The notes under the pieces were generated by a model. That model saw only the letters and a program-made list of their open reading frames with translations. It was not told the DNA's origin and searched no databases. Shown here piece after piece: positions 1 through 64,000 of a stretch of 64,000 nt of DNA; positions within the stretch are counted from its first letter, which is position 1, and each line of letters opens with the position of its first letter. Position numbers and translations under genes: made by a program. The stretch lies in NCBI RefSeq assembly GCF_050410795.1, contig NZ_CP191258.1, positions 1,443,118 through 1,507,117 on the forward strand, given 5' to 3'. Source of the stretch: Fontivita pretiosa. Its GTDB lineage: Bacteria; Planctomycetota; Phycisphaerae; Tepidisphaerales; Tepidisphaeraceae.

Positions 1-5
1 GGTCC

Positions 6-764
6 ATGTCGCTGGAGTGGAGTCACATCGAGCTGGCGGTGCCACATCTTTCGCCGGCGCTCCAGGCGGTGCGGATCGTTCATCTAAGCGACCTTCACCT
101 GAAGCGGCGCTGGCCGGCGTCGCTGGAGCGAGTGCTGGAGCGGTTGCATGAGAATCCGCCGCATCTGCTGCTGATCACCGGGGACTTCGTGGAGGATCTT
201 CTGGATCACCGCCCGGCGTTGCCACTGGTTCGGCGGTTTGCCGAGGGTCTGCGGGCAAGATGGGGCGTGTTCGCGATCGCGGGCAACCATGACGGCGATC
301 TGCTGGGTCCGCGGCTGCCGGGTTGGGGGATCGAGTACATCGATCGTCGCTATGTTTGTCTGGGCGGGCGCGACGGGCAGGCGGCGATCGAGCTGATCGG
401 TTTGCCCGGGGTTCGCCGCAGCGATCTGGATGCTGAATTTCTGGAGGGCATTCCGCCGCGGCTGCCGGGAGTGCCGCGAATCGTGCTGGGGCATTTTCCC
501 GATCAGGTGCGTGTGGTGAGTCGGCTGGAGGCGGACCTGATGCTGGCCGGGCATACGCACGGCGGTCAGATCTGCCTGCCGGGCGGACGGGCGCTGATGT
601 CGCACGACTCGCTGCCCAAGCACATGGCGCGAGGACAGCACCGCTTCGGGCGGACGCTGCTGGTGGTCAGTCGGGGTCTGGGCACGACGCGTTTTCCCAT
701 CCGCGCCTTCTGCCCGCCACAGGTCGTGGAGATAACCCTCACGCGCGCCAGGGCAGAGCAATGA
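6..764 (+). CDS. Calcineurin-like metallophosphoesterase
   Basis: GDxHL, GNHD and GHTHGGQ metal-binding motifs in the 252-aa ORF; may start upstream of the window. Confidence 0.8.
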   Translation: MSLEWSHIELAVPHLSPALQAVRIVHLSDLHLKRRWPASLERVLERLHENPPHLLLITGDFVEDLLDHRPALPLVRRFAEGLRARWGVFAIAGNHDGDLLGPRLPGWGIEYIDRRYVCLGGRDGQAAIELIGLPGVRRSDLDAEFLEGIPPRLPGVPRIVLGHFPDQVRVVSRLEADLMLAGHTHGGQICLPGGRALMSHDSLPKHMARGQHRFGRTLLVVSRGLGTTRFPIRAFCPPQVVEITLTRARAEQ

Positions 765-822
765 GGCGCAGCAGTGTCCGGGGCAAGAATGCTCAGACCC
801 GCGATGGCCAGGCCGGCTGCGT

Positions 823-1281
823 TTACATATGCCTGCCGAAATGGGCGATCTCGGCGTCGCTGATGCGGCGGTAATCGGCCAGCGGCATCGTCACGGCGTC
901 CTCGTGGGTGCCGGCCTGAAACGTGACCGTATCATCGGCGACGAGCGACTCATCCATGAGCGTGGGCATGCCGAACAGCTTGCCGATCGGGGGTTCGGCG
1001 CCCAGCTCGCAGCCGGGGAACAGCCGCTCCAGGGTCTGCTCGTCGGCCAGTTGCACATCGCTGGCGCGAAGCTGTTCGCGCAGCTCATGCAGATCGACGC
1101 GATACGAGGCCGGCAAAGCGCACATGATCCACTGCCCATCGGCGCGCACCACCACCGGCTTGATCACTTTGCGCCCGGGAACGTGCTGAACGGCGGCCAG
1201 ATCCTGCGAGGTGTATGTCGGTGGATGTTTGGACAGACGGTATTTAACGCCCTGTTCATCCAAGTACTGTTGAAGGTTCAT
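823..1281 (-). CDS. YbaK/ProX-type aminoacyl-tRNA deacylase (tRNA_edit) domain protein
   Basis: ~150 aa with a GAEPPIG-type motif and family-typical hydrophobic pattern; start placed at the internal ATG (MNLQQYL) preceded by a GGAGG RBS rather than the ORF-track start. Confidence 0.65.
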   Translation of the reverse strand: MNLQQYLDEQGVKYRLSKHPPTYTSQDLAAVQHVPGRKVIKPVVVRADGQWIMCALPASYRVDLHELREQLRASDVQLADEQTLERLFPGCELGAEPPIGKLFGMPTLMDESLVADDTVTFQAGTHEDAVTMPLADYRRISDAEIAHFGRHM

Positions 1282-1442
1282 GGCGTACCTCCTGTATCTT
1301 GGCGCCTTGGTGGACGATCGATTCATTATGCCGCGCCGCGCGCGATCCTGGCCACAGAAAATACGCCCGATTCATGGTCCAGCAGCGACGCAGCGGCCGG
1401 GATGGTCGATTGAAAATCGAGCTTCAGGCGGCTATCGTCGCG

Positions 1443-2598
1443 ATGATGATTCACGAAAACCTCGCCCAGAGCATCGAAAACCTCAGCGCCCGGATGATCG
1501 CCATCCGGGACTCTCTTTGACTTGCCGGCCAAACAGGTCCGCAGAAAGCAGTTGGAAGAGCGGATGGGCCAGCCGGGGTTTTGGGATGACCCGCAGGCCG
1601 CCCGCCAGATCGTCCAGGAACTGAAGATTCTCAAGGCGCAGATCGATCCGGTGATGTCGGTATTGCGCGAGTTGGAGGACGTGCGCGCGCTGTATGAGCT
1701 TGGTCTGGAGGCCGGGGATCAGCAGGCGATCCGGGAGGCCGACGAGCAGCTTGCCCGGCTGGAGAAAAAGGCCGAGCGGGTCGAGCTTCAGGCACTGCTG
1801 GACGGCCCCAACGATCCGTTGAACTGCTTTGTGACCATCCAGGCCGGCGCCGGTGGCACCGAGGCGCAGGACTGGGCCGAGATGCTCGCGCGGATGTACC
1901 TGTATTACTGGCAAAAGCGGGGATGGGACGTCTCGGAAGTCGACCGGCAGTACGGAGAGCAGGCCGGGATCAAAAGCGCCACTTTCCACGTGAAGGGAGA
2001 CTACGCCTTCGGGTACATGCGTTGTGAGGCCGGGGTTCATCGACTGGTACGCCCAAGCCCGTTCAATGCCCAGCACAAGCGACAGACCAGCTTCGCCGCG
2101 GTGGACGTGGTGCCCGAGTTCGAGGAGGTGGCCGGGCAGGAGGAAATCCCCGAGCAAGACCTGGAGATCACGGCTTTCGTGCGTGCCAGCGGCCCGGGCG
2201 GGCAGAACGTGAACAAGGTGGCGTCGGCGGTGCGGATCGTGCACAAGCCTACGGGGATCACCGTCACCTGCTCGGTGGAACGCAGCCAGCAGCAGAACAA
2301 GCGCCTGGCGCTGTCGATCATCAAGGGCAAGCTGGAGCTTCTTGAGCAGGCCAAGCGGGACGAAGAGCTGCGGAAGATCGTTGGGGAGAAGGGGGCGATT
2401 GCGTGGGGCAACCAGATTCGCTCTTATATCCTTGATGACAAAAGAGTTAAGGATGTAAGAACCGGGGTGGAAACGAGGGATGTGGAAAGCGTGCTGGATC
2501 GGGGCGAGCTGGACATGTTTATTGACGCGGAGTTGCGTCGTCGCAAGGCCGCCGCCGCCAAGAAGCAAACCGCGGCGGTGCCGTCGGGGAGTAGTTAA
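1443..2598 (+). CDS. prfB: Peptide chain release factor 2, with programmed +1 ribosomal frameshift
   Basis: Frame 0 ([25 protein letters not shown]) ends at CTT-TGA-C (1515-1521) after 25 codons, as in E. coli RF2. The +1 frame continues DLPAKQ...; GGQ motif ([10 protein letters not shown]) and SPF-type motif present. Confidence 0.9.
1512..1521 (+). promoter_or_regulatory. RF2 autoregulatory +1 frameshift site (CUU UGA C) with weak upstream SD-like GGGA
   Basis: Sequence tctCTTTGAC at codon 25/26 of prfB, directly visible. Confidence 0.85.
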
Positions 2599-2791
2599 TA
2601 TAACATCTTGATTCAAGCTGTCTTACAGCACATCCAACTGGGCCCTCAAGCTTTGTGCCTGTACGTCCGATAAAGCCTGGTACATGGATCGTCCGCCGGT
2701 TCGGCCGGGAAACAGCCGTCCTGCAGACTGCTGAGCAAACCTCCATGGCTTTGACGGGCGCGGGCATGATGCTTTAGACTACCGGGTCACG

Positions 2792-3673
2792 ATGATCGTT
2801 GATTGTCATACCCATATCTGGCAGTCCCCGGATCAGCTCGGACAAATGGATCTGGGCGACCTGCCGCGCACGACCCGGTCGCGCACGTCGCGGCTGACGC
2901 CCGGCGGGCGAACCATCTGGCGGACCATTCCCGCCGCCGACCCGGAACACCACTGGGCTCAGTCCGGCATGGTGGACAAGTCGATCGTGCTGGCGTTCAA
3001 GAGCCGGTATCTAAAGGCGGAGATCCCCAACCGCTTCGTCGCCGAGTACGTCAGCCGAAACCCCGATAAGCTCATCGGCTTTGCCGGCATCGATCCGACC
3101 GAACGCGGCGCGGTGGATGAGCTGCACGTGGCACATGATGAGCTTCGGCTGCGCGGGATCACCATGTCGCCGGCCAACCAGGACTTCCACCCCGCCGATT
3201 CCCGGGCCATGAAGGTCTACGCCGAAGCTGAAAGGCTCGGCATGCCGATCCTGTTTCACCCCGCCGGGCAGTTCACCGAAGCCAGCAAGCTGGAGTACGC
3301 CCGCCCCTACCTGCTCGACGAGATCGCCCGGGCGTTTCCCCGGCTGCGGATGATCATCGCCCAGATGGGCCAGCCCTGGATCGACGAGACCATTGTTCTG
3401 CTGGGCAAGCATTCAAACGTTTACGCGGACGTCTCGGGGCTTCTGTCGCGTCCGTGGCAGGCGTACAACGCGCTGGTCAGCGCCAACCAGTATGGCGTGA
3501 TCGACAAGCTGCTGTTCGGCTCCGACTTCCCCTACACCAGCGCCACCGAGTGCATCGAAACCCTCTACAGCCTCAATCAGATGGCCCAGGGGACCAACCT
3601 GCCGGTCGTCCCGCGCGAAAGCCTCCGCGGCATCGTCGAACGCGACGCCATCAGCCTGCTCGGAATCGAATGA
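2792..3673 (+). CDS. Amidohydrolase-family (TIM-barrel metal-dependent hydrolase) protein
   Basis: N-terminal DCHTHIW metal-binding motif; ~290 aa with an internal His motif and C-terminal Asp. Confidence 0.75.
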   Translation: MIVDCHTHIWQSPDQLGQMDLGDLPRTTRSRTSRLTPGGRTIWRTIPAADPEHHWAQSGMVDKSIVLAFKSRYLKAEIPNRFVAEYVSRNPDKLIGFAGIDPTERGAVDELHVAHDELRLRGITMSPANQDFHPADSRAMKVYAEAERLGMPILFHPAGQFTEASKLEYARPYLLDEIARAFPRLRMIIAQMGQPWIDETIVLLGKHSNVYADVSGLLSRPWQAYNALVSANQYGVIDKLLFGSDFPYTSATECIETLYSLNQMAQGTNLPVVPRESLRGIVERDAISLLGIE

Positions 3674-4407
3674 ATCCCGACCACGGAATAAGCCAACGGG
3701 CAAAAGTCGCCCGGCTCGCCCAGCACCTCGCAAGATCGGCGGCCTTGCTTTTGCCTTTTGCTCTTTTTCTGCTGTTGCCCCTGGCCTGCTCCTCGGGGCC
3801 GGCCTGGCTGACTTTCCAATCCACGGAGTCTGACCGTCAATATTCCCAGAAGTTTTCCCGCGCTTATTTTGCGCGTGAGCCCGGCGGGGAATATCAGGCG
3901 GTACTGATCGAAGACGGTCTGGCGCCGGCCCCGGAAGACAAGAAGCCTGCCGGCCCGCTGCACGCCGCCTCCACCGCGCCCCTCAGCCAGGTCGTATACC
4001 TGCGGGTCCTGTGGCAACCGTTGCGAGGGGTCAAGCCGGACACGCCCTCGGCCACCAACGCCGTGATCGACTGGTACGTCCGCTCCAACGATGCCGCCAG
4101 CCGTGACGATCAGCTTCACTATCGCGGCGCGGGATTTGTCCGCATCGACGATTCCGGACAGGAGGCGCGATTCGTTATCCGCAATGCCCGAGTGCAACTG
4201 GCCGAAAGCTCGGGCAGGCTTCAGGATCCTCTTGGGCAGTCGCTGCTGACCGGTTCGTTCACCGCGACGAGAAACGATGCCCTGGTCGCCGCGACGCTGG
4301 AGGCGCTGCGCCCGCAGTCGTCCCCGCAACACGCCGACCAATCCGTTGTTCCTGCCGACTCGGCCGCCCACCAGGGTCCGCCCCCGCGCGGCCCAACCGG
4401 GCCATGA
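3670..4407 (+). CDS. Hypothetical lipoprotein
   Basis: ATGA start/stop overlap with the upstream gene. The N-terminus has a hydrophobic signal and lipobox-like LPLACSSG; the upstream part of the tool ORF overlaps the amidohydrolase in another frame. Confidence 0.55.
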   Translation: MNPDHGISQRAKVARLAQHLARSAALLLPFALFLLLPLACSSGPAWLTFQSTESDRQYSQKFSRAYFAREPGGEYQAVLIEDGLAPAPEDKKPAGPLHAASTAPLSQVVYLRVLWQPLRGVKPDTPSATNAVIDWYVRSNDAASRDDQLHYRGAGFVRIDDSGQEARFVIRNARVQLAESSGRLQDPLGQSLLTGSFTATRNDALVAATLEALRPQSSPQHADQSVVPADSAAHQGPPPRGPTGP

Positions 4408-4509
4408 CGCAAACGATTTGTCCCATCCATCGAGCCGGCGGCGGCTTTGGTTCCGACATTGCCCGGCTTTTATATCCCCGCTGAAGCTGGGCACGGATAA
4501 GATGATGGG

Positions 4510-6156
4510 GTGATGTCCGCGACGGAATTGAAGGACAACGAGCTGGCGCGCCGCCAGGGCGATGCGGTGATCTGCCGACCCCAGCCGCTGCGGCTGCGAT
4601 GGGTCTTCGATCAGCTTGCCACCGCCGACGCCCACACGCTGGAGGCCCGCTTCGCCGCCAGCGTTCGCATTGCCGACACCGACGCCGACCGGAAGATGTT
4701 CTCTGAGCTGCTGCTGTGCGATCGGCAGTCGGTCACCGCCCAGATGCTCATCGAGCATTTTGCTCCCCCGTTGCGTGCAGCATTGACGGGGCTGGCCATG
4801 CGCTGCCGGGCCGCCGATGTTGTCGGCAACCCGGATCAGCAACACACCTGGATCGCCGAGCTGCTCCAGGCCGCCAGGCCCGCCGCCTTTGCCGCCGGGC
4901 TGGAGCTTTTGCCCCCTTACCAGCTCGATCTTCAAAGCCCCACGCTCCAGCGGCAGCGAATCCAGGAATTGGCCCGCGCTCAGGCCGAGCAGCACGCCGC
5001 CGGACAGCTTCAGCACCTTCAACGCGCCGCCGAACTGCTCCAGCAGTTCCAGCAGATGCGACAGGCGGCGCCGCAGCTTTCGGCCGGCGCGCTGCTCGAA
5101 CGGCTCAATCCGGCCGACCGCGGGCCGACCCTCCAGGCGCTGCTGCTGGCCTCGGGAAGTGAAACGCGACTGCACCGGCAGACGCTGTGGTGCGTGGCCG
5201 GCGGCACGCTGGTGCGCATCGATCCGGGCAACTCGCCGCAGCCCGAGCTGATCCAGCTTCCCGCCACGCTGGGGCCGCTGCGCAGTGTTCAGCCCGCTGT
5301 CGTGAACGAGCAACGCGTCCTGCTGATCGGCGCGCAAGGCGGGGTGATGGTCGTATCACGGGAAGATCCCGAGCGCATCATCGAGTCCTTCGCCTGCCCG
5401 TCGCTCCAATCGCAGCACGGGTTCAACCGAGTGGTGGTGATCGACGACACGATCTGCGCATCACACGCCGAAGCGGGGATCGTGCGATGGAGTCGCGATC
5501 GCCACGATGCGCCGACGGCGTGCTACGCCGAGCGCGATCCGGACAGCCAACTCGTGGCGCAAGGCACCACCATCACCCAGGGCGCATCCTCGGGCATGGG
5601 CATGACCTCAATCCAGGCTCGCCTTACCGGCCCGCGGCATCTTCAGGCGCTGGATCAGACGCACCTGATTTATGCCGTTGGAAGTCGCATCATCCTGCGG
5701 CACGACGATCGGGCTGTGGTTTTGCCGTCGCACTCCGACGCCGAGATCATTGCGATCCTGCCCACCTCGGCCCAGCACATGCTGGCGATTCATCAGGATG
5801 GGACGATTGTGAGCATCGACCGGACGACGCGACAGGTCAGCGTCAGCATGCGTCGCCCCGGGCGATTCACCGCCGCCGCCACCATGCCGTGGCTGGGTGA
5901 CGTGCGTGTGTTGCTGGCTACAGACGACGGCCCGATCGACTGCATCGGCCTGGACGACCCACTGCTCAGCGAATACCTCAGCCCCTATCGGGGCCTGAAG
6001 ATTCTGGCCGCCACCGCAAGCCTTATCGCCGCCGTCACGCCTGATCGCCAACGTGTGGTGCTGTGGCAGGCGTGGGAGACGCAGCGTCCGCTGTGCGAGG
6101 TGCACGTGACCGGACGTGCCAGGCACCGCATTGCGGATATCGATTTTGACGCCTAG
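4510..6156 (+). CDS. Hypothetical protein (548 aa)
   Basis: Long ORF with balanced composition; the opposing 586-aa minus ORF is R/G-rich and looks like an antisense artefact. Confidence 0.5.
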   Translation: MMSATELKDNELARRQGDAVICRPQPLRLRWVFDQLATADAHTLEARFAASVRIADTDADRKMFSELLLCDRQSVTAQMLIEHFAPPLRAALTGLAMRCRAADVVGNPDQQHTWIAELLQAARPAAFAAGLELLPPYQLDLQSPTLQRQRIQELARAQAEQHAAGQLQHLQRAAELLQQFQQMRQAAPQLSAGALLERLNPADRGPTLQALLLASGSETRLHRQTLWCVAGGTLVRIDPGNSPQPELIQLPATLGPLRSVQPAVVNEQRVLLIGAQGGVMVVSREDPERIIESFACPSLQSQHGFNRVVVIDDTICASHAEAGIVRWSRDRHDAPTACYAERDPDSQLVAQGTTITQGASSGMGMTSIQARLTGPRHLQALDQTHLIYAVGSRIILRHDDRAVVLPSHSDAEIIAILPTSAQHMLAIHQDGTIVSIDRTTRQVSVSMRRPGRFTAAATMPWLGDVRVLLATDDGPIDCIGLDDPLLSEYLSPYRGLKILAATASLIAAVTPDRQRVVLWQAWETQRPLCEVHVTGRARHRIADIDFDA

Positions 6157-6375
6157 CCGCTGCTGCACCGCGCGCACTCGCGCACCACAAGGCAAGGATT
6201 CACGGAAGAACTCGGAGATGCGAGGTCCAATGGCCATGTCAGGCGCGTCCGGCTCGTGGGCTGACCGCCTGCACGGGCTGCTCGCCTGCGCGGACGGAAC
6301 GCCCGCGACACGAAAATAAACAGCCGGCGTTTCGTGCACTGTTCGCGGCTCTGCGCCCTGCTGCGGGGAATCAGA

Positions 6376-7644
6376 TCAAGCGAAGCTGTACGTGCCGCTG
6401 AGCGTTCGCCACTCCTCGATGCTGGTGATCCCCTGTTCGACCTTCAGCCATCCGTCGTGCGCCAGGCTGCGCAGGCCGCGCGACGTGGCGCCGGCGCGCA
6501 GTGCACGCTCATCGGCGTGATGCAGAATCGCGTCATAGTCGGCATCCACCAGTCGCCAGACCTCAAAGACCCCGATGCGACCGTCATAACCGAGATATCG
6601 GCAATCGACGCATCCGGTGGCGGTCCAGGTCTGCTGCGCCGTGGCCGGCAGCCCAAGCGACTGAAGCAACTGCCGCTCGCTTTCCTCCAGGCTGCGCTGC
6701 TTTCTGCACCGGCGACACAGACGTTTGACCAGCCGCTGGGCCACCACCATCCGCAGTGAGCTGGCGATCTGGTGGTCGGCCAGACCGAAGTTTCGCAGCG
6801 CCGTGATCGCGCTGATCGCATCGGGCGCATGAATTGTGCTCATCAGCACGCGTCCGCTGCCGGATGCTTCCATGGCGGCATCGGCGGCTTCGGCGTCGCG
6901 GATCTCGCCCAGCAGCAGGTAATCCGGATCGGCGCGCAGCATGCCCCGCAGTCCCTGCGCGAATGACAGATCATGCCGCCGGTCCACCTGCGTCTGCACG
7001 ATCCCCTCGATGCTGTATTCCACAGGATCCTCGATCGTCACCACGCATCGATCCCGAAGCCGCAGCTCATGCAGGATCGCGTACAGCGTCGTGGTCTTGC
7101 CGCTGCCCGTCGGACCGGCCACCAGAAACATCCCGCAGATGTTCTTCAGCCACTGCTCGATCTTGTCCCGCTGCTCGTCGGTGAAACCCAGCTCGTCCAG
7201 ATGCTGGAGCACGCGCGAGCGATCCAGCAGGCGGATGGACAGCTTCTCCCCGGCGACCGAGGGCAGCGCCGCGATCCGCAGATCGATCTCGCGGCCATCG
7301 ACGATCTGCGTCAGCCGCGAATCCGCCGGGCGGAATCGATCCGCCGAATCCAGCCCCGAGATCGCCTTGAAGTGCCGCAGCAGCCGGCCTCCCTGTGCCC
7401 GCGAGAGAATCGCCACATCCAGCAGATCGCCATCGATGCGAAAGCGGATTCGGCTGCTCTGGCCCTGTGGATCCAGATGAATATCGCTGGCGTGATGTCG
7501 CAGCGCGTCGGCCAGCAGACGGCTGGCCAGCAGGTTGGTCGATTCCGCCGTTTCCGCCAGCGCCTCGGCCTCCTGTCGCAGCAGTTCCTGGCGGAACGAA
7601 GTGCTCAACTCATTGCGCACCGGTCTGATGAATTCGTTGGGCAT
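6376..7644 (-). CDS. GspE/PilB-family secretion ATPase, short form lacking the N1 domain
   Basis: Walker A AGPTGSGKTT; Asp/His boxes; C-terminal tetracysteine CRRC...CVDC zinc motif typical of GspE/PilB. Confidence 0.85.
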   Translation of the reverse strand: MPNEFIRPVRNELSTSFRQELLRQEAEALAETAESTNLLASRLLADALRHHASDIHLDPQGQSSRIRFRIDGDLLDVAILSRAQGGRLLRHFKAISGLDSADRFRPADSRLTQIVDGREIDLRIAALPSVAGEKLSIRLLDRSRVLQHLDELGFTDEQRDKIEQWLKNICGMFLVAGPTGSGKTTTLYAILHELRLRDRCVVTIEDPVEYSIEGIVQTQVDRRHDLSFAQGLRGMLRADPDYLLLGEIRDAEAADAAMEASGSGRVLMSTIHAPDAISAITALRNFGLADHQIASSLRMVVAQRLVKRLCRRCRKQRSLEESERQLLQSLGLPATAQQTWTATGCVDCRYLGYDGRIGVFEVWRLVDADYDAILHHADERALRAGATSRGLRSLAHDGWLKVEQGITSIEEWRTLSGTYSFA

Positions 7645-7716
7645 GCCGGTATTGTAATCGCTGCGCGCGGCGCCGCTGCATCAGCCGACCTCTTCCCGCG
7701 AGGATTGCGCCCGCCG

Positions 7717-10614
7717 CTACTCTGCCGGCGCCGTCGCCGAGGGAACCGCGAAATCCGGGATCAGCTCCCGCCGGAGCTGCTCAAAGTCCTGCTTCCACTT
7801 CCGCCCGCCCACACGCTGGCCCCAGACGATGTACTGCTGCTTGAGGTAGTTGCCCGCCTCTTCTCCGCCGCGGCCAAGCTTCTGGTTCGATCGGATCAGC
7901 TTCAGAATCGCCTCCCAGTACTGGTCGTTGTCGATGAGTCGCTTCTGCCCGTTCTCGATAGTCTCGATTAACGCCGTGCCCAGTTTGCGTCCCACCAGCA
8001 GCCTGCTGAATCCCTCCGCCGCCTGCTCGTAGTTGCCCAGCTCGTAATGAATCAGCGCGATGCCGAACACGACCTGCGGATCGTACGGCGCCTCGCCAGC
8101 GGATTTGGCGTCAAGCGTCTGGCGATACAACGCCAGATTCTCCGCCGATTCCAGCGCCTGATAGCGCTGAAGCGCCAGTTTCAGCCCCGCCTCGCGGGCC
8201 TTGGGGTCGTCGTGTTCCAGATCGGCGGCGCGGCGCTGGGCCTCGGCGTCGAAGACGCGATAGCGGTAGGTGAACCTGCGGATATTGGGATCGCTGTTGT
8301 TGGCCGCCCAGTTGACCAGAAATCCGCTGAGCTGTGCCCGGTTTCTGGCCAGGGATCTCATGGCCGGCGCATCGCCCGCCTGCTGGGCGCGGTCGAAATC
8401 GGCGTTGAGTTTCTGGAGCAGGTTGTAGACGATCTGGGCGCCTCGGGCTCCTTCGGTCCGGTTCAGCAGTTGCACAAGCTGCTCGGTGGCCTGGTTGTAC
8501 TGCTCCAACGCCATATAAGCGCGGACGCGCACATTCATGGCTTCGTTCAGCAGCTCATCGCTGTTGGGCAATCCCTGCACCGCCTGCTCGAAGTTCGCCA
8601 GCAGCGACAACGCCCGCTGCGGGTCTTTCTGCTCGCGGCGCGCCAGCTCCGCCGCCAGCAGCGACGTGCGCGCCAGCATCGACCGCGCCGCCGCCTGTTC
8701 CGCCTGGCCCGACGCCGATGACAGCGACGCCCGCGCCCTGGCATTGACGTCGTCGGCCAGCTTCTGAATCTCCGCCAGGAACTGTCCCCGCCGCGGAGAG
8801 TCCACCGGCTCGTCGGCAAGCTGCTGCTCGATCGCCAGAAGCTGTAAGAATCGCGCCTCCAGCGCCCGCTTATCGTCGGCGGGCACCAGGCGGTAGTACT
8901 CGATCGCCTCGGCCGGCTTGCCATTGAGCTGAAGCCGCCGCGCATACTCGAATGCGAACTCGGTTCGATTGAACGGCTCGGCGATCGCAATCGGAAGGAA
9001 ACGCTCGTAAGCGCGGGTGACGGCCGTATCCTCGCGCGTCTGTTCGTCGGCGCGAAGCTGCCCGATCAGCGCCTGCGCGTTGTCCAGCGCCAGCCGCGCC
9101 TTGTCGGGGTTGGATCTCTTGTGCTCGTCGGCATAGCTGATAAACGCGTCGGCGGCCTCGGGCCCGCGACCCAGCCGCTCCAGGAAAAACGGCACCAGCA
9201 GCGCCGAGGCATCGAGCATCTGCCCGTCGATCTCCGGGCTGCCACGCCTTCGCATCACTTCCCTCGCCGCGTCGATCGCACGCTCGATCGCCTGCCGGTC
9301 GATCTGATCGTCCTTCGGGCGGCGAAGCTCCTGCTCGCCACGCGCGATCAGGGCGCGGAGCATCAGGCCATCCACGCGAGTCAGGTCCGCATTCTCATCC
9401 ATCCGCGGCAACAGTTGATCGTAGATGATCCCACGCAGGTCCGGACGCCTGCTCACCAGATCCATCAGCACCTTCACCGCCTGCTGATTGGCCTGCTCCC
9501 TGGCCGACGGATCCCGCGCCAGCTCGGCCTCGAGGGTCTTGATACGATATTCGAGCATGGCGGCGGCGGCGTCGGCACCGTCGCGCGCGGCTTTGTCCTC
9601 AGCAAGATTGGCACGCTGCCAGGCCAGCAGGTCGCTCAGAGCCTGCTTGGCGGCGGTCAGGTTTTTGGCCAGAAGCTCCGTGACCGCGCTGAAGTATCTG
9701 GCCTCGTACTGCTGGGCGACCGTCGGACGCGGCTCGACCTGATCGTTCAACGTCGCCTCGAACAGCTTGCGCGCCGTGGCAAAGTCGCCTCGCGTCATCG
9801 CCAGCTTGGCCATGCGGTTGCGGACCATGGCGCGATCCGGGTTTTCCGGCACGTCGAACTGCTTGAGATACTCAAACGCCTCCGACGCCACCTGTCGGCG
9901 CTGCGGGCTGGCCGGATCGATCGACAACGCCAGGTAGTACGCCACCATGTGCCGCGTGTACTCCGCCGTCGCCGCCAGACGCTCCGCCTGCTCGTATTTG
10001 GCGATGTACGGACTGTTGGGATCCTTGATCTGGTTGGCGAACTGCTCGGCCTGCTCTTTGGCTCGCTGGGCGCACTTCTCCAGGATCCGGATGACAGTCT
10101 GGACGATCGGGCGAACCGTCGCCTGCGTGCGCGGGTTTTCGCCCCAGTATTCCAGCGTATTGATCTCCCGCTCCACCCCCTGCGTGATCAGCACAAACGC
10201 CTGACGCATCAGCAGATTCGGATCATTGATCGCGGGCAGCGCGCTCTCGATCCCGCGGACGATCTCGGCCACGAGCTGCTGCCGCTGCGCCGGGCTGAGC
10301 CGCGATGACGGATCACTCAGCCGCGACAGCGCGATCAGCGTCCGCCGGCCCTGACGTTCCGCCTGTGGAACGTTGTTCACCTCAAAGGCATATTCCAGCA
10401 GCGAATCCAGCCCCCGGGCCGCAAGCTCATTCATCAGCGCATCATCATCGATCGCGCCCAGCCCCTCCGGCTTCTGTGGCTGCTGGCTGAGTGCCACTGA
10501 GGGCAGCAGAAGCAGAGCGACGAAGACAACGTGATAAGGTGACAGAGTGACAAGGTGAAGCAGAAAACGCCCGGTGATGCTCGGCAATCTCCGCTTGTCC
10601 ACAGATCCCATCAT
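7717..10614 (-). CDS. Large secreted TPR-like helical repeat protein
   Basis: 965 aa; N-terminal hydrophobic signal (VVFVALLLLPSVALSQ); alpha-helical A/L/E/R-rich repeats throughout; tightly spaced after the ExbD genes. Confidence 0.7.
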   Translation of the reverse strand: MMGSVDKRRLPSITGRFLLHLVTLSPYHVVFVALLLLPSVALSQQPQKPEGLGAIDDDALMNELAARGLDSLLEYAFEVNNVPQAERQGRRTLIALSRLSDPSSRLSPAQRQQLVAEIVRGIESALPAINDPNLLMRQAFVLITQGVEREINTLEYWGENPRTQATVRPIVQTVIRILEKCAQRAKEQAEQFANQIKDPNSPYIAKYEQAERLAATAEYTRHMVAYYLALSIDPASPQRRQVASEAFEYLKQFDVPENPDRAMVRNRMAKLAMTRGDFATARKLFEATLNDQVEPRPTVAQQYEARYFSAVTELLAKNLTAAKQALSDLLAWQRANLAEDKAARDGADAAAAMLEYRIKTLEAELARDPSAREQANQQAVKVLMDLVSRRPDLRGIIYDQLLPRMDENADLTRVDGLMLRALIARGEQELRRPKDDQIDRQAIERAIDAAREVMRRRGSPEIDGQMLDASALLVPFFLERLGRGPEAADAFISYADEHKRSNPDKARLALDNAQALIGQLRADEQTREDTAVTRAYERFLPIAIAEPFNRTEFAFEYARRLQLNGKPAEAIEYYRLVPADDKRALEARFLQLLAIEQQLADEPVDSPRRGQFLAEIQKLADDVNARARASLSSASGQAEQAAARSMLARTSLLAAELARREQKDPQRALSLLANFEQAVQGLPNSDELLNEAMNVRVRAYMALEQYNQATEQLVQLLNRTEGARGAQIVYNLLQKLNADFDRAQQAGDAPAMRSLARNRAQLSGFLVNWAANNSDPNIRRFTYRYRVFDAEAQRRAADLEHDDPKAREAGLKLALQRYQALESAENLALYRQTLDAKSAGEAPYDPQVVFGIALIHYELGNYEQAAEGFSRLLVGRKLGTALIETIENGQKRLIDNDQYWEAILKLIRSNQKLGRGGEEAGNYLKQQYIVWGQRVGGRKWKQDFEQLRRELIPDFAVPSATAPAE

Positions 10615-10644
10615 CAGATTGTCACCTTGTCATCCAGTCGTTCA

Positions 10645-11115
10645 TCACCGCGCCGTGGCAAACCCGATCTTCTTGAACTCCGCGGTCATCGCGGCCTGGT
10701 AGACCTCCACCAGATGCTCGTACTTCACCGACCGCGAGGGGCTGATGATGATCTGAACCTTGTCCGGCCCCTTGCCGGCGCGCCCGAACTGATCGCGCAT
10801 GCGCGCCAGCCCGGCGGCCAGGGCGTCCTGACTGCCGGTCTGAATCTGTCCCACCCGCGCGATGTAACCATCGCGTGTTGCGTTCTGATCCACGCGGATC
10901 TCCAGCGGCTCATCGGTGGGAAATCCGCCCGGCGGAGGCTGCACCGCCCCGCCGCCGGTTTCGCGCAGCGGCAGATTGCTGACCAGATACCACTCGGTGC
11001 CGGCGAACGTGCCGGTCATCATCAGGAAGATCAGCAGGACCATCACGACGTCCACCAGCGGCGTCATGTTCGGCCCCGAGTCGTAGTGAACTTTTTTCGC
11101 GCCCTGAATCTTCAT
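10645..11115 (-). CDS. exbD: ExbD/TolR biopolymer transport protein
   Basis: N-terminal TPLVDVVMVLLIFLM single-TM motif; 156 aa. Confidence 0.85.
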   Translation of the reverse strand: MKIQGAKKVHYDSGPNMTPLVDVVMVLLIFLMMTGTFAGTEWYLVSNLPLRETGGGAVQPPPGGFPTDEPLEIRVDQNATRDGYIARVGQIQTGSQDALAAGLARMRDQFGRAGKGPDKVQIIISPSRSVKYEHLVEVYQAAMTAEFKKIGFATAR

Positions 11116-11189
11116 CTTTTCATGTCACCAGCCTCTGGCCCAAGCCCGGCTCGCGCACGAGTGCGACACCCGTGAAACGCAGCCGCGAA

Positions 11190-11750
11190 TCAACGCGTCT
11201 TGCGCACTGTGCTGAAGTTGACGTTGCGGACATTGGCCTCCATACACGCCCGCAGGACCGGCTCCAGGCTGCCGTAGGTCAATCCCGCGCGGCGAGGCTC
11301 GCGGTCCTCCAACCCCTTGTCGCCCCGGATGATGACGCTGAGATGCTCGTTGTCGGCGTTCTCGTCGCTGCCGCCGGGGCGACCGTCCCGTCCGAAGCGC
11401 AGTCGCCGCAGCACCTCCGTCAGCGGCCGCCGGCCCGTCAGCGGGTCCACCACCTTCAGCTCCACCGGCCTGCCTGTCCTGCTCACCGATCCATCGGCCT
11501 CCACCAGCGCCGTGACGAACGGCTGGCCGGCCACCTCGCGCACGTTCAGCACGATCGAGCTGCCCGCGCCGATGTCCTTGATCTCCTTGCCCAGTGCGCT
11601 GGCCGGCAGCTCGATGTCCTGCTCGGCGCCGGTCGTCACCCCGATCTTGGCCACCAGCATGAAGAAGATGATCAGGCACATCACGATGTCGATCAGCGGC
11701 GTGACGTTGACGTTGCCTTCCTTGATGTCGGGCATGCGACGAATTCGCAT
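11190..11750 (-). CDS. exbD: ExbD/TolR biopolymer transport protein (second copy)
   Basis: TPLIDIVMCLIIFFM motif; GGAGG RBS 8 nt upstream of the ATG. Confidence 0.85.
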   Translation of the reverse strand: MRIRRMPDIKEGNVNVTPLIDIVMCLIIFFMLVAKIGVTTGAEQDIELPASALGKEIKDIGAGSSIVLNVREVAGQPFVTALVEADGSVSRTGRPVELKVVDPLTGRRPLTEVLRRLRFGRDGRPGGSDENADNEHLSVIIRGDKGLEDREPRRAGLTYGSLEPVLRACMEANVRNVNFSTVRKTR

Positions 11751-11778
11751 CGCGCACCTCCGTCGTCAGTCGCTTCTG

Positions 11779-12711
11779 TCATGGTTGCGGAGAGATGCTG
11801 GGCTTGGCCCGGCCCATCGCCGGTGGAGGCGGAGCCACCGGCTGGGGAATCCCGATGTTCGGCTGCGGCGCGGCGCGCATCCCAGCCGGGATCGTCGGCG
11901 AAGGCACGGCGGGCCTGGCCTCGGCGGGCTTGATCATCAAAAGCAGCTCCTCGGCCACCAGCGCGCCGCGGATCGTCAGCCGGTCCACCATCGTCCGCAG
12001 AACGCCGAACGCCGCCAGACATGGCACCGCCAGAAACAACCCCAGAAACGTGTGCGCCAGCGCCTTGCTGATGCCGTGCGCAAGCTGAGCCGGATTGGCA
12101 TTGCCTCCCGCCGCGTGCATCTCGCTGAACGCGTCGATCATCCCAAGCACCGTCCCCAGCAGCCCCAGCAGCGGCCCGAGGTTCCCGATGATGTTCAGGT
12201 ACTCGATCTTGCGGAACTGCTCGGCGGTCTGCTCGCCAATGGCGGTTTCCATCGCCTCCTTCATCGCGCTGAAGGATGGGGCCCGCTTCAGGGCCGGGTT
12301 CAGGGCCTTGCTGATGAAGCTGGGGTCCTGCTCGGTGAACTCGATCAGCTCGCGAAAGCGACGCTGCGCGATCATCTCCCGGATCAGGTTGGTGGTCTGC
12401 GGGGGCATGAACACGGCGGCGCGGTTCTTGATGAAGCCCTGGATGATCAGCGTCAGACCGGTCACCGACAGAAGGATGATAATGAAGAAGACAAAGTCGA
12501 TGTTCTGGAGGATCAGTGCCGCAAGCCCGACCTTCTGTGCCGCCGGTGTTGCGCCGGGCGTCGCGGAAGGCGCCGCTGCCGAAGGCACAGCCCCGCCGGG
12601 CGCGGGCGAGTCCTGTGCGTGGCTGCCGCTGGTGCTGAGCAACACCCCCGCCGCCAGCAGCATCCCCGCCAGCAGAATCAATCTGAGCTTCGATGTCGCA
12701 TATCGCCGCAT
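11779..12711 (-). CDS. exbB: MotA/TolQ/ExbB proton-channel protein
   Basis: C-terminal GPLLGLLGTVLGMIDAF motif. Start moved to ATG (MRRYATSK) with an AAGGA RBS; the tool start is an alternative GTG. N-terminal signal plus an Ala/Pro-rich extension. Confidence 0.85.
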   Translation of the reverse strand: MRRYATSKLRLILLAGMLLAAGVLLSTSGSHAQDSPAPGGAVPSAAAPSATPGATPAAQKVGLAALILQNIDFVFFIIILLSVTGLTLIIQGFIKNRAAVFMPPQTTNLIREMIAQRRFRELIEFTEQDPSFISKALNPALKRAPSFSAMKEAMETAIGEQTAEQFRKIEYLNIIGNLGPLLGLLGTVLGMIDAFSEMHAAGGNANPAQLAHGISKALAHTFLGLFLAVPCLAAFGVLRTMVDRLTIRGALVAEELLLMIKPAEARPAVPSPTIPAGMRAAPQPNIGIPQPVAPPPPAMGRAKPSISPQP

Positions 12712-12725
12712 GTCACATCCTTCTT

Positions 12726-13832
12726 CTACAAATCCTGCCGATCGATGATCCTGCACACCCCTCCGTTCTCCGAAGCAATGGTGCGGACGACCTTTTCCAG
12801 CTCCGGGCTGTGGGTGCTGCGGATCAGGATCACGTTCACCCGCACCTTGCGGTCCGCATTCAGCCTGCGGAATTCGTTGATCACGGCGTCGAAGCTCACG
12901 ACTGCTTCGAAACCGTCGGTCAGCACGTAAATCAGCTCCGGCTGCTGTTGAAACGCCAGGCGGATCGCTGGCAGCGGATCCGTCGATCCGGCGCTGGTCA
13001 TCTTCTGCGACAGCTCGAAGGCCCGGCGTTTCTGCTCGGGATTGGCCATCACCAGCCGGTCTTTGCTCAGCGCGATCACGTCCACATCAGAGAAGAAAAT
13101 GACGTTGAAGGCCTGGATCGGCTTCAAGACTTCCACGGCCTTTCGCAGCTCGTCCTGTACGCGTGGGAACACGCCCCACATGGAGCCGGAGGCATCGCAG
13201 ATATAGACGACTTTTCGGGCGTTGCCGGAGATGCCCATGAACGGGGACTTTGGCCCCAGCCCCTGTCCGCCGCCGGGCACGCCGAACGGCGCCATCGGCC
13301 CGCCGCCTTCTCCGCCGGCGCCGCCGCTTCCCTGGGGTCCTGAGCCGGCGATGCCGCTGCGCAGCCCCAGGCCGATCACCGAATCCGCCGCGTCCGGCGC
13401 CGCCCCGGCCATCAGCGTACTGGTCAGCGATTCGCTGCGTTTCTGCGCCCAGCCGTCGGCGGCGGTGATGTGCGGGTCCACGTCCTGTGCCGCCGACAGG
13501 TTCGGATCGCCTCCCAGCCCCGGATTGGGCAATCCACCCACGTCGGCGTTCTCCACAATCGCCGCCTCGGGGATGATCACCTGCTCGCGCGTGGGGCTGA
13601 CCATCTGCGGCACTGTCTTCAGCAGCGCATAGCCAATGATCAGCAGCGACAGGTGAAACACGATCGACGTCGCCAGCGGCAGCAGATTCTGCACCGTCGG
13701 GTTGCGCAGGAAGCTGACGTGCACCAGCGGGGCAGGAGGATTTTGTCCTGCGGCCGGCGGCGGCCCGTCGGCAGCGGAGAGCTGCGCCTCGGGAAAGCGG
13801 GCCGCTTCGGACATCGGCTGCTGGATCGACAT
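12726..13832 (-). CDS. von Willebrand factor A (vWA) domain membrane protein
   Basis: vWA MIDAS-like VVYICDASGSM, with a TM helix and Gly-rich linker; start chosen at MSIQQPM with an AGGAAG RBS. Confidence 0.75.
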   Translation of the reverse strand: MSIQQPMSEAARFPEAQLSAADGPPPAAGQNPPAPLVHVSFLRNPTVQNLLPLATSIVFHLSLLIIGYALLKTVPQMVSPTREQVIIPEAAIVENADVGGLPNPGLGGDPNLSAAQDVDPHITAADGWAQKRSESLTSTLMAGAAPDAADSVIGLGLRSGIAGSGPQGSGGAGGEGGGPMAPFGVPGGGQGLGPKSPFMGISGNARKVVYICDASGSMWGVFPRVQDELRKAVEVLKPIQAFNVIFFSDVDVIALSKDRLVMANPEQKRRAFELSQKMTSAGSTDPLPAIRLAFQQQPELIYVLTDGFEAVVSFDAVINEFRRLNADRKVRVNVILIRSTHSPELEKVVRTIASENGGVCRIIDRQDL

Positions 13833-14100
13833 CGCGACGACTTCCTGGAACGTTTGCGGTTTCCGCGATTCGTGCGTGCTTTGCGTCTGCACGACCCCGC
13901 CGCAGGCTCCCACGCGCCCGAGCATTCACCAGCAGGAATGACCCGCACGGCCCGGGCGGAAACCTTGCCTGCGGTCCGGATCCATTCGACGTACCGTGCT
14001 CACCTTCCCGCCGTGCATTCTAAGCACAGCTTTGGGCAGGAAAAGCGGACTGTTCGGCTTTTTTTCGCGAATCGCGGCAACGGTATAATACTTTTGCCCG

Positions 14101-14742
14101 ATGCTGCTCAAACGTATTGCCATCGTTGTGTCGCTGGTGCTGGCCGGGGGCGTGGCGCTGCTGTGGGGCCGCAGCTACGCCGTCGGCGACCGCTACCGAT
14201 GGGTACGCATTCAGGATGCGCCCTCGGGGCGATTCGTGATGAGCAGCGGGGGCTTCGCCACCGGGATCGGCGGCATCCGGTTCGTCTACGAAGCCGTGGA
14301 CAGCACCGACCCCAATGTAATCGATCGGACCCGACGACGGCTGGACGGGATCAGCCGCTGGGCGCCGCCAGGATACCGCACCATCGACCCGCCTCGTTAC
14401 CCGATGCGCGAGGCGAGCAACGATTCGGTCCTGGCGTCGCTGGGGTTTCATTTCGATCACTGGAGCAACAGTTCGCCGACCAGCCGCCAACGACAATTGA
14501 CTGTCACGGTGCCGTTCTGGGCCATCTTCCTGGCGCTGATCGGCTACCCCCTGGGGCGATACGTGGCGGGGGTGGTGCGGCGTCAAAGGGAGGATCGCCT
14601 GGCGTTGGGACTGTGCCCACGATGCGGCGTGCCGTTGAACGATGCCTTGTCGCGATGTCCCGGATGCGATCGCCCGATTCCACGTCCCAACACGACCGAA
14701 AACGCATTGAGCTCCGCCAGCGAAGCTCGCTCGGCGGTGTGA
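14101..14742 (+). CDS. Hypothetical membrane protein with C-terminal zinc ribbon
   Basis: Two hydrophobic segments and CPRCG...CPGCD near the C-terminus. Confidence 0.5.
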   Translation: MLLKRIAIVVSLVLAGGVALLWGRSYAVGDRYRWVRIQDAPSGRFVMSSGGFATGIGGIRFVYEAVDSTDPNVIDRTRRRLDGISRWAPPGYRTIDPPRYPMREASNDSVLASLGFHFDHWSNSSPTSRQRQLTVTVPFWAIFLALIGYPLGRYVAGVVRRQREDRLALGLCPRCGVPLNDALSRCPGCDRPIPRPNTTENALSSASEARSAV

Positions 14743-14761
14743 GCCGCGTGGCTACCAGTCA

Positions 14762-15104
14762 TTGCCGACACCGGATCGAATGCTGCTGATCGTCGCGATT
14801 CTCATCGCCGCAACCGTTCCGGCCGTGTGGGCGACCGGCCGAATCCTGAGCATCGATCATGCCCCGCCGCTGCTGCGACGCCTGGCCGGCTGGTTCGTGC
14901 CCTGGGGGGCATGCGTGTGGCTGGCCTGGTCGCTGATGTGGCAGGCGAACCTTCCCCGGCTGGACTGGAACGCCTGCCGACTGGCGCCGGTTGTGGGCAT
15001 GCTGTACGGCTACAGGCTGTACAACGTCCCGGAGCAGGGTCCGATCAGCACACACATCTATGGCCCGGTGTGGGCGCTGGCAATGCTGCCGGCGGCGAAC
15101 GTTT
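14762..15104 (+). pseudogene. N-terminal fragment of a polytopic membrane protein, truncated at the left edge of the tandem array
   Basis: Hydrophobic N-terminal ~115 codons. The reading frame then runs out of frame through repeat-derived sequence (R/D/E-rich, junk-like). Confidence 0.35.
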
Positions 15105-15380
15105 CCCGATGTCGTGATCGCCGGGCAGAGCATGATCGAAATCAAGCGAGTACAATCGCTGCAACTGACCGACCAGTTCAGAGCACAGATCCAGGCGGCG
15201 AAAGAGCATGGATTGAACTATCGGATCATCGTTTCGGATACCCTGGTTGGAGATCCGCATCCAGACCTTACGGGTCTGATGACGGATCTGCTCTTGAACC
15301 GGGCCAACGGAAAGACCGCGAGCATCGAAAAGTACGACAGCATTCAGAGGAAGCTGGTGAAGATATGGCCCTTGGAATAG
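15093..15380 (+). pseudogene. 5'-truncated copy (copy 1) of the 157-aa PD-(D/E)xK-like gene
   Basis: Homology to copies 2 and 3 begins at ...gcggcgaacgtttcccgatg. It retains RRTFPDVVIAGQSMIEIK...PLE but lacks the N-terminal ~60 codons. Confidence 0.5.
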
Positions 15381-16438
15381 GCATGGCATACCTGAGTTTT
15401 GTTGCTGAAGAGATGCTATCAGACGACGCGCTCGTTCAGCTCACGCTCGACTTTGCGGCGCGATTCCCACGCCTGGCTCCCCAGGAGATCGGGTTGAAGC
15501 CGGAAGCGGTCAGATTCGATTCCGCCAGGCTCAAATCGGTGCTGACCCCGGAGCGACTGGAGTTCGGTTGGAGTTGGAGACGAAGTAGACCTGACATAGA
15601 AGGTCGCAGATCGCGCGACCCCCGTGATGGGGACGAGAATGAGTACCTCTCCATCGACTTGGATCATGTCGAGCAGCAGGAACTGCTCGAGGTGGCCGAG
15701 TGGTATGCCCAGCGGGTGCGACTGGCATACGCTCACATCCATGTCCTGTCCGAGCCGGAGGCGCAGCATGCGGCCGCGCGAGGTTTGGCCTTCCTGGGAA
15801 TATCGCCTCAGGCTCACAAAGATCCACAGGCATGGAGCTACTACCCGCGGAATCTGAATCAGCTCTGCAACGGCATTCCCGACCTGTGCTGGGTGACGGT
15901 CTTCGGGCCGATGTACGTCCGTCACTTTGGTCGCGAGCGGCTGCTGTCGGCCCCGGCGCCGGTCGTGCGCGAGATCGCGACGGATACCATCCTGCTGCAA
16001 CTGAGCCACAGCTACACTGAGGTCGCCACGGACTGGGAGAAGTTCAATGCCACGCGCGAGGCGGTCATCGACCATCTCGGCCGCGAGTGCTTCAACCGCA
16101 GTGCACGCCCAGCGATCCCCCACCCAGCGGACAGCTGCGACGCACGGCTCGTGGATGTGGATCCGCGTTTCATCCCGCGGGAGTTGATGCCCCGGCGACA
16201 GAAGTTTCTCGCCGCCGCCTCGACTCCGCCCGAAGCCCTGCCCCCGCCGCTGACTAGCCTTGAGGAAATGCTCGCGCACGTTGGCCGACTGAAGGTGATA
16301 ACGATCATGGGTTCGCGCGTCCTGATCGATAAGGAGCGAAAGGAGCTGATCGGGTTCGCCGATCCGAAACTGGCCGAGGAATGGATCGACAAGCTCATCG
16401 CCGCCGGGGTGGAGGCGCAGGGGACGAGTCAACGGTGA
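15365..16438 (+). CDS. 357-aa hypothetical protein, cassette copy 1 (candidate immunity/partner)
   Basis: Near-identical to 16915..17988. Contains a local -1/+1 compensated frameshift (FNRSARPAIPHPADSC vs FNRVRTPSDPPPSGQR) relative to copies 2 and 3. Confidence 0.6.
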   Translation: MALGIGMAYLSFVAEEMLSDDALVQLTLDFAARFPRLAPQEIGLKPEAVRFDSARLKSVLTPERLEFGWSWRRSRPDIEGRRSRDPRDGDENEYLSIDLDHVEQQELLEVAEWYAQRVRLAYAHIHVLSEPEAQHAAARGLAFLGISPQAHKDPQAWSYYPRNLNQLCNGIPDLCWVTVFGPMYVRHFGRERLLSAPAPVVREIATDTILLQLSHSYTEVATDWEKFNATREAVIDHLGRECFNRSARPAIPHPADSCDARLVDVDPRFIPRELMPRRQKFLAAASTPPEALPPPLTSLEEMLAHVGRLKVITIMGSRVLIDKERKELIGFADPKLAEEWIDKLIAAGVEAQGTSQR

Positions 16439-16456
16439 CGACGTCGCTGGACTGCC

Positions 16457-16930
16457 GTGCGAGTCCGTTGGGCGCCACCCGGCCGCCTTCTGGCTGCCAA
16501 GCGGGCGGCCCAAATGATCCAGAACGCGGCCGCGGGGATGAAGTTCCAGAATGAGATGCGACTGCTTTTGCGGGAGGTGGAGCAACTGGACGTGCCGGCG
16601 AAAAAGCGATTCTTCGACGTGGTCCTCGCTACGGGCAGGGCGCGGCGAACGTTTCCCGATGTCGTGATCGCCGGGCAGAGCATGATCGAAATCAAGCGAG
16701 TACAATCGCTGCAACTGACCGACCAGTTCAGAGCACAGATCCAGGCGGCGAAAGAGCATGGATTGAATTATCGGATCATCGTTTCGGATACCCTGGTTGG
16801 AGATCCGGATCCACGCCTTACGCGTCTGATGACGGATCTGCTCTTGAACCGGGCCAACGGAAAGACCGCGAGCATCGAAAAGTACGACAGCATTCAGAGG
16901 AAGCTGGTGAAGATATGGCCCTTGGAATAG
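16457..16930 (+). CDS. 157-aa PD-(D/E)xK nuclease-fold-like small protein, cassette copy 2 (candidate toxin)
   Basis: FFDVVL...FPDVVIAG-x5-IEIK resembles an Hjc/YraN-type PD-(D/E)xK signature; overlaps the downstream gene by 16 nt. The true start may be an internal ATG (MIQNAAAG or MKFQNE). Confidence 0.55.
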   Translation: MRVRWAPPGRLLAAKRAAQMIQNAAAGMKFQNEMRLLLREVEQLDVPAKKRFFDVVLATGRARRTFPDVVIAGQSMIEIKRVQSLQLTDQFRAQIQAAKEHGLNYRIIVSDTLVGDPDPRLTRLMTDLLLNRANGKTASIEKYDSIQRKLVKIWPLE

Positions 16931-17988
16931 GCATGGCATACCTGAGTTTTGTTGCTGAAGAGATGCTATCAGACGACGCGCTCGTTCAGCTCACGCTCGA
17001 CTTTGCGGCGCGATTCCCACGCCTGGCTCCCCAGGAGATCGGGTTGAAGCCGGAAGCGGTCAGATTCGATTCCGCCAGGCTCAAATCGGTGCTGACCCCG
17101 GAGCGACTGGAGTTCGGTTGGAGTTGGAGACGAAGTAGACCTGACATAGAAGGTCGCAGATCGCGCGACCCCCGTGATGGGGACGAGAATGAGTACCTCT
17201 CCATCGACTTGGATCATGTCGAGCAGCAGGAACTGCTCGAGGTGGCCGAGTGGTATGCCCAGCGGGTGCGACTGGCATACGCTCACATCCATGTCCTGTC
17301 CGAGCCGGAGGCGCAGCATGCGGCCGCGCGAGGTTTGGCCTTCCTGGGAATATCGCCTCAGGCTCACAAAGATCCCCAGGCATGGAGCTACTACCCGCGG
17401 AATCTGAATCAGCTCTGCAACGGCATTCCCGACCTGTGCTGGGTGACGGTCTTCGGGCCGATGTACGTCCGTCACTTTGGTCGCGAGCGGCTGCTGTCGG
17501 CCCCGGCGCCGGTCGTGCGCGAGATCGCGACGGATACCATCCTGCTGCAACTGAGCCACAGCTACACTGAGGTCGCCACGGACTGGGAGAAGTTCAATGC
17601 CACGCGCGAGGCGGTCATCGACCATCTCGGCCGCGAGTGCTTCAACCGCGTGCGCACGCCCAGCGATCCCCCACCCAGCGGACAGCGCGACGCACGGCTC
17701 GTGGATGTGGATCCGCGTTTCATCCCGCGGGAGTTGATGCCCCGGCGACAGAAGTTTCTCGCCGCCGCCTCGACTCCGCCCGAAGCCCTGCCCCCGCCGC
17801 TGACTAGCCTTGAGGAAATGCTCGCGCACGTTGGCCGACTGAAGGTGATAACGATCATGGGTTCGCGCGTCCTGATCGATAAGGAGCGAAAGGAGCTGAT
17901 CGGGTTCGCCGATCCGAAACTGGCCGAGGAATGGATCGACAAGCTCATCGCCGCCGGGGTGGAGGCGCAGGGGACGAGTCAACGGTGA
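16915..17988 (+). CDS. 357-aa hypothetical protein, cassette copy 2
   Basis: Identical domain architecture to copies 1 and 3; protein-like composition, whereas the opposing 506-aa minus ORF is R/G/P-rich low complexity. Confidence 0.6.
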   Translation: MALGIGMAYLSFVAEEMLSDDALVQLTLDFAARFPRLAPQEIGLKPEAVRFDSARLKSVLTPERLEFGWSWRRSRPDIEGRRSRDPRDGDENEYLSIDLDHVEQQELLEVAEWYAQRVRLAYAHIHVLSEPEAQHAAARGLAFLGISPQAHKDPQAWSYYPRNLNQLCNGIPDLCWVTVFGPMYVRHFGRERLLSAPAPVVREIATDTILLQLSHSYTEVATDWEKFNATREAVIDHLGRECFNRVRTPSDPPPSGQRDARLVDVDPRFIPRELMPRRQKFLAAASTPPEALPPPLTSLEEMLAHVGRLKVITIMGSRVLIDKERKELIGFADPKLAEEWIDKLIAAGVEAQGTSQR

Positions 17989-18006
17989 CGACGTCGCTGG
18001 ACTGCC

Positions 18007-18480
18007 GTGCGAGTCCGTTGGGCGCCACCCGGCCGCCTTCTGGCTGCCAAGCGGGCGGCCCAAATGATCCAGAACGCGGCCGCGGGGATGAAGTTCCAGA
18101 ATGAGATGCGACTGCTTTTGCGGGAGGTGGAGCAACTGGACGTGCCGGCGAAAAAGCGATTCTTCGACGTGGTCCTCGCTACGGGCAGGGCGCGGCGAAC
18201 GTTTCCCGATGTCGTGATCGCCGGGCAGAGCATGATCGAAATCAAGCGAGTACAATCGCTGCAACTGACCGACCAGTTCAGAGCACAGATCCAGGCGGCG
18301 AAAGAGCATGGATTGAATTATCGGATCATCGTTTCGGATACCCTGGTTGGAGATCCGCATCCAGACCTTACGGGTCTGATGAGGGACCTGCTCTTGAACC
18401 GGGCCAACGGAAAGACCGCGAGCATCGAAAAGTACGACAGCATTCAGAGGAAGCTGGTGAAGATATGGCCCTTGGAATAG
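18007..18480 (+). CDS. 157-aa PD-(D/E)xK-like small protein, cassette copy 3
   Basis: Identical to copy 2 except the C-terminal DPHPDLTGLMRD segment. Confidence 0.55.
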   Translation: MRVRWAPPGRLLAAKRAAQMIQNAAAGMKFQNEMRLLLREVEQLDVPAKKRFFDVVLATGRARRTFPDVVIAGQSMIEIKRVQSLQLTDQFRAQIQAAKEHGLNYRIIVSDTLVGDPHPDLTGLMRDLLLNRANGKTASIEKYDSIQRKLVKIWPLE

Positions 18481-19538
18481 GCATGGCATACCTGAGTTTT
18501 GTTGCTGAAGAGATGCTATCAGACGACGCGCTCGTTCAGCTCACGCTCGACTTTGCGGCGCGATTCCCACGCCTGGCTCCCCAGGAGATCGGCCTGAAGC
18601 CCAACACGGTCAAAGTTGACCCCCGGACGCTCAAAGCGGCGCTGACACCGGAGCGGCTGGATGACGGCTGGCATTGGAGGCGACGTAAGCCTGACGTACG
18701 AGGATGCAGGTCACGCTTTCGCAGTGAGGGCGACGAGCATGAGTACCTCTCCATCGACTTGGATCATGTCGAGCAGCAGGAACTGCTCGAGGTGGCCGAG
18801 TGGTATGCCCAGCGGGTGCGACTGGCATACGCTCACATCCATGTCCTGTCCGAGCCGGAGGCGCAGCATGCGGCCGCGCGAGGTTTGGCCTTCCTGGGAA
18901 TATCGCCTCAGGCTCACAAAGATCCCCAGGCATGGAGCTACTACCCGCGGAATCTGAATGAGCTCTGCAACGGCATTCCCGACCTGTGCTGGGTGACGGT
19001 CTTCGGGCCGATGTACGTTCGGCACTTCGGTCGCGATCGGCTGCTGTCGGCCCCGGCGCCGGTCGTGCGCGAGATCGCGACGGATACCATCCTGCTGCAA
19101 CTGAGCCACAGCTACACTGAGGTCGCCACGGACTGGGAGAAGTTCAATGCCACGCGCGAGGCGGTCATCGACCATCTCGGCCGCGAGTGCTTCAACCGCG
19201 TGCGCACGCCCAGCGATCCCCCACCCAGCGGACAGCGCGACGCACGGCTCGTGGATGTGGATCCGCGTTTCATCCCGCGGGAGTTGATGCCCCGGCGACA
19301 GAAGTTTCTCGCCGCCGCCTCGACTCCGCCCGAAGCCCTGCCCCCGCCGCTGACTAGCCTTGAGGAAATGCTCGCGCACGTTGGCCGACTGAAGGTGATA
19401 ACGATCATGGGTTCGCGCGTCCTGATCGATAAGGAGCGAAAGGAGATGATCGGTTTTGCCGATCCGAAACTGGCCGAGGAATGGATCGACAAGCTCATCG
19501 CCGCAGGCGTGGAGGCGCAGGGGACGAGTCAACGGTGA
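18465..19538 (+). CDS. 357-aa hypothetical protein, cassette copy 3 (mosaic variant)
   Basis: ~99% identical to copy 2, except a ~160-bp patch (codons ~45-95) that is strongly divergent at both synonymous and non-synonymous sites. Confidence 0.6.
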   Translation: MALGIGMAYLSFVAEEMLSDDALVQLTLDFAARFPRLAPQEIGLKPNTVKVDPRTLKAALTPERLDDGWHWRRRKPDVRGCRSRFRSEGDEHEYLSIDLDHVEQQELLEVAEWYAQRVRLAYAHIHVLSEPEAQHAAARGLAFLGISPQAHKDPQAWSYYPRNLNELCNGIPDLCWVTVFGPMYVRHFGRDRLLSAPAPVVREIATDTILLQLSHSYTEVATDWEKFNATREAVIDHLGRECFNRVRTPSDPPPSGQRDARLVDVDPRFIPRELMPRRQKFLAAASTPPEALPPPLTSLEEMLAHVGRLKVITIMGSRVLIDKERKEMIGFADPKLAEEWIDKLIAAGVEAQGTSQR

Positions 19539-19687
19539 CGCGGTGCAAGGGCAAAGCCGCTGCGGTGCAGGAGATGAGAGTTCCGTGCGACCGAGGCCCT
19601 CGCCGGCTGGCTCATCGTGCGACGTTGCAGCAGAACCATCTGCTGATTCTGCCCTCTGCCCTCATCCCTCTGCCCTCATCCTTGTAT

Positions 19688-20737
19688 TCACTGCGTCGGA
19701 TCCACCCGATGCGTGATGCTTCCCGGCGGCGGACAGACGAATTCCCTGATCGGCCGCGGCTCGAGCTTCGCCGGGTCGATCACCACATGCCCGATCGTCC
19801 GCCGCTTGAACGTGTAGGCGATGTGCACCAGTCCGTCGGCCGTCTGGATCACGCACGGATACGAGTATTGTCCGGGCGGCTCGTCCTGGATGATCGCGGC
19901 GGCTTGCCAGGTTCTTCCGTCGCGCGAGATCGCCACGTTCAGCGGATACCGCACCTTCTCCAGATTCGAGTGGTTGTAGACCAGCAGGTGCGTCCCGTCG
20001 CGCAGCGTCGTCGCGTCGATCCCGGAGTTGCAGTTGGGCAGGTCGGTCAGCGCCAGCGGCGACCACGTCGCCCCGCCGTCGCGCGACCAGGTCTCGCAGA
20101 TCCGCCCCACCGTCGTCCGCCCCAGCGCCTGAAGAACCGTCTGCGAATGGATCAGGATCGTCGGCTGCGTTGCCTTGGGGATGATCGAGCGGTCCTGCTC
20201 GACCCAGGGCATCGCCGACCACGTGTTGCCGTTGTCTGTGCTGCACTCAAAATACAGGCGCCAACCGGATTCCGATTCAACGCTCGTCGGGACCAGGATC
20301 ATGCTGCTCTCAAGCTGCACCGGCTTGTTCTTCGCCGGGCCGATGAGGTTTGGCCCGACGCGCCGGGCGGCGCTCCACGTGTGCCCTTCGTCGCCGGATC
20401 GTTTGAGCATGCCCCACCACTTCGACGGCGACGGCCCGACCTTGTAGAACAGCAGCATCGGGCCATTGCGGGGCTTGAACAGCACCGGGTTCCAGCAGGG
20501 ATAGCGCGAGCCATCCGGCTCGATTCCCTCGGCGGTCAGCACCGGCGCCGACCATCGCCCGTCGCGCAGGTGGCAGGTCCAGATCGACGCATCGGGCTTG
20601 CCCTCGCCGCTGCCACCAAAAAACGCCGCCACGACATGCCCGGGCGCCGGCTCGCATAGCGTCGCCGCATGACACGACGGAAACGGCGCCGTGCCGATCT
20701 CGTAGATGAACCCGCTGTGGATGATGCCTGCTTTCAT
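19688..20737 (-). CDS. BNR/Asp-box repeat sialidase-like (GH33-like) beta-propeller protein
   Basis: Four Asp-box motifs SxDxGxTW (SGDEGHTW, STDNGNTW, SRDGGATW, SRDGRTW); start at MKAGII. Confidence 0.8.
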   Translation of the reverse strand: MKAGIIHSGFIYEIGTAPFPSCHAATLCEPAPGHVVAAFFGGSGEGKPDASIWTCHLRDGRWSAPVLTAEGIEPDGSRYPCWNPVLFKPRNGPMLLFYKVGPSPSKWWGMLKRSGDEGHTWSAARRVGPNLIGPAKNKPVQLESSMILVPTSVESESGWRLYFECSTDNGNTWSAMPWVEQDRSIIPKATQPTILIHSQTVLQALGRTTVGRICETWSRDGGATWSPLALTDLPNCNSGIDATTLRDGTHLLVYNHSNLEKVRYPLNVAISRDGRTWQAAAIIQDEPPGQYSYPCVIQTADGLVHIAYTFKRRTIGHVVIDPAKLEPRPIREFVCPPPGSITHRVDPTQ

Positions 20738-20787
20738 TGCTGAACAAACTTCGCACACCCTCTGCGCAATATCGTCAAGACACGCAA

Positions 20788-22518
20788 TCAGCCCTGCTTC
20801 GCTATCGTGCTGAGCGTATCCACGTTGTTGTTCAGGTCCTTCCAGTCCACCTTCTTCGTGGGATCGATGTTATGGATGAACTTCTCGATGTTGGTGTAGC
20901 CGTCGCCGTTGAGGTCGCCGCTGGCGTCGGAGGCGTCGTTGGGGTTCAATCCGTACTTTGTCTCCCACTCATCGGGCATGCCGTCGCTGTCGCTGTCCTT
21001 GTACGGCGTGCCCTGGTATTGCGGATAACCTCCGACGTCGCGCGGATCGGTGATGATGCCCTTCTCGACCAGAGCGGCGATTCGCTGGATCACCTCATCG
21101 CGATAGCCGACCTTGCTCAGCTCCTCGGCCAGGTTCATGCTCGGCTTGGCGCTGACCCGGCCGCTGCGCACCATCTCGACGACGCGCTGATCGACCGCAT
21201 CGCGCCTGGGCAGCGTGGCGCCGGCGTTGGCGAGCACTTTTTCGAACGCTTCGGCGGCGGTGTCGATCGGCGGCGCCGGGGGCATGGGCAGCGGCTGTTT
21301 GGCGCGCGCTTTGGGCAAATTGGCCTGGGCGCGCCGGGCGGCCTCGGGGTCGCGGGCGGCGTCGTCCTCGTCCATGTGCTGCACGCCGCCGGCCCAGTTG
21401 TCCGCCGTCACCTTCTCGTTGCCTTCGACGATGTTGCCTTCAACGTAGAAGTTGGGCCTCACCTCGCGATCCGTCCGCTCCAGCCCCTCGCGCTGCACGA
21501 TGCGGTAGCCGACGGCCTGGTCCTTGGGCGTGGCCGGGCCGGGCTTGTAGTAGCAGTTGATCACGTTGACGGTGTTTCCCCCGCCAGCCCCATCCATCGT
21601 CCGGTGCCGCCAGTTGAACAACACGTTGTTGACCCAGTTGAAGTCGCCGGTCATGCCGATGCTGGGATTTCGTCCTGTATTGCAGGCATAGAGATTGTGG
21701 TGGAACAGCGTATTCCGCCCGCCCAGCGTGCTGCCGAACGCGTGATTGTAGGTGTTCAATCCCTCGCTGGAGATCGACCACTGGATGGTGAGGTTGACGG
21801 TGGGCAGCTTCTGTGCCCGCCCGCCGTCGGGCGGCTGATACATGTGCCGGTACATCGACATGTTCTCATCCAGTCCCCAGCTCGCCGACACGTGATCGAT
21901 GATCACGTTGCCGACGGGATTTCCGCCCAGCGAGTCGTTGCGATCGCCGACCCAGGTGTTTCCGCGGCGGAAGCGCATGTGGCGGATGACCACATCGTGG
22001 GTTTCGATTTCGACGGTGTCGCCGGCGATGCACACGCCGTCGCCCGGCGCCGTGTTGCCGGCGATGGTGATGTACGGCGCGCGGATGCGGATGCGGTCTT
22101 TCAATCGGATGATGCCGGCGACATTGAAGACGACGATGCGCGGCCCGCCGGCTTCCAGCGCTTCACGGAAGGTTCCGGGGCCGGAGTCTTCAAGGGATGT
22201 CACGACGTACACCTTTCCGCCGCGACCGCCAAAGCTGTACATCCCTCCGCCCCAGGCGCCGGGGAAGGCAGGGATGCTGGCCTGCGGCAGATCCTGCGGT
22301 CGCGCAGCCCAAGGAATATACGGCTTGCCTTTGGTTTCCCAGTCCTTGATGACCGGCAGCGCGCGGGCGAAGGCTTCGTCGCTGCGCTGGTCGGAGGCGG
22401 CGCGGCGCGCGTTGGCCTCGGCCTCGAGCTGTGGCGAAAGCGTCGGGTATTGTGCAAACGTTAAGCCGCCTGCAAAAAGCCATGTGGCCACAAGCGCGCA
22501 CAGGAACGATCTTGTCAT
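20788..22518 (-). CDS. Secreted pectate-lyase-fold (right-handed beta-helix) protein with C-terminal Ca-binding Asp-rich repeats
   Basis: Signal peptide; beta-helix NxxxN/WxDH-like stretches (IIDHVSASWGLDEN); C-terminal DSDGMPDEWE...DLNGDGYTN dockerin/TSP3-like Ca loops. Confidence 0.75.
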   Translation of the reverse strand: MTRSFLCALVATWLFAGGLTFAQYPTLSPQLEAEANARRAASDQRSDEAFARALPVIKDWETKGKPYIPWAARPQDLPQASIPAFPGAWGGGMYSFGGRGGKVYVVTSLEDSGPGTFREALEAGGPRIVVFNVAGIIRLKDRIRIRAPYITIAGNTAPGDGVCIAGDTVEIETHDVVIRHMRFRRGNTWVGDRNDSLGGNPVGNVIIDHVSASWGLDENMSMYRHMYQPPDGGRAQKLPTVNLTIQWSISSEGLNTYNHAFGSTLGGRNTLFHHNLYACNTGRNPSIGMTGDFNWVNNVLFNWRHRTMDGAGGGNTVNVINCYYKPGPATPKDQAVGYRIVQREGLERTDREVRPNFYVEGNIVEGNEKVTADNWAGGVQHMDEDDAARDPEAARRAQANLPKARAKQPLPMPPAPPIDTAAEAFEKVLANAGATLPRRDAVDQRVVEMVRSGRVSAKPSMNLAEELSKVGYRDEVIQRIAALVEKGIITDPRDVGGYPQYQGTPYKDSDSDGMPDEWETKYGLNPNDASDASGDLNGDGYTNIEKFIHNIDPTKKVDWKDLNNNVDTLSTIAKQG

Positions 22519-22705
22519 GCCCTCAAACTCCTGTTGCTGATGGAGCCAGTCTGCGTTCCCGACGGCTGCGCGTCAAATCTCCGCCGCGGCGGCACAGTCG
22601 CACGAGTCCTGTGCAGAAACACGCCACTCTGTGACACGGGCGTCTCGCCGGTGCGGGCGATCAGACCATGTGCGGGATGCCCGTGAAAAAAAAGGCGCGA
22701 AGTGG

Positions 22706-22749
22706 AAGAAAAACGTCGCGGGCGTCCTGGTGAGCGGGACGTCCGCGAC
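22706..22749 (-). terminator. Rho-independent terminator downstream of fusA
   Basis: 13-bp GC-rich inverted repeat GTCGCGGACGTCC/GGACGCCCGCGAC (1 mismatch), 9-nt loop, followed by GUUUUUCUUCC on the minus-strand transcript. Confidence 0.5.
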
Positions 22750-22775
22750 AGTTGCTCTGCGGTGCCGCGATCGGC

Positions 22776-24911
22776 TCATCCAACTTCCTGGAGAATGGCA
22801 TTCTTGACCTGAGCCGGAACCGGAGCGTACTTCAGCGGCTCCATGACGCTGGTGGCGCGGCCCTGGGTCATGCTGCGCAGCTCGGTGGTGTAGCCGAACA
22901 TCTCGCTCAGCGGCACTTCGGCCTCGATGATCCGCACGTTGCCACGCTTTTCGGAGTTGACGATGACCCCACGGCGGCGGTTCAGGTCGCCGGTGACATT
23001 GCCGACGAACTCTTCGGGTGTGGTGACGACGACCCTCATGATCGGCTCCAGCAGGGTCAGCCCCGCCTTCATGGCCGCCTCGCGAAGGGCAAGCTGTCCG
23101 GCCAGCTCGAAGGCGATCTGCGAGCTATCGACCGGATGGTAGCTGCCGTCCACAAGTGAGACCTTGATGTTGATCAGGGGGTAGCTGGCCAGCACGCCGG
23201 TCTTGGCGGCCATTCGCACGCCGTACTCCACGGAGGGGATGAACTCCTTGGGGATCGCCCCGCCGAAGATCTTGTTTTCGAACGCCACCCCATCGCGCCA
23301 GTTCCATTTCTTGAGGGTTTCCGGATCCACGCCGGTGCCGTCGAACGGCTCGATGTTGATCACCACGTCGCCGTACTGGCCACGTCCGCCGGTCTGCTTG
23401 ACGTGCTTGCCGCGGACGTTGGTCGCCACGCCGGTGATCGTCTCCTTGTACGCGACCTTGGGCTTGCCCACCAGCACATCCACCTTCATGTCGCGCACGA
23501 GCTTGTTGCGGAGGATTTCCAGGTGCAACTCGCCCATGCCTGCGATGATCGTCTGCCCGGTCTCCTCGTCGTAGTTGGCCTGGAAGGTCGGGTCCTCGCG
23601 CTTCAGGATCGTCAGGGCCTCGCCGAGCTTCTGCTTGTCGGCGGCGGTCTTGGGCTCGATGGACATGCTGATGACCGGCTCGGGGAAAGTGGGCCGTTCG
23701 AGGATGATCGGGTGGTCCGGGTCGCACAGCGTGTCGCCGGTGAGCGCGTCTTTGACGCCGATACACGCGACGATATCGCCGGCCTCGGCAACGTCGATGG
23801 GGATGCGATCCGCCGCGTGCATCTGGAACATTCGCGAGATATTCTCCTTCTTGCCGCGGTTGGCGTTGAGCACACGGCTGCCCTTTTCCAGCCGCCCGGA
23901 GTAGACCCGCACGTAAGTCAGATCGCCGTGCTGGTCACTGACGATTTTGAATACCAGCCCGCAGAACGGCTCATCGGGCGAAGGCTTTCGCTCGATGATC
24001 TTGTCCGGATCCTTCACGTCATGTCCCTTGACCGGGGGCAGGTCCAGGGGCGACGGCAGGTAATCGATCACGCCATCCAGCAGGCGCTGGATGCCGACGT
24101 AGCGCAGCGCCGAGCCACAGAACACGGGATGAACCTTGAAGGCGATCGTGCCCTTTCGCAGGGCCGCGCGAATCTCCTGTTCGGTGATCGTGTTCGGATC
24201 GGTCAGGTACTTGTCGGTCAGATGGTCATCCAGCTCCGCGACCTTTTCCAGCAGCAGATGCCGCCAGTGTTCGTATCGCTCGCGCTCTTCCTCGGGGATG
24301 GGTTTTTCGATCTGCGTGCGGCCCTTGTCCTTCTCGTCGGCGACGTTGTAGTAGATCGCCACGCCGCGGATCAGGTCGATGATGCCCTTGAAGGTGTTGC
24401 TCTGTCCGATGGGCAGTTGCACGGCAACGGCCGGGGCGCCCAGGCGTTCAACGATGCTGTTGAAGCTGAAGTCAAAGTCGGCGCCCAGCTTGTCCATTTT
24501 GTTGATGAAGCAGATGCGCGGCACGTTGTACTTGGTCGCCTGCCGCCAGACGGTTTCGGACTGCGCCTCGACGCCTTCTTTTCCATCGAAGACGGCGATA
24601 GCGCCGTCGAGCACGCGAAGCGACCGCTCGACTTCAACGGTGAAGTCCACGTGACCGGGAGTGTCGATCAGGTTGATGGTGTATCGCTCGCCGTTGCGGT
24701 CCCAGGGGCAGGTGGTGGCGGCGGACTGGATGGTGATGCCGCGCTTCTGCTCTTCTTCCAGGAAGTCCATGACGGCGGTGCCTTCGTGGACCTCGCCCAT
24801 CTTGTGGATCTTCCCGGTGTAATAAAGGATGCGCTCCGAGACGGTGGTTTTGCCCGCGTCGATGTGGGCGCAAATGCCAATGTTGCGAATTTTGGTCAGA
24901 TCGCGTGCCAT
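22776..24911 (-). CDS. fusA: Elongation factor G
   Basis: [10 protein letters not shown]1, DTPGHVDF G3 and NKMD G4 motifs; full EF-G domains II-V. ATG (MARDLTK) chosen over the alternative GTG start; not adjacent to rpsL/rpsG/tuf. Confidence 0.95.
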
Positions 24912-24923
24912 ATGCACTCCGAA

Positions 24924-24988
24924 GTTGCCAGTCTACCAGTTGCCAGCCGCCGCTGTTGCCATTGAACTGGCAACTGGCAACTGACAAC
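24924..24988 (-). promoter_or_regulatory. Cluster of six GTTGCCA/TGGCAAC heptamers in the fusA 5' leader, including the hairpin GTTGCCAttgaaCTGGCAAC
   Basis: Three direct heptamers followed by three in inverted orientation within 65 bp, 13-80 nt upstream of the fusA ATG. Confidence 0.3.
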
Positions 24989-25812
24989 TCCTCAAAACAC
25001 GAAACCCGCCGAGGCCTCTCCGCGGCAATCGTCGATTCCGTTGGCGACTACCGCCCCGACCGATGCGGTCGGGAGCGCGGCCTCTGCGGGTTGGTGCTCA
25101 GCTTCCGGATGTCGCGCTTCCACGAAGCTCGCTGCACGGTCGGCACTCGCCGCTAACGGTTGCTCATGCCGACCACTTCACGGCGCTTCGGTCAGCATGA
25201 GCCATCAGTCAGGCTCAATCTTCACACCTGCTCCTTTGCCTTATGCCTGTGTGCTGGTGCGTTGACACACCCGCCGTTATCAAAGGCAACCGCTGCGGCG
25301 CAGTCAACGCGCGGGGCGTAATTTAGCGTTCAACGCAAGTCCGTCAAGCCGAAACTTCGACACTTCGACGTCTTGGCGCGCTGCCGCCAGCTTCTGGCCT
25401 GATCGGATTCAGTGCACCTTGCGATTAGAACCAGGCGGAATTGACCCTGCGCGCTACTCGCAGCGAGCGATCCAACAGCATCACCCTCCCCAACCGTTTT
25501 TTAGCTAAAAACCTGCTACGACAAAAAGTCGTAAAGGTTCGTGAAAGTGATCACAAATTCTTTTCATATAGTAACTTAGGCAATTTGACCCTCCCGGTAT
25601 TTTGGCTAATCATTTGATAGATGACGACCGATATCTATCCCGTAATCGGTCGATCCCGAGCCGGCTGGCGACGAGTCGGTCGCACCCTCCTTCATCGGGC
25701 TCGCGGGCTGGGGATGGGCCAACTCCTGCTCGGCGCAGGCCAGATGCTGAGCAACGCCGTCCGCGGCCTGACGCGCCTTTCCAAGGTCCGGGCCGCCAGT
25801 TGGAAGGGCATC

Positions 25813-28029
25813 ATGGACCGTCTCGCGTTCGCCGTCATCTTCCTCTTGGCCATCGGATTGTGGGTTCAACCGTATCTTACTGGTCGGGGAAACTCTCAGC
25901 CGGCCGTGGCGCGATACGTCGATAACCCCCTGCCACAGGTGGAACCAACCGCCGAGATCCCCGCCTCGCAGAACAACGAGGAGCCTGCACCGCTCGCCAA
26001 GGCAGTCGAGCCGCAGCCCAGGCAGGTGAATCTGGATCCGTCTTCCCTGACGGTGCTGCGTGGCAAGCAAGGCTTCTGGCGACTGGGGCAGACTGCCTCG
26101 GGTGTCTGGTGGTTTGTCTCTCCGGACAATCGCCTGGAGTTCCTCAATACCGTCACGACGGTTCAACCCTATCAATGGGGGCGGGACAAAACCGGCATTC
26201 ACTACGTCTCGCGCGACTTTGATGGTCCAGTCGGCGGGCCGGGTGATCTGCACGCCTGGGCAACCAAAACCGCCCAACGCGTGCTGAACATGGGCTTCAA
26301 GGGCCTGGGCGCCTGGTGCCATCCCGAGTTCCACAAGCTCGACATCCCGATGACCCGAGACCTGAATCTGTGGACCTGGATCCCGCACGAGAGCAAACGC
26401 CTGTACTCACCGGGCTGGATTCCCGCCGCTGAGCACGCCATCAAGACCCAGGTTGAGCCGCTGGCGAACAACGTCAATCTCATCGGGTATTTCATCGACA
26501 ACGAGCTGGACTGGGGCGACAGCGGCGCCGGACCCAGCCAGTACTTCGATAACCTTCCCGCCGACGATCCCAACCGCCAGCAGGTCGTCAAGGTCATCCG
26601 CTCCGTCTGGGCAAGCCTGGAAGATTTCAACCGCGACTGGGGCGTGGAGCTGACGGACTGGAAAGATCTGGATACATGGCAGAAGCTGCCGCATGAGCAG
26701 CCGCAGGCGTACAGCCGGCTGTTCAGCGCCTGGCTGTCGCAACTGGCAGCCGACTACTTCCGCATCACCTGCGGGCTGATCCGCAAGTACGATCCGAACC
26801 ACCTGATCCTTGGCGTGCGCTTCCGCGGCTACGCGCCGCGCGAGGTTGTCCGCGCCAGCCGCGACCTCACCGATGCCCAGTCGATCAACTACTACGTCTC
26901 CGACGCGCGCCTCGACGCCGAGATGTTCAACATGATGTACGAGCAATCCGGCCAGCCGCTGCTGATCACCGAGTACTCCTTCCATGCGCTGGACGGCCGC
27001 AGCGGCAACCGCAACACCGTCGGCTTCGCGGCGCAGGTGCTGGATCAACAGGCCCGCGCTGATGCCTATCGCCTGTTCACCACCCGCGCGGCTCGCGTGC
27101 CTTACATCGTCGGCGTCGATTGGTTCCAGTGGAGCGATGAACCGCCAAGCGGACGCTCCAGCGACGGCGAGGACGTGAACTTCGGCGTCGTCGATGTGGA
27201 CGACGTGCCCTATGAGCTGCTGGCCGAGAGCATTCGCAAGACCGGCCCGATGCTCAACCCGCTGCATGCTAACGCCAACGCCGACGCCACCGCACAGGCC
27301 GACGTCTGGCGCGAGAGCTTCGCCAACAAACCCGTCATGCACGTGCCATACCTGGCCAAGCCGATCAACCTCAACGGCGAGCTGAGCGACTGGTCGATGG
27401 CGTCAAAGCTCATGGGCGTGCGGCACTCGCAGACCGTCGGCCTGGAACGATCCAAGCTCCCGCTGCCCAACGTGTTCCTGGGGTGGAACGACAACGGGCT
27501 GTACCTGGCGATGGAAGTCTTCGACAATGACATCCACGGCGCGCCGGCGCACGGCTGGTGGTGGACTCGAGACTTCGCCGAGTTCTGGATCTCCACCCGA
27601 CCGGTCGCTTCCGACCAGAACAGCTACGATGTCTACTCCCACCAGTTCTTCTTCGTGCCCAACGCCTGGCCCGGCGAGGACGGGCGGCTGGGCATCGCCG
27701 GCCAGTGGCATCGCCCCGGCGACGCGTTGAAGGATCATCTCATTCCGCACCCGGATATCCGCACCGCCGTGCGTGTCCTGCCCGATCGCTATGTCGTCGA
27801 GATGCTCATTCCCGCCAGCGCGTTGAACGGCTTTGATCCGCGCAACCAGCCGGCGATGGCGTTCAACATCCACGTGCGCAACTTCCAGCACGCCACCGAC
27901 TACTTCTGGTCGGCCCCCAAGGAAGTGATGACCCAGCTCCGCCCCAACACCTGGGGGCTGATGTACCTGAGCACCGATCAGCCCGCCAACATCGCCCAAT
28001 CAGCGCCGCTGAAGCCCGACGCCCAGTAA
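25813..28029 (+). CDS. Secreted glycoside-hydrolase-like TIM-barrel protein with C-terminal CBM9-like carbohydrate-binding domain
   Basis: Signal peptide MDRLAFAVIFLLAIGLWV with a GGAAGGG RBS; central GH-like region (ITEYSFHALD...VDWFQWSDEP); C-terminal ~200 aa aromatic-rich CBM9/DOMON-like. An alternative in-frame ATG lies at 25621. Confidence 0.65.
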   Translation: MDRLAFAVIFLLAIGLWVQPYLTGRGNSQPAVARYVDNPLPQVEPTAEIPASQNNEEPAPLAKAVEPQPRQVNLDPSSLTVLRGKQGFWRLGQTASGVWWFVSPDNRLEFLNTVTTVQPYQWGRDKTGIHYVSRDFDGPVGGPGDLHAWATKTAQRVLNMGFKGLGAWCHPEFHKLDIPMTRDLNLWTWIPHESKRLYSPGWIPAAEHAIKTQVEPLANNVNLIGYFIDNELDWGDSGAGPSQYFDNLPADDPNRQQVVKVIRSVWASLEDFNRDWGVELTDWKDLDTWQKLPHEQPQAYSRLFSAWLSQLAADYFRITCGLIRKYDPNHLILGVRFRGYAPREVVRASRDLTDAQSINYYVSDARLDAEMFNMMYEQSGQPLLITEYSFHALDGRSGNRNTVGFAAQVLDQQARADAYRLFTTRAARVPYIVGVDWFQWSDEPPSGRSSDGEDVNFGVVDVDDVPYELLAESIRKTGPMLNPLHANANADATAQADVWRESFANKPVMHVPYLAKPINLNGELSDWSMASKLMGVRHSQTVGLERSKLPLPNVFLGWNDNGLYLAMEVFDNDIHGAPAHGWWWTRDFAEFWISTRPVASDQNSYDVYSHQFFFVPNAWPGEDGRLGIAGQWHRPGDALKDHLIPHPDIRTAVRVLPDRYVVEMLIPASALNGFDPRNQPAMAFNIHVRNFQHATDYFWSAPKEVMTQLRPNTWGLMYLSTDQPANIAQSAPLKPDAQ

Positions 28030-28057
28030 CTCCTGCTCATCTTTCATCGTTCTGGCT

Positions 28058-28651
28058 TCATCCTTCATTCCTTTCCTTCCCGCAACCTTCCGGCACGTAG
28101 TTCCCGGTCGATAACAGCAGTTTGAATGCCTCCTCGGACGTGAGCGCGGTCATCCGCGCCTTGTTCCGCGCCGCGAAATACAGCTTGCCCTGAATCGGAT
28201 TCGGCGCGTTGGGCACGAAGACACAGATCGTGTCGGGGTCTCCTGGAATACCTTGCCCGCTGGTGAAGCCCAGCGTGCGCATCTGCCCGGTCTCATCGGG
28301 CACGAGCACGACCCTGGCGAACATGCCTTCCCCGCCGCCGGGTGTCAGCGATATTTGCTTCCACGCCCGGTAGATCGGCTTGATGACCGGCAGGCGTTCC
28401 AGCAGCGCGTCGATCTTCGCCAGGGCCCATTTGCCGATCGAGAGCGTGACGAGGACGCCGACGACATAGACCGCGACGATCGCGATCAGCGCTCCGAGGA
28501 ACGGGATCGGCTTGCCAAACAGGTAATTCGAGATCCCGCGCGTCCACGCATCGACCTGCACGATCAGGAAGATCGTGATCGCCACAGGCAGAGCCGCGAA
28601 GATTCCCGCCAAAAACGTGTTGCGAAGATGCGTCTGAAATCGCCTTTGCAT
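28058..28651 (-). CDS. DUF502-family membrane protein
   Basis: Two N-terminal TM helices and a conserved PLVK/PIYRxW-type motif (LPVIKPIYRAWKQ); internal ATG start chosen because the tool start is an alternative TTG. Confidence 0.6.
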   Translation of the reverse strand: MQRRFQTHLRNTFLAGIFAALPVAITIFLIVQVDAWTRGISNYLFGKPIPFLGALIAIVAVYVVGVLVTLSIGKWALAKIDALLERLPVIKPIYRAWKQISLTPGGGEGMFARVVLVPDETGQMRTLGFTSGQGIPGDPDTICVFVPNAPNPIQGKLYFAARNKARMTALTSEEAFKLLLSTGNYVPEGCGKERNEG

Positions 28652-28764
28652 GGTGGGGATTGTTCTGGCCCGAAGCCGGATCTGCAACGCGCGATGCTCC
28701 GCGCCTGGCGTAAACGATGGACCGACTCGTGGCGAATCCCGGCGTGTTTTCTATACTGTCCGCC

Positions 28765-29988
28765 ATGTCCAACTCCGATTCGAACCCGAAGAAAATCGTC
28801 CTCGCCTACAGCGGCGGGCTGGATACTTCCGTCATTCTTCCCTGGCTCAAGGAGCGTTACCCGGGCGTGAAGCTGGTCGCATTCGCGGCCGAGCTCGGGC
28901 AGGGCGACGAGCTGAAGGGGATCGAAGACAAGGCCTACAAAAGCGGCGCCGATGAGGTTGTCGTGATGGACCTGCGGCAGGAGTTCGCCGAGAAGTACTG
29001 CTTCCCCATGCTGCGGGCGCACGCGATCTACGAACAGGACTATCTGCTGGGCACGAGCATCGCACGGCCACTGATCGCGGCCAAGCAGGTCGAGGTGGCG
29101 CATCAGACCGGTGCCGACGCGGTGGCCCACGGCGCCACCGGCAAGGGCAACGATCAGGTGCGTTTCGAGCTGACGTACATGGCCCTGGACCCGAAGCTCA
29201 AGATCATCGCGCCATGGAAGGACACGCGCTTCGAGCTGCGCGATCGCGAGAGCGCTGTCGAATATGCGCAGAAAAAGGGAATCCCCATCACCGTCAGCAA
29301 GACCAAAATCTACAGCCAGGATCGCAACCTCTGGCACATCTCCCACGAAGGCGCCGAGATCGAGCACCCGGATGCCGAGCCGAACTGGCAGGCCTGCCTG
29401 ACGATGGTCACCCCACCGGAAAAAGCGCCGAATGAGCCGGAAATCGTCGAGGTCGAGTTCGAGCGGGGCAACCCGGTCGCGGTGAACGGCAGGCGCCTGC
29501 CGCCGCACGAGATCGTCATCGAGCTGAACAGAATAGGCGGCACGCACGGCGTGGGCGTGACCGTGCTGGCGGAAAATCGTCTGGTCGGAATGAAATCCCG
29601 CGGCGTCTACGAGACGCCCGGCGGAACGATCCTCTACGAGGCTCACAAGGCCCTGGAACAGATCTGCCTGGAGCGTGACACGCTGCACTACAAGCTGCTG
29701 GTCGCGCAGCGCTACGCCGAGCTGGTCTATTACGGGCAATGGTTCCACCCGCTGCGCGAAGCGCTTCAGGCCTTCGTCGATCACACCAACGCCACCGTCA
29801 CCGGCATCGCCAGGGTGCGGCTCTACAAGGGCCGGGCCATGCACGTCGGCGCGAAAAGCCCCTATTCGCTGTACGATCCGCAACTGGCCAGTTTCAGCAT
29901 GGAAGGTTACGACGTAACGGCCGCACGCGGGTTCATCGACCTGTTCGGCCTGCCGATGAAAGTCGCCAGCCAGGCGAAACGATGGTAG
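28765..29988 (+). CDS. argG: Argininosuccinate synthase
   Basis: AYSGGLDTS PP-loop and a full-length ArgG match; start at MSNSDSNPKKIVLAYSGG. Confidence 0.95.
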   Translation: MSNSDSNPKKIVLAYSGGLDTSVILPWLKERYPGVKLVAFAAELGQGDELKGIEDKAYKSGADEVVVMDLRQEFAEKYCFPMLRAHAIYEQDYLLGTSIARPLIAAKQVEVAHQTGADAVAHGATGKGNDQVRFELTYMALDPKLKIIAPWKDTRFELRDRESAVEYAQKKGIPITVSKTKIYSQDRNLWHISHEGAEIEHPDAEPNWQACLTMVTPPEKAPNEPEIVEVEFERGNPVAVNGRRLPPHEIVIELNRIGGTHGVGVTVLAENRLVGMKSRGVYETPGGTILYEAHKALEQICLERDTLHYKLLVAQRYAELVYYGQWFHPLREALQAFVDHTNATVTGIARVRLYKGRAMHVGAKSPYSLYDPQLASFSMEGYDVTAARGFIDLFGLPMKVASQAKRW

Positions 29989-29994
29989 CACAAT

Positions 29995-30025
29995 CAGCCC
30001 CGGGTATGCCCCCGGGGCTGTTTTG
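29995..30025 (+). terminator. Rho-independent terminator of argG
   Basis: Perfect 10-bp stem CAGCCCCGGG/CCCGGGGCTG, 6-nt loop, then TTTTG, 7 nt after the stop. Confidence 0.7.
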
Positions 30026-30157
30026 CGCAAGTCGCGTTATAGCCTTCAGGCCGGTTTCTACTCTGGTTTTCCTTGCACAAGGTCTATGTTTCGACGACCA
30101 TGAATGCGCGTCGGGCAGGCGATTCTCGCACTGCGGTCCCAGCGCGGAGGCGGGGCC

Positions 30158-30949
30158 ATGAACGCTCAATGGCTGCTCGGTTGGTGGAACCTGGTCTTTC
30201 TGGTGCCATTTGCACTGGCACTGCTGTATCTGGGGGTCTATACCCTCAGCGGCTGGACCTTCGGCGACGCCGACGCAGACATGGACTCGGACGTTGACTC
30301 CGACCTCGACGCCGATGCCGATATGGACGCCGACGCCGACGTCGATGCCCACGCAGACGTCGATGCCGAAGCCGATCACGATCTGCCCCACGCCGAGCAT
30401 GATGTTGAGACTGACGGCTCGGCACTGGGTTCGGCGCTGTGGGCGGGCCTGAGTTTTCTTGGCGTGGGACAGGTCCCGCTCAGCATCGTCATGATGATCC
30501 TGCTGCTGACCTGGGGCGGAATCGGATTCGCCACCAATCAGCTCGCCCGCGAGCATGTCGGCCAGTCCTGGCACGTCGCCATGTATTCACTGCCGCTGGC
30601 GGCGATCGCGAGCCTGCTGATCACCAGCGGCACCAGCCGCGCCATCAACCGCTTCATGCCGCTGAACCTCAGCACCGCCAAGCGACGTCACGAACTGCTC
30701 GGAAGCGGCGGGGAAGTGATTTTGCCGGTCGATTCGAAATTCGGCCTGGTCAGCGTCCGCGATGAATCCGGCGACCTGTACCAGGTCCCCTGTCGGTTGG
30801 AATGCGGCGACGACGAGCATCGCGTGATCCCCAAAGGCGCGCGGGTCAAACTCGTCGCCTACAGCGCAAAGGAATCGCTGTTTTACGTGCTGCCGGTATC
30901 AAAGTCCGTCTACGCCAGCAGCGAGTCGAAGACAAAACAGAAAAGCTGA
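30158..30949 (+). CDS. NfeD-like membrane protein (YqiJ-type) with an acidic D-x repeat loop
   Basis: N-terminal TM helix, ~40-aa alternating-Asp tract, more TM helices, C-terminal OB-fold-like region; GGAGG RBS. Immediately upstream of the flotillin gene, the classic nfeD-SPFH pairing. Confidence 0.7.
30264..30382 (+). repeat. Imperfect hexanucleotide (GAC-NNN)n repeat, ~20 units, coding for [39 protein letters not shown]
   Basis: Direct 6-nt periodicity visible in the sequence. Confidence 0.8.
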
Positions 30950-31054
30950 CCGCGCACAGACTCCGCGGGCCGCGCCCAGGCGCAGGCCACGCCGCGGCAA
31001 CCCGGCGACTGTGTGACACGATCGGTCGGCGTCTTTCCGAAACGGGGTGTTGTC

Positions 31055-32947
31055 ATGGTGTTATTCATCTTCTTCCTTGCCGGTGCGGCGGCGGCGGTGG
31101 CGTCGTTCATGGTCCCGGGACTGAACAACACCCAGCGGGTGCTGATGCTGGCCGGCGGACTCGTGCTGCTCGGCCTGGTCGCCATCGTCGCGGTGGTCAC
31201 TCGACTGTATCGCAAGGCGTCGGCGAATATGGCGTTCGTGCGCACCGGCGGCGCGGGGGTCAAGGTGGTGCAGGACGGCGGCGCGATCGTCGTGCCCGTG
31301 CTCCACAACGTCATCCCCGTCTCCCTGGAAACCATGCGACTCAACGTCGAACGCCGCGGGCCGCATGCACTGATCACCAAAGACAACCTGCGAGTGGACC
31401 TCTCGGCCGAGTTCTACATCAAGGTCCAGGCCAACCGCGACGACATCCTCCAGGCCGCCCGCTCGCTGGGCAACCGCAGCGTTCATCCCGAAGCCGTCAG
31501 CGAGCTGGTGCAGGAAAAACTGGTCAGCGCGCTGCGGACGGTGGCGGCCACCAAGGACCTGGTCGAGCTTCACTCCAAACGCGACGAGTTCGCCTCTTCC
31601 GTGCAGCAGATCGTCACGCACGACTTGGCCAGCAACGGCCTGACGCTGGAGTCGGTGACGATTTCCTCGCTGGACCAGACCGATCCCACTCAGCTCCAGG
31701 AACGCAACGTCTTCGACGCCCAGGGCCTGCGCAAGATCGCCGAGATCACCATGAAGGCCAAGGTCGATCGCAATGAGATCGAGCAGGAATCACAGAAGCA
31801 AGTGGTGCAGAAGAACGTTGCGACTCGCAAGCAAGTCCTGGACATGGAGCGTGACCAGGCGGAGTTCGAGGCCGAGCAGAAGGCCAAAGTCGCCAACGTT
31901 CGCGCCGAGCGCGAGCGTCAGATCGCGGAGTTCAAGATCCAGCAGGACGAGGCGGTTTCGCGGCGCGACATCGAGAAGATGAAGAACATCGAAACCGCGG
32001 AGGTGGAGCGGACGCTTGCGGTGGAGCAGGCGAACATCGCCAAGCAGATCGCGCTGATCGCCAGGCTCAAGGAGCAGGAGACCGCCAACATCCTGAAGAA
32101 GCAGGCGATCGAAGTGGCCGAGCGGGCGCGCGAGGTGGCGGTGGCGGAAAAGGAGCGCGAGCGCGCCGCGGCGCAGGCGGAGATGCTGGCAACCGAGGCG
32201 GAGCGGGAAAAGGCGCAGCAGTCGGTCGTGACCGTGCAGGTCACTTCCGAGGCCGAGCGCGAGGCCGCCAAACGCCTCATCGCCGCTCAGAACGAGGCCC
32301 GCCAGAAGCAGGTTCGCGATCAGACCGAAGCGGACGTGCTGGCGTACATGAAGGTCAAGGAAGCCGAGGCCCAGCGCCAGGCCGCCCAGATGCAGTACGA
32401 GGCGAAGCTGCGGCTCGCCGAGGCCGACGCCCAGGCCGCCGCCAAGCACGCCGACGGCGATCGCGCCGTCAAAATGGTCGATGTCAATGTCGAACGCGAG
32501 AAGGTCAATGTCGAGCAGGCGCGCGTCGATGTCGAACGCCAGAGCCTGGCCAACAAGAGCGAATTCGAGGAGGCAGCGCTGAAGTTCGAGCTGGAGAAGC
32601 TGCGGATCCAGGCGGAGAAGGAGTTCCGCATCGCCGCCGCCACGGCGCTGGGCAACATGCTGGCCAAGGCGAACATGCAGATTTTCGGCGACCCGACGAC
32701 GATGGCGCAGATGAGCGAGAAGTTCATGCGCGCCGCGGCACTGGGCAATGGCGTGGACGGGCTGCTGCGCACGCTGCCGGACGAAGGACAGGAGCTGCTG
32801 GCCAAGATCGGCACGGCGGTGGCGAATTCGCTCAAGCCCGCCGACGGCAATGGCGCCGGCGCCGCGGCCGCCGCCCCGACGCCCACTCCGCCGGGAAATG
32901 TTCCCGTCGCCGAGTCGCGCCCCACGCCTCCCAAAGCCAGAGGCTAA
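31055..32947 (+). CDS. Flotillin-like SPFH/band-7 protein (YqiK-type)
   Basis: N-terminal TM helix; SPFH domain; long E/A/K/R-rich coiled-coil flotillin region. Confidence 0.85.
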   Translation: MVLFIFFLAGAAAAVASFMVPGLNNTQRVLMLAGGLVLLGLVAIVAVVTRLYRKASANMAFVRTGGAGVKVVQDGGAIVVPVLHNVIPVSLETMRLNVERRGPHALITKDNLRVDLSAEFYIKVQANRDDILQAARSLGNRSVHPEAVSELVQEKLVSALRTVAATKDLVELHSKRDEFASSVQQIVTHDLASNGLTLESVTISSLDQTDPTQLQERNVFDAQGLRKIAEITMKAKVDRNEIEQESQKQVVQKNVATRKQVLDMERDQAEFEAEQKAKVANVRAERERQIAEFKIQQDEAVSRRDIEKMKNIETAEVERTLAVEQANIAKQIALIARLKEQETANILKKQAIEVAERAREVAVAEKERERAAAQAEMLATEAEREKAQQSVVTVQVTSEAEREAAKRLIAAQNEARQKQVRDQTEADVLAYMKVKEAEAQRQAAQMQYEAKLRLAEADAQAAAKHADGDRAVKMVDVNVEREKVNVEQARVDVERQSLANKSEFEEAALKFELEKLRIQAEKEFRIAAATALGNMLAKANMQIFGDPTTMAQMSEKFMRAAALGNGVDGLLRTLPDEGQELLAKIGTAVANSLKPADGNGAGAAAAAPTPTPPGNVPVAESRPTPPKARG

Positions 32948-32980
32948 GCGTTCCATGACCAGGTCCGCTTGATGAGTTAA

Positions 32981-33493
32981 TTGACCAGGCTCCCCCGACT
33001 ACTTCAGTGTTGGTCATTGGGATTTGGTCTTTTTGATCTGGAGATGCTGATGGGTCTTCGAGACGAGCTTGTTGCCCTGGGCATACCCATTCCTGAAGAG
33101 CTGCCCATCGACCGACTGGCGGAGATGCTGGGCGAGCGGCCATGCCGCAACACGCTGAGCCTGGTCGGGCTGAGCACGGTACTGTTTTTCGCGGCGGAGA
33201 AACAGCATAACCCGAAGGTGCGCGACATCTACGACGCGCTGATCTACTGCGCGACGGCGATCTCGGTGGGCTACGCCGACATCTTTCCCCGCACGCCGGT
33301 CGGGAAAGTGCTGGGCGCGATCCTGATGACGCTCGGCCCGGCGCTGGCCGCCCGCACCGTCGAAGGTCCCCGCACCCAACGACATGACGGAACCCAACAA
33401 CAGATTCTCCAGACGCTGCGGCAGATTCTCCAGCAGCTCCAGACCGCGCCAGTCGCAACCCCGCCAGGCGCAGCGGACACCGCCGCCAATTGA
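32981..33493 (+). CDS. Two-TM ion-channel (K+ channel-like pore) domain protein with a GYAD filter variant
   Basis: Pore helix plus SVGYADIFP, resembling the TVGYGD selectivity filter with Gly to Ala; start uncertain. Confidence 0.55.
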   Translation: MTRLPRLLQCWSLGFGLFDLEMLMGLRDELVALGIPIPEELPIDRLAEMLGERPCRNTLSLVGLSTVLFFAAEKQHNPKVRDIYDALIYCATAISVGYADIFPRTPVGKVLGAILMTLGPALAARTVEGPRTQRHDGTQQQILQTLRQILQQLQTAPVATPPGAADTAAN

Positions 33494-33548
33494 TCGCTCT
33501 CATGGCGGACCCGTTCGCAGGCGTCATGAATAAAAGGCACAGCGGCGA

Positions 33549-35384
33549 TCAGGGCGTTGACGAACCGCCTGATACGCCCGCCACCGCCGATGGTGAGTCG
33601 TCCAGCTTCATCTGATGCCTGGCCATGCGATAGTACAGCCCGCGTCTGGCGATCAGCTCGTGGTGTGTGCCCTGCTCGACAATGCGCCCTTCGTCCATGA
33701 CGAAGATCTGATCGCAGTCCGCGACGGTGCTGAGACGGTGACTGACGAGAATGATGGTTCGCTGGCGTTTGAGGCTTCGCAGCGTCTCGGTGATCATCTG
33801 CTCGTGCTGGGGATCCAGCGCGCTGGTCGGCTCGTCCATGACGATGATCGGCGCCTCGGTCAGCAGCGCCCGGGCGATGCTGATGCGCTGTTTCTGCCCG
33901 CCGGAGAGGTTCGATCCCGACTCGCTGATTTGCGTCTCGTACTTTTGCGGCAGTTTTTCGATGAAGCTTGCCGCCCCGGCCAGTTCCGCCGCGCGGCGGA
34001 TCTGGGCATCGGTGGCATCCGGCCGACCGTAGGCAATGTTCTCCGCCACCGTCGTCGGCAGAATCACGTTATCCTGCAGCACCAGGGCGACGTGTTTGCG
34101 CAGATCGGCGATTTTGATCTTGCGTGCATCGATGTCGTCCAGCTTCATCGCCCCGCCGGTCGGGTCGTAGAAGCGCGGCAGCAGATTCAGCAGGGTCGTC
34201 TTTCCGACCCCGCTGGAACCAACGAAGCCAACCATCTGTCCCGGAGAAATGCGGAAGCTGATCCCGCGAAGCACCGGCTCGCCGGGGCGATAGTGAAACT
34301 CGACATTCTCGAAAGCCAGCACGCGTGGCTTTCGCGGCAGGTGAATCGCATCCGGCGCGTCCTTGATCACCGGATCGCGATCCAGCACCTCGAACACCCG
34401 CTGCACCTGCGCCACGCTGCCCGCCAGGCTCGCCCCGCTGCCGCTGAGCTTGTTCAGCGGATCGTAAAGCTTCTCCAGGTAGATCAGGAACATGCTGAGC
34501 ATCCCCACTTTGAACGTCTGCGGCGACGTGTAGCTGAGGTACCCCCCATACGCCAGGATCGCGCACGACGCGACGGCGAAGATCGTGCCCAGGATGAACC
34601 AGTACATCACCTCATCCCAGTGCAAGCGCATCTTCACGCGGATGCTGTTGCCCTGTGTGGCCATGAAGTTCTCGAACTCGTCCTTCTCGCGGCCGAACGC
34701 CTGCACCAGCCCGATCGCCGCCACCGACCGCTGAATCGCCGTCGTGATCTGCGAATCGACCTCGTAGGACTGGGTATAGCGATCCTTGAGCAGCCGGGTG
34801 TAGTACCGGATCGTCACGACCAGAAACGGCACGACCGAAAGCGACACCAGCGTCAGCTTCCAGTTCATGCCGAACATGACCCAGGCCATGAAGCCGAGCG
34901 TCGCAAGGTTCACCAGGATTCCGATCAGCACGTTCAGCACGGATTGAAACCCCAGGCTGTCGTAGCTGAGGCGGTAAATCGCGTCGCCCTGAGGCTGGCT
35001 CTTGTGATACGCCAGGCTGAGCTGCTGAAGCTTGCGGAACAGATCGCAGCGGACGCGCATCATGCCGTTGTAGCCGATTCGGATATTGAGCATGGTCTGC
35101 GCGGTGCGGAGCAGCTCCGCGGCCATGCGGATCGCGAACATCAAAATCGCCAGCACGATGATCTGCTGCACCTTGTCCGCAGGGGCGTATTGCTGGAACA
35201 GCTCGTAGGGCAGGTATCGGGCGGTCGCGTCCCCGAGCACCACGTCGATCAGGATCGCCATCGGCATCGGCCAGAGCACGCCGAACAGCACCGACAGCCC
35301 CACCAGCAGGATCGAGGCGATGATCTTGCCGGCATCCTCGCGAAAGTAGGAGATGGCCCGCAGGTACAGACGCATGTCAAGCAT
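33549..35384 (-). CDS. ABC exporter, fused permease-ATPase (MsbA/NdvA-like)
   Basis: Six-TM N-terminal domain, Walker A GSSGVGKTT, signature LSGGQKQRISIARAL, Walker B IIVMDEPTSALD. Confidence 0.9.
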   Translation of the reverse strand: MLDMRLYLRAISYFREDAGKIIASILLVGLSVLFGVLWPMPMAILIDVVLGDATARYLPYELFQQYAPADKVQQIIVLAILMFAIRMAAELLRTAQTMLNIRIGYNGMMRVRCDLFRKLQQLSLAYHKSQPQGDAIYRLSYDSLGFQSVLNVLIGILVNLATLGFMAWVMFGMNWKLTLVSLSVVPFLVVTIRYYTRLLKDRYTQSYEVDSQITTAIQRSVAAIGLVQAFGREKDEFENFMATQGNSIRVKMRLHWDEVMYWFILGTIFAVASCAILAYGGYLSYTSPQTFKVGMLSMFLIYLEKLYDPLNKLSGSGASLAGSVAQVQRVFEVLDRDPVIKDAPDAIHLPRKPRVLAFENVEFHYRPGEPVLRGISFRISPGQMVGFVGSSGVGKTTLLNLLPRFYDPTGGAMKLDDIDARKIKIADLRKHVALVLQDNVILPTTVAENIAYGRPDATDAQIRRAAELAGAASFIEKLPQKYETQISESGSNLSGGQKQRISIARALLTEAPIIVMDEPTSALDPQHEQMITETLRSLKRQRTIILVSHRLSTVADCDQIFVMDEGRIVEQGTHHELIARRGLYYRMARHQMKLDDSPSAVAGVSGGSSTP

Positions 35385-35475
35385 GAGAAGCCGACAGGCT
35401 CAGAAGGCCGATGCGCGCAGGCCGCGAGCGTCCTCGCTTTCTCAACCTCTCAGCCTGTAATCCGATCATGATATC

Positions 35476-38151
35476 TCAAGCGATGGACGGCGTCTGCTCT
35501 TCCAGGTCGAGCTCTTCTTCGATCTCGACAGGTCTGGGCCTGCTGGTCTGCGCGGGCTGGGCGACGGGGATCGGGTCGAAGCCGACCTTCTCGGCGGCCT
35601 CGTCGATCAGGGCCATCACCGGCGGACCCACGACCGCCTTGTTCGACAGATACATCGCCCACAGGAACATGGGGATCAGGATCGCCGGTCTGCTGAACGG
35701 CCAGGGCAGAAACGCAAACAGCAGCCCGGTCATGATGAGGCTGGCAAAACTGAGCACCGAGCAGAACGTGCTGGGCAGCAGCTCGACTCTCACGCGAGTG
35801 AGCATTCCCCGCCCGTCGTGATGTTCGGACATCGTCGTCACGCGCACCTTCACGTACCGGCTGCCGTAGATCTCCATATCCCACTCGGCCCAGCCGGAAT
35901 CCAGGCGCATTCTCCAGCCGGCGGCGGCGACCTCCTCCTTGATCTTCTGGAGCAGCACGACGCGGTCGTGGTGGGTATTCCAGTATTGCAGCGTGCGTTT
36001 GCGCTTGGGATCCAGCGGCAGCGGGCGAGATCGCCTGCCCCGCTTGGCTTCGCGCTGGAGCACCTTGGCCTTCAGCCGCACCGAATACCGCGCCCACCCG
36101 CGGGCGATCGGCTGGCGGAAATGCAGCAGGGCGATCAGAGGCCGGCTCAGCCAGTGCCGGTGACGAGGCATCGGCGCCTGGATCGCCGCCACGATCGCCA
36201 GCACCACGGGCACGGCGAACATGAGCCCGGCCACCATCAGCAGCGGGGTAAACGCCAGCCCCAGCACCGCCACGAACGCGCTGAGCAGGTGCCACTCGAC
36301 GCTCATCAGCATCGCCGCCACCATCGAAGCCTGCCGGCGGTAGATGGTCTGGAACAGTCCCGAGCCGAACACGCCGTGGTAAATCACATCGCGCCCGATG
36401 CGCACGCCGATTCCGTCGCCTCCGTAGATTCGTCCGCGCCAACTGCTGGCGCCCAGCGTGTTGAAGTGGTCCGGGTGCTTGAACTTGAGCAGCGCCTCGG
36501 CCTCGCCGTAGCCACGCTGCTGCTTCAGGTACGCCTGCACGGTGTTTCGACGATAGTGCCAGACCTGCGCCGCCGGCGCAAAGCCGATCGTGTAGCCCAG
36601 GTGCTGCAATCGCCAGATGAAATCGACGTCATCGCCGGCCTTGCGGAACTGCGGGTCGAATCCGTTGATCAGCTTCGCCGCCCACGTGTAGAACGCCATG
36701 TTGCACCCGGGCACATGCTCGGCGGTGCGGTCGTCGATCATCACGTGTGTCGGCCCGCCGGGGCTCAGCCCCACGCAATCCGCGATCCACGAGCCTTCGT
36801 CGGGAATCAGGTTCGGCCCGCCCATCCCCACGTGTTTGCTCCGCAGCATCGCCAGCGCGAGGTAGTACAGCCAGTCTTCGTCGGCCTCGCAGTCGCTGTC
36901 GGTGTAGGCGATGATCTCGCCGGTCGCGGCGTTCATCCCCACGTTCCGGGCGTAGCTCAGGCCCATGTTCTTCTGGCGGATGTTGCGTACCCAGGGGAAC
37001 TTTTTGAGGATCTGCTGGGTGTTGTCGGTGCTGCCATCGTCGACGAAGATCACCTCGTAATCCGGATACCGCAGCCGCTGCATGGACCGCAGGCACGACT
37101 CGACCGTGCTGGCGCCGTTGTACGAGCAGATGATCACGCTGATTTTCGGCAGCTTCACGTCCGCCAGTTGCGGCGCGCGGTGATACAACTCCCGAATCGC
37201 ATGGAACGCCGGCTTGGGCGTGCGATCCTCCCGAACGATCCCGAACTTCCAGTCCGTGATCTGCCAGCCATGCGTGTACCACTCGTCGGTGTAGCTGAAG
37301 ATGAACGTGCCGGCCAGGCCTTCGTCGAACACCGCCCGCACGTGGTTGGCCAGGATCTCCGCCTGCTGCTGCTCGGTCTTTTCCCGATGCGTGTCGATTC
37401 CGTATTCGCCAAGCATCAGTGGCTTTTCCCCGGCGATGTGCTGGAGCCTGGCCAGGTAGTTGCGGAAAACCTGCTCGTCATGCAGGTAAACATTGAAGCA
37501 GACGAAGTCGATCTCTCGCGGCTGAAGATACTCGGTGGTCGGGAAGTTGGCGAAGGTCACCAGGCACTGCGGCGCCTCCTGCTTGACGATCCGCACCAGA
37601 TCGTCGACGAAATCCTCGACCCGCCTGCGCCCGTAATACCGCACCAGGTCCGCCGGAATCTCGTTGACCACGCTGATCGCAAAGATCGCCTCGTGATTGC
37701 CGCACGTGCGCGCCGCGTGCCGCACCGCCTGCTGCGCCTGTCGCGTCAACTCTGGATCATCCACAAACGACAGGTTCTTCGGCCAGGCCACGTCCAGAAA
37801 GATCTTCAGCCCCTTTCGGGCGGCCAGGTCCAGAAACCACTTCGGCGGCACGTGATAGATGCGGATGCAGTTGGCCCCCAGGTCCAGGATCTGCTCGAAG
37901 TCGCTTTCAACCTGTCCGGGATTCGGCAGCGGGTCTCCGTCGCGATTGGGCGCGAACGGCCCGTAGGTAACGCCCTTCACATAAAACTTCTGCGAACCCA
38001 GCCGAAAGAACTTGCCATCCCGACGCACGCGGTTGCTCAGCGGCTCGGCACGACGCTGACGACCCGCCGCGCCAGACGTACGCCCAGGCGCAGAAATGGG
38101 TTGCGAACAACCAGATCGACGCTCAACAACGGCAATGGACATAAGGCTCAC
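35476..38151 (-). CDS. Bifunctional glycoside-hydrolase-like (TIM barrel, GH17/GH-A-like) and GT2 glycosyltransferase membrane protein (NdvB-like beta-glucan synthase candidate)
   Basis: N-terminal TIM-barrel GH-like region; central GT2 motifs (ISVIICSYNG...DYEVIFVDDGSTD...DSDC...QxxRW-like); C-terminal multi-TM region. 891 aa, similar architecture to NdvB. Confidence 0.7.
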   Translation of the reverse strand: MSLMSIAVVERRSGCSQPISAPGRTSGAAGRQRRAEPLSNRVRRDGKFFRLGSQKFYVKGVTYGPFAPNRDGDPLPNPGQVESDFEQILDLGANCIRIYHVPPKWFLDLAARKGLKIFLDVAWPKNLSFVDDPELTRQAQQAVRHAARTCGNHEAIFAISVVNEIPADLVRYYGRRRVEDFVDDLVRIVKQEAPQCLVTFANFPTTEYLQPREIDFVCFNVYLHDEQVFRNYLARLQHIAGEKPLMLGEYGIDTHREKTEQQQAEILANHVRAVFDEGLAGTFIFSYTDEWYTHGWQITDWKFGIVREDRTPKPAFHAIRELYHRAPQLADVKLPKISVIICSYNGASTVESCLRSMQRLRYPDYEVIFVDDGSTDNTQQILKKFPWVRNIRQKNMGLSYARNVGMNAATGEIIAYTDSDCEADEDWLYYLALAMLRSKHVGMGGPNLIPDEGSWIADCVGLSPGGPTHVMIDDRTAEHVPGCNMAFYTWAAKLINGFDPQFRKAGDDVDFIWRLQHLGYTIGFAPAAQVWHYRRNTVQAYLKQQRGYGEAEALLKFKHPDHFNTLGASSWRGRIYGGDGIGVRIGRDVIYHGVFGSGLFQTIYRRQASMVAAMLMSVEWHLLSAFVAVLGLAFTPLLMVAGLMFAVPVVLAIVAAIQAPMPRHRHWLSRPLIALLHFRQPIARGWARYSVRLKAKVLQREAKRGRRSRPLPLDPKRKRTLQYWNTHHDRVVLLQKIKEEVAAAGWRMRLDSGWAEWDMEIYGSRYVKVRVTTMSEHHDGRGMLTRVRVELLPSTFCSVLSFASLIMTGLLFAFLPWPFSRPAILIPMFLWAMYLSNKAVVGPPVMALIDEAAEKVGFDPIPVAQPAQTSRPRPVEIEEELDLEEQTPSIA

Positions 38152-38351
38152 TTCCCTGCGCTTCCGTGCAGGCGGTCTACGGCAGGGTATCCTACGACAA
38201 CCCGTTCATTGTACCTACAAAATTCACGTCCCGCGGACAGCCGACACAAACTTCTCCCGCCCCCACCGCTTGCCGGCCACACAGCGACTCAGACACCCCC
38301 CATGATAGGTCCGTTAGCTCATCGTTATGGGACGGCGCCAATCAAACCATG

Positions 38352-38391
38352 CCAATGAAACCATTGAGCGCGCCAGTGAAACCATTGAGCC
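38352..38391 (+). promoter_or_regulatory. Two 19-bp direct repeats (CCAaTGAAACCATTGAGCg / CCAgTGAAACCATTGAGCc) spaced 21 bp, plus a third AAACCAT half-site
   Basis: Directly visible; ~100 bp upstream of the phosphatase gene in a divergent intergenic region. Confidence 0.35.
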
Positions 38392-38489
38392 GGCTCCCCG
38401 CCGCATGTGCCCAACTCCGCCCAAACCACGCCCCCTGTTGACCCACTTCGTTTTCGTGCATAATTACTCTATCTGGCATTGCACCTACG

Positions 38490-39371
38490 ATGAGCTTCGA
38501 CGCCGACCAAGTCATCGAGACGTTCGGCGCGGCCGGCGACGAGAACAAGCTCAGCCCGCTGCGACGCGGACAAGTCATCTACCTCCCCGAACAGGGCGAG
38601 GTCTGGATGACAGGCGACATTCACGACCATCGAACCAACTTCCGTAAACTCCTTCAGGCCGCCGACCTGGCCAACAACCCCCAGCGACACCTGATCCTGC
38701 ACGAGCTGATCCACGGCGACCACTGGGACGCCTCCGGCGCAGAGGACAGTTGGCACATCCTCTACCAGGCCGCCGAAGCCAAGTGCAGCTTCCCCAATCA
38801 GATCCATTTCCTGCTGGCCAATCACGACCTGGCTCAGATCCACGGCGAAGGCATCATGAAAGGCGGGCTGAGCGTCTGCGAAGCATTCAACGCCGGCGTC
38901 AAACGCGATTTTGGCGAGCGCGGAACCCTGGTCACCGTCGCCATCACCGAGTTCCTGCTGACGCTGCCACTGGCGATTCGCTGCCCCGCCAATGGCCTGT
39001 TCTTCTGCCACAGTCTGCCCACCGACGAGCAGATCAAAACCTTTGACTTCAGCGTCTTCGACCGCGAGAACCTCCGCCCGGAAGACTACCGCCGACGGAC
39101 CGGACCGGTTTACCAGCTCATCTGGGGACGCAAAACCACCCCCGCTGGCGTCGAGGAGTTCCGGCAGAAGGTCGGCGCTGAGCTGATCGTCACTGGACAT
39201 CAGCCCCAGGAAATGGGCTACGCGATCAACGGCGAGCACCATCTGATCATCGCCTCCGACCACAACCAGGGCGTGTTCCTGCCCATCGACCTTGCCCAAC
39301 GCTACGACATGCCTCAGCTTGTGCGGCGACTGAAAAAGTTCGTGGCCATCGGAAATCATCAGTACGAGTGA
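38490..39371 (+). CDS. PPP-family Ser/Thr protein phosphatase / ApaH-like metallophosphoesterase
   Basis: GDIHDH, LANHDL and GH motifs of calcineurin-like phosphoesterases. Confidence 0.8.
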   Translation: MSFDADQVIETFGAAGDENKLSPLRRGQVIYLPEQGEVWMTGDIHDHRTNFRKLLQAADLANNPQRHLILHELIHGDHWDASGAEDSWHILYQAAEAKCSFPNQIHFLLANHDLAQIHGEGIMKGGLSVCEAFNAGVKRDFGERGTLVTVAITEFLLTLPLAIRCPANGLFFCHSLPTDEQIKTFDFSVFDRENLRPEDYRRRTGPVYQLIWGRKTTPAGVEEFRQKVGAELIVTGHQPQEMGYAINGEHHLIIASDHNQGVFLPIDLAQRYDMPQLVRRLKKFVAIGNHQYE

Positions 39372-39476
39372 ATCCCCCGCTGCTTCGGGCGCAATGACGC
39401 GGGGCATGCCCCAGGCCTGGTAGCCCGGAGCATGCCCCGTGTTTGCTCTGTTTCAGCTCGATCCGGCGACGGGCGG

Positions 39477-41642
39477 TTACGGCACGTTGCTCACCACGTC
39501 GTTGGAGTCCTTGGAGATCACATCCGTGCCCGCGCCGCCATCAACCGTATCGATCACGCCGTCGAGCACGCGGATATCGTCGTTGCCCGCCTCGCCGAAG
39601 ATCACGTCCGCCCCCGCGCCGCCGGTGATCGTGTCGTTGCCCGCCCCTCCGAGGATGCGGTTGGCCCCGGAGTTGCCGGTCAGCACGTCGTTGCCCGCCC
39701 CGCCATAGATCCACTCCAGGTCATTGGCCAAGGCGTCATTCTCCCCGGTCTGTCCGTCGTTGGCCACGCCATCGAGCGAGACGTTGACCGCGGCGGTGCG
39801 GTCGGAGTAGTCGATGGTGTCGGTGCCGGCCCCGCCGATCACCGAGTCAGTGCCGGTGCCGGGGGTAATGAAGTCGTTGCCGTCGCCACCATTGAGCGTG
39901 TCGTTCCCGACGCCGCCTTCGAGGATGTCCCCGTTGCCGCCGCCCACCAGCGAATCGTTGCCGCCGCCTCCCTTGAAGAAGTTGCGCTCATTGTTGCCGA
40001 TGAAGATGTCTCCCCCGCCGCCGCCGAACAGGTTCTCCACGTCCGGCATGACGTTGTCTCTTTCACTCTTGGACACGCCATCGTTGGCCACGCCGTCGAG
40101 CGTGACCGTCACCGCGCGGGAGGACTCATAGTAGTAGTCGGCGCGGTCGCGTCCGGCGCCGCCGTTGAACACGTCGGTGCCGCTGCCGCCCAGCAGCGCG
40201 TCGTTGCCGTCTCCACCGTTGAGCAGGTCGTTGCCGATGCCCGCATTGATCCGGTCATCTCCGGCGCCGCCGTTGAGCGTGTCGTTGCCGGCGATCCCGA
40301 GCAGGAAGTCATTGCCCGCCCCGCCGTCCATCGAGTCGTTACCGTCGTGCCCGGTGAGCCGGTCGTTTCCGGCCCCGCCCAGCAGCGTATCGTCGCCCGC
40401 CTCGCCCCAGACGGTGTCGTTGCCGTCGCCGCCGTCCAGACTGTCATTGCCGATTCCACCGAACAGCGCGTCATCCGCCGCGCCGGTGCTGATCGTGTCG
40501 GCGCCATCGCCGCCCTCGACGCGGTCGCGTCCGGTTCCGCCGGTGATCGAGTCGTTCTCCGTGCCGCCGCGGATGATGTTGTTGCCCGAGGCATCGGTGA
40601 TGACATCGGCGCCGGCGTCGCCGTCGATCGTGTCGTTATCCGCCCCGCCGTTGAGGTTGTCGGCGCCTTCGTTGCCGCGGATCACGTCATTGCCGGCTTC
40701 CCCGAGGATCGTGTCGTTGCCAAGCTGCCCGAAGAGGCTGTCGGCGCCGGCCCCGCCGGTGATCGAATCATTGCCGTCACCGCCCTGGACCGAGTCATCC
40801 CCGTCGCCGCCGGTGATCACGTCGTTTTCGCTCGAGCCCAGCAGGATATCGTTGCCGACATCGCCGTTGATCGTGTCGTTGTGGGTTCCGCCGTCGATGC
40901 TGTCGTCGCCGGAGCCGCCGTCGATGCTGTCGGGGTTGTTTCCGCCGGTGATGGTGTCGTTGCCGGCCCCGCCCTGGATGAAGTCATTGCCTTCGCCGCC
41001 GATGATCGAGTCGTTGCCGTCGCCACCGGACGCCCCGCGGAACGCCGCCAGCGCCACGCTCAGGTCGATCGTATCGTTGCCCGACCCGCCGACGATCGTC
41101 TCCACCGTCATCAGGACGTTGTCATTCTCCCCGCTCTCGCCGTCGTTGGCGACGTCGTCCATGAGGATCGTCAGATCGGCGTTGCGCGAGGCGTAGGTGA
41201 CGGTGTCGAGGTTGTCCCCGCCGTCCATGATGTCAGCACCCGCGCCGCCGTCGATCAGGTCGTTGCCGCCATTGCCCAGGATGCTGTCGTCCCCGTTGCC
41301 ACCGTTGATCGTGTCATCGTTGTCCGATCCGGAGATGGTGTCGTTGCCGTCGCCGCCGTTGAACGTGATGTTGCCGGTATCCGGCGCGGCGCTGAGGGTG
41401 TCGTTGCCGCCCAGTCCGTTGATCTCGATCGTCGCGAAGTAGTTCGGATCGGCGGTGTTGAAAATGATGTCAAAGCGCGTCTCCACGCCATCGATGACGA
41501 CCACCGCCTCTTCGGGGCTGACGGTGTGGTCGATACTCAGGCTGATGGTGTTGTCCGTTCCGTCACCATCAATGACCAGAACGTCGCGGGCATCGTCAAT
41601 TGAAGCGGCAAGAAGCCGGCGTTTTTCAAGGGACTCAAACAT
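39477..41642 (-). CDS. RTX/hemolysin-type Ca-binding repeat protein (paralog 1)
   Basis: Dozens of GGxGxDxL/I/V nonapeptide repeats. Start set at MFESLEKRRLLAAS, which has an AAGGAG RBS; the tool start is 62 codons upstream with no RBS. Ends ...DVVSNVP. Confidence 0.8.
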   Translation of the reverse strand: MFESLEKRRLLAASIDDARDVLVIDGDGTDNTISLSIDHTVSPEEAVVVIDGVETRFDIIFNTADPNYFATIEINGLGGNDTLSAAPDTGNITFNGGDGNDTISGSDNDDTINGGNGDDSILGNGGNDLIDGGAGADIMDGGDNLDTVTYASRNADLTILMDDVANDGESGENDNVLMTVETIVGGSGNDTIDLSVALAAFRGASGGDGNDSIIGGEGNDFIQGGAGNDTITGGNNPDSIDGGSGDDSIDGGTHNDTINGDVGNDILLGSSENDVITGGDGDDSVQGGDGNDSITGGAGADSLFGQLGNDTILGEAGNDVIRGNEGADNLNGGADNDTIDGDAGADVITDASGNNIIRGGTENDSITGGTGRDRVEGGDGADTISTGAADDALFGGIGNDSLDGGDGNDTVWGEAGDDTLLGGAGNDRLTGHDGNDSMDGGAGNDFLLGIAGNDTLNGGAGDDRINAGIGNDLLNGGDGNDALLGGSGTDVFNGGAGRDRADYYYESSRAVTVTLDGVANDGVSKSERDNVMPDVENLFGGGGGDIFIGNNERNFFKGGGGNDSLVGGGNGDILEGGVGNDTLNGGDGNDFITPGTGTDSVIGGAGTDTIDYSDRTAAVNVSLDGVANDGQTGENDALANDLEWIYGGAGNDVLTGNSGANRILGGAGNDTITGGAGADVIFGEAGNDDIRVLDGVIDTVDGGAGTDVISKDSNDVVSNVP

Positions 41643-41864
41643 CGTACATCGCTCCTTCTGACAAGAGGGTCCGCGCCACAGCCCTGCGGCGCGCACGCAA
41701 ACACTGTGACCAGCAGACAAACAGGTTATCGGAAAGATCGGACCGGTTTGATGAACCTGTCCGCTTGGAACACCAGGAACCTCAGGAAGCACTTTCGATG
41801 ACCCGGGCCACGCACTCGGTTCGCTCATTGTGCCCCACGAATCGGGGGCGCGACGGGAAAATCA

Positions 41865-41890
41865 ACAAAAAAACTGCCGCTTTTCGGCCC
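41865..41890 (-). terminator. Possible intrinsic terminator between the two RTX genes
   Basis: GCCG-aaaag-CGGC followed by AGUUUUUUUG on the minus transcript; the stem is only 4 bp. Confidence 0.3.
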
Positions 41891-42015
41891 ACCATCCGCC
41901 GGCATGAGCACAGCAGCACATTTATGCCGCCGGCGCCGATCATGCAAAGCTTTTATCGGACCTGCGCCGTCAACACCGCGGCCCGCCCCAGCGATTCCGC
42001 CAAGGCCGCCCTGAA

Positions 42016-45000
42016 CTACGGCACGTTGCTCACCACGTCCAGACCCGAATCCTCCAGCAGATCGTCGGTCCCCGTCCCGCCATCGATCCGGTCTGCCGTG
42101 CCGTCGTTGGCGTGGATCAGGTCATCGCCTTCACCGGCGAACAGGAAATCGCGCCCGAGCCCGCCGTTCAGATAATCATTGCCCGAGCCGGCCCGCAGCG
42201 TGTCGTTGCCCGCCCCGCCGTACAGCTTCGTGCTGCGCGTCCGGTGCCCGCGCAACGCGTCGTTGCCGCTGCCGCCGATCAGGACTTCGATGTCGTTATC
42301 GAGCTTGTCAAACTCCCCCGCGCCGCCGTCGTTGGCCAGTTCATCCAGCGACAGCGACAGGTTATCGCTGCGATCTGAATAATCCGCGGTGTCCGTGTTC
42401 TTGCCGCCGATGAACCGGTCCGGGCCACTGCCGCCGTTCAGCAGGTCGCTGCCGTTCATTCCGTTCAGCGTGTCGGAGCCGGCCCCGCCATACAGCGAGT
42501 CGTGTCCGTCCATGCCGATAAGCAGATCGTTGCCCTGACGACCGTCCAGGATGTTCGCGCGAGCGTTGCCGGTCAAAATGTCGTTGCCACGACCGCCTTC
42601 CAGATGCTCCACCGTTGCATCGATCAGGTCGGCCTCCGCGAACACGCCGTCGTTGGGCAGACCATCGAGCGAGGCGGTCACCGGCCGCGTCTCGTAGTAG
42701 TAGCTGACCCGGTCGGATCCGGCGCCGCCGATCATGGTGTCGGTGCCGCTGGCGCCGATGATCGTGTCGTCGCCCGCGCCGGCGTCGATCGAGTCGTTGT
42801 CCGGCCCGGCATGCAGCCGGTCGGCGCCGCTGCCGGAACTGATCGTATCGGCGCCCGAACCGCCGTAGACGATGTTGTCACCATCTCCGGCCGTCAGCGT
42901 GTCGCTGCCGGCCCCGCCGTCGATGTAGTCCGCCCCCGCCCCGCTGGAGACGCTGTCGTCTCCCTCTGCCGCCGTGATCGTGTCGTTGCCCGCGCCCGTG
43001 GTGATCGTGTCGTTACCGTCGCCGGCCGGGACGCTGTTGTTCCCGTCCCCGGCGCTGATCGCGTCGTCTCCGCTGCCGCCGTTGATCGTGTCGTTGCCCG
43101 CTCCGCTCGAGACCGTGTCCCGGCCGTCACCGGCATCGATGGTGTTGTTGCCCGCGGCGGCGGCAATGGTGTCGTCGCCGGCGCCCGCATCGATCACGTC
43201 GTTGCCCGAGCCGCTGGAGATCGTGTCGTTGCCCTCGGCGCCGATGATCCGGTTGTTGCCGTTGTCGCCGCTGAGCCGGTCGTCGCCGGCCCCGCCATCC
43301 AGCGTGTCATCCCCGCCGCTGCCCACCAGCGTATCGTTGCCCATCCCGCCGATGAACCGCCGAGCCTGGCTGGACGGCCCGGCCTGAATCCGGTCGTTGC
43401 CTGTCCCACCGATGACCGTCTCCACCGAGTCCTCGACGTTGTCGCCTTCTCCCGGCGAGCCGTCGTTGGACAGGTTGTCCATGATCACGGTCACGCCGCC
43501 GGTGCGATCGGAGTAATCGATCAGGTCGTTGCCGTTGCCGCCGTCGAACGTGTCGGCGCCCAGCCCGCCGTTGAGCGTATCGTCGCCGTCGCTGCCAACC
43601 ACCAGGTCGTTGCCATCGCCGCCGTCGATCGAGTCGTTGCCGGCGTTGCCGTTGAGGATGTCCTGCCCGCTGCCGCCGATCAGGGTATCTCCCGAGCTGC
43701 CGCCGGAGAGCGTATCGTGCCCGTCATTGCCCTCGATGCGCACGCGGAAGGTTGCCGCACCCAGATCGATATCGTCGTCGCCGCTGCCCCCGAACACCGT
43801 TTCGACGAACGTGACGTTGTCGTTCTCGCCGGCTTCGCCGTCGTTGGCCACGTCGTCCAGCGTGACATTGACTCCGGTCGTGCGGTCGGAGTAATCGACC
43901 ACATCTCCGCCACTTGGCCCGCCGTTGATGATGTCGGCTCCCGCGCCGCCGTCGAGCGTGTCGCTGCCCGCGTTGCCGTAAAGGGTGTCGTTGCCTCCGC
44001 CCGCGATGATCGAGTCGTTTCCGGCTCCTCCGATCAGCTCGCGCGATACGTTGTCGGTGATGTTGATCAGGGTGTCACTCCCCGAGCCGCCGATCACACG
44101 CTCGATCGTCTCGGTGACAAAGTCCATCTCCCCGGATTGACCGTCGTCATGGATGTCGTTGAAGATGACGGTGATCGCGGCGGTGCGACGGGAATAGTCG
44201 GCGGTATCGAAGCCCGCATCGCCCTGGAGTGTATCGGCCCCGTTGAGCGCGTCGCCGTCGTTAAGCCAGTCGTCTCCCCCTCCGCCGGTGACCAGGTCGT
44301 CTCCGCCATCGCCAGCCAGGCTGTCGTTGCCGACCGTGACCGCGTCGGTGAAATCCTGAAGGTCTCCGTGCAGCGTGTCGTTGCCATCGCCACCGAAGAT
44401 CGTGTCGTTGCCGGCGCCACCTTCTACACTGTCGCTACCCCCACCCGCGTTGATCCAGTCGTTCCCATTTTCGCCGACGATGCCGTCGTCACCGTTGCCG
44501 CCGAGAATCGAATCATCTCCATTGCCGGCTTCGACAGCGTCCGCTCCCCCGCCCGCGTCGATCGTGTCATCGCCTGCGCCGGCGATGATCGAATCTCCTC
44601 CTTCTCCACCCAGGATGCTGTCGTCCTGGTCGCCTGTGGTGATCGTATCGCTGCCGCCGTTGCCGATGACCGTGACGCTGTATCCCAGGGCAGCCACGTC
44701 GATGATGTCGTTACCCTCGCCTCCCTCGAACTGCTCAAACGTTGTAAGGTCCGGGTCGTCGAACTCCCGGACGAGGCGTGTGGGCTCACCATCAATGTCA
44801 ATCATCTCGGTATAACCGGTCCCCTGGAGCGCGGGTTCGTCTTCCCCCGCCCCATCGGCGCCAAACAGCGGATTGGCAGGGATGGGATAGATGATGTCTA
44901 CATTGGGAATCTGCTCGCGTTCGTCGGCATAACTCAACAGGTCGATGCCGGCACCCCCATCCATCGTGTCCTGGCCCACGCCGCCGATGATGGTGTCATC

Positions 45001-45546
45001 GCCGGCATCGCCGCTCAGCACATCGCCATTCATCAACTGCGGATTGGTGTCCGGTTGCTCGCTATTTCCACCCCCATCAAGGCGATCGTTGCCGTCGCCG
45101 CCGGAGATCGTGTCTTGCCCACCGGTCTCATCGTTCAATTCGTCACCCGCGGCCTCTGACGTGTCGTCGCCGCGCAGGTCATCGTTACCCGTTCCGCCGG
45201 TGATCGAATCGTCCCCGGGTCCGCCGTAAACGGTGGTATTGCCATTTCCCGCGGTAACCGTGTCATTCCCGCCGCCGGCAACGATCGTGGCCGGAACAGT
45301 GATGTTCGACGCGATGGTGATGCTGTCGTCGCCACCGGTGCCGTTGATCCGGATCGCGGTGATCTGGTTGGCCGGGTATTGGGCATTAAACCCTTCGGGG
45401 CTGATGGTGACGGTATAGGTGGTAGCGTCGCGGATGATATTGAAGGTGGCGGTGGAGGGTGTGCTGTTGAGCGTCAGCACTCCATTGATGACCGACGCGG
45501 TAAGCAGATACCGGCTTTCAAGCGGATCGATGAAGGACGAGGACAT
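42016..45546 (-). CDS. RTX/hemolysin-type Ca-binding repeat protein (paralog 2, 1176 aa)
   Basis: Repeated GGAGNDT/GGSGND nonapeptides throughout; N-terminal DPLESRYLLTAS and C-terminal LDVVSNVP, both shared with paralog 1. Confidence 0.85.
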   Translation of the reverse strand: MSSSFIDPLESRYLLTASVINGVLTLNSTPSTATFNIIRDATTYTVTISPEGFNAQYPANQITAIRINGTGGDDSITIASNITVPATIVAGGGNDTVTAGNGNTTVYGGPGDDSITGGTGNDDLRGDDTSEAAGDELNDETGGQDTISGGDGNDRLDGGGNSEQPDTNPQLMNGDVLSGDAGDDTIIGGVGQDTMDGGAGIDLLSYADEREQIPNVDIIYPIPANPLFGADGAGEDEPALQGTGYTEMIDIDGEPTRLVREFDDPDLTTFEQFEGGEGNDIIDVAALGYSVTVIGNGGSDTITTGDQDDSILGGEGGDSIIAGAGDDTIDAGGGADAVEAGNGDDSILGGNGDDGIVGENGNDWINAGGGSDSVEGGAGNDTIFGGDGNDTLHGDLQDFTDAVTVGNDSLAGDGGDDLVTGGGGDDWLNDGDALNGADTLQGDAGFDTADYSRRTAAITVIFNDIHDDGQSGEMDFVTETIERVIGGSGSDTLINITDNVSRELIGGAGNDSIIAGGGNDTLYGNAGSDTLDGGAGADIINGGPSGGDVVDYSDRTTGVNVTLDDVANDGEAGENDNVTFVETVFGGSGDDDIDLGAATFRVRIEGNDGHDTLSGGSSGDTLIGGSGQDILNGNAGNDSIDGGDGNDLVVGSDGDDTLNGGLGADTFDGGNGNDLIDYSDRTGGVTVIMDNLSNDGSPGEGDNVEDSVETVIGGTGNDRIQAGPSSQARRFIGGMGNDTLVGSGGDDTLDGGAGDDRLSGDNGNNRIIGAEGNDTISSGSGNDVIDAGAGDDTIAAAAGNNTIDAGDGRDTVSSGAGNDTINGGSGDDAISAGDGNNSVPAGDGNDTITTGAGNDTITAAEGDDSVSSGAGADYIDGGAGSDTLTAGDGDNIVYGGSGADTISSGSGADRLHAGPDNDSIDAGAGDDTIIGASGTDTMIGGAGSDRVSYYYETRPVTASLDGLPNDGVFAEADLIDATVEHLEGGRGNDILTGNARANILDGRQGNDLLIGMDGHDSLYGGAGSDTLNGMNGSDLLNGGSGPDRFIGGKNTDTADYSDRSDNLSLSLDELANDGGAGEFDKLDNDIEVLIGGSGNDALRGHRTRSTKLYGGAGNDTLRAGSGNDYLNGGLGRDFLFAGEGDDLIHANDGTADRIDGGTGTDDLLEDSGLDVVSNVP

Positions 45547-45873
45547 CGTTGCAGTACTCCTGGTGCAGGTGGTGGTCTTGGCCCGGTGCCGGACTGCGCC
45601 GCGGGCGCACGGCCCATCGCTCGGAGGCTGGCCAGGGCGTTGAGCGGCCGGCCGGAACTCCGCCGGTCCAGGCCGGCGCGTCGCAGGCGCGTAACTATCG
45701 GATTCTAACCGAGCCTGTCAACCAACCGCGCCTCGCCTGCCCCTCTCGCGACAAGCCCTGCGGCCAACCCGTCCAGCCGCAGGCGACAGCGCACCGCGCG
45801 CCCGAGCACCTGACCGCTTCCGGTGCTAGAGTCTCCGCCCCGACCGTTCCGATTTCGCTTTTCCGGAAGAATT

Positions 45874-45898
45874 GGGCCGGTTTTGTGCAAAATCCGGC
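45874..45898 (-). terminator. Hairpin downstream of the GNAT gene (GGCCGG-uuuugugcaaaau-CCGGCC)
   Basis: 6-bp GC stem plus internal UUUUG/CAAAA pairing, ~25 nt after the stop on the minus strand. Confidence 0.4.
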
Positions 45899-45918
45899 CA
45901 GCCCCCCAGCCCCGGCCA

Positions 45919-46878
45919 TCACCCCTTCAGGGGCTTTTTCAGCAAGGCGAACCGCCGGATCGTCCTGAAGCCGGCGGCGGTATACAGCCGCCCGGCGGTC
46001 GTGTCGTCGGACCAGAGGAACCACGCCGCCCGGAACCCCGCCAGCCGCTGCGCCTCCAGCGTCCGATACATCAGGATGTGCCCCAGCCCCCGGCCCCGCT
46101 CGCTGCCCGCCACCCCAATCGGGCCAAATCGCTCATTTTCGTAATGCGAATACCCCACAACCCGGCCAGATTGACGCTCGTAAGCGACCATCAGCCGATC
46201 GGCACGATCCCCCAGCGTAATCTGCGTCATGGTCTGTCGGCAGACTCGAACCCAGTCGCCGGCAAACTCGCGGGCGGCAAAATCCAGCAGTGGCAAGGTC
46301 AATTCCGCGCAGTAAGGCTCCACCGCCACCCCCGCCGATTGCAGCGCCGCCTCCCGCTGCCTGACCCACTGCGGAACCTGAAAGTTCCACAGGTCGATCT
46401 GCATCGCGATCGGACGATAGACCTCCTGATATCCGTGCTTGAGCAGGAACCGCAGCCCCGACTCATACGCCGCCACATCCACCCCGCAGATGAAATATCC
46501 CGGGGCATACGGCGAGACCATGACCAGCGTCCGGCCCTGCGAACGCAGGTAGTTCTCAGCCAGCTCCAGCATCGCCGAGCCGATCCCCCGGCGCTGATGC
46601 GCCGGCAGCACGCCCAGGAGCGTGATGTAGCCGCGGTCGGCATCGGGTGGCGCGTTCTCCAGCGGCACCTGCCGCGCGATCGCCAGGCAAAAGCCCACGA
46701 TTTCATCCCCGACCTGGGCCACGATCGCCCCTTCGGCCCGGAAATTCGAATCCAGCAACACCTGCCTGACGAACCGCGATTCAGAGATCGGATCCACCGG
46801 CATCGCCGCGGCCAGGACTCGAACTACACCAGACAGATCAGCCGGCTGAAACGGACGCAACTCTGCCATGACGTTCAT
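45919..46878 (-). CDS. Tandem GNAT N-acetyltransferase domain protein
   Basis: Two acetyl-CoA binding motifs (HQRRGIGSAMLE; ERGRGLGHILM); ATG start chosen because the tool start is GTG. Confidence 0.8.
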   Translation of the reverse strand: MNVMAELRPFQPADLSGVVRVLAAAMPVDPISESRFVRQVLLDSNFRAEGAIVAQVGDEIVGFCLAIARQVPLENAPPDADRGYITLLGVLPAHQRRGIGSAMLELAENYLRSQGRTLVMVSPYAPGYFICGVDVAAYESGLRFLLKHGYQEVYRPIAMQIDLWNFQVPQWVRQREAALQSAGVAVEPYCAELTLPLLDFAAREFAGDWVRVCRQTMTQITLGDRADRLMVAYERQSGRVVGYSHYENERFGPIGVAGSERGRGLGHILMYRTLEAQRLAGFRAAWFLWSDDTTAGRLYTAAGFRTIRRFALLKKPLKG

Positions 46879-47081
46879 CAACAGACACTGTAAGTCGCAC
46901 AGTGCCCCATGACCAGAAGCATGCTGCACATCCTCGCCTTTGTGGAATAGGACGACATGTCACGGGCGTCGCGACCTTACGATGAGCACTCGCGCGAGAT
47001 GCCCGCAATTCGCTACAGAACAGTGTCACCGTCCATTTCGAACATGGAACATGGCTGCCCAGGTTCGGCGCCGCGTCCTGC

Positions 47082-47996
47082 TCACAAACCACCGGCACGC
47101 GACAGAACCTGCTTCTCGGCGTGATAGGAGCTGCGTACCAGCGGGCCGGATTCGACGTGTCGCAGGCCCTTGGCCTCGCCGCGCAGCTTCCAGGCGCGAA
47201 ATTCGTCGGGATGCACCCAGCGCTCGACCGGCAGGTGTTTGGGCGTCGGCTGAAGGTATTGCCCCAGCGTGAGGATCTCGCAACCGATCGACACCAGATC
47301 GTCGATCACCGCATCGATCTCATGATCCATCTCGCCCAGACCAAGCATCATGCCCGTCTTGGTCACCAGCCCCTGATCGCGCGCGATCTGAAGAAGCCTG
47401 AGGCTGCGACGGTACTTGGCCTGCGGGCGCACGCGGGGATACAGCCGCGGCACCGTCTCGACGTTGTGGTTCAGGATTTCGGGCCGCTCATCCAGCACGA
47501 GCTGAAGCGCCGCCCAGTTCCCGCAGAAATCGGGGATCAGCACCTCGACGCTGGTGCCGGGGGACCGAAGACGAATCTGACGAATGGTCTGCGCCCAGAC
47601 CGCCGCCCCGCCGTCGGGAAGCTCGTCGCGATTGACGCTGGTGATCACCACATGCCCCAAGCCCATCAGCGCCACCGCCTCTCCCACGCGGCGTGGCTCG
47701 TCCAGATCCAGCGTCGGAGGTCGTCCGGTGGCGATGTGACAAAATCCGCACGATCGCGTACAAACGTCGCCCAGGATCATCAGCGTGGCCGTGCCGGCGC
47801 TCCAGCACTCGCCCAGGTTCGGGCACTTGGCGCTCTGGCAGACGGTGTGCAGGCGATGATCCTCTACAAGCCGCTTGAGCCGTGCGTATCCCTCGCCGCC
47901 GGGCATCTTCATCTTCAGCCATGCGGGCTTGGGCGCATACGATGATCGGCTGGCGGAAGACTCGGGCAGAATCAGGTGGCTGAGGGGAACACTCAT
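47082..47996 (-). CDS. lipA: Lipoyl synthase
   Basis: CxxxxCxxxxxC auxiliary cluster (CQSAKCPNLGEC) plus the radical-SAM CTRSCGFC motif. Confidence 0.95.
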   Translation of the reverse strand: MSVPLSHLILPESSASRSSYAPKPAWLKMKMPGGEGYARLKRLVEDHRLHTVCQSAKCPNLGECWSAGTATLMILGDVCTRSCGFCHIATGRPPTLDLDEPRRVGEAVALMGLGHVVITSVNRDELPDGGAAVWAQTIRQIRLRSPGTSVEVLIPDFCGNWAALQLVLDERPEILNHNVETVPRLYPRVRPQAKYRRSLRLLQIARDQGLVTKTGMMLGLGEMDHEIDAVIDDLVSIGCEILTLGQYLQPTPKHLPVERWVHPDEFRAWKLRGEAKGLRHVESGPLVRSSYHAEKQVLSRAGGL

Positions 47997-48029
47997 ACGG
48001 GTAGCTGAGGCATTCTAGGATTCACGACC

Positions 48030-49034
48030 ATGGCGAGCAAACCCACCGTGCTGCTGCTGCTGCCGGAACAGATCGCCCGGCAGATGTTCCGACCTGAACA
48101 GTTGAAACGATTATCCGAAATCGCCGAGGTTGTCGGACCCTGCATGCCCGATCAGGGCACGCCGGTGCTCCAGGCCATGAGCAGGGCCGAAGTGATCATC
48201 ACCGGCTGGCGCACGCCGATGTTCACGCCCGAGCGGCTTACCCTGGCGCCGCGACTGAAGCTGATCGCGCACAGCGCCGGCTCGGTCAAGCCGATCGTCT
48301 GTGATGCCGTGTTCGATCGCGGCATTCGCGTGACCACCGCCGCCGCCGGCAACGCCCATCCCGTCGCCCAGGTCACCATCGCCTGGATGATCTCGCTTTT
48401 GAAACAGATGCCATGGATCGCCCAGGCCTATGCCCGCGACGACCGCGAGGAATACCTTCGCCGAAAGGCGCTGTGCCGCGAGCTGATGGACATCAGCGTC
48501 GGAATCGTCGGCGCCTCGCGCGTCGGGCGGGAGGTGCTGCGGCTGCTGCGGCAGTTTCCACGCCTGACCATCCGTCTGTATGACCCGTACCTCACACCCG
48601 AGCAGGCACGGGCGCTGGGCGCCGAGTTGTGTTCGCTGGAGCAGGTTTGTCGCTGCCAGGTCGTCTCGATCCACGCGCCGAATCTGCCCTCGACCCGGCA
48701 CATGTTCAACGCGCAGACCCTTGCGCTGCTGCCGGATCATGCCGTGCTGATCAACACCGCGCGCGGCGCGCTGATCGACGAGGCGGCGCTGGTCGCCGAG
48801 CTGCATCGCCGCCCGCTTTACGTCGCCCTGGACGTGACCGACCCCGAGCCGCCGCTGCCCGACTCGCCGCTGCGCAGCGCCCCGAACCTGGTCCTGACCC
48901 CCCACATCGCAGGCGCCCTCTCTCAGGGGCGATTTGAAATGGGCCAGATCGCCATTGATGAAACCATGCGCTTTCTGCGCGGCCAGCCACTGGAGCATGA
49001 GGTCACGCGCGCGATGTTGCCCACGCAGGCATAG
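48030..49034 (+). CDS. D-isomer-specific 2-hydroxyacid dehydrogenase family, NAD-binding
   Basis: GxGxxG-like Rossmann motif (VGIVGASRVGREV); catalytic Arg/Glu/His pattern (TARGALID...HIAGA). Confidence 0.85.
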   Translation: MASKPTVLLLLPEQIARQMFRPEQLKRLSEIAEVVGPCMPDQGTPVLQAMSRAEVIITGWRTPMFTPERLTLAPRLKLIAHSAGSVKPIVCDAVFDRGIRVTTAAAGNAHPVAQVTIAWMISLLKQMPWIAQAYARDDREEYLRRKALCRELMDISVGIVGASRVGREVLRLLRQFPRLTIRLYDPYLTPEQARALGAELCSLEQVCRCQVVSIHAPNLPSTRHMFNAQTLALLPDHAVLINTARGALIDEAALVAELHRRPLYVALDVTDPEPPLPDSPLRSAPNLVLTPHIAGALSQGRFEMGQIAIDETMRFLRGQPLEHEVTRAMLPTQA

Positions 49035-49069
49035 TGGCAGCAGACCAATGAGCTGTCAGTGCGCATCTT

Positions 49070-49089
49070 CGAGGCAAACAATTGCCTCG
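49070..49089 (+). terminator. Perfect 8-bp hairpin CGAGGCAA-acaa-TTGCCTCG after the dehydrogenase gene (no U-tract)
   Basis: Directly visible, 36 nt after the stop. Confidence 0.4.
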
Positions 49090-49152
49090 GCGGCAAGGTG
49101 ATCCCCTCCCCCATCTCCCCTTCCGGCCCTTTCCCGGTTACTCTACCGGCCA

Positions 49153-50001
49153 ATGCCAGTGCGCATCCTCGCCCTTGGTGATATTGTCGGCCGGCCCGGA
49201 CGGCAGGTGGTGCAGCAGAAGCTGCCCCTGCTGGTGCGACAGCGACAGGTGGACCTGGTCGTGGCTAACGCGGAGAACATCGCCGGCGGAAGCGGCATCA
49301 CGCCGAATCTGTTCAACAAGCTCCGCAGCTACGGCGTGGACGTGGTCACGCTCGGAGACCACATCTACAAACGCATGGACATCGTGCCTACGCTCCAGAA
49401 CTCCGAGCGGATCGTCCGCCCGGCCAACCTCTCCTCCAGCGCCGTCGGACGTCCGTTCACGGTGGTCACGACCAACAACGGCGTGCCGGTGGGAATCTTC
49501 TGCGTGCTGGGACGAATCTACATGAACCTGCCCTGCGACGATCCGTTCGCCGCCGCCAACCGCGTCCTCGAACAGATCCCCCTGGGCGTGCGCGTGTGCG
49601 TGTGCGATGTGCACGCCGAGGCCTCCAGCGAAAAAGTCGCCATGGGACACTGGCTGGATGGACGCGTCAGCTTCATCTTCGGAACCCATACCCACATCCC
49701 CACCGCCGACGCCAAAATCCTGCCCGGCGGCAGCGCGTTCCAGGCGGATCTGGGCATGTGCGGGCCTTACGATTCAGTGCTGGGCCGACGCAAGGACCGC
49801 GTCCTGAAGTACATGACCACCAACATGCCTCACCCCTTCGAGGTGGCCACCGGCGACGTGCGAATGTGCGGCGCGCTGGCGGAGATCGACCCGGAGACCG
49901 GCCGCGCTATCTCCATCGAACGCATCGAAGTCAGGGGTGACAACGCCGATCAGGCCTACGACGCCGACGACGCACGGCATCCTCCTGCGGCAGGCGACTG
50001 A
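49153..50001 (+). CDS. YmdB-family (TIGR00282) metallophosphoesterase
   Basis: MPVRILALGDIVGRPGR...VVANAENIAGGSGIT are hallmark YmdB motifs. Confidence 0.85.
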   Translation: MPVRILALGDIVGRPGRQVVQQKLPLLVRQRQVDLVVANAENIAGGSGITPNLFNKLRSYGVDVVTLGDHIYKRMDIVPTLQNSERIVRPANLSSSAVGRPFTVVTTNNGVPVGIFCVLGRIYMNLPCDDPFAAANRVLEQIPLGVRVCVCDVHAEASSEKVAMGHWLDGRVSFIFGTHTHIPTADAKILPGGSAFQADLGMCGPYDSVLGRRKDRVLKYMTTNMPHPFEVATGDVRMCGALAEIDPETGRAISIERIEVRGDNADQAYDADDARHPPAAGD

Positions 50002-50843
50002 AGCGACAACGCCCTCGACGACTTGACGGCACGCATGAACTGTCGCACACGGTCGGCGTCCACCGGGTTGCTCGCGATCCCTTCACGCTTGAACCATGTG
50101 CCCACAATGAAACCGTCGCAGTGCTCCCACAGATCCGACACGTTGTTGAGGCTCACGCCGCTGCCCACCAGCACCGGCGTGGCCTTCGCCGCCGCCTTCA
50201 CCCGCGCCGCCTGCGAGGGATCCGTCGGCTTGCCCGTGCCGGCGCCGCTGACGATCAGCGCATCGGCCAGACCCCGCTCGATCGTATCCTGCACTTCATC
50301 CTCGATCGCCCGCGGCGCCAGCGGGGCCGAATGCTTCACGTCCACGTCGGCCAGGATCCTGATGCTGGATGCACCGAGCATCGCGCGGTCCCGCAGCAGT
50401 TGATGAGCTATCCCCTGGATGATGCCCTGATCGGTGACCCGCGCGCCACACAGGACGTTGACGCGGATGAAGTCGGCGGCGATCGCGTGCGCGACCGCCA
50501 GCGCGCTTCGCCCGTCGTTTCGCAGCACGTTGATCCCCAGCGGCACGCGATCAAAACGCTTGCGCAGCTCGCAGGCAAGCGCCGTCATCTGTGCCACGAC
50601 GTGCGCCGGCACGCGGTCGGGGTAGAACGGCACGTCCCCGAAGTTCTCGATCATCAAACCGTCCACACCGCCCGATACCAGCGCTTCGGCGTCGCGCATC
50701 AGCCGGTCACGGATCGCATCCACGCCTGCCTGATACCGCGGCGAGCCCGGCAGCGGCAGCAGGTGCAGCATTCCGATCACCGGCCTGCACACCCCCGACC
50801 ACGATGGATGCAGACTCGACATCAGCTCATGCGATCCCATCAC
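49956..50843 (-). CDS. BtpA/SgcQ-family TIM-barrel protein
   Basis: IGMLHLLPLPGSP...GVDGLMIENFGDVPF conserved BtpA motifs; 46-bp convergent overlap with the upstream gene. Confidence 0.8.
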   Translation of the reverse strand: MMGSHELMSSLHPSWSGVCRPVIGMLHLLPLPGSPRYQAGVDAIRDRLMRDAEALVSGGVDGLMIENFGDVPFYPDRVPAHVVAQMTALACELRKRFDRVPLGINVLRNDGRSALAVAHAIAADFIRVNVLCGARVTDQGIIQGIAHQLLRDRAMLGASSIRILADVDVKHSAPLAPRAIEDEVQDTIERGLADALIVSGAGTGKPTDPSQAARVKAAAKATPVLVGSGVSLNNVSDLWEHCDGFIVGTWFKREGIASNPVDADRVRQFMRAVKSSRALSLQSPAAGGCRASSAS

Positions 50844-50867
50844 GCCGCGACCGCTGCCATCCCACGC

Positions 50868-51206
50868 CTACGGCAACAGCCCCGGTGGCAGACCAAGCTC
50901 CCCGGCCACTTTCGCCATTTCCTCCTTGACCATCGCGGCGGCCTTGACCTGCGCCGCGTTGATCGCGGCCACGATCAGGTCCTCCAGCATCTCCGTGTCG
51001 TTCACGTCCACCTTGCTCTTGTCGATGCGGACTTTCACGACCTCCAGCCGCCCGTTCACCACCGCCGTCACCATCCCCCCTCCCGCGTCGGCGCTGACCT
51101 GCCGCCGCGCTAGCTCCTCCTGCATCTGCTGCATCTTTTCCTGCATCTGGCGCGCCTTGGCCATGAGCTGCGGAAGGTTGGCCAGGTTCTTAAGCTGATC
51201 GAACAT
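50868..51206 (-). CDS. ybaB: Nucleoid-associated protein YbaB/EbfC
   Basis: 112 aa with the family-typical MQKMQEEL...GGGMV motif; directly downstream of dnaX. Confidence 0.9.
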   Translation of the reverse strand: MFDQLKNLANLPQLMAKARQMQEKMQQMQEELARRQVSADAGGGMVTAVVNGRLEVVKVRIDKSKVDVNDTEMLEDLIVAAINAAQVKAAAMVKEEMAKVAGELGLPPGLLP

Positions 51207-51210
51207 GTTT

Positions 51211-53121
51211 CTACTCGACTTTCACGATTTCCCCGCCGAGCATATCCATCACGGCGCGGATCAGCTCGTCGCTGCGGAGCTGCTGGCGCAGTTCTTCGGT
51301 GATCTTGACGGTCGGCTCGAGCGGCGCGGGCGGCGGCGCGGGCGTGTACCGCGCCACCTGCCGCCGCGGCATGGCCGGCGATGACGCGGCGACGGGCGGC
51401 TCATCGCGCTGCCGGGCGGGCGCGGCTTCCGCCTCGCCGCCCACCTCGAACTTCACCCCCACCTTCTGCTTCAGAAGTTCACTGAGCGCATCGCGGATCA
51501 CGTCCTTCTTGCCGTTGCGATCCAGCATCCGCACCGCCGGCTCGTGCCCCGGCGGATAGCGCACGATCGCCAGCCCGTCCTCGATCCCCGCCAGCGTCGC
51601 GTCCTTCAGCAGGGCCGTCAACCCCGGCCCCTTCGACGCCAGCAGCGCAATCAGCCGCTTCCACAGGCTCGACAGATCGGGCGGCTGTTCCGCTGACGAA
51701 ACGTCCGGTTCCGTCGCCGCATCCGGCGATTGCGCCGCCGCGTCCGCAGCCGATTGCTGTTGCCGGAGCAGTTCACTCAATGAAGGCCCGGACGGATTCC
51801 ACACCTTGCCCACCGCCGGCAGGGCATCGTCGTCTTCGTCGTCGCTGCCCGAATCCGCCGCCGCTTGCGGGGCGATCTGCTGCCGGCCGGGCGTGTGGCC
51901 TGCTGGCTGGGAAGGGATCTGGTCCTGGCTCAGGGCTGGCTCAAACTTTTTTTTTTGCCCCGCCGGCGCGGCGACGGATCCTGATCCATCCACGCGGCGG
52001 AGCAGCTCCTGCACGCTGGTGAACTGCTCGGCCAGCGCCAGCCGAACCAGTGTGGCATCGAGCAGCGCCCGCCCGGCCTGCGAGGCCCGCAGGTGTCGTC
52101 TCAGCTCCTCGAGAATCGCGATGTCCTGCGTAAGCACCTGCGGCTCGAAACGTTCGGCCTGGCGCGTCAGCTCCTCGATGGCTATCCCGGCAACTTCCAC
52201 GAGCTGTGAGCCGGGGCCACAGGTCCGCAGGATCAGCAGGTTCCGCAGGTGATCCGCCAGACTCACCACCAGCGTGTCGGGCGACAGCCCGCGGCTGATC
52301 AGCTTCTCGGCCCCCTCCAGCACCGCCTTGACATCGCCCAGACCGATGCTCTGCACCAGCTCGTAAATCGCCTGTGCTCGCGGCATGCCCAGCGACTGTT
52401 CGATCAGCTCGACGCTGATCTGCTTTTCTCCGATGCTCAAGAGGCGATCCAGCAGCGACAGCGCATCCCGCATCGATCCGGCGCCCGCCTTGGCCACCAG
52501 CAGCAGCGCGTCCTCGCTGGCCTGGATACCTTCAGCGCGACAGATCTGCTTGAGGTGCTCGGCGATTTCCCGCGTGGGGATGTTGCGGAAGTCGAACCGC
52601 TGGCAACGGCTGAGGATCGTCGGCGGCACCTTCTCCGGCTCGGTGGTCGCCAGGATGAACTTCACGTGCTCCGGCGGCTCTTCCATCGTCTTCAGCAGCG
52701 CATTGAACGAGGCCTTGGAGAGCATGTGGACCTCGTCGATGATGAAAACTTTGAACCGCGAGTGAGCCGGGCGGTATTGCACGTTCTCGATGATCACTTC
52801 GCGGGTCTTGTCCACCTGGGTGTTGGACGCGGCGTCGATCTCGATCACGTCGATATCCTCGCCGCGCGCAATCGCCTCGCACGAGCTGCATTTCCCGCAG
52901 GGTTCGGTCGTGGCCGAGGCAGACTTCTGGCAATTCAGCGCCTTGGCCAGAATCCGGGCCATCGACGTCTTGCCCACGCCCCGCGTGCCGCAGAACAGAT
53001 AGGCATGGGCGATGCGCCCCGTCTGAATCGCCCGTTTGAGCGTCTGCGCAACATGGCTCTGTCCGACGACCTCGTCGAATGTGTTCGATCGGTACTTGCG
53101 AGCCAGGACGATGTACGACAT
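51211..53121 (-). CDS. dnaX: DNA polymerase III subunit gamma/tau
   Basis: AAA+ Walker A GTRGVGKTS, zinc module CGKCSSCE, sensor motifs; 636 aa. Confidence 0.95.
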   Translation of the reverse strand: MSYIVLARKYRSNTFDEVVGQSHVAQTLKRAIQTGRIAHAYLFCGTRGVGKTSMARILAKALNCQKSASATTEPCGKCSSCEAIARGEDIDVIEIDAASNTQVDKTREVIIENVQYRPAHSRFKVFIIDEVHMLSKASFNALLKTMEEPPEHVKFILATTEPEKVPPTILSRCQRFDFRNIPTREIAEHLKQICRAEGIQASEDALLLVAKAGAGSMRDALSLLDRLLSIGEKQISVELIEQSLGMPRAQAIYELVQSIGLGDVKAVLEGAEKLISRGLSPDTLVVSLADHLRNLLILRTCGPGSQLVEVAGIAIEELTRQAERFEPQVLTQDIAILEELRRHLRASQAGRALLDATLVRLALAEQFTSVQELLRRVDGSGSVAAPAGQKKKFEPALSQDQIPSQPAGHTPGRQQIAPQAAADSGSDDEDDDALPAVGKVWNPSGPSLSELLRQQQSAADAAAQSPDAATEPDVSSAEQPPDLSSLWKRLIALLASKGPGLTALLKDATLAGIEDGLAIVRYPPGHEPAVRMLDRNGKKDVIRDALSELLKQKVGVKFEVGGEAEAAPARQRDEPPVAASSPAMPRRQVARYTPAPPPAPLEPTVKITEELRQQLRSDELIRAVMDMLGGEIVKVE

Positions 53122-53257
53122 CTCCGGGGGCCTTGGTTTGCTGATGCCGCATTCTAGAACGTGTTACGCGCTTTTCCATGCCCCCGTGCCGGCTGGCGGC
53201 AGATACCCCCGATGGCGAGCTTAAGTCCCAGAATCACCCCGCCGATGAACTTGATGA

Positions 53258-54967
53258 ATGCCTGCCCTGCGAGCTGCGATCTTCGGCGCGCTGCTCAGTC
53301 CGGTTCTGGCGGTCATGCTCTGCATCCCCGCTCGTGCCGCCGTCGATGAAAACCAGAAGATCAAGTGGCTTGACCAAACCCTTGGCGCGCTGGAGGCCAC
53401 GATCCAACTGTATCGCTCGCAGCACGACGGCGCCGATCCCGACTTTGCCAGACTCGGCTGGCGACAGTTGATCAGCCCCACAGACCCCACCGGGCGGATC
53501 GTCAAATCCGGCACGTGCGGGCCTTACCTCAACGCCCCGCCGGGCAATCCGCTCAACGGCTTCAGCGGCGTGGCGGTCATCGATCAGCCGCCGCATGCGG
53601 GCATGCACATCGCGGGCGAGCGAATGGGTTTTGCGTTCTATGCGGCGACCGGCAGCTTCGTCGGCACCGACGCCACCGGAAAACGCCTGCTCGACCCGGA
53701 CCTGAAACGCGCCTATCCCGGAGCGTTCGCCTTCAAGCCCGCGGGCAATGCTGCGGATCTGGCCGCACGCAGAAAAAACCTGCTGGCCATCGTCCAGTCG
53801 CTGCGTCAGGCGCTGGCGGCGTATCGCATCGACCACCTCGATCAACTTCCCGACTTCCGCAGATATCCCGACTGGCAACAACTGACCGCCAGGACCGACA
53901 ACGACGGAACTCTAAACCCGCGCGGCCGGTTCGGCCCGTACCTGCGGGATATCCCCATCAACCCATTGAACGGATTTCATCGCGTGGAGCTGGCAGCCTC
54001 CGCCCCGGCGCCCGGCACCATCGCCCGGGCGAGCGACATCGGATATCTGCTCGAACCCAAAGCCGGACAAATCTGGGGGCTGGATGAAAGCGGCGTGGTG
54101 ATCCTGGATGAATCAGCCCAGCCACCCAGCGATGGAAATCCCGCAGCGCCATCCAGGCCGGCGGCAAGCCCCGGCGCCCGGAAGCTTGACGCTGAACTCC
54201 AGAATTCGCGCATCCGACTGCTCTACGTCACGCTTGTCCTGCTGGATACCCAGCTTCGCGCCTACCAGATCAGTCACGACGGCGCCACGCCCGATTTCCT
54301 TCAGCACGGGGAATGGAAGCGTTTCTCAGCCACCAGTGACAAGTCGTTTGCGATCCGCAATCCGCTGAACAATTTCAGCGGCCTTCTGGTCGTGCCGCGC
54401 CCGCCGCGACCGACAGACCCCATCCGCCAGCCCGGCGTCGGATTCGTCTTCTGCGCCAGCGAGGGCCGGTTCTGGCCCACCGGCGCCGACGGCGCCAGCG
54501 TGATGGATCGCGATCTGCGGGCCACGCATCCGGACGCATTCGACACCTGCGCGCCCGGCGGCGAATCTGCCCTGGCCGCCGACAACCGCGCTCGCTCGCA
54601 ACTGCTGCTGCTGTCGGCGGTGCGCACGGCGATCAGGCTCTATCGCATGCAGCACGCCGGGCAACTGCCCGATTTCAATCGTTATCCCGACTGGCAGCAG
54701 CTCACGATGCGCACCGACGCCTCGGGCCGACCGACTTCCTCCGGCCAGTTCGGGCCCTACCTCAGCGAGCCGCCACGCAATCTGATCACCGGCGAGCATC
54801 GCGTGCTGGTCGTACGCAGTATCCGGGACGCACAGAACGCGCACGCCGACCAGCCCATCGGCTACGCGCTGGACCTGTCCGCCCAACGGATCTATTCCGC
54901 GGATCTTTCCCAGCCCCCTGGCGACATCGAAGCCAACCCCGCCGGCACCGCACAAGCCGACCCGTAA
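53258..54967 (+). CDS. Secreted protein with four tandem type II secretion pseudopilin (GspG-core)-like domains
   Basis: Sec signal peptide, then four repeats of L..YR.QH.G..PDF......W.QL...TD..GR....G.FGPYL...P.NPLNGF. This resembles the GspG LDxYrldnGxYP...GPYLkk.PkDPWGn core; there is no prepilin leader. Confidence 0.55.
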   Translation: MPALRAAIFGALLSPVLAVMLCIPARAAVDENQKIKWLDQTLGALEATIQLYRSQHDGADPDFARLGWRQLISPTDPTGRIVKSGTCGPYLNAPPGNPLNGFSGVAVIDQPPHAGMHIAGERMGFAFYAATGSFVGTDATGKRLLDPDLKRAYPGAFAFKPAGNAADLAARRKNLLAIVQSLRQALAAYRIDHLDQLPDFRRYPDWQQLTARTDNDGTLNPRGRFGPYLRDIPINPLNGFHRVELAASAPAPGTIARASDIGYLLEPKAGQIWGLDESGVVILDESAQPPSDGNPAAPSRPAASPGARKLDAELQNSRIRLLYVTLVLLDTQLRAYQISHDGATPDFLQHGEWKRFSATSDKSFAIRNPLNNFSGLLVVPRPPRPTDPIRQPGVGFVFCASEGRFWPTGADGASVMDRDLRATHPDAFDTCAPGGESALAADNRARSQLLLLSAVRTAIRLYRMQHAGQLPDFNRYPDWQQLTMRTDASGRPTSSGQFGPYLSEPPRNLITGEHRVLVVRSIRDAQNAHADQPIGYALDLSAQRIYSADLSQPPGDIEANPAGTAQADP

Positions 54968-54976
54968 CAAAAAAAT

Positions 54977-55104
54977 CACGGGCGTTTCGCCTGTGTTGAG
55001 TGGCATGAAGCGATGGATAGCCCGGAGATCGGACTTTCGAAATCGAGTGCACCCTGCATGGCCGGGACGGCCATGCCACAGTTGGCTCGGACGCATCACG
55101 GGCG
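54977..55104 (+). repeat. REP-like ~125-bp intergenic repeat element, copy A
   Basis: ~85% identical to 61131..61287; conserved palindrome GCATGGCCGGGACGGCCATGC; bounded by CACGGGCG motifs; lies between convergent 3' ends. Confidence 0.7.
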
Positions 55105-55123
55105 CCCAGAGCCTGCACCGCAG

Positions 55124-56545
55124 TTAGCCGACCTCCAGTTCGTCAGCTTCCGGAATCGCCCGCGGTCGCATCGTCACGAACAGAATGGTAATGATGACAC
55201 CGAGCACGGCGGCGATGACCAGCGGCCGCACGCCCACGCTCGGATCGTGGTATAGCGCGATGATTCGCGACCCGATCAGCGCGACATTCACGATGATCCC
55301 CACCGCCGGTACCACAATCGGCACCTCAAACGCGCCGTGCGGCTCGCCGGGTCGCAGCTTCAGCACGATCAGCGCGCCGTTGACCACGGCGAAACATCCC
55401 AGCAACAGCAGCCCCGTCGTCGTCGCCAGCTCACCCACCCCGCCCGCCAGAGACAGCACGATCACGATGCACAGCAGCGTCAGGATGGCCACGTGCGGGG
55501 TGCGACGGCTGCGGTGCACCCGTCCCAGCGCCGCCGGCAGCAGCCCGTGCCGGGACATCCCGTACAGCAGCCGCGAACCCATGATGTAGTTGATCAGCAC
55601 GGTGTTGGCCACCGCGAACATGGTGATGAACTTGTAGACCCACGCCGGCAGCCACGGCGACGCCACCGCCGTAATTTCCGCCAGCGGCGCCGCAGCCCGC
55701 GCCAGCGTCGCGTACGGCACCACCGACACCGCCGTGATCGCGATCGCCATGTACAGCCCCGCCACGATCGTCAGCGCCGTGACGATCCCCCAGGGCATCG
55801 TCCGCTGCGGGTTTTTGACTTCCTCGGCCACATTGAGCATGTCCTCGAAACCCACGAACGCGAAGAACGTCAACACCGCGCCGCTGAACAGCATCACCGG
55901 CCCAAGCGTTCGCTGCGGCGGCGTTTCCAGATAGCTCACCTGTCCCCAGTAACGCATGCCCACGATCACGATGAACAGCAATCCACCCACCTCGATCGCC
56001 GTGCACAGCAGGTTCGTCCACATCGACTCGCGAATGCCCCGGAAGTTCACCAGCGTCATGAACAGCAGAAACCCGACGATCACGATCACCACGCCCACGT
56101 CGTGATCGACCAGCTTGTACGGCCCCAGCGGGACGAGGATCCTTCCCAGCTTCCCGCTGATCCCCAGCAGCTCGGCCAGAACGTTCGAGAACGCATTGGT
56201 GCTGGTGGCCATGCTGGTCAGGCCGGATGCCGCGACGGTCAACCCGACCACGTAGGAAAGGAACGTGAAGCGATAGGCGCGCTGGGTGACGTAGGCGGCG
56301 CCGGCGGCGCGCGGATATCGCGAGGCGATTGAAGCGTAGCTCAATCCCGTCAGCATCGCCGCGATCATCGACACGAAAAACGCCAGCCAGACCGCATTGC
56401 CCATCTGCCCCGCGGCCTTGCCCACGGTGGCGTAGATCCCGCTGCCGACCATGTCCCCCACCCCGTAAATCACCAGCGCCCAGAAACCCATGTTGCGGGC
56501 CAGGCTCGGTTGCGCTGCGGCGGGTTGAGTGGCAGTGCTGGTCAT
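55124..56545 (-). CDS. APC-superfamily amino acid permease
   Basis: 12-TM pattern; N-terminal GVGDMVGSGIYATVG APC signature; start at MTSTATQ. Confidence 0.85.
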   Translation of the reverse strand: MTSTATQPAAAQPSLARNMGFWALVIYGVGDMVGSGIYATVGKAAGQMGNAVWLAFFVSMIAAMLTGLSYASIASRYPRAAGAAYVTQRAYRFTFLSYVVGLTVAASGLTSMATSTNAFSNVLAELLGISGKLGRILVPLGPYKLVDHDVGVVIVIVGFLLFMTLVNFRGIRESMWTNLLCTAIEVGGLLFIVIVGMRYWGQVSYLETPPQRTLGPVMLFSGAVLTFFAFVGFEDMLNVAEEVKNPQRTMPWGIVTALTIVAGLYMAIAITAVSVVPYATLARAAAPLAEITAVASPWLPAWVYKFITMFAVANTVLINYIMGSRLLYGMSRHGLLPAALGRVHRSRRTPHVAILTLLCIVIVLSLAGGVGELATTTGLLLLGCFAVVNGALIVLKLRPGEPHGAFEVPIVVPAVGIIVNVALIGSRIIALYHDPSVGVRPLVIAAVLGVIITILFVTMRPRAIPEADELEVG

Positions 56546-56692
56546 ACGGCGGATTGAACCGCAGATTCGTACTCCCGGCAACGAAAAACTCCGCCGTGGC
56601 AGCGCCCTGTCCGGCGCGTCGGCAATGAACTTCTCATTCTCCGCCCCTGTCGCTATCCTTTGAAAGAAGAACACGCCATCTGACTACACGCC

Positions 56693-57394
56693 ATGAACAC
56701 CAACCTGCGACTGTCTGCGCTGTTTGTGACGTTGGCCGCGGCCGCGGCGCTGCTCATCGCTTCGCCGGCGCCGGCTCCGCCCGCCACCACGCCCGCGTCC
56801 GAGCCTGCGCAACTGGAGATCATCCAGCTTGCCCCGCCGCTGCTGGACAAGGGCGCGCCGCTCATGCAGGCGCTGAAGCAGCGACGCTCGATTCGCAACC
56901 TCGACGATCGACCGCTGTCGCATCAGCAGCTCTCGGAGATCCTCTGGGCTGCCAACGGCATCAACCGCGACGATGGCAAGCGCACGGTCCCTTCGGCCTT
57001 GGCGCGATATCCCATCGATGTCTATGCCGTGCTTGAGCGCGGCGTGTATCTGTACGAGCCGGCCGGGCACCGGCTTCTGCCCGTCGCCGCCGGGGATTTC
57101 CGCCAGCACACCGGCAGCCAGGCGTATGTGCACACCGCGCCGCTGAATCTGGTGTACGTGGTGGATCTGGAGCGTCTGAACGGCCCCGGCGCCGATCCGA
57201 TGGACCAAAGCCGCCTGCGGATCGCCGGCATCGAGGTCGGCTGCATGGCCCAGAACGTGTACCTGTACTGTGCATCGGAGGGTCTTGGGACGACGCTGCG
57301 CACCTCGATTCAGGACGAGCGTTTTGGCCCGGTGATCCGCGCCCGCCCCACCCAGCGGATCATCGCCGCCCAGGCCATCGGCCACCCCCGCTGA
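56693..57394 (+). CDS. Nitroreductase-family (SagB-type) protein with signal peptide
   Basis: RRSIRN motif and nitroreductase fold hallmarks; N-terminal Ala-rich signal. Confidence 0.7.
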   Translation: MNTNLRLSALFVTLAAAAALLIASPAPAPPATTPASEPAQLEIIQLAPPLLDKGAPLMQALKQRRSIRNLDDRPLSHQQLSEILWAANGINRDDGKRTVPSALARYPIDVYAVLERGVYLYEPAGHRLLPVAAGDFRQHTGSQAYVHTAPLNLVYVVDLERLNGPGADPMDQSRLRIAGIEVGCMAQNVYLYCASEGLGTTLRTSIQDERFGPVIRARPTQRIIAAQAIGHPR

Positions 57395-57525
57395 CCGGGG
57401 GAGGTAGTGCCTGCTCTGGCGATCCCTGGCGACGCTGACCAGCAGGCGTTGGCGCGCGGTCGTCTCATCGCAGCGGATCGGGGCGTGATTGTCTGTTGGC
57501 CTGGGGGATCTTAGGATGCGGCGTC

Positions 57526-59082
57526 ATGCCCAGTCGGACACTGCGTGAATTCGTGGAGCTGCTGGATCGCAGCGGAGAACTGGCGCGAGTCAAGGCGCGC
57601 GTCAGCCCGATCCTGGAAATCTCGGAAATCGCCGACCGCGTGTGCAAAAGCCCCGCCCCGCATGGACACAACGAGCGCGATCGCTCGCCAGCGTCGAAGC
57701 TCGGAGGAAAGGCGCTGCTTTTTGAAAACGTCGAAGGCTCGTCGATTCCGGTGGCGATGAACCTGTTCGGCAGCTACTGGCGGATCAACCAGGCGCTGGG
57801 AACCGAAAGCCTGGAAGCCCTGGCCGAGCGCGTGCAGCAGCTCATCAAGCCTGAAATGCCCACCACCCTGCTGGAGAAGATGAAGAAGCTGCCGGAGCTG
57901 CTGAAGGTGGCCAGCTTCCCTCCCCGAACCGTTCGCAGTGGAATCTGTCAGGAGGTGGTTTGCCAGGCCGAGCGCGCCGACCTGGGCATGCTGCCGGTGA
58001 TCCAGTGCTGGCCGCTGGATGGGAACCTGGACAGCGGCGAGGTGTTTGACGCTGAAGCGGCCAGCCGCGCCCCGCGCGGCAGCGGGCGATACTTCACGCT
58101 TGGCGGGGTGTACACGCGCGATCCGGAAACCGGCGAGCGAAACGTCGGCATGTACCGCGTGCAGATCTTCGGCCCGCGGCTGTGCGCCATGCACTGGCAC
58201 ATGCACCACGACGGCGCACGACATTTCCGAAAGTACCAGAAGCGCGGCGAAAAGATGCCCGTGGCGATCGTGCTCGGCGGCGAATCGGTCCTGCCCTACG
58301 CCGCCACCGCGCCGCTGCCGCCCGGGGTTGACGAGCTGCTGTTTGCAGGCTTCCTCAATGGTGGCGGGATCGAACTGGTCAAGTGCCGCACGCATGACCT
58401 GGAAGTCCCCGCCAACGCCGAAATCGTTGTCGAAGGCTTCGTCGATCCGGTCGAAAAGCTCTACGAAGGCCCGTTCGGAGATCACACCGGCTACTACTCG
58501 CTGGCCGACTGGTATCCGGCGCTGCACATCACCGCGATCACGCACCGGCGGGACCCGATCTTCCCTGCGACCATCGTCGGCAAGCCGCCGATGGAAGACT
58601 ATTTTCTGGGCAAGGCGACCGAGCGAATCTTCCTGCCCCTGTTGCGGATGATCGTGCCGGACATCATCGACTATTCGCTGCCGATCAGCGGCGCGTTCCA
58701 CAATTGTGCCTACGTGAAGATCCGCAAGGAGTATCCGATGCAGGCCAGGCGCGTCATGCACGCGATCTGGGGCGCCGGGCAGATGAGTTTCACCAAATTC
58801 ATCATCGTGGTGGATGAGGATGTGGACGTGCATGACGAGCAGAGCGTGCTGTTTCATCTGTTCGCCAACTGCGATCCCGAGCGCGACAGCGAGATCGTCC
58901 ACGGCCCGGTGGACATCCTGGACCACGCCAGCCCCGAGCATGGCCTGGGCAGCAAGATCGGTTTTGATGCCACCCGCAAGTGGCCCGGCGAAGGGCGCGT
59001 CCGCCGCTGGCCAACGGAACTGGCAATGGACCCGGCGACGAAGGAGCTGGTCAGCCGGCGATGGAAAGAGTACGGGCTGTGA
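57526..59082 (+). CDS. UbiD-family prenyl-FMN-dependent decarboxylase
   Basis: Full-length UbiD-family architecture; ATG with AGGA upstream chosen over the alternative TTG. Confidence 0.9.
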   Translation: MPSRTLREFVELLDRSGELARVKARVSPILEISEIADRVCKSPAPHGHNERDRSPASKLGGKALLFENVEGSSIPVAMNLFGSYWRINQALGTESLEALAERVQQLIKPEMPTTLLEKMKKLPELLKVASFPPRTVRSGICQEVVCQAERADLGMLPVIQCWPLDGNLDSGEVFDAEAASRAPRGSGRYFTLGGVYTRDPETGERNVGMYRVQIFGPRLCAMHWHMHHDGARHFRKYQKRGEKMPVAIVLGGESVLPYAATAPLPPGVDELLFAGFLNGGGIELVKCRTHDLEVPANAEIVVEGFVDPVEKLYEGPFGDHTGYYSLADWYPALHITAITHRRDPIFPATIVGKPPMEDYFLGKATERIFLPLLRMIVPDIIDYSLPISGAFHNCAYVKIRKEYPMQARRVMHAIWGAGQMSFTKFIIVVDEDVDVHDEQSVLFHLFANCDPERDSEIVHGPVDILDHASPEHGLGSKIGFDATRKWPGEGRVRRWPTELAMDPATKELVSRRWKEYGL

Positions 59083-59176
59083 GTGCCCGACGAAGTGATC
59101 GGGGGAGTATCCCGCGTTGCTTTTTCCACGGATTGACGGTGGGCATCGGGCAAGACAGCCGGGTATAATTTCTGCC

Positions 59177-59374
59177 ATGATCCGCATCCGCGAAATCGTC
59201 GATCCGGAGTTGAGGCGCAAGATCGTCGAGAAGCTGGCCGAGAACCGCGGCACCAGCGTCGCGGCCATTCCAGACTGGTTCGAGCTGGATGACGCGGATT
59301 ACGTGGATTTGCTCAATGAGCTGAAGGAGCAGGATCCCGATTACGATCCCCGCGACCACGACCCGCGAATGTGA
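59177..59374 (+). CDS. Small hypothetical acidic protein (66 aa)
   Basis: ORF only; no recognisable motif. Confidence 0.3.
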   Translation: MIRIREIVDPELRRKIVEKLAENRGTSVAAIPDWFELDDADYVDLLNELKEQDPDYDPRDHDPRM

Positions 59375-59413
59375 CTTGCTGTCCGCGCAAGCCCACGGCG
59401 TTGAAGCGTGCGA

Positions 59414-60265
59414 TTAGCCTGTTGCGCGCCGCACGCGGCTTCGGTACTCTTCGTGCAACCGCGCGGTGACTTTTCCGCACGCCCCGTCCCCGATCGTCAC
59501 GTCGTCCCACCGTGATACCCACACAAGCTCGCGCGTGGAGCTGGTCACGAATACCTCGGCGGCGCGCTTCGCTTCCTCGAGCGTCATCGCCCGCTCCTGC
59601 ACCGGTATCCCCAGCTCCTGCGCACAGCCGAGCACGAGCTGTCGCGTGACCCCCGGCAGAATCCGCCCGTCCAGCGGATGCGTCACCACCGCGCCGTCGA
59701 TCACGGCGTAGACGTTGCTCGAGGAGCCTTCCAGAACGACGCCCTGATCCACGAAGACGGCTTCATCGGCGCCCGCCTCGGCGGCGGCGTTGCGCGCCAG
59801 CACGTTGGGCAGCAGCCCGATCGCCTTGATCCAGCATCGCTTCCATCGCTCATCCGGCACGCTCAGCAGCGCGTAAGGTCGGCCTTGTCCCACCGGCGGC
59901 AACGGCGCCAGCGTCCGCACGTAAAACAGCACCGTCGGATGCGGATCTTTCGGAAACAAGTGCTCCCGTTTCGACGGGCCGCGCGTGACCTGAAGATAGA
60001 TCAACCCTTCGCGATGCTGGGCATGGGCGATCAATTTCAGGATTTCCGAAGTCAGTGTCGGCTTGTCGATCGGCAGCTTCAGCCGAATGCCGTCGCAGGA
60101 TCGTTCCAGCCGATCCAGATGCGCCGCCAGCTCGAACGGCCGGCCGTTGTAGACCCGAAGCGCCTCGTACACGCCATCGGCGAACTGAAAACCGCGATCC
60201 TCGACGCTGACCCTCGCCTCGGACAAGGGCATGATCTGCCCGTTCAACCAGCACCATTCGATCAT
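59414..60265 (-). CDS. Class IV (fold type IV) PLP aminotransferase (BCAT/D-AAT/ADC-lyase family)
   Basis: GFQFADGVYEALRVYNGRPF...catalytic Lys region...EVFVTSSTREL...VSRWDDV family motifs. Confidence 0.85.
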   Translation of the reverse strand: MIEWCWLNGQIMPLSEARVSVEDRGFQFADGVYEALRVYNGRPFELAAHLDRLERSCDGIRLKLPIDKPTLTSEILKLIAHAQHREGLIYLQVTRGPSKREHLFPKDPHPTVLFYVRTLAPLPPVGQGRPYALLSVPDERWKRCWIKAIGLLPNVLARNAAAEAGADEAVFVDQGVVLEGSSSNVYAVIDGAVVTHPLDGRILPGVTRQLVLGCAQELGIPVQERAMTLEEAKRAAEVFVTSSTRELVWVSRWDDVTIGDGACGKVTARLHEEYRSRVRRATG

Positions 60266-60306
60266 TTCGACTCCCGTGTGGCCTGATCATATCATGCGCA
60301 GCGGCG

Positions 60307-61050
60307 ATGACGAGCTGGGACGACAAGCTGCTGAGCAATCCACACGCGGTGGCCGACAAGCGATCGCGCGTGCAGCGGATGTTCGCCGCCATCGCGCCCA
60401 GCTATGACCTCAACAACCGCCTGCACAGCCTCTGGCAGGACCAGCGCTGGCGGCGGAAGGCGGTGAAGCTGGCGCAGGTCAGGCGCGACGAGTTCGTGGT
60501 CGATGTCGCCTGTGGCACGGGAGACCTGACGCTGGCGTTTGCTGCCGCCGAACCCCGGGCGGCAATCGGGATCGACTTCACGTACCCCATGCTGCCGATC
60601 GCCCGCGCCAAGTCGCAAACCTCCAAATGCGGCTCCCGCATCCGCTTCATCGCCGCCGACGCCCAGACCCTGCCCCTGCCCGACCAATCCGCCGACGTCG
60701 TCTCCATCGCCTTTGGCATCCGCAATGTTCAGCAGCCGCTGGTTGCGCTGAAGGAGTTTTATCGCATCCTCCGCCCCGGCGGGCGGGTGATCATCCTCGA
60801 GTTCTCGCTGCCGACCAGCAGAATCCTGGGCACGTTGTACAACTTCTACTTCCGCCGGATCCTGCCGGTCACCGCCACCCTCATCAGCGGCGACAAGACC
60901 GGGGCGTACAGGTATCTGCCCCAGAGCGTCAACACCTTCCTCGGCCGCGAACAGATGATGCAGATGATACGCGACGCCGGCTTCGTGGACGTGCAGCAGT
61001 TCCCCATGACCTTCGGTGTATGCGTGTGCTACCGCGGGCTGAAGCGATGA
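60307..61050 (+). CDS. ubiE: Demethylmenaquinone/ubiquinone C-methyltransferase
   Basis: SAM motif VVDVACGTGDL; UbiE/MenG-typical N-terminus (FAAIAPSYDLNNRLHS) and C-terminus. Confidence 0.9.
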   Translation: MTSWDDKLLSNPHAVADKRSRVQRMFAAIAPSYDLNNRLHSLWQDQRWRRKAVKLAQVRRDEFVVDVACGTGDLTLAFAAAEPRAAIGIDFTYPMLPIARAKSQTSKCGSRIRFIAADAQTLPLPDQSADVVSIAFGIRNVQQPLVALKEFYRILRPGGRVIILEFSLPTSRILGTLYNFYFRRILPVTATLISGDKTGAYRYLPQSVNTFLGREQMMQMIRDAGFVDVQQFPMTFGVCVCYRGLKR

Positions 61051-61130
61051 CAGAATGCCCAGGGCCGGCGCGATGTGCTCGAGCCTGTCCGGGAGCTTTG
61101 TGTAGCGATCGTTCGTGCCATGTGCGTCCC

Positions 61131-61287
61131 GCCCGTGCTGGCGCCGGGCCTGTGTTGAGCGGCATGCAGTGATGAACAGCCCGGAGATCAGGCTTTCGAA
61201 CTCGATCGCGCCGCGCATGGCCGGGACGGCCATGCCACAGGCGACTCGGACGTGTCACGGGCGTCTCGCGGTGGGACGCCCGTCATT
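61131..61287 (+). repeat. REP-like intergenic repeat element, copy B
   Basis: Same element as 54977..55104, with an extra 8-bp hairpin CGGGCGTC/GACGCCCG at its 3' side; lies between convergent genes. Confidence 0.7.
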
Positions 61288-61314
61288 CGCCCGCCAGTCG
61301 GGCGCCTCGGGGTG

Positions 61315-61806
61315 TCACATCCTCTCCCAGTGCAGCACGCTTTCGAGCTTGCGTTTTTCCTTGACCGGCCTTTCAGTCGCGTGGCCAAGGGTGACGAGAC
61401 TGAAAAAGCGCATTCCGGGCTTGGCGCCCAGCAGTTCGCGCACGCGCTCGGCGTAGGGCTGCTTGTCGCCGCTGATCCAGCAGCTTCCCAAACCGTGCGC
61501 CTTGGCGGCCAGCAGGATGTTCTGCGTCGCCGCCGAGCAGTCCTCGACATAGAAGGGAGTGACGCGCGACAGCACGGCGATGCACGCGGGCGCCTCGGCG
61601 ATGAATGGGGCATGGGTGATCAGCGCGGCCAGATCGCGCCGGGTCTGCGGATCGGTGATGACGACGAACTCCCAGGGCTGCTCGTTCATCGCCGTCGGCG
61701 CAAGTCGGGCGCAATCGACGATATCGATCAGCACTTCCCGCGAGATCGGTTTGTGGTCGTACGCACGCACGCTGCGGCGGGTCTTGATCACTTCCAGTGC
61801 GGTCAT
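61315..61806 (-). CDS. Nitroreductase-family protein
   Basis: KTRRSVRAY motif and nitroreductase fold; start at MTALEVIK. Confidence 0.8.
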   Translation of the reverse strand: MTALEVIKTRRSVRAYDHKPISREVLIDIVDCARLAPTAMNEQPWEFVVITDPQTRRDLAALITHAPFIAEAPACIAVLSRVTPFYVEDCSAATQNILLAAKAHGLGSCWISGDKQPYAERVRELLGAKPGMRFFSLVTLGHATERPVKEKRKLESVLHWERM

Positions 61807-61982
61807 CGGCACACCTCCCTGGCCAGTGGATGCGCCCATCATAACAGGTATCGGGCGATGCGCAGCGCACCACTGCGCCCGGTTGTGGGCATCCTGGCCC
61901 GCTGCCAGCGGAACAGGATCGCGCTTTCAAAACCTGGCAAAAGCCGTTCCATCGCGGTCGGGCGATCATACAATGGCGACAG

Positions 61983-62582
61983 ATGGACATCGTCACTGCC
62001 ATCACCGGCGCCAGCGGGGCGTTGTACGCGCAGCGGTTCATTCACGGCCTGGTGGCCGCGGGGGTCAACGTGCACCTGATCGTCTCGCCGCTGGGGCGCC
62101 GGCTGCTGCATGACGAGCTGGGCATGGAGCTGGTGGATCTGGAAGCGCTGGCGGGCACATCGCACCACTCGATCACCCTTTACAACTACAACGACGTGGG
62201 CGCCAAACTGGCCAGCGGATCGTTCCTTCACGACGGCATGGTGATCGTGCCGTGTTCGAGCAACACGCTGGCGGAGGTGGCGCACGGATTGGGCGGCAAC
62301 CTGATCTCGCGCGCCGCGGCGGTCACGCTCAAGGAGCGCCGCAAGCTCATCCTCGTGCATCGCGAGATGCCCCTTTCTCCGATCGATGTGAACAACTACA
62401 AAATCCTCTCCGACGCCGGCGCGATCATCGCCAGCGCCAATCCGGGCTTTTACCTGAACCCCACGACCGTGGGCGAGCTTGTTGACTTCGTCGCCGGAAA
62501 GTTGCTGGATCTGCTCGGCGTGAAACATGAGCTGGCGACGCGCTGGGATCCGGTGCATCGAAAGTCCAAGGCCGAAGGATGA
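61983..62582 (+). CDS. ubiX: UbiX-family flavin prenyltransferase
   Basis: Family-typical N-terminal ITGASGA and SxNTLA motifs (MDIVTAITGASGALYAQRF...CSSNTLAEVAHG). Confidence 0.9.
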   Translation: MDIVTAITGASGALYAQRFIHGLVAAGVNVHLIVSPLGRRLLHDELGMELVDLEALAGTSHHSITLYNYNDVGAKLASGSFLHDGMVIVPCSSNTLAEVAHGLGGNLISRAAAVTLKERRKLILVHREMPLSPIDVNNYKILSDAGAIIASANPGFYLNPTTVGELVDFVAGKLLDLLGVKHELATRWDPVHRKSKAEG

Positions 62583-63538
62583 ACGATCAGGTCATCAGCT
62601 ACGGCTCGCAGGGTCCGGGGCAGAGCGAGGCACGCGTTGCTTCCGCCGTTTGTCCCGGTCCGGCGGCCCTTCATTGTTCGTTTGTTGTTTTCGCGCGCGA
62701 CATCAAGGTCAGCCACACGGTCTTTGCCATGCCCTGGGCGTTGCTGGCGACATTCCTGGCCGCCGGCGGCGCGCCGCGGCTGGGTCAGCTCCTGTTGATC
62801 GTGCTGTGCATGGTGACGGCGCGGACGGTTGCGATGTCATCCAACCGTCTGCTCGACGCGGAGCTGGATGCGCGTAATCCACGGACCGCCGGCCGCGCCA
62901 TACCCAGCGGGCGGCTCTCGCGCATGTTCTACATCGCCGCCCTGGGCGTCTGCGGGCTGGCGTTTGTGGTTTTGACGTCGCTGTTCTGGCTGGTGTACGG
63001 CAACGTCCTGCCGCTGGCGCTGTCGCTGCCGGTGCTGCTGTTCGTGGGCGCGTATCCTCTGCTCAAGCGGTTCACGAAGCTGTGCCACTACTATCTGGGG
63101 GCCGCGCTGGCGCTGGCGCCGGTGTGCGCGTGGGTTGCCATCGCGCCGAAAATGGACCTGACCCCTTTTTTGATGGCGGCGGCGGTGCTGCTCTGGACCG
63201 CCGGGTTCGACATCATCTATGCCTGCCAGGATTACCACAGCGATCTTCAGACCGGCGTGGTCTCCGTGCCCGCCAGAATCGGCATTGGCCCGGCGCTTTG
63301 GGTGGCGCGGCTTACCCACGCGGGCAGCTTCGTGGCCATGCTGCTGCTGGGGCTGCACGAACCGCAGCTTGGATTGCTCTACCTGATCGGCGTCGGATGT
63401 GCCGGAGGGCTGCTGATCCTCGAACACGCAATCGTCAGCCCCGATGATCTGTCCAGAGTCGGTCTGGCGTTTTTCACCTTCAATGGGATCATCAGTCTGC
63501 TTGTGGGCGCACTGGGAGTCATCGACGTGTTCGTTTGA
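62579..63538 (+). CDS. UbiA-family aromatic prenyltransferase
   Basis: Family-typical start ARDIKVSHTVFAMPWALL, Asp-rich NRLLDAELDARN motif, 8-9 TM helices; ATGA overlap with ubiX. Confidence 0.85.
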   Translation: MNDQVISYGSQGPGQSEARVASAVCPGPAALHCSFVVFARDIKVSHTVFAMPWALLATFLAAGGAPRLGQLLLIVLCMVTARTVAMSSNRLLDAELDARNPRTAGRAIPSGRLSRMFYIAALGVCGLAFVVLTSLFWLVYGNVLPLALSLPVLLFVGAYPLLKRFTKLCHYYLGAALALAPVCAWVAIAPKMDLTPFLMAAAVLLWTAGFDIIYACQDYHSDLQTGVVSVPARIGIGPALWVARLTHAGSFVAMLLLGLHEPQLGLLYLIGVGCAGGLLILEHAIVSPDDLSRVGLAFFTFNGIISLLVGALGVIDVFV

Positions 63539-63593
63539 AACAGAGACGCAGACCCAACGGGTAAAGCCGATTACGGCGCAGCGTGTGGCCTGT

Positions 63594-64000
63594 TCAGCGT
63601 GTCGCCGGAGCGGTTGCAGGCGAGGACTGTTGCTGCTTCCACGCCGCCAGCAGACGCTTCTCCTTCTCAGGATCCAGGCCCGCGCCCCATTTGTGGTTTT
63701 CCGGAAGAGTGCGTGCCCAGTTGAGGGTATCACGCGCGGTGTCGGCAAAAGGCCGGCAGTACAGGCCGATCGAAACCGCCCTGGCGTTGCTCACCCTGGA
63801 GAAACCCGCATGCTCGGGGTCGTCCGGAACCCACAGCGGAATCTCCGTCCAGGGCGACACGCCGTTGGCCAGCAGAAACTCCTGACTGACCCAGGTGAAA
63901 AAGGCGTCGGAGGTGCTGACGGCCTTGCAGCCATACAGCATGGCGATCATCGGGAACGGATGCAGCGGCCCCAGGGCGTTGTAGATTCCCACATGTCCGT
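63594..64000 (-). CDS. Hypothetical protein, C-terminal part (gene continues beyond the window)
   Basis: Open frame to the window edge; the stop lies at 63594. Confidence 0.35.
   Translation of the reverse strand, partial: GHVGIYNALGPLHPFPMIAMLYGCKAVSTSDAFFTWVSQEFLLANGVSPWTEIPLWVPDDPEHAGFSRVSNARAVSIGLYCRPFADTARDTLNWARTLPENHKWGAGLDPEKEKRLLAAWKQQQSSPATAPATR

What the first reader, a model, noticed from the sequence alone, without database searches (positions are those of the whole stretch)
6376..13832. Six-gene minus-strand operon: vWA - ExbB - ExbD - ExbD - 965-aa secreted TPR protein - GspE/PilB-family ATPase
All six genes are co-directional with 0-72-bp gaps or overlaps (12726/12711, 11779/11750, 11190/11115, 10645/10614, 7717/7644), consistent with one transcription unit. 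ExbB/ExbD pmf-motor genes with a large periplasmic TPR scaffold and a vWA protein resemble TonB-like or gliding-type envelope machines. A tightly linked GspE-family ATPase is not part of the canonical Ton/Tol systems. This one has N2 and C-terminal domains with a tetracysteine zinc motif but no N1 domain, and no pilin or pseudopilin genes lie adjacent. The combination suggests a composite envelope-spanning apparatus that pairs a proton-driven motor with a cytoplasmic secretion-type ATPase. No TonB-like Pro-rich gene is evident in the operon.
Basis: partly seen in the sequence, partly recalled or inferred. Interest (0 to 1): 0.6.

Follow-up and report, generated by a model that had tools for sequence, protein, structure and literature searches.

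The report
vWA-headed TonB-like motor module, unrelated ATPase
Five of the six genes form a conserved, recently described but untested envelope machine in which a proton-driven ExbB/ExbD motor pulls on a TonB-like anchor with a von Willebrand A head; the secretion-type ATPase beside it is a neighbour only in this one species.

Summary
The six co-directional minus-strand genes exist as described, in Fontivita pretiosa (Tepidisphaerales, Planctomycetota). The interpretation splits in two.

(1) vWA, ExbB, ExbD, ExbD and TPR form a tightly conserved five-gene module. All four genes upstream of the TPR gene are present and collinear in 30 of 33 related loci with enough flank (TPR identity 35-69%).

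The vWA protein is itself the TonB/TolA-type transducer. It has an N-terminal transmembrane helix with invariant Ser-x-x-x-His, a conserved post-helix segment, a roughly 120-residue disordered Gly/Pro linker, and a C-terminal vWA domain with a complete MIDAS site.

This architecture and gene neighbourhood were described computationally in 2025 (Mol Biol Evol, PMC12204202) as a new class of "vWA force transducers" of unknown function.

(2) The GspE-type ATPase is not part of the module. None of 34 related loci with downstream flank has it adjacent, and only one has any GspE gene within 10 kb. Its orthologues (66-75% identity) sit alone in unrelated neighbourhoods. The 64-kb window holds no GspF, pilin or secretin gene.

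This is a new member of a known, uncharacterised kind.

The parts
12726..13832 (-). Force transducer (368 aa). It has a short N-terminal tail and a transmembrane helix at about residues 45-77 carrying Ser56-x-x-x-His60. A conserved post-helix segment follows (REQVIIPEAAIVE...PNPGLGGDPN), then a disordered Gly/Pro-rich linker to about residue 201. The C-terminal vWA domain (205-368) has a MIDAS site: D213-A-S-G-S217, a Thr in 'GSTDP', and D306 in 'LTDG'.
   Evidence: S56 and H60 are invariant in a 36-sequence alignment at 44-73% identity. All 35 orthologous or paralogous ORFs in 31 loci have SxxxH in a hydrophobic helix, and 34 of 35 have DxSxSM. AF2 model: helix pLDDT 84-95, linker below 50, vWA above 90. 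Top Foldseek PDB hits are all vWA domains, E 2e-10 to 1e-8. Pfam VWA_3 scores 26.2 bits.
11779..12711 (-). ExbB/TolQ-like pentameric proton-channel subunit (310 aa). It has a signal-peptide-like N-terminus and a Pro-rich C-terminal tail.
   Evidence: Pfam MotA_ExbB 1e-27. It is below every NCBIfam equivalog cut-off. The closest solved relative is TolQ at 2e-10. The GLLGTVxGM Thr motif is conserved in 33 of 35 orthologues.
11190..11750 (-). ExbD/TolR-like subunit 1 (186 aa), with the transmembrane Asp (D21) in 'TPLIDIV'.
   Evidence: Pfam ExbD 1e-12. It is only 27% identical to the second ExbD. The Asp motif is present in 69 of 76 ExbD ORFs across loci by a strict regular expression, and most of the rest have the Asp with variant flanking residues.
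10645..11115 (-). ExbD/TolR-like subunit 2 (156 aa), with the transmembrane Asp (D22) in 'TPLVDVV'. It is the likely heterodimer partner of subunit 1.
   Evidence: Pfam ExbD 5e-17. It is always paired with subunit 1 in related loci.
7717..10614 (-). Secreted 965-aa all-alpha TPR-like solenoid: signal peptide, 44 helices and one beta-hairpin at residues 882-895. It is the last gene of the conserved module.
6376..7644 (-). Orphan N1-less GspE/PilB-family ATPase (422 aa). It is adjacent to the module, and possibly co-transcribed with it, only in this genome. It is not a conserved component.
   Evidence: T2SSE 8e-106. EpsE structure 1p9r at 1e-85. 100% identical to a protein NCBI names 'GspE/PulE family protein [Fontivita pretiosa]'. 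Adjacent to the module in 0 of 34 related loci. Orthologues are solitary.
13833..14100 (.). Divergent intergenic region of 268 bp upstream of the transducer gene, and the likely promoter region of the operon.
   Evidence: Sequence read. A plus-strand ORF starts at 14101. No sigma-70 consensus was found, which is not informative for Planctomycetota.

Best explanation
Genes 1-5 (12726-13832 to 7717-10614) encode a Ton/Tol-type proton-motive-force machine of the 'vWA force transducer' class.

Inferred from homology to solved ExbBD-TonB and TolQRA complexes: an ExbB/TolQ-like pentamer surrounds a heterodimer of the two divergent ExbD/TolR-like proteins. Each of these keeps the proton-binding transmembrane Asp. 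Proton flow drives the motor. The transducer's N-terminal helix docks on the outside of the pentamer through its Ser-x-x-x-His face, and its conserved post-helix segment is caught by the ExbD periplasmic domains. The flexible linker of about 120 residues then transmits a pulling force across the periplasm.

Shown here: in place of the TonB/TolA C-terminal domain, the transducer ends in a vWA domain with an intact MIDAS metal site. It would therefore grip an acidic residue of a partner protein rather than add a beta-strand to a TonB box.

Inferred from strict co-occurrence and from analogy with GltD in the Myxococcus Agl-Glt machine and with CpoB in Tol-Pal: the secreted 965-aa TPR solenoid is the periplasmic scaffold or target.

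The cellular output is unknown. It could be outer-membrane tethering or remodelling, activation of a surface adhesin, or uptake.

The sixth gene, the GspE-type ATPase, is an orphan cytoplasmic ATPase. A lineage-specific rearrangement placed it downstream of the module. It may be co-transcribed, but it is not a component.
For: Module conservation:
- vWA, ExbB, ExbD and ExbD are collinear and co-directional with the TPR gene in 30 of 33 loci with at least 3.8 kb of upstream flank, across TPR identities of 35-69%.
- Only these five families recur when all neighbouring genes are clustered.

Transducer features:
- S56 and H60 are invariant, Q84/I86/P88 are conserved, and the MIDAS residues are conserved.
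- 35 of 35 ORFs have SxxxH and 34 of 35 have DxSxSM.
- The AF2 topology is helix, disordered linker, vWA domain. Foldseek hits are exclusively vWA domains.

Motor:
- MotA_ExbB and two ExbD Pfam hits. The two ExbD proteins are 27% identical to each other. The Asp and Thr motifs are conserved.

Literature:
[quoted passage not shown] Its AF3 models place the conserved His at the TonB/TolA site on the motor.

ATPase exclusion:
- 0 of 34 loci have an adjacent GspE gene and 1 of 34 has any within 10 kb.
- Orthologues at 75, 70 and 66% identity lie in unrelated contexts.
- Both flanks of the module differ from those of the closest relatives. A secretin gene lies upstream in 3 loci, and a convergent gene of about 210 aa lies downstream in about 12. 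Neither is in the window.
- No GspF, pilin or secretin gene occurs anywhere in the 64-kb window.
Against: - No experiment exists for any member of the class. Docking to the motor, pmf dependence and the MIDAS ligand are all inferred.
- Only Ser and His of the four-residue SHLS motif are present. The positions of TonB Leu27 and Ser31 are Gly and Leu here.
- The post-helix segment is modelled as disordered in the monomer, so its role as a 'motor box' strand is untested.
- The ExbB protein lacks the Glu found at TolQ E173 / ExbB E176. That position is K here and T/K/V/L/I/A in orthologues.
- I could not compare directly with the Tichowtungia reference proteins of the published class.
- The 72-bp TPR-to-ATPase gap has no recognisable terminator, so co-transcription in F. 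pretiosa cannot be excluded.
- No relative closer than 69% TPR identity was available to date the rearrangement.
Confidence: 0.8

Rival explanations
1. One reading: all six genes build one composite trans-envelope apparatus in which a pmf-driven ExbBD motor and a cytoplasmic GspE-type ATPase work together.
For: The ATPase gene is on the same strand, 72 bp downstream of the TPR gene, with no consensus terminator between them. The ATPase looks intact.
Against: None of 34 related loci has the ATPase adjacent. Its orthologues are solitary and sit elsewhere. No GspF-type membrane platform, which GspE ATPases normally need, is found in the window. The module is complete and conserved without the ATPase.
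Confidence: 0.04
2. A looser functional link: the vWA/TolQR module works with a dispersed secretin-based (T2SS/T4P-like) system. On this view, different lineages happen to keep different components next to it: a secretin in three relatives and the GspE ATPase in F. pretiosa.
For: A TPR+Secretin gene of 1221-1288 aa lies immediately upstream, on the same strand, of the transducer gene in the three closest relatives, L006, L008 and L009. F. pretiosa instead has the GspE ATPase downstream. Two independent adjacencies to T2SS/T4P-family genes are somewhat more than my rough chance estimate, which was on the order of 0.2 events across these flanks. That estimate is not a computed result.
Against: The three loci with a secretin are one clade, so they count as one event. 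More than 27 other loci show neither gene. Planctomycete genomes carry many scattered GspE and secretin paralogues. There is no direct evidence.
Confidence: 0.08
3. An ordinary TonB-dependent uptake or Tol-Pal system, in which the vWA gene is an unrelated BatA-like neighbour and the true TonB/TolA is encoded elsewhere.
For: ExbB/ExbD Pfam hits, and weak TolQ/TolR similarity in NCBIfam and the PDB. Many genomes encode TonB away from exbBD.
Against: The vWA protein itself carries the invariant SxxxH helix and linker and co-occurs strictly with the motor. No TonB_C, TolB or Pal hit came from any ORF scanned in the window, and none is listed in the precomputed Pfam annotation of the six loci looked up. 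All motor proteins score far below the ExbB/ExbD/TolQ/TolR equivalog cut-offs.
Confidence: 0.06

Closest known systems
'vWA force transducer' loci of PVC bacteria (Mol Biol Evol 2025, msaf138; PMC12204202; reference locus in Tichowtungia aerotolerans)
   Same: The transducer has an SHLS-type helix with the conserved His, a conserved post-helix segment, a disordered linker of about 100 residues and a vWA C-terminal domain. It is encoded next to one tolQ-like gene, two heterologous tolR-like genes and an uncharacterised TPR gene. The paper names Planctomycetes among the phyla that have it.
   Different: Here the gene order is transducer, tolQ, tolR, tolR, TPR, whereas the paper's text says the transducer is 'downstream of' the others. 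There is one transducer copy here, while Tichowtungia and some Tepidisphaerales loci have two. Only Ser and His of the SHLS motif are kept. Direct sequence comparison with the reference was not possible.
ExbB-ExbD-TonB (Ton) and TolQ-TolR-TolA (Tol-Pal) systems
   Same: A 5:2-type MotA/ExbB/TolQ channel with Asp-bearing ExbD/TolR subunits. A single-pass transducer with an SxxxH helix and a long periplasmic linker. A TPR partner, as CpoB/YbgF is in Tol-Pal.
   Different: The C-terminal domain is vWA with a MIDAS site, not the TonB/TolA fold. There are two divergent ExbD paralogues instead of a homodimer. No TolB, Pal or TonB-dependent receptor is linked. ExbB lacks the conserved transmembrane Glu. 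All proteins are far below the equivalog cut-offs.
Myxococcus xanthus Agl-Glt gliding (focal adhesion) machine (PMC11761067)
   Same: A TolQ-like pentamer with a heterodimer of two different TolR-like proteins (AglR5-AglQ-AglS). Single-pass TonB-like transducers (GltG/GltJ). A large periplasmic TPR 'pillar' (GltD, about 1200 aa). A vWA adhesin (CglB) at the output end.
   Different: Here the vWA domain is fused to the inner-membrane transducer itself. No Glt outer-membrane barrels, cytoplasmic platform or MglA-type regulators are linked. No homology beyond the domain level was shown, and gliding is not known for this organism.
Type II secretion / type IV pilus assembly ATPases (GspE/EpsE, PilB)
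   Same: The sixth gene has the N2 and C-terminal ATPase domains, Walker motifs and a tetracysteine zinc motif. Its best solved match is Vibrio EpsE lacking N1.
   Different: It has no N1 domain, and orthologues are natively 424-465 aa. No GspF/GspL/pilin/secretin partners are nearby. It scores below the GspE and PilB equivalog cut-offs, 381 against 630 bits.

Membership tests
vWA force transducer module (PMC12204202) | N-terminal transmembrane helix with the TonB/TolA SHLS motif, in particular the motor-binding His | tested here: met
   S56 and H60 are invariant in 36 sequences. 35 of 35 ORFs in 31 loci have SxxxH in a hydrophobic helix, as do 131 of 145 top library representatives. The Leu and second Ser positions of the full motif are Gly and Leu here.
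vWA force transducer module (PMC12204202) | Disordered region after the helix containing a 'motor box' strand | tested here: inconclusive
   A strongly conserved segment follows the helix, (R/K)EQ(I/V)I(I/V)P(D/E)A.I(V/I)E, with Q84, I86 and P88 invariant or nearly so. It has pLDDT below 50 and no strand in the monomer model. A complex model with ExbD could not be run.
vWA force transducer module (PMC12204202) | Domain II: disordered or Pro-rich linker of about 100 residues | tested here: met
   Residues 83-201 are mostly below pLDDT 50 and Gly/Pro-rich.
vWA force transducer module (PMC12204202) | C-terminal globular domain with a vWA fold | tested here: met
   Residues 205-368 have pLDDT above 90. 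Foldseek PDB hits are all vWA domains, E down to 2e-10. The MIDAS DxSxS...T...D residues are conserved. Pfam VWA_3 scores 26.2 bits against a 27-bit cut-off, and many orthologues pass it.
vWA force transducer module (PMC12204202) | [quoted passage not shown] | tested here: met
   30 of 33 loci. The two ExbD proteins are 27% identical to each other.
vWA force transducer module (PMC12204202) | Sequence homology to the Tichowtungia aerotolerans reference transducers | not tested
vWA force transducer module (PMC12204202) | Physical docking of the helix on the motor pentamer and pmf-dependent force transduction | not testable with these tools
   This needs multimer modelling or experiment.
Canonical Ton system | TonB C-terminal domain (PF03544 or related) on the transducer, and a linked TonB-dependent receptor | tested here: not met
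   No TonB_C hit on any of the six proteins. No TonB-dependent receptor was detected among the window ORFs scanned.
Tol-Pal system | tolB and pal linked to tolQRA, with TolQ/TolR equivalog-level similarity | tested here: not met
   No TolB or Pal (OmpA-family) hit came from any window ORF scanned, and none is listed in the precomputed Pfam annotation of the six loci looked up. TolQ scores 65.8 bits against a 221-bit cut-off, and TolR 37.8 against 127.
T2SS / T4P machinery including the ATPase | GspE/PilB ATPase encoded with, or conserved alongside, platform (GspF/PilC), pilin-like and secretin genes | tested here: not met
   The ATPase domain is present, but no partner genes occur in the 64-kb window. 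Orthologues are solitary.
   Adjacent in 0 of 34 loci, and any GspE within 10 kb in 1 of 34. None of 3 ATPase-orthologue loci contains module genes.

The most novel reading that the evidence does not exclude
The vWA-transducer/TolQR/TPR module is functionally tied to a dispersed secretin-type system. The orphan N1-less GspE ATPase in F. pretiosa and the TPR-secretin gene upstream in its three closest relatives would then be two remnants of one pmf-plus-ATP-powered trans-envelope machine.
Probability: 0.07. Interest if true: 0.7.

Novelty: new member of a known kind. Interest (0 to 1): 0.3.

Why it matters
The conserved five-gene module is a clean example, from a cultivated strain, of a third type of Ton/Tol-like force transducer that has only been predicted computationally. 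Fontivita pretiosa is an isolate, so it offers a possible route to the first phenotype, MIDAS ligand and structure for this class. The family is large: about 1,000 clusters at 50% identity match the profile at E of 1e-30 or better. Showing that the ATPase is a bystander also prevents a false 'hybrid motor' annotation from spreading.

Tried and rejected
- **Terminator/promoter scan of 5900-14800.** Nothing informative was found, and sigma-70 consensus sequences are not expected to apply in this phylum.
- **NCBIfam scan.** No equivalog-level assignment for any module protein.
- **Secretin in the window.** The secretin seen upstream in three relatives was sought in the window and not found.
- **ATPase gene pair.** I asked whether the ATPase travels with the convergent 548-aa ORF (4510-6156). 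That ORF has no homologue in any fetched locus and no Pfam hit.
- **BatA-E aerotolerance operon (vWA plus TPR).** Considered from memory and rejected. No MoxR or DUF58 genes are present here, and the vWA protein has the TonB-type helix and is linked to a motor.
- **Paper supplement.** Searched for Tepidisphaerales or Phycisphaerae entries and found none.
- **Metagenome scan for more ATPase contexts.** Not run, because 34 negative module loci and 3 negative ATPase loci seemed sufficient.
Full report
**Observation.** The window is a GC-rich (about 65%) stretch of Fontivita pretiosa, order Tepidisphaerales, class Phycisphaerae, phylum Planctomycetota. The ATPase is 100% identical to a protein NCBI names 'GspE/PulE family protein [Fontivita pretiosa]'. 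The homologues of the TPR protein that carry a source name come from Tepidisphaeraceae and Phycisphaerae MAGs.

Third-position GC of 0.79-0.90 marks them as the coding frames. Gaps between them are 14, 28, 74, 30 and 72 bp. Pfam confirms MotA_ExbB (1e-27), two ExbD proteins (1e-12 and 5e-17), weak TPR repeats, T2SSE (8e-106) and a borderline VWA_3 hit of 26.2 bits against a 27-bit cut-off.

The ATPase aligns end to end with the N1-deleted Vibrio EpsE structure 1p9r at 1e-85. It carries Walker A and the CxxC...CxxC motif. The factual description therefore holds, apart from the statement that no TonB-like gene is present.

**Is the six-gene linkage conserved?** I collected relatives of the 965-aa TPR protein, which is the most lineage-specific marker. 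There are 94 full-length homologues at 36-69% identity. I fetched their genomic neighbourhoods in two ways:
- six metagenome or MAG contigs by exact look-up;
- 37 loci from species-representative genomes by a pattern scan with the TPR alignment.

I then ran tblastn with the six window proteins against all loci and tallied the non-redundant ones.
- Among 33 loci with at least 3.8 kb upstream of the TPR gene, 30 have vWA, ExbB, ExbD and ExbD in the same order and strand as the window.
- Among 34 loci with at least 1.5 kb downstream, none has a GspE homologue adjacent.
- Only one locus (L029) has any GspE homologue within 10 kb. It begins 4.7 kb away, is 37% identical, and consists of three tandem GspE/PilT-like hits, apparently a separate ATPase cluster.

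The ATPase's own closest orthologues are natively N1-less (424-445 aa) at 75, 70 and 66% identity. They sit alone in three unrelated neighbourhoods with no module genes.

An all-against-all clustering of every plausible ORF in the flanks shows that only the five module families recur. The next most frequent neighbours are:
- an ORF family of about 414 aa upstream in 10 loci, whose L001 member has a precomputed Acetyltransf_9 hit;
- a convergent gene of about 210-244 aa downstream in 9-12 loci.

Neither is in the window. In the three closest relatives a TPR+Secretin gene of 1221-1288 aa lies immediately upstream of the transducer gene. In the window that position is taken by a tandem toxin-like cassette array. 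F. pretiosa has thus been rearranged on both sides of an otherwise fixed five-gene block, and the ATPase lies outside the block. No GspF/PilC, pilin or secretin gene was found in any of the roughly 40 ORFs I scanned across the 64-kb window.

**What the first gene really is.** Orthologous ORFs extracted from the loci showed a recurring hydrophobic helix containing Ser-x-x-x-His. In a formal alignment of the window protein with 35 database homologues at 44-73% identity:
- Ser56 and His60 are invariant;
- the segment just after the helix, (R/K)EQ(I/V)I(I/V)P(D/E)AAIVEG...GGIPNPGLGGDPN, is the most conserved part of the protein, with Q84, I86, P88, P104 and G105 invariant or nearly so;
- the C-terminal domain keeps a full MIDAS signature: D213-x-S-x-S217, a Thr in G-(S/T)-T-(D/N)-P, and T305-D306-G307.

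All 35 vWA-family ORFs in 31 loci have SxxxH in a hydrophobic helix. This includes the second paralogue present in some loci. 34 of the 35 have DxSxSM.

The AlphaFold2 model gives a confident helix at residues 45-77 (pLDDT 84-95). Residues 83-201 form a largely disordered, Gly/Pro-rich region. Residues 205-368 form a confident alpha/beta domain with pLDDT above 90. The Foldseek matches of that domain in the PDB are exclusively vWA domains: ITIH1, the calcium-channel alpha2delta subunit, CMG2/ANTXR and integrin I domains, with E from 2e-10 downwards. This is the three-domain plan of TonB and TolA with the C-terminal domain swapped for a vWA domain.

**The motor and the TPR protein.** Both ExbD paralogues keep the transmembrane Asp (D21 and D22). 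They are only 27% identical to each other, and the pair is conserved across loci. This argues for a heterodimer inside the ExbB pentamer, as modelled for AglQ/AglS in Myxococcus.

The ExbB-like protein is about as far from solved TolQ (2e-10) as from ExbB (1e-8). It scores far below every NCBIfam equivalog cut-off. It keeps the Thr-containing GLLGTVxGM motif. At the position of TolQ E173 / ExbB E176 it has Lys, and the orthologues have T/K/V/L/I/A there, never Glu.

**Comparison with what is known.** A full-text search found a 2025 Mol Biol Evol paper, 'Origin and Evolution of Bacterial Periplasmic Force Transducers' (PMC12204202). [quoted passage not shown]
- a transmembrane helix bearing the SHLS motif;
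- a domain II of about 100 residues;
- a vWA C-terminal domain.

The paper reports these proteins in Proteobacteria, Planctomycetes, Verrucomicrobia, Bacteroidetes and Rhodothermaeota. [quoted passage not shown] Its AF3 models place the conserved His at the TonB/TolA-binding site of the motor. The authors state that no phenotype is known, and they speculate about gliding.

The window's five-gene block meets each of these features except the motor-box strand, which I could only test by sequence conservation. I could not make a direct comparison with the Tichowtungia reference proteins.

The family is large. A profile of the transducer alignment finds 1,019 clusters at 50% identity with E of 1e-30 or better among 1.84 billion representatives. 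Of the top 145 representatives, 131 carry SxxxH, and most of the rest are fragments or signal-peptide vWA paralogues.

**Mechanism, with its basis.**
- Shown: gene content and order, conservation of the Ser/His helix, MIDAS conservation, the linker-plus-vWA topology, and ATPase adjacency that is not conserved.
- Inferred from solved ExbBD-TonB and TolQRA structures as summarised in PMC12204202: the helix docks on the outside of the pentamer through its His, ExbD captures the post-helix strand, and proton flow generates a pulling force.
- Inferred from vWA biology: the MIDAS metal binds an acidic side chain of a partner.
- Speculative: the TPR solenoid is that partner or a periplasmic pillar like GltD, and the output concerns the outer membrane or the cell surface.

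**Verdict.** It is a Ton/Tol-like, possibly gliding-like, envelope machine.

The residual novel reading is a link to secretin-type systems. It rests on a secretin gene next to the module in one clade and a GspE gene next to it in F. pretiosa, and I put it at about 7%. The module is a new member, in a cultivated species, of a kind already described computationally. Interest is moderate to low (0.3). Its value lies in offering a cultured organism for the first experiments on this class.

Noticed in passing
window 14762-19538 (+): A tandem repeat of about 1.55 kb, present in about three copies. Each unit holds a 157-aa ORF with a Tox-REase-7 hit (PF15649, 28 bits; 16457-16930 and 18007-18480) followed by a 357-aa ORF with no Pfam hit (16915-17988 and 18465-19538). 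A third copy of the 357-aa ORF forms the C-terminal part of 14762-16438. GC is lower here (0.59-0.61 against about 0.65). It looks like a polymorphic-toxin/immunity cassette array. It occupies the position where the closest relatives have a secretin gene.
   Followed up: partly
L006 2548-6414; L008 3042-6707; L009 about 3078-6767: A TPR+Secretin gene of 1221-1288 aa lies immediately upstream, on the same strand, of the transducer gene. This holds only in the three closest relatives of the window's module and not in the window.
   Followed up: partly
window 11779-12711 (-) and orthologues: The ExbB/TolQ-like protein has Lys at the position of the conserved transmembrane Glu (TolQ E173 / ExbB E176), within 'GISKAL'. 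Orthologues have T/K/V/L/I/A there and never Glu.
   Followed up: partly
L003, L021, L029, L036, L038 (second transducer); L003, L033, L035, L038 (third ExbD): Some Tepidisphaerales loci carry two tandem SxxxH-vWA transducer paralogues and/or a third ExbD gene. This echoes the two transducers reported for Tichowtungia.
   Followed up: partly
L018 4399-4854: In one relative the second ExbD has Asn in place of the proton-binding transmembrane Asp ('MPVVNVAM').
   Followed up: no
L040 9731-12829: A TPR homologue at 36% identity, in a MAG labelled Planctomycetaceae. It has no vWA, ExbB or ExbD gene within 10 kb upstream and is the only clean exception to the synteny.
   Followed up: no
L047 236-1048; L048 480-1457: Two of the three ATPase-orthologue contigs have a YfdX-family gene (PF10938) upstream of the ATPase, immediately so in L047 and about 3 kb away in L048. 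This may be the ATPase's real conserved neighbour. No such gene lies next to it in the window.
   Followed up: no
window 4510-6156 (+): A 548-aa ORF convergent with the ATPase, with good coding statistics (third-position GC 0.80). It has no Pfam or NCBIfam hit and no homologue in any fetched locus.
   Followed up: partly
window 39477-41828 (-) and 42016-45546 (-): Two large adjacent RTX-repeat proteins (HemolysinCabind at 1e-96 and 2e-131). The first also has a weak 'Planctomycete extracellular' motif.
   Followed up: no

Follow-up and report, generated by a model that had tools for sequence, protein, structure and literature searches.

The tandem array at positions 15092-19540 of the window (the whole 64-kb stretch of the Fontivita pretiosa genome that was analysed) is probably the remnant of a degenerate polymorphic-toxin locus, composed of nuclease tips and immunity genes between two broken ends. 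The system belongs to an already known kind and is not a new one, and the small genes are already labelled 'putative toxin' by NCBI.

A tandem array of a two-gene cassette

The repeat has a period of exactly 1550 nt and is present in 2.87 units, which form a block of 4.45 kb, each unit consisting of a small toxin-type gene and a gene for a 357-aa protein (Table 1). The initial annotation had described a tandem multi-copy two-gene cassette, which is real, and both the period and the gene starts that it gave were reproduced. The 16-nt overlap that it proposed between the two genes is obtained with the ATG at 16915, while the NCBI start of copy 2 at 16933, which gives 351 aa instead of 357, leaves a gap of 2 nt. 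A scan for promoters and terminators found no promoter-like sites.

Table 1. Features of the array and of its left border in window coordinates
Feature	Position	Strand	Remarks
5' fragment of host membrane-protein-like ORF, 110 codons	14762..15091	+	Host-like GC; cut by the array
Unit 1 toxin fragment, 5'-truncated, codons 62-157	15092..15380	+	Repeat homology starts at 15092
Immunity-type gene copy 1, 357 aa	15365..16438	+	ORF intact; compensated frameshift at 16100-16136
Native 3' flank of immunity gene, 49 nt	16439..16487	+	Same as in L006
Orphan toxin C-terminal module, copy 2, 157-aa ORF	16457..16930	+	PF15649; aligns with L002 toxin C-terminus
Immunity-type gene copy 2, 357 aa	16915..17988	+	Predicted N-terminal Imm52/TsiV-like fold
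49-nt flank, second copy	17989..18037	+	Repeats the joint, at 18037/18038
Orphan toxin C-terminal module, copy 3	18007..18480	+	Identical to P0008/XTR23741 from M20
Immunity-type gene copy 3	18465..19538	+	Divergent allele patch 18593-18738
Array right end	19539..19541	.	Break at 19540/19541

Units 1 and 2 are 97.5% identical in ungapped positions, and 99.5% identical once a 37-nt patch with a compensated frameshift is left out. Units 2 and 3 are 96.1% identical overall and 98.9% identical without a patch of 146 nt, which is itself 70% identical. The differences are grouped in such patches and not spread evenly, and the identical tracts between units reach 408 nt at most. The copy identity of 98-99% claimed at first is therefore valid only outside the patches. 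Judged from their sequences, the copies are mosaics with old allelic patches and are not uniformly homogeneous.

Both inter-unit joints (16487/16488 and 18037/18038) are identical, and each fuses the immunity gene, together with 49 nt that natively follow it, to the interior of a toxin gene. The 49 nt are identical to the sequence 3' of the immunity gene in a metagenomic homolog (L006) and occur only at 16439 and 17989, while the sequence from 16488 onwards matches the interior of the full-length toxin gene of a related locus (L002). The repeat and its joint are thus directly observed, and the mapped joint supports the recent duplication or unequal crossover that had been suggested. Since the joint leads into the toxin gene at an internal point, the small genes are read as 'orphan' toxin tips that arose by tandem duplication in situ.

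Both ends of the array are broken. On the left, where the initial annotation had already placed a 5' truncation of the leftmost copy inside the small gene, homology begins abruptly at toxin codon 62, where the array abuts a cut-off host ORF; the remaining fragment of this ORF measures 110 codons and not the 115 reported. This fragment has one strong hydrophobic helix (residues 5-25) and a GC content by codon position of 0.65/0.51/0.83; third-position GC is 0.83-0.85 in host genes versus 0.73-0.75 in the cassette. The truncated ORF has no detectable homologs from which an 'empty site' could be reconstructed. Together with a gene for a 213-aa zinc-ribbon protein it is the left neighbour of the array, with no full-length toxin gene upstream. 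The right end, whose break the initial annotation had not noted, lies at 19540, only 2 nt past the stop of the third 357-aa gene, so that 47 of the 49 nt of flank are missing from the third unit.

Near-identical repeats of 1.55 kb are hard to assemble, and the copy number is that of the assembly, which raises the question of whether the true locus is single-copy, or has some other copy number, with repeats or strain variants misassembled. This is very improbable. The three units are three distinct sequences with patches A, B and D, and the presence of three versions in a genome reported as that of an isolate argues against a simple assembly duplication. Moreover, the two joints are identical and make biological sense, the source record is a single 5.54-Mb contig of a named species, and a related array of the cassette is found in another locus (L001), where it is interrupted by an IS200/605 transposase.

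The predicted nuclease tip and its partner protein

The small protein is a predicted PD-(D/E)xK nuclease toxin domain of the Tox-REase-7 family, which bears out the initial guess of a PD-(D/E)xK toxin. It scores 28.1 bits (E 2.5e-6) against Pfam PF15649, above the curated gathering threshold of 25 bits, and the alignment spans residues 48-111 and positions 15-76 of the 84 in the profile; the relative in locus L016 scores 27.4 bits. Residues E40, D68 (in F-P-D68), E78-x-K80 (as E78-I-K80) and Q90/Q94 are invariant across the toxin homologs. The published signature of the family is GxxxE, IxD, ExK and Q, and Planctomycetes are among its hosts (Zhang et al. 2012, PMC3482391). The small protein resembles the family in its score, in the D, ExK and Q residues, and in the C-terminal position of the domain in multidomain relatives. 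Where GxxxE would be expected, the window copies have G27-M-K-F-Q31, with glutamine in place of the glutamate found in L002, P0011 and L016; this stretch is not covered by the profile alignment, and its correspondence to GxxxE is uncertain. The predicted structure of the small protein is too weak for a fold assignment. A search of a database of 5.8 billion proteins returned four clusters in this Tox-REase-7 subfamily, which is therefore very rare.

The nuclease domain is complete in copies 2 and 3, and the delivery region is absent from both. Copy 2 has its NCBI start at 16514, giving a protein of 138 aa (XTR23739) that is named 'putative toxin', as is copy 3 (XTR23741). The fragment in unit 1, annotated by NCBI as a 106-aa hypothetical protein (XTR23737), retains D68 and the ExK motif and lacks the N-terminal helix that carries E40. 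The earlier statement that neither protein could be matched to a named family no longer applies to the toxin.

All three 357-aa ORFs are intact. In copy 1, the frameshift (+A, -GC, +T) is compensated within 37 nt and changes 13 residues, which fall in a predicted disordered linker (pLDDT <50 at residues 244-266). In copy 3, whose protein from M7 onwards is identical to P0001/XTR23742, the divergent patch covers residues ~44-97 and differs from copy 2 at 44 of 146 nt (30%), with a dS of 0.54 and a dN of 0.27, as against 0.036 and 0.004 in the rest of the gene. A dS so much higher than elsewhere indicates an old allele, and the patch is nearly identical to that of L006.

The model of the 357-aa protein shows an N-terminal Imm52/TsiV-like fold followed by a small C-terminal alpha/beta domain, at moderate quality (pLDDT 72, pTM 0.61; Foldseek TM 0.38-0.50 to the matches). 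This predicted fold matches that of proteins known to confer immunity to PD-(D/E)xK effectors, among which PA0821 protects against TseV, a VRR-Nuc effector, and TsiT against TseT, a TOX-REase effector (PMC9635880; PMC10281587). At the sequence level, a Pfam scan at E values up to 10 gave no match, Imm52 and TsiV included, for any of nine close family members, and four of 68 diverse distant relatives gave weak, sub-threshold matches to the TsiV model (best E 0.0011). The family profile found 894 cluster representatives, and the family has no Pfam or NCBIfam model. An NCBIfam scan with both proteins gave nothing useful, and sequence searches against solved structures, using single proteins and profiles A2 and A6, returned chance-level matches only. 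The 357-aa protein is presumably an immunity protein that would block its cognate nuclease by binding to it.

Related loci and the origin of the array

The adjacency of toxin and partner is conserved among relatives: in five loci of other organisms (L002, L016, L015, L004 and L006), the partner gene is immediately preceded by toxin-domain sequence, and this holds down to 31% toxin identity. In L002 and L016, proteins of 1071 aa and 1236 aa, respectively, end in the same toxin domain, and the very next gene encodes a 357-aa-protein homolog; matches to fn3 and dockerin-like domains and, weakly, to planctomycete extracellular motifs occur in these large proteins. Toxin remnants adjoin the partner gene in L004, L006 and L015, a remnant of 75 nt is left in L003, and L003 and L014 are immunity-only loci. 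Distant members of the 357-aa family occur in poly-immunity loci that follow Rhs-type or CdiA-like toxin genes, whether whole or fragmentary. The adjacency in the five loci and the fold match of the partner support the toxin/immunity pairing put forward in the initial annotation, and its idea of orphan toxin C-terminal modules is confirmed by the full-length toxin of L002.

A different reading takes the nuclease and the 357-aa protein as co-expressed inside the cell like a toxin and its antitoxin, with the array recently amplified and retained through dosage selection or post-segregational killing. The tight coupling of the two genes (16-nt overlap or 2-nt gap), the very high identity with identical tracts of up to 408 nt, and the intact ORFs of units 2 and 3 would all fit. 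Nonetheless, such an arrangement is very unlikely, given that the domain is the tip of the 1071-aa and 1236-aa proteins with extracellular-type matches in relatives, that the partner gene follows the toxin gene and encodes a larger protein without a Pfam match, hence with no DNA-binding domain detected, and that immunity-only loci exist. Also, neither protein matched the anti-phage defence models of PADLOC-DB at E values up to 1. A type II toxin-antitoxin module was rejected on the same grounds of gene order, the 357-aa size of the partner, its lack of a Pfam match and the fusion of the toxin domain to large proteins in relatives; in type II modules a small DNA-binding antitoxin usually lies upstream of a stand-alone toxin.

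The degenerate-locus reading would start from a locus of the type found in relatives, in which a large multidomain, presumably secreted protein ends in a Tox-REase-7 domain and is followed by its cognate immunity gene. A segment of 1550 nt, reaching from the toxin-gene interior, about 10 codons before the small-gene start set by NCBI, to a point 49 nt beyond the end of the immunity gene, would then have been duplicated in tandem, and a third copy may have come from unequal crossover between the first two, consistent with the identical joint. The products would be 'orphan' tips with a complete nuclease domain and no delivery region, each in front of an intact immunity gene. Both ends of the block would later have been lost by illegitimate recombination, either through deletion of the main toxin gene or through relocation of the whole 4.45-kb block. 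This is the order of duplication and loss that we infer, with the main toxin gene presumably missing from the rest of the 5.54-Mb genome as well. At present, the three immunity genes, of two allelic types, most probably protect against related toxins of neighbours, and the two orphan tips would be inert remains or else a stock of parts for recombination.

More tentatively, the array may show orphan toxin/immunity modules and immunity repertoires in the making, first by tandem duplication in situ from within the toxin gene and then by patch-wise exchange of an immunity specificity segment for old alleles in circulation in related populations. The 357-aa protein would then represent a large, unnamed immunity family of TsiV/Imm52 fold and an unrecorded partner of Tox-REase-7. 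A simple co-variation of the toxin patch (residues ~115-127) with the immunity patch (~44-97) across units and relatives does not hold: units 1 and 3 have the toxin patch in common and differ in the immunity patch, and in L006 the immunity patch of unit 3 goes with a third toxin allele.

Orphan modules of CdiA and Rhs systems have been described as recombination reservoirs. Here, a full-length F. pretiosa toxin elsewhere in the genome would share the region upstream of the tips, and the cassettes would recombine into it, switching toxin and immunity alleles. Recombination with standalone cassettes has been described for polymorphic toxins (Zhang et al. 2012, PMC3482391). In favour of such a role, the nuclease domain is complete in the orphan tips, which also share long, near-identical nucleotide stretches with the full-length gene of L002. 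Nevertheless, a reservoir is unlikely: the orphans begin only about 10 codons ahead of the NCBI-annotated small-gene start, the conserved pre-toxin (PT-TG-like) segment that could serve as upstream homology is absent from them, and the copies represent nearly one allele, so that little would be gained from switching. When the L002 toxin is compared with the 64-kb window, matches are confined to its last 166 residues (906-1071), and no homology to its N-terminal part was detected. A profile scan of genome contigs with the toxin alignment found nothing, in a collection that evidently does not hold the F. pretiosa genome; the same scan with the immunity alignment found one distant proteobacterial locus only, and a scan of viral contigs found nothing. 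Given that the search of 5.8 billion proteins missed the 1071-aa toxin of L002, its silence on a full-length F. pretiosa toxin does not amount to absence.

Comparison with known systems

Like the orphan arrays of CdiA-CT/CdiI and Rhs polymorphic toxins (PMC3482391), the array consists of toxin tips without a delivery region, each next to its own immunity gene, and the same domain tips large multidomain proteins in relatives. Unlike in those arrays, the cassettes are near-identical duplicates with a joint formed in situ instead of heterogeneous modules, they lack a preceding full-length toxin gene, both array ends are broken, and the host belongs to the planctomycete class Phycisphaerae.

Orphan immunity arrays that persist after loss or displacement of the effector are known from the auxiliary T6SS clusters of Vibrio cholerae and from the acquired interbacterial defence clusters of Bacteroidales. 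The F. pretiosa array is similar to these in that several immunity copies and alleles are kept without a deliverable toxin, as in the immunity-only loci L003 and L014, and differs in that complete nuclease tips are retained and the copies are recent duplicates instead of serial acquisitions.

The closest comparators of the partner are the T6SS immunity proteins against PD-(D/E)xK effectors, namely TsiV (PF11876, formerly DUF3396; PA0821, PDB 7DRG) and TsiT/Imm52 (PF15579; PA3908, PDB 9OZ0). The predicted fold and the position beside a PD-(D/E)xK toxin gene are shared with them, whereas the 357-aa protein has no sequence match to either, its toxin is Tox-REase-7 and not VRR-Nuc or Tox-REase-5, and a T6SS context is not seen at the locus. 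The immunity partners known for Tox-REase-7 are ImmHEAT, Imm23 and Imm54 (PMC3482391), in contrast to the Imm52/TsiV-like fold predicted here, and no earlier case of the 357-aa family paired with Tox-REase-7 was found.

These results do not overturn current ideas; the gain is one of annotation and of a testable toxin/immunity pair. They extend the biology of polymorphic toxins into the little-studied thermophilic Phycisphaerae, point to a widespread immunity-type domain family without a Pfam or NCBIfam model, and provide a base-resolved example of orphan toxin modules that would have been born by tandem duplication and not by horizontal acquisition. In addition, natural variants are available at the candidate specificity and catalytic positions.

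Organization of the tandem array

The initial annotation had described a near-identical tandem triplication of a two-gene cassette resembling toxin/immunity pairs. The array is borne out, its period being exactly 1550 nt and its ORFs lying at the positions in the table, and the interpretation offered for the whole locus was largely right. Each unit (numbered 1 to 3 from left to right) combines a small toxin-like gene with the gene of a 357-aa immunity-type partner. The direct repeat comprises 2.87 units, and base-by-base comparison of its edges delimits a block of 4449 nt. Identity between units 1 and 2 reaches 99.5% once one 37-nt patch is left out; between units 2 and 3 it is 96.1% over the full comparison and 98.9% without a 146-nt patch, which itself shows 70% identity. 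The inter-unit variable sites (n=90) are strongly clustered. NCBI annotates six consecutive genes here (XTR23737-XTR23742), namely a 106-aa and a 351-aa hypothetical protein, followed twice by a 138-aa 'putative toxin' and a protein of 351 aa; the array is therefore already publicly annotated, including a toxin label on the small gene. Some 110 nt beyond the right end of the array lies a short tandem repeat of CCCTCTGCCCTCAT (x 2.1). The array is situated between the gene of a 213-aa protein (14101-14742) and a sialidase-like gene (19688-20758).

The locus is a degenerate polymorphic-toxin locus, formed by tandemly duplicated orphan nuclease tips and their predicted immunity genes, and it belongs to an already known kind of system. 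Its noteworthy aspects are the base-resolved duplication joint, the old allelic patches, and an unnamed putative immunity family with a predicted fold like that of TsiV (PF11876) and Imm52 (PF15579).

Coordinates of features in the window and in loci holding relatives
Feature	Sequence	Position
Direct repeat block	window	15092-19540
157-aa ORF, 5'-truncated copy	window	ends 15380
157-aa ORF, complete copies	window	16457-16930; 18007-18480
357-aa ORF (immunity copies 1, 2, 3)	window	15365-16438; 16915-17988; 18465-19538
Switch into toxin-gene interior	window	16487|16488; 18037|18038
Toxin codons 27-33	window	16535-16555; 18085-18105
Compensated frameshift, immunity copy 1	window	16100-16136
558-codon open frame	window	14762-16438
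Short tandem repeat	window	19652-19681
Y1 transposase gene	L001	348-1109
IEIM codons	L002	3676-3690
477-aa and 137-aa ORFs	L002	5129-6994
Inverted and direct repeats	L003	2100-2280
1236-aa toxin	L016	2300-6010

The small protein and its full-length relatives

The small protein matches Pfam PF15649, Tox-REase-7, with 28.1 bits against a curated threshold of 25. Among its few homologs, E40, D68, E78, K80, Q90 and Q94 (157-aa ORF numbering) are invariant, a pattern that appears to fit the family signature as published, GxxxE, IxD, ExK and Q (PMC3482391). On the metagenomic contig L002, a 1071-aa protein with an fn3 domain (E 1e-5) and a weak dockerin-like match has a C-terminal end 79% identical to the small protein, and a partner homolog, 86% identical to the 357-aa protein, begins 2 nt after its gene. 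When this toxin was compared with the 64-kb window, only its last 166 residues matched; the small gene is an orphan toxin tip. In L016, a 1236-aa protein carries a C-terminal Tox-REase-7 domain (27.4 bits; 31% identical to the toxin of the window) preceded by a weak PT-TG-like pre-toxin segment, and its gene is overlapped by that of a 364-aa partner homolog. Two Fe/Mn superoxide dismutase C-terminal domains (PF02777, E 7.6e-51) stand before the pre-toxin and nuclease parts of this protein. An N-terminal 'RRLLS' motif is common to the L002 and L016 toxins, the latter with a weak Planc_extracel match.

Two positions could affect the enzyme. Both complete window copies read G-M-K-F-Q in codons 27-33, with Q31 encoded by CAG, and L002, the homologous protein P0011 and L016 carry G-x-x-x-E at this position, in agreement with the published GxxxE, a motif correspondence that is not secure; Q31 could be an attenuating E-to-Q change. 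In the full-length L002 toxin, residues 993-997 contain IEIM (ATG) instead of the IEIK (AAG) shared by all other homologs, so that the catalytic lysine of ExK is replaced by methionine. Either substitution may weaken the enzyme, with the reservation that the motif correspondence is insecure.

In L004, L006 and L015, the partner gene is immediately preceded by a toxin 3' end or remnant, the toxin of L003 is reduced to a 75-nt remnant, and in L014 the partner gene stands alone. The L003 remnant is preceded by a perfect inverted repeat of 17 nt (GGGAGTCTTTTCCTACA / TGTAGGAAAAGACTCCC) and by GTCCCGCATAAGGGGTCG, which occurs there twice as a direct repeat; these repeats may be the footprint of a toxin-removing event. 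L001 holds a second, independent array, in which an IS200/605 transposase stands after the end of an immunity gene and before a 190-aa toxin fragment, itself followed by the beginning of the next immunity gene. The transposase gene, of the IS200/IS605 Y1 type, lies between two toxin/immunity cassettes. A further toxin/immunity cassette, of another type, may lie downstream of the pair in L002, where the ORF of a 477-aa protein matching Calx-beta is followed by a 137-aa ORF.

The partner protein

The 357-aa protein has no match in Pfam, NCBIfam, PADLOC or the PDB sequences. Its close relatives are very rare (7 matches), and those with taxonomy belong to Tepidisphaeraceae or Phycisphaerae. A profile of these relatives retrieved at least 894 cluster representatives (P0012-P0158 among them), mostly of ~250 aa and matching residues 8-245; this family is defined by the N-terminal domain of approximately 240 residues and has the conserved core PDLxW-x-TVFGP-x-Y...FGR-x-RLLS-x-PA. 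No Pfam or NCBIfam model matched the ten members scanned, and none of the members looked up bears a functional name.

A Foldseek search with the predicted model of the 357-aa protein found PA0821 (7drg_B) at E 1.5e-5. PA0821 is the immunity protein for the VRR-Nuc effector TseV, and TsiT (PA3908) is that for the TOX-REase effector TseT (PMC9635880, PMC10281587). Weak matches to TsiV, the most recurrent family, were obtained for 4 of 68 diverse members (best E 0.0011). Distant members occur near Rhs-type and CdiA-like toxin genes or fragments, and in L013 and L005 a homolog lies directly behind a different toxin-immunity pair. Taken together, the TsiV-like predicted fold, the weak TsiV matches, the toxin-gene neighbourhoods and the conserved adjacency support a role of the 357-aa protein as an immunity protein. 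Sequence-level membership in Imm52 or TsiV was rejected, given that the protein has no Pfam match of its own.

Duplication joint and mosaic variation

At both inter-unit junctions the immunity stop codon is followed by the same 49 nt, a stretch that L006 shows without any difference as the native flank downstream of its immunity gene; after it, both junctions switch into the toxin-gene interior as in L002. Such a succession is what a tandem duplication leaves behind. Its source segment begins inside the toxin gene and ends 49 nt beyond the immunity gene, and the third copy would derive from unequal crossover, with which the identical second joint is consistent. Both ends of the block are illegitimate: 47 of the 49 flank nucleotides are missing from unit 3, and unit 1 enters the toxin gene only at codon 62. 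On the left, the block abuts a 110-codon ORF fragment whose codon composition is host-like (GC3 0.83), the GC3 of the cassette genes being 0.73-0.75 versus 0.83-0.85 for host genes. The broken ends may reflect either deletion of the main toxin gene or relocation of the block. Across the left end runs an uninterrupted 558-codon frame, made up of the truncated membrane ORF fragment, 91 codons that cross the toxin fragment out of frame, and immunity copy 1, so that a fusion protein anchored in the membrane could formally be made.

In immunity copy 3, the dS and dN of the 146-nt patch (residues about 44-97) are 0.54 and 0.27, compared with 0.036 and 0.004 for the remainder of the gene. L006 carries the same allele almost unchanged; the patch is therefore an old allele, imported or retained through recombination, and does not stem from rapid mutation since the duplication. 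Toxin residues about 115-127 also vary among units and relatives, and this variation is not in step with that of the immunity patch. Immunity copy 1 contains a compensated frameshift (+A, -GC, +T; VRTPSDPPPSGQR to SARPAIPHPADSC) in a low-confidence linker predicted to be disordered. The frame is restored within 37 nt, which suggests that the reading frame of this copy is maintained by selection.

What the first reader, a model, noticed from the sequence alone, without database searches (positions are those of the whole stretch)
18590..18752. Localised hyper-divergent ~160-bp patch in copy 3 of the 357-aa gene, against ~99% identical flanks
Copy 3 codons ~45-95 read KPNTVKVDPRTLKAALTPERLDDGWHWRRRKPDVRGCRSRFRSEGDEHEY. 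Copies 1 and 2 read KPEAVRFDSARLKSVLTPERLEFGWSWRRSRPDIEGRRSRDPRDGDENEY. Many synonymous changes differ too (ggg/ggc, ttg/ctg, cga/cgg, acc/aca). The copy-1/2 version uses GC-poor, otherwise rare codons (aga, ata, agt) for this genome. Everything on both sides is essentially identical. This mosaic pattern indicates gene conversion or recombination with a diverged allele, or a diversifying surface segment, rather than gradual drift. If the pair is toxin/immunity, this would be a candidate specificity-determining loop. The matching small-gene copies also differ only in one short segment (DPHPDLTGLM vs DPDPRLTRLM).
Basis: seen in the sequence. Interest (0 to 1): 0.6.

Follow-up and report, generated by a model that had tools for sequence, protein, structure and literature searches.

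The report
Mosaic immunity gene in toxin array
The divergent 146-bp patch is real: it is an old, exchangeable allele segment in the third copy of an immunity gene within a decayed bacterial toxin/immunity gene array, put there by recombination rather than local mutation, which is a familiar kind of evolution in such competition loci.

Summary
Window 15092-19540 is a 2.87-unit tandem array with a 1550-bp unit, in Fontivita pretiosa (Planctomycetota). Copy 3 of the 357-aa gene differs from copies 1/2 at 44 of 146 bases (18593-18738). Only 10 differences fall in the other 925 bases.

The patch has dS 0.65 against 0.03 in the flanks, so it is an old allele, not fresh mutation. A metagenome allele (L011) carries the same type-B segment at 98% identity inside otherwise different variable segments. 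Other contigs (L005/L006/L008/L012) carry the copy-1/2 type-A segment at 99-100%. All four combinations of patch type and a second variable segment exist, which requires recombination.

The patch covers ordered helices and a beta-hairpin. A specificity role is untested, and the same toxin type precedes both patch types. This is a new member of a known kind, of modest interest.

The parts
15092..19540 (+). Tandem array of 2.87 units of 1550 bp. Each unit holds a toxin C-terminal (CT) cassette and an immunity gene.
   Evidence: Exact 1550-bp register. Copies 1 and 2 are identical apart from 6 substitutions and one 37-bp frameshifted stretch. Copies 2 and 3 differ at 60 of 1349 positions.
18593..18738 (+). 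The finding itself: the type-B allele of hypervariable segment HV1 in immunity copy 3 (codons 43-92).
   Evidence: It has 44 mismatches in 146 bp against copies 1/2, with dS 0.65 and dN 0.30. It is 98% identical to L011 and 83% to L001. In the model it is ordered: helices 56-59 and 62-67, strands 68-73, 78-85 and 90-98.
17043..17188 (+). Type-A allele of HV1 in immunity copy 2. The identical segment in copy 1 is at 15493-15638.
   Evidence: It is 100% identical to L005/L006 and 99% to L008/L012. GC3 is 0.62.
18465..19538 (+). Immunity gene copy 3. It is 357 aa from the ATG at 18465. NCBI annotates 351 aa from the ATG at 18483.
16915..17988 (+). Immunity gene copy 2 (HV1 type A).
15365..16438 (+). 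Immunity gene copy 1 (HV1 type A). It carries a compensated frameshift at 16100-16136.
18007..18480 (+). Orphan Tox-REase-7 toxin CT cassette, copy 3. NCBI annotates a 138-aa 'putative toxin' from the ATG at 18064.
   Evidence: Pfam PF15649 scores 28.1 bits against a cutoff of 25. It matches P0007. It is homologous to the last ~150 aa of the 1071-aa and 1098-aa toxins of L001 and L012.
16457..16930 (+). Orphan Tox-REase-7 toxin CT cassette, copy 2. Its variable segment reads DPDPRLTRLM (16808-16823).
15092..15380 (+). 5'-truncated toxin CT cassette, copy 1. Only the last 95 codons remain, with no start codon.
   Evidence: Repeat homology begins at 15092 and the sequence upstream is unrelated.
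16441..16641 (+). Inter-unit segment, repeated at 17991-18191. It holds the scar of a 3173-bp deletion at 16486/16487, which removed the toxin gene's 5' region and about 925 N-terminal codons.
   Evidence: Window 16231-16487 matches L012 1-257 at 98.4%, and window 16487-17295 matches L012 3431-4236. The junction sequences were compared. L005 has the same junction.
18097..18099 (+). CAG (Gln31) codon replacing the conserved Glu of the Tox-REase-7 GxxxE motif. The same change is at 16547-16549 in copy 2.
   Evidence: Alignment A4: the position is E in L012, L001, L010, L015 and L016, and also in L008/L009. The motif definition is from PMC3482391.
18885..18964 (+). Second variable segment (HV2) of the immunity gene. 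All three window copies carry the alpha type.
   Evidence: L005/L006/L011 carry a beta type that is 79-82% identical to the window copies.
14762..15091 (+). Remnant of a membrane-protein-like ORF (110 N-terminal codons), cut off by the left edge of the array.
   Evidence: The related contig L014 shares only the first 39 codons and breaks at window 14877.

Best explanation
**The locus.** It is a decayed polymorphic-toxin locus of Fontivita pretiosa. Each 1550-bp unit holds an orphan C-terminal cassette of a PD-(D/E)xK nuclease toxin (Tox-REase-7). Directly after it comes its immunity gene, a 357-aa protein with the Imm52/DUF3396 immunity fold plus a C-terminal extension.

**How the unit arose.** In relatives the same cassette is the C-terminus of a 1071-1098-aa secreted toxin. 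In this genome a 3173-bp deletion removed the delivery part. The deleted unit was then duplicated in tandem, and the first cassette was truncated further.

**The immunity gene is mosaic.** A near-uniform backbone is interrupted by at least three variable segments: 'pre' (aa 7-40), HV1 (aa 43-92) and HV2 (aa 141-167). Each exists as old, discrete allele types.

**The patch.** The flagged patch is HV1 type B in copy 3. Copies 1 and 2 carry HV1 type A. Homologous recombination, meaning gene conversion between tandem units and exchange between strains, keeps homogenising the backbone and reshuffles the variable segments. That is why a roughly 30%-divergent tract sits in 99%-identical flanks.

**Shown.** The array anatomy, the deletion, the mosaic structure and recombination, the fold, and the conserved toxin-immunity gene order.

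**Inferred.**
- The 357-aa protein neutralises the nuclease.
- HV1 lies on the toxin-facing sheet surface.
- Keeping both A and B types broadens protection against toxin variants fired by related strains, so the array now works mainly as an immunity store.
For: **Patch statistics.** Of 54 differences, 44 fall in 146 bp (P about 5e-29). dS is 0.65 in the patch and 0.031 outside it. In every allele pair, HV1 has a higher dS and a 2-4-fold higher dN/dS than the backbone.

**HV1 is an exchangeable segment.**
- L011 carries type B at 98% identity. Its 'pre' segment is only 79% identical and its HV2 80%.
- L005/L006 carry type A at 100% identity but HV2 type beta.
- Together these give all four HV1 x HV2 combinations (alignment).
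- Copy-3 patch bases are mostly shared with L001/L002/L003.

**Toxin identity.**
- The window cassette scores 28.1 bits for PF15649.
- The toxins upstream of distant family members in L015 (with PT-HINT) and L016 score 52 and 51 bits.
- Full-length toxins are present in L001 and L012.

**Immunity identity.**
- The model has pLDDT 92.9.
- The gene sits immediately downstream of the toxin in the window and in L001, L003/4, L005, L008, L009, L010, L012, L015 and L016.
- L002 keeps an intact immunity gene next to a toxin remnant.

**Deletion and array position.** The junction is at window 16487, matching L012 257/3431. A related strain has its array at the same chromosomal site, with both A' and B types (L011-L014).

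**Variable residues in the hairpin.** Variable positions 70, 79, 81, (83) and 85 alternate with conserved W69, W71, G80, R82 and R84, as expected if one face of the sheet varies. In the same-fold TsiV3 the exposed sheet face binds the toxin (PMC9635880).
Against: - No experiment shows toxicity or neutralisation.
- The immunity protein matches no Pfam or NCBIfam model, not even Imm52/DUF3396 at E <= 1.
- The toxin cassettes here lack a delivery domain and carry Gln in place of the GxxxE Glu. The toxin half may therefore be dead.
- The same toxin variable-region type (TEIDEELKELMRRELL) precedes both a type-B (L011) and a type-A' (L012) immunity gene. In the window, nearly identical toxin cassettes precede A and B. 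HV1 therefore does not co-vary one-to-one with the toxin's variable segment.
- dN/dS in the patch is 0.46, so positive selection is not demonstrated.
- Only about 8 close alleles exist in public data.
Confidence: 0.8

Rival explanations
1. Neutral relic of concerted evolution. Copy 3 is simply an older paralogue. Intra-array gene conversion has homogenised everything except HV1, because a 30%-diverged tract blocks heteroduplex extension. No selection acts on the A/B difference, and both versions neutralise the same toxin.
For: The same toxin type precedes both A' and B immunity genes in the related strain, and near-identical cassettes precede A and B here. dN/dS in the patch is below 1. The backbone is 98-100% identical among the copies.
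Against: Both types persist at 98-100% identity across at least two strains whose flanking chromosome is only 90.6-92% identical. HV1 dS exceeds backbone dS in every allele pair. Variable residues fall on alternating positions of the hairpin strands. These points suggest the types are maintained rather than leftover.
Confidence: 0.3
2. HV1 is the specificity determinant and co-evolves with the toxin's own variable segment (toxin aa ~112-135). Each immunity copy would then be tuned to the cassette directly upstream of it.
For: Both proteins have a localised hypervariable segment. By analogy, the exposed sheet of the same-fold TsiV3 contacts the toxin.
Against: Pairings do not co-vary. L008/L012 combine the toxin variable region TEIDEELKELMRRELL with HV1 type A', while L011 combines the same toxin variable region with HV1 type B. 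In the window, toxin 1' and toxin 3 differ by one residue, yet they precede A and B respectively.
Confidence: 0.2
3. Local accelerated mutation of copy 3, through targeted hypermutation (a DGR-like retroelement) or positive selection on new point mutations.
For: The change is confined to a short tract and many differences are nonsynonymous (28 of 44).
Against: All 12 substitution types occur with no adenine bias. There are 16 synonymous differences, giving dS 0.65. The window holds no template copy of the patch. The very same tract occurs in L011 (98%) and a related one in L001 (83%).
Confidence: 0.02
4. Assembly or sequencing artefact in a near-identical tandem repeat.
For: Arrays of 1.5-kb units at 99% identity are hard to assemble. 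Copy 1 has a suspicious pair of indels.
Against: The patch keeps the reading frame and all family-invariant residues. Independent metagenome contigs reproduce the immunity-toxin-immunity junction (L005/L006). Independent contigs also reproduce both patch types (L011, L012, L008).
Confidence: 0.02

Closest known systems
Orphan cdiA-CT/cdiI and rhs-CT/rhsI modules of CDI and Rhs loci (Poole et al. 2011, PMC3150448)
   Same: Toxin gene fragments encoding only the C-terminal domain, each followed by its immunity gene and arranged in series. The same CT is fused to a full-length toxin in other strains. Modules are exchanged by recombination.
   Different: The carrier protein here is neither CdiA nor Rhs. 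The L001/L012 toxins show only fn3 and a weak dockerin-like signal. No full-length toxin remains in this window. The three modules are near-identical duplicates, not different toxins. The variation sits in short segments inside the immunity gene.
[quoted passage not shown] 2017, PMC5361080)
   Same: Effector genes are lost or displaced while immunity genes are retained in arrays. Homologous recombination produces mosaic clusters. The proposed benefit is protection from related strains.
   Different: No T6SS context was found here. The array arose by tandem duplication of one unit, not by successive acquisition of different modules.
Imm52/DUF3396 immunity proteins of PD-(D/E)xK effectors: TsiT (PA3908, 9oz0), PA0821 (7drg), TsiV1-4 (Hespanhol et al. 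2022, PMC9635880)
   Different: Sequence identity is 9-11% and there is no hit to the Pfam models. The partner toxin is Tox-REase-7, not Tox-REase-5 or VRR-Nuc. There is an extra ~100-aa C-terminal domain (aa 270-352). The host is a planctomycete.
Tox-REase-7 polymorphic toxins (Zhang et al. 2012, PMC3482391)
   Same: The Pfam match is above threshold, and the PD and ExK motifs are present. Planctomycetes are listed among the hosts of this family.
   Different: That paper lists Imm-HEAT, Imm23 and Imm54 as its immunity partners, not an Imm52-fold protein. In this window the motif Glu is replaced by Gln.
Colicin E DNase / Im immunity pairs (own knowledge, not checked here)
   Same: Specificity classes differ in a short variable region on an otherwise conserved immunity scaffold. 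Recombination and diversifying selection have been invoked for them.
   Different: The fold and toxin family are unrelated. A specificity role for HV1 is not shown here.

Membership tests
Polymorphic toxin system (Zhang et al. 2012) | The toxin domain forms the C-terminus of a large multidomain exported protein. | tested here: met
   Met in relatives only. The L001 protein (1071 aa) and the L012 protein (1098 aa) end in the same CT. In the window only CT cassettes remain, and the N-terminal region of the L001 toxin has no match in the 64-kb window.
Polymorphic toxin system (Zhang et al. 2012) | An immunity gene lies immediately downstream of the toxin CT, and standalone CT/immunity cassettes occur. 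| tested here: met
   The gene order is conserved in the window and in L001, L003-L005, L008-L010, L012, L015 and L016.
Polymorphic toxin system (Zhang et al. 2012) | The CT is toxic and is specifically neutralised by the downstream protein. | not testable with these tools
   This needs expression assays.
Tox-REase-7 (PF15649) | The Pfam model scores above its gathering threshold. | tested here: met
   The window cassette scores 28.1 bits against a cutoff of 25. L012 scores 25.9, L015 52.4 and L016 50.9.
Tox-REase-7 (PF15649) | The conserved motifs GxxxE, IxD, ExK and Q are present (PMC3482391). | tested here: not met
   FPD (aa 66-68) and EIK (aa 78-80) are present. GxxxE reads GMKFQ in both complete window cassettes and in L005/L006, whereas seven other lineages have E.
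Tox-REase-7 (PF15649) | The protein has the restriction-endonuclease (PD-(D/E)xK) fold. | tested here: inconclusive
Imm52 / DUF3396 immunity family | The sequence matches the Pfam Imm52 or DUF3396 models. | tested here: not met
   There is no Pfam hit at E <= 1 for the window protein, nor at E <= 0.01 for 10 family members. NCBIfam gives no hit either.
Imm52 / DUF3396 immunity family | The three-dimensional fold is shared. | tested here: met
Imm52 / DUF3396 immunity family | The gene is encoded next to a PD-(D/E)xK-superfamily toxin. | tested here: met
   The literature context is in PMC9635880.
Diversity-generating retroelement target | Differences are adenine-specific relative to a template repeat, and a reverse transcriptase is nearby. 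| tested here: not met
   The substitution spectrum is spread over all 12 types. The window holds no second copy of the patch apart from the array copies. A reverse transcriptase was not searched for.
Recombinant (mosaic) gene | Segments have incongruent relationships and the four-gamete condition is met. | tested here: met
   The HV1/HV2 combinations are A-alpha (copies 1, 2), B-alpha (copy 3), B-beta (L011) and A-beta (L005/L006).

The most novel reading that the evidence does not exclude
The three variable segments of this immunity gene ('pre', HV1, HV2) may act as interchangeable specificity cassettes. Gene conversion among tandem units and between strains would recombine them. A small array would then generate a combinatorial repertoire of immunity specificities against the Tox-REase-7 variants circulating in a Tepidisphaerales population. 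This would be an antigenic-variation-like logic applied to interbacterial defence, in a previously unannotated Imm52-fold family with about 1000 cluster representatives.
Probability: 0.15. Interest if true: 0.6.

Novelty: new member of a known kind. Interest (0 to 1): 0.35.

Why it matters
The finding turns two genes annotated 'hypothetical protein' and 'putative toxin' in a little-studied thermophilic planctomycete into a readable toxin/immunity locus.

- It links Tox-REase-7 toxins to an immunity family that has the Imm52/DUF3396 fold but no Pfam or NCBIfam model. A profile search found about 1000 cluster representatives of this family.
- It is a clean natural example of how such loci evolve: loss of the delivery domain by a single deletion, tandem amplification of the remnant, and segment-wise recombination that keeps old allele types inside a homogenised backbone.
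- It offers a defined pair of natural HV1 variants (A and B) on a near-identical scaffold. These could be used directly to map the specificity determinants of this immunity fold.

It does not reveal a new kind of mechanism.

Tried and rejected
- **Toxin-immunity complex.** I built an alignment of toxin-linker-immunity fusions (A3) to mimic a multimer prediction.
- **Surface exposure.** No model coordinates are exposed in /data, so surface exposure of the patch could not be computed.
- **Sequence search of solved structures.** Nothing significant was found for either protein.
- **Genome-contig scans.** The N-terminal 900 aa of the L001 toxin found nothing. The immunity protein itself also found nothing. 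The second result shows that this collection lacks Fontivita, so the first negative says nothing about a full-length toxin elsewhere in this genome.
- **Third word-indexed protein search.** Run with A2, it added only two usable distant members.
- **DGR or hypermutation.** Rejected on the substitution spectrum and the shared allele.
- **An inversion in copy 1 at 16100-16136.** The reverse-strand ORFs made this look possible. Direct comparison shows a -1/+1 frameshift pair instead.
- **Other copies in the window as conversion donors.** None exist.
- **tRNA, promoter and terminator scans around the array.** These were uninformative.

Full report
**1. The observation**

Window 15092-19540 is a head-to-tail array with a period of exactly 1550 bp and 2.87 units. 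Copies start at 15092, 16642 and 18192.

Each unit holds a small ORF and a 357-aa ORF.
- Small ORFs (157 aa from GTG): 16457-16930 and 18007-18480. NCBI aa from the ATG at 16514 and 18064.
- 357-aa ORFs: 15365-16438, 16915-17988 and 18465-19538.
- The first small ORF is cut at 15092 and abuts an unrelated membrane-like ORF that starts at 14762.

Copies 1 and 2 of the large gene are identical apart from one substitution and a 37-bp stretch. Copy 3 differs from copy 2 at 54 positions. Of these, 44 fall in gene nt 129-274, which is window 18593-18738. Identity there is 66-76% in 50-bp windows, against 92-100% elsewhere. The chance of such clustering is about 5e-29. The quoted peptides are correct, with 22 of 50 residues differing.

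**2. An old allele, not new mutation**

- In the patch, 16 differences are synonymous and 28 nonsynonymous (dS 0.65, dN 0.30). The rest of the gene has dS 0.031 and dN 0.004.
- All 12 substitution types occur, so there is no adenine bias of the DGR kind.
- The window holds no further copy that could have served as a donor.

**3. What the genes are**

*Organism.* The proteins match NCBI entries of Fontivita pretiosa, annotated 'hypothetical protein' and 'putative toxin'.

*The small protein.*
- It passes the Pfam Tox-REase-7 threshold, 28.1 bits against 25.
- In metagenome contigs L001 and L012 the same ~150 residues form the C-terminus of proteins of 1071 and 1098 aa.
- Window 16231-16487 matches L012 1-257, and window 16487 onward matches L012 3431 onward. 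The window unit is therefore the L012 unit minus 3173 bp: the toxin's 5' region and about 925 codons.
- L005 carries the same junction.

*The 357-aa protein.*
- It has no Pfam or NCBIfam match.
- A profile search of 1.8 billion representatives found 1018 relatives, mostly ~250 aa covering residues 1-245. These are also without Pfam matches.
- With that alignment, AlphaFold2 gives a confident model, pLDDT 92.9.
- These proteins are immunity proteins against PD-(D/E)xK effectors (PMC9635880).

*Gene order.*
- The gene follows the toxin directly in L001, L003/L004, L005, L008, L009, L010 and L012.
- The same holds for the distant relatives P0091 (L015, downstream of a PT-HINT + Tox-REase-7 toxin, 52 bits) and P0160 (L016, 51 bits).
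- L002 keeps an intact immunity gene behind a 25-codon toxin remnant.

I therefore read the unit as a toxin-CT cassette plus an immunity gene. This inference rests on family match, fold and conserved gene order. No functional test was made.

**4. What the patch is**

I aligned all close alleles segment by segment. The gene has a near-uniform backbone with discrete variable segments: 'pre' (gene nt ~19-117), HV1 (129-274, the patch) and HV2 (~421-500). There is also a variable proline-rich linker at ~840-900.

HV1 comes in types.
- Type A: copies 1 and 2; L005/L006 at 100% identity; L008/L012 at 99%.
- Type B: copy 3; L011 at 98% (4 nt and 2 aa differences); L001 is related at 83%.

L011 has a different 'pre' segment (79%) and a different HV2 (80%). 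Its HV2 matches that of L005/L006 at 95%.

The four HV1/HV2 combinations all exist: A-alpha (copies 1, 2), B-alpha (copy 3), B-beta (L011) and A-beta (L005/L006). This requires recombination between the segments.

At most sites in the first half of the patch, copy 3 shares its base with L001, L002 and L003. There type A is the outlier. In the second half, L002 sides with A. This fits the lower GC3 of the type-A tract (0.62).

HV1 has a higher dS than the backbone in every allele pair, and a dN/dS 2-4 times higher (0.22-0.90 against 0.04-0.34).

Contigs L011-L014 come from a strain whose flanking chromosome is 90.6-92% identical to the window. Its array lies at the same site and contains both a B and an A' immunity gene, plus a full-length toxin. 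The array units are 95-98% identical between the two strains, which is closer than the flanks.

The simplest account is as follows. A and B are old allele classes. Homologous recombination, within arrays and between strains, homogenises the backbone and reshuffles the variable segments.

**5. Where the patch sits in the protein**

Residues 43-92 are ordered (block pLDDT 88-95). They comprise short helices 56-59 and 62-67, a hairpin of strands 68-73 and 78-85, and the start of strand 90-98.

Within the hairpin, variable positions 70, 79, 81, (83) and 85 alternate with conserved W69, W71, G80, R82 and R84. This is as expected if one face of the sheet varies.

In TsiV3, which has the same fold, the exposed sheet face binds the toxin next to its active site (PMC9635880). 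That makes HV1 a reasonable candidate contact surface, but this is an analogy, not a result.

Evidence against a simple lock-and-key reading:
- The toxin's own variable segment (after the YRIIVSD strand) is of the same type (TEIDEELKELMRRELL) upstream of the type-B gene in L011 and upstream of the type-A' gene in L012.
- In the window, cassettes 1' and 3 differ by one residue, yet they precede A and B.

**6. State of the toxin half**

- The window cassettes lack any delivery region.
- The first cassette is truncated.
- Both complete cassettes, and those of L005/L006, read GMKFQ where the family motif is GxxxE. Glu is present in L001, L008, L009, L010, L012, L015 and L016.
- No full-length toxin lies in the 64-kb window. 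Whether one exists elsewhere in the genome could not be determined.

My best reading is that this locus now serves mainly as a store of immunity genes of two HV1 types. It would be comparable to orphan immunity arrays in other bacteria (PMC5361080) and to orphan CT/immunity modules of CDI/Rhs loci (PMC3150448).

**7. Verdict**

- The specificity role of the patch remains open.
- The system is a new member of a known kind: a polymorphic-toxin orphan-module array. The immunity family is unannotated at sequence level but has a known fold.
- Interest is modest.

Noticed in passing
window 16100-16136 (copy 1 of the 357-aa gene): A -1 frameshift with two substitutions is restored by a +1 insertion 36 nt later. 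As a result, 12 codons read NRSARPAIPHPADSCD instead of NRVRTPSDPPPSGQRD. All other alleles carry the copy-2/3 state. The stretch lies in the proline-rich linker between the Imm52-like domain and the C-terminal extension. It could be a real compensated frameshift or a pair of assembly errors.
   Followed up: partly
window 16547-16549 and 18097-18099: Both complete toxin cassettes have Gln (CAG) at the conserved Glu of the Tox-REase-7 GxxxE motif. Seven other lineages have Glu. The change co-occurs with the deletion that removed the delivery domain and is also present in L005/L006, which suggests an inactivated or attenuated toxin.
   Followed up: partly
L001 700-3915: The full-length 1071-aa toxin of this metagenome contig has ExM in place of the catalytic ExK (EIMRVQ) but keeps GxxxE. 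This is a second lineage with a substitution at a motif residue.
   Followed up: no
window 14762-15091; L014 3674-3976: A membrane-protein-like ORF is cut by the array's left edge at 15092. The related strain shares only its first 39 codons and breaks at window 14877, then continues into an immunity-gene fragment fused to a toxin fragment (also seen in L008). The left edge of the array has therefore been rearranged independently in the two strains.
   Followed up: partly
window 16808-16823 versus 15258-15273 and 18358-18373; also 18383 and 18387: The toxin cassettes have their own micro-patch. Copy 2 differs at 4 of 16 bases (DPDPRLTRLM), matching L005. Copy 3 has two further changes (T to R). 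This lies in the toxin's family-wide variable segment after the YRIIVSD strand.
   Followed up: partly
L011-L014 versus window 11027-23649: The array units are 95-98% identical between Fontivita and the related metagenome strain. The flanking chromosome is only 90.6-92% identical (95% over the last ~940 bp of L013). This hints at recent exchange of modules between strains.
   Followed up: no
immunity protein aa ~270-352 (window 19272-19520 in copy 3): A confidently modelled C-terminal extension domain (helix 272-286, strands 309-329, helix 334-346) is present in only about 10-25% of the wider family. Most members stop near residue 250. Its role is unknown.
   Followed up: no
L007 2044-2451; L010 348-1109: A 32%-identical family member (P0006) lies near an Imm1-family gene, consistent with a poly-immunity locus. 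Another toxin/immunity pair sits next to an IS200/IS605-type Y1 transposase gene.
   Followed up: no

Follow-up and report, generated by a model that had tools for sequence, protein, structure and literature searches.

Two tandem genes, P1 and P2, lie in the 64-kb window (the whole stretch of DNA that was analysed) and encode RTX proteins that we consider rather likely to be exported Ca2+-binding beta-roll proteins of the planctomycete PF07595 (LExRxLL) class, probably located at the cell surface or outside the cell, with the N-terminal motif, and not the C-terminal tail, directing export. An earlier note had described them as tandem RTX paralogs with a common N-terminal motif and an identical DVVSNVP end, and the ORFs and sequences agree with this description (Table 1). 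The observation on the gene pair is thus real, yet largely ordinary, since known features account for most of it.

Table 1. Features of the P1/P2 locus (positions in the window)
Feature	Position	Strand	Basis or remark
P1 (downstream RTX gene)	39477-41642	minus	ORF, 721 aa
P2 (upstream RTX gene)	42016-45546	minus	ORF, 1176 aa
AAGGAG ribosome-binding site of P1	41652-41657	minus	direct reading; 9 nt 5' of ATG
Sigma-70-like promoter match TTGACA-16-GATAGT	45694-45721	minus	~150 nt 5' of P2; consensus match only
P1 N-terminal motif LEKRRLLAAS, residues 5-14	41601-41630	minus	fits PF07595 positions 6-20
P2 N-terminal motif LESRYLLTAS, residues 9-18	45493-45522	minus	regex match; divergent planctomycete extracellular motif
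P1 tail KDSNDVVS+NVP	39480-39512	minus	AF2: last beta-roll strands
P2 tail EDSGLDVVS+NVP	42019-42054	minus	alignments A1, A2; analogy with P1 model
23-nt exact repeat, 3' end of P1	39478-39500	minus	family D12
23-nt exact repeat, second copy, 3' end of P2	42017-42039	minus	family D12

Gene pair and beta-roll fold

The predicted proteins start with MFESLEKRRLLAAS (P1) and MSSSFIDPLESRYLLTAS (P2) and share 44% identity across 679 aa. The ribosome-binding site that had been noted before P1 lies 9 nt from the ATG. Homologues begin with M[IF]ExLExRxLL, so that use of a longer P1 ORF extending to 41828 is improbable. The sigma-70-like match upstream of P2 fits the consensus at 10 of 12 positions, and two such sites occurred in the region compared to 0.7 expected. 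Searches with the HemolysinCabind model (PF00353; Pfam cut-off 23) returned 321 bits in 20 stretches of P1 and 427.6 bits in 22 stretches of P2, and the DNA shows a 27-nt periodicity. P2 consists of GGxGxDxUx nonapeptides almost throughout, with five linker modules between the blocks. In P1, a small beta domain comes after the N-terminal motif, and then follow RTX blocks, which include three linker modules, and finally the tail.

AlphaFold2 (AF2) modelling of P1 covered residues 1-142 and 547-721 (the last 175 aa). The C-terminal model was all-beta (pLDDT 90.9), with a strand spacing of about nine residues up to residue 172 of 175, and its best Foldseek matches in the PDB were CyaA RTX blocks IV-V and serralysin beta-rolls (probability 1.00). 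By their repeats and the P1 model, P1 and P2 are both predicted RTX beta-roll proteins, and their sequences predict Ca2+ binding. As catalytic or other domains are absent, a structural or adhesive function (surface layer or matrix) appears most likely.

The similarity to known RTX proteins has limits. P1 and P2 share with Bordetella CyaA (blocks IV-V, PDB 6sus/5cxl) the GGxGxDxUx beta-roll with linkers (best Foldseek match, E=4e-6). CyaA, however, possesses a distinct cap as well as a downstream type I secretion (T1SS) signal and is exported by CyaBDE, whereas P1 and P2 terminate three residues past a degenerate nonapeptide, carry the N-terminal motif and have no toxin domains. The RTX beta-roll is likewise shared with the serralysin/alkaline-protease group of T1SS substrates (PDB 1kap, 1sat, 1k7g; TM ~0.57 over ~123 residues), and NCBIfam serralysin models match P1 and P2 through the repeats only. 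Unlike these substrates, P1 and P2 have neither the metalloprotease domain (138-147 bits; cut-off 500) nor the Asp-plus-hydrophobic end nor linked ABC/MFP/OMP genes.

The N-terminal motif

PF07595 (Planc_extracel, 'Planctomycete extracellular') describes the sequence RRLxxExLExRxLLA of Rhodopirellula baltica, which Studholme et al. (2004) proposed as a planctomycete-specific export signal. The N-terminus of P1 alone matched this profile with 25.3 bits (E=1.1e-5) and within the full protein with 20.0 bits, compared to a gathering score of 25.5; the match spanned profile positions 6-20 of 20. In the P1 motif, Glu6 and Arg8 were invariant among 13 homologues and Leu5 and Leu11 nearly so. Residues 1-10 of P1 were modelled as coil (pLDDT ~52) preceding the beta domain, so that the model shows a predicted flexible, non-hydrophobic extension bearing the conserved L-E-x-R-x-L-L core. 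P1 and P2 are the only long ORFs in the window whose beginning carries LExRxLL. The NCBIfam model NF012209 LEPR-XLL (cut-off 17 bits) matched neither P1 and P2 nor two relatives; its one score in the neighbourhood was 6.6 bits in an unrelated protein.

The absence of a classical hydrophobic signal peptide, as claimed before, was borne out. No Sec-type hydrophobic core was present in the first 40 aa of either protein, the highest 10-residue Kyte-Doolittle means being 0.8 (P1) and 1.7 (P2); three Sec-type homologues reached 1.9-3.2. P1 and P2 resemble PF07595 proteins in this respect and in having the LExRxLL core at the extreme start of large, repeat-rich Planctomycetota proteins that are presumed to be extracellular. 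They differ in that the motif begins at residue 2-5 without an Arg-rich leader (profile positions 1-5 are missing), in that the P2 version is too divergent to match the HMM, though the LExRxLL core is present, and in that the host belongs to the Phycisphaerae instead of the Planctomycetia. The short form of the motif is the commonest among RTX relatives (start index 4-6 in 29 of 43). In Tuwongella immobilis, 20 of 52 carriers of the motif LxLExLExRxxP were detected, eight of them in the SDS fraction only, and motif carriers occur among the proteins of the cell-surface fraction (PMC8567305). The sequence similarity plausibly ties P1 and P2 to a non-classical export route. The distinct route proposed in the earlier note is therefore plausible as far as the N-terminal motif is concerned, although the idea has been known since 2004; its other half, the tail as a signal, did not hold up.

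The C-terminal tail

P1 and P2 both terminate in ...DVVSNVP*, 15-16 residues past the last canonical GGxGxD. The P2 tail corresponds to one degenerate RTX nonapeptide (G4, D6 and U8 retained) followed by NVP. In the P1 model (numbered within the last 175 aa), strands were placed at 162-165 (VISK) and 170-172 (VVS), with a pLDDT of 91-98 over the last blocks, and neither a helix nor a separate domain was predicted. D166 was invariant in alignment A2 and D169 was conserved in 90% or more of it, and the Asp positions of the tail were invariant or almost so in 14 homologues. Searches of Pfam and NCBIfam gave no model matching either tail. Features of PEP-CTERM, LPXTG and T9SS C-terminal domains, whose marks are a motif with a TM helix and basic tail or a beta-sandwich of 80-100 aa, were absent as well: there is no hydrophobic or basic segment, Pfam and NCBIfam returned no such domain, and the modelled beta-roll continues to the end. 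The tail is best read as a final degenerate nonapeptide ([K/E]DSx(L)DVVS) to which NVP is added; in the P1 model it forms the two terminal strands of the beta-roll. The model shows that the tail can extend the roll and is compatible with an additional role.

A profile search with the tail retrieved 1441 cluster representatives at E<=1e-3 and revealed a general module, DGxxDxxDGGxGxDxxxxDxxDxVxx[VI][E…/P-end], with three types of ending: D..D....[VI]E plus 2-5 aa, ...CE... and ...[VI]P at the very end. The tail of P1 and P2 is one variant of it. Compared to the E/CE-ended module of metagenomic 'calcium-binding proteins', it lies in equal register and has the same conserved Asp and Gly, but P1 and P2 stop at Pro, whereas the others continue with Glu or Cys-Glu and a few residues. 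Most carriers of the E/CE module have, unlike P1 and P2, ordinary signal peptides: 24 E/CE modules stood behind Sec-like signal peptides and five behind LExRxLL. For the P-ended module the numbers were one and ten, respectively (Fisher p=3e-5 vs the E/CE forms, not corrected for phylogeny). All nine first-surveyed RTX-ended LExRxLL proteins possessed the module, compared to none of six non-RTX LExRxLL proteins (p=2e-4), and it was missing from two RTX proteins with extra C-terminal domains. The tail thus accompanies an RTX array that reaches the C-terminus, not the N-terminal signal. The module is widespread and apparently unnamed.

These data do not support the claim that the conserved tail is a dedicated secretion or sorting signal. 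AF2 places it inside the beta-roll, without a helix or domain of its own; it is a variant of an end module found mostly behind Sec-like signal peptides; it is present only where the RTX array runs to the C-terminus and is absent from non-RTX proteins sharing the N-terminal motif. Moreover, [N/S/A][V/I]P ends were seen in 10 of 14 RTX-ended relatives, and relatives at syntenic loci end in ...DIVQ, ...NVENVS, ...DTVV and ...VIQNA. The premise that a conserved end marks a secretion signal is itself weak, because the primary sequence of T1SS signals shows no conservation (PMC8870123). A structural explanation would fit better by analogy. Folding of the CyaA RTX domain relies on the array's C-terminal end (PMC9120197), and the tail of P1 and P2 may accordingly be kept for finishing and capping the last Ca2+-binding turns, like the cap that CyaA RTX block V requires for folding. 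Export would be directed by the N-terminal motif rather than by the tail, and Ca2+ outside the cell would drive folding of the beta-roll.

Alternative explanations and implications

RTX repeats are a hallmark of type I secretion, and the lack of Sec signal peptides in P1 and P2 would suit substrates whose RTX array and tail form an atypical signal for an ABC/MFP/OMP system encoded elsewhere, since substrates and T1SS genes need not be linked. We regard this as improbable. Signals of the HlyA class lie within the final 50-60 residues and depend on an amphipathic helix, and the signal of the protease/lipase class consists of Asp plus a hydrophobic end (PMC8870123). P1 and P2 show none of these features: they end in NVP and have no 50-60-residue segment after the repeats, and the P1 model of the last 175 aa contains no helix. 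An Asp-plus-hydrophobic end was found in 28 of 61 signal-less RTX matches, P1 and P2 being without it. The equivalent end module occurs behind Sec-like signal peptides. T1SS substrates of the RTX class are expected to have no N-terminal targeting signal; P1 and P2 lack a Sec-type hydrophobic core but carry the conserved LExRxLL motif. The earlier note had seen no adjacent T1SS genes, in agreement with our search, which detected no HlyB/HlyD/TolC-type gene in the window; none was found either within ±10 kb of seven other loci (L001, L003, L084, L087, L088, L089, L090). The ABC exporter that the note had pointed out 4 kb away does exist (33552-35399), but its profile is MsbA-like: it matched MsbA over the whole length (392 bits, profile positions 2-570 of 572) and HlyB from profile position 176 only, the N-terminal C39/CLD region being missing. 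Its gene adjoins a GT2/GH fusion gene.

Alternatively, the [N/S]-[V/I]-P end could be a true second signal, evolved together with LExRxLL, e.g., one recognised by a factor for processing, anchoring or quality control. In this case both ends would act jointly in a route specific to planctomycetes. The enrichment of the P-end among LExRxLL proteins (10:1 vs 5:24), its invariable position at the exact C-terminus and its retention in most RTX-ended relatives speak for this view. The association is, however, confounded by phylogeny, LExRxLL proteins being planctomycetal; the P-end is missing from four of the 14 relatives, whose loci are syntenic or similar (IVQ, NVENVS, TVV, QNA), and it was never observed on non-RTX LExRxLL proteins. 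Since the tail is also modelled inside the beta-roll at high confidence and lacks a TM or basic segment of the kind PEP-CTERM and LPXTG have, we judge a second signal unlikely. Quite unlikely, too, is the bolder notion that the short, leaderless N-terminus M-x-E-x-L-E-x-R-x-L-L and the C-terminus x-N-[V/I]-P are the two halves of one signature, marking RTX proteins for a Phycisphaerae-specific export or anchoring pathway. If it were true, the free C-terminal turn ending in Pro would, besides capping the beta-roll, be bound by a factor that anchors proteins at the surface or processes them, and the co-occurrence of the two ends would reflect function, not ancestry.

The common termini might also reflect mere paralogy, with the identical tail arising from recent gene conversion. 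Both genes end in the exact 23-nt repeat GACGTGGTGAGCAACGTGCCGTA, which includes the stop codon up to its second base. Given identical residues, a match of all seven tail codons has P ~0.004 under the codon usage of P1 and P2 themselves. In favour of this view, codons differ at every one of the eight identical-residue positions that precede the repeat, and tail codons in other genomes differ from those of P1 and P2. We infer that an accident of descent specific to this lineage, or a short tract of gene conversion, accounts for the exact seven-residue (23-nt) identity, which does not mark an especially constrained signal. As an account of the termini as a whole, however, paralogy has little likelihood. 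The earlier note had named motifs confined to these two paralogs as grounds for refutation; both are widespread, occurring in many unrelated contigs and clusters, and the tail keeps its Asp residues among homologues. In BLASTP searches with full-length P2, the first genes of the syntenic arrays L001 and L003 scored highest, and the N-terminal domain of P1 was nearest to L087_1, L001_2 and L003_2. Judging by these BLAST scores, in which the first, long array genes match each other best and the P1 domain scores best with those three, the duplication would seem to predate the divergence of at least three of the genomes. Paralogy is therefore contradicted for the motifs themselves and survives only for the exact 7/7 identity.

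The arrangement itself is shared with relatives. LipA of the window is 77-81% identical to proteins of Tepidisphaeraceae/Tepidisphaerales MAGs, and in four other assemblies (L001/L002, L003, L088) lipA likewise has tandem LExRxLL-RTX arrays nearby. LipA identity and synteny together assign the window to the Tepidisphaeraceae (Phycisphaerae, Planctomycetota). L087 has a similar array on a contig that stops short of lipA, and the Tepidisphaeraceae assembly GCA_035545895.1 carries a syntenic RTX array.

Known features explain most of the findings on P1 and P2, which leave current understanding unchanged; the PF07595 export idea dates from 2004, and the C-terminal RTX end module described here is apparently unnamed. 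RTX repeats in Planctomycetota should not be read as evidence of type I secretion. Being short, almost entirely RTX and equipped with the motif at residue 2-5, proteins of the P1/P2 type could serve as simple reporters for the export route. The locus adds compact, conserved and syntenic candidate substrates of the PF07595 route in Tepidisphaeraceae and bears on how planctomycetes export large surface proteins without Sec-type signal peptides.

The RTX gene pair and its N-terminal motif

The earlier note had described two neighbouring RTX genes, P1 and the upstream P2, whose products share an LExRxLL start and a DVVSNVP end, and this description was confirmed by ORF analysis, Pfam and a motif scan (see table). 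Both proteins consist almost entirely of RTX repeats (Pfam HemolysinCabind, 321 bits for P1 and 428 bits for P2), are encoded by DNA with a 27-nt periodicity and share 44% identity over 679 aa. A P1 start within a longer ORF, reaching up to 41828, lacks support because the homologue N-termini read M[IF]ExLExRxLL. The claimed absence of a classical signal peptide held as well, with no hydrophobic core at either N-terminus. Across the whole window, P1 and P2 are the only long ORFs that open with LExRxLL. A terminator scan near the two genes yielded nothing exceeding shuffled expectation, and neither Rfam nor a tRNA search gave a match in the window.

The first 15 residues of P1 matched positions 6-20 of Pfam PF07595 ('Planctomycete extracellular'), scoring 20 bits with the full protein and 25.3 bits with the N-terminus alone (cut-off 25.5). 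P2 received no score from this HMM but nonetheless keeps the LExRxLL core. NCBIfam LEPR-XLL was compared with the N-terminal segments of five proteins, namely P1, P2 and three from the comparison loci L001 and L003; its sole match, at 6.6 bits, was a non-RTX neighbour protein of L003, with none in P1, P2 or two RTX relatives. Residues E6 and R8 were invariant in 13 aligned homologues, and the short leaderless form of the motif prevailed among RTX relatives (start index 4-6 in 29 of 43 sequences). The motif RRLxxExLExRxLLA, known from Rhodopirellula baltica (Studholme et al. 2004), is taken in the literature to be an export signal specific to planctomycetes. An equivalent motif occurs in 52 Tuwongella immobilis proteins; proteomics detected 20 of them, and 8 of these were confined to the SDS (envelope) fraction (PMC8567305). 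Other authors have handled PF07595 as a signal-peptide family (PMC10952558). In the AlphaFold2 model, P1 begins with a low-confidence coil over residues 1-10 (pLDDT about 52), followed by a small beta domain with strands from residue 12 and by the beta-roll from about residue 82; the predicted coil ahead of the beta domain resembles what a recognition peptide would look like.

Positions of the features discussed, in the window unless a comparison locus is named
Feature	Position	Strand	Description
P2	42016-45546	minus	1176 aa, N-terminus MSSSFIDPLESRYLLTAS
P1	39477-41642	minus	721 aa, N-terminus MFESLEKRRLLAAS
AAGGAG	9 nt upstream of P1 ATG	minus	
23-nt exact repeat GACGTGGTGAGCAACGTGCCGTA	39478-39500 (P1) and 42017-42039 (P2)		last 7 codons and first two stop-codon bases
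ABC protein	33552-35399	minus	MsbA match over whole profile, 392 bits
ABC protein with 909-aa fusion gene	33552-38205	minus	
Secretion ATPase cluster	6379-11765	minus	
399-aa ORF	12729-13925	minus	
1550-bp units	15092-19740		three tandem copies
BNR/sialidase-like and 594-aa proteins	19691-22572	minus	
Prepilin-type genes (N_methyl, FTLVELLVV...)	L001:10985-12037, L003:12444-13427, L087:11509-12543		directly after RTX array
Tandem RTX genes after long copy	L088:13184-17610		696 and 697 aa, both NVP-ended; N-termini MFVENLETRRLLAAS and MFVEDLEQRRLLAAS
Run of LExRxLL-type genes	L084:1428-11005		ENA ERZ505514 contig, 129 kb

Genomic setting and related arrays

The window neighbours are housekeeping genes (EF-G, argG, dnaX, lipA, ubiD, ymdB), and LipA shows 77-81% identity to Tepidisphaeraceae/Tepidisphaerales MAGs and at most 65% outside that group, which assigns the window to a member of the Tepidisphaeraceae (Phycisphaerae, Planctomycetota). 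The statement that type I secretion (T1SS) genes are not adjacent stood, as no HlyD- or TolC-type gene was found in the 64-kb window; the nearby ABC exporter was also confirmed, but proved MsbA-like. Its match to HlyB starts only at profile position 176, and the N-terminal C39/CLD region is therefore absent. It lies directly downstream of a gene fusing a glycoside-hydrolase-like TIM barrel, a GT2 glycosyltransferase and a membrane region, and the two look like a pair for making and exporting a polysaccharide or glucan rather than a protein exporter.

Elsewhere in the window, the copies of the 1550-bp unit are 98-100% identical over 300-nt probes, and a single localised patch of divergence lowers the overall identity of copies 2 and 3 to 86%. 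The unit holds plus-strand ORFs of 357 and 157 aa (GC3 0.73-0.75); the former had no match in a Pfam scan, and most differences between its copies fall at residues about 47-95. Either a diversifying gene array or an assembly artefact could account for the repeated units. A separate cluster comprises genes for a T2SSE-type secretion ATPase and a 970-aa TPR protein together with two ExbD/TolR genes; the neighbouring 399-aa ORF has a sub-threshold vWA-domain match (26.7 bits, cut-off 27). The BNR/sialidase-like protein adjoins a protein with a weak PelZ-like pectate-lyase match, which suggests a small polysaccharide-degradation pair.

Tandem LExRxLL-RTX gene arrays near lipA also occur in other assemblies. 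Their RTX tails read ...DTVINVP and ...DTLISIP in L001/L002 (Tepidisphaeraceae GCA_035545895.1), ...DLVSNVENVS and ...DSNDIVQ in L003, ...DTISNVP and ...DLLTSIP in L087 (contig ends short of lipA), and ...GLDTVV, ...DTITNVP and ...ATILNVP in L088; unlinked examples end in ...DVIIAIP (L084), ...ADVIQNA (L089) and ...DPVINVP (L090). The tail is not private to the two paralogs. Among the 14 LExRxLL proteins with an RTX array extending to the C-terminus, 10 have an [N/S/A][V/I]P end and 4 another end, so that the terminal residues are common but dispensable. At L004-L016 (Tepidisphaerales, best LipA matches) no RTX ORF adjoins lipA, and the array is therefore confined to some lineages. In BLAST comparisons the long first genes of the arrays scored best among themselves, and the N-terminal domain of P1 scored highest with L087_1, L001_2 and L003_2; these scores suggest that the RTX gene duplication is older than these array-bearing genomes.

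The position held by a prepilin-type gene in three of these loci is occupied in the window by a metallophosphoesterase on the opposite strand. The tandem RTX genes of L088 have very similar N-termini and stem from an additional, more recent duplication within that lineage. At least four consecutive L084 genes have clear LExRxLL-type starts (lysyl oxidase, S8 peptidase, an unknown protein and the RTX protein), whereas the start of an SdrD_B-repeat gene in the same run shows just a weaker ...ESRQHL form. The ...AIP tail is found in the RTX protein only, and the run looks like a small 'secretome island'.

The end of the RTX array

For the C-terminal 175 aa of P1, aligned with 14 homologues, AlphaFold2 returned an all-beta model (pLDDT 90.9) with a strand spacing of about 9 residues, in which the tail forms strands 162-165 (VISK) and 170-172 (VVS) at pLDDT 91-98. 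Its best PDB matches were CyaA RTX blocks IV-V and serralysin beta-rolls. EDSGLDVVS of P2 is in register with GGxGxDxUx at G4, D6 and U8, and KDSNDVVS of P1 follows the same register minus one residue; NVP comes next in both. The tail Asp pair is invariant or at least 90% conserved in the alignment, but NVP is not. By analogy with the CyaA block V cap, conservation at the array end may have a structural reason. A derivation of the tail from a truncated internal linker (DYSxRTxxVxV... or ...DxVxxDVExLxGG) was set aside: the alignments are plausible by eye, but the register is one residue off relative to E-type tails.

A search of 1.84 billion cluster representatives with the 40-position tail profile A1 matched 1441 proteins at E<=1e-3, most of the best matches lying at the extreme C-terminus. 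The matches have DGxxDxxDGGxGxDxxxxDxxDxVxx in common, followed by one of three endings, namely [VI]E plus 2-5 residues, CE plus a few residues, or a [VI]P end. The E/CE forms lie mostly behind Sec-like signal peptides (24 Sec-like versus 5 LExRxLL). The end module is absent from six non-RTX LExRxLL proteins of the same loci (p=2e-4 in the first survey of LExRxLL proteins) and from two RTX proteins bearing further C-terminal domains; it goes with the RTX array, not with the N-terminal signal. The P-ended variant and the general end module appear to be unnamed in Pfam or NCBIfam.

Proposed export and role of the proteins

The proposal that the tail is a dedicated secretion/sorting signal was not borne out: it is modelled as a beta-roll end, and the module also stands behind Sec-like signal peptides. 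As ordinary signal-peptide proteins are not T1SS substrates, the end module is not in itself a T1SS signal. T1SS signals of the HlyA class span the final 50-60 residues and depend on an amphipathic helix (PMC8870123), whereas the P1 C-terminal model contains neither a helix nor a separate C-terminal segment. Asp plus hydrophobics end 28 of 61 signal-less alphaproteobacterial RTX matches. That P1 and P2 are T1SS substrates with an atypical signal seems improbable. The P-end form is found mostly behind LExRxLL (10 versus 1; Fisher p=3e-5, kinship ignored), which would suit a genuine second, C-terminal signal co-evolved with LExRxLL. This association may simply be due to planctomycetal ancestry, and we regard such a signal as unlikely.

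Pure paralogy or gene conversion would apply to the exact identity of the gene ends only, and we give it little credence as the explanation. The DNA flanking the 23-nt repeat is only about 60% identical, the eight identical-residue positions before it all use different codons, and seven identical codons have P of about 0.004 given identical residues and P1/P2 codon usage. Tail codons differ in other genomes, hence there is no general nucleotide-level constraint on the tail. A short gene-conversion tract or chance is the likely cause, and the 7/7 tail identity of P1 and P2 overstates the constraint on the tail. Conversion of the P1 tail by P2 is unneeded for the residues: P1-like genes in L087 and L088 are also NVP-ended after regrouping by N-terminal domain. 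Gene conversion is left as a possible explanation solely for the 23-nt identity.

On present evidence the P-ended tail and the end module are structural. The N-terminal motif and the RTX fold are of an already known kind, and so is their joint occurrence in planctomycetes. We favour, with some reserve, a reading of P1 and P2 as exported Ca2+-binding beta-roll proteins of the PF07595 type, in which the N-terminal motif would be the export determinant and the tail would close the beta-roll as its terminal turn or cap. Because no catalytic domain is present, their function is probably structural or adhesive.
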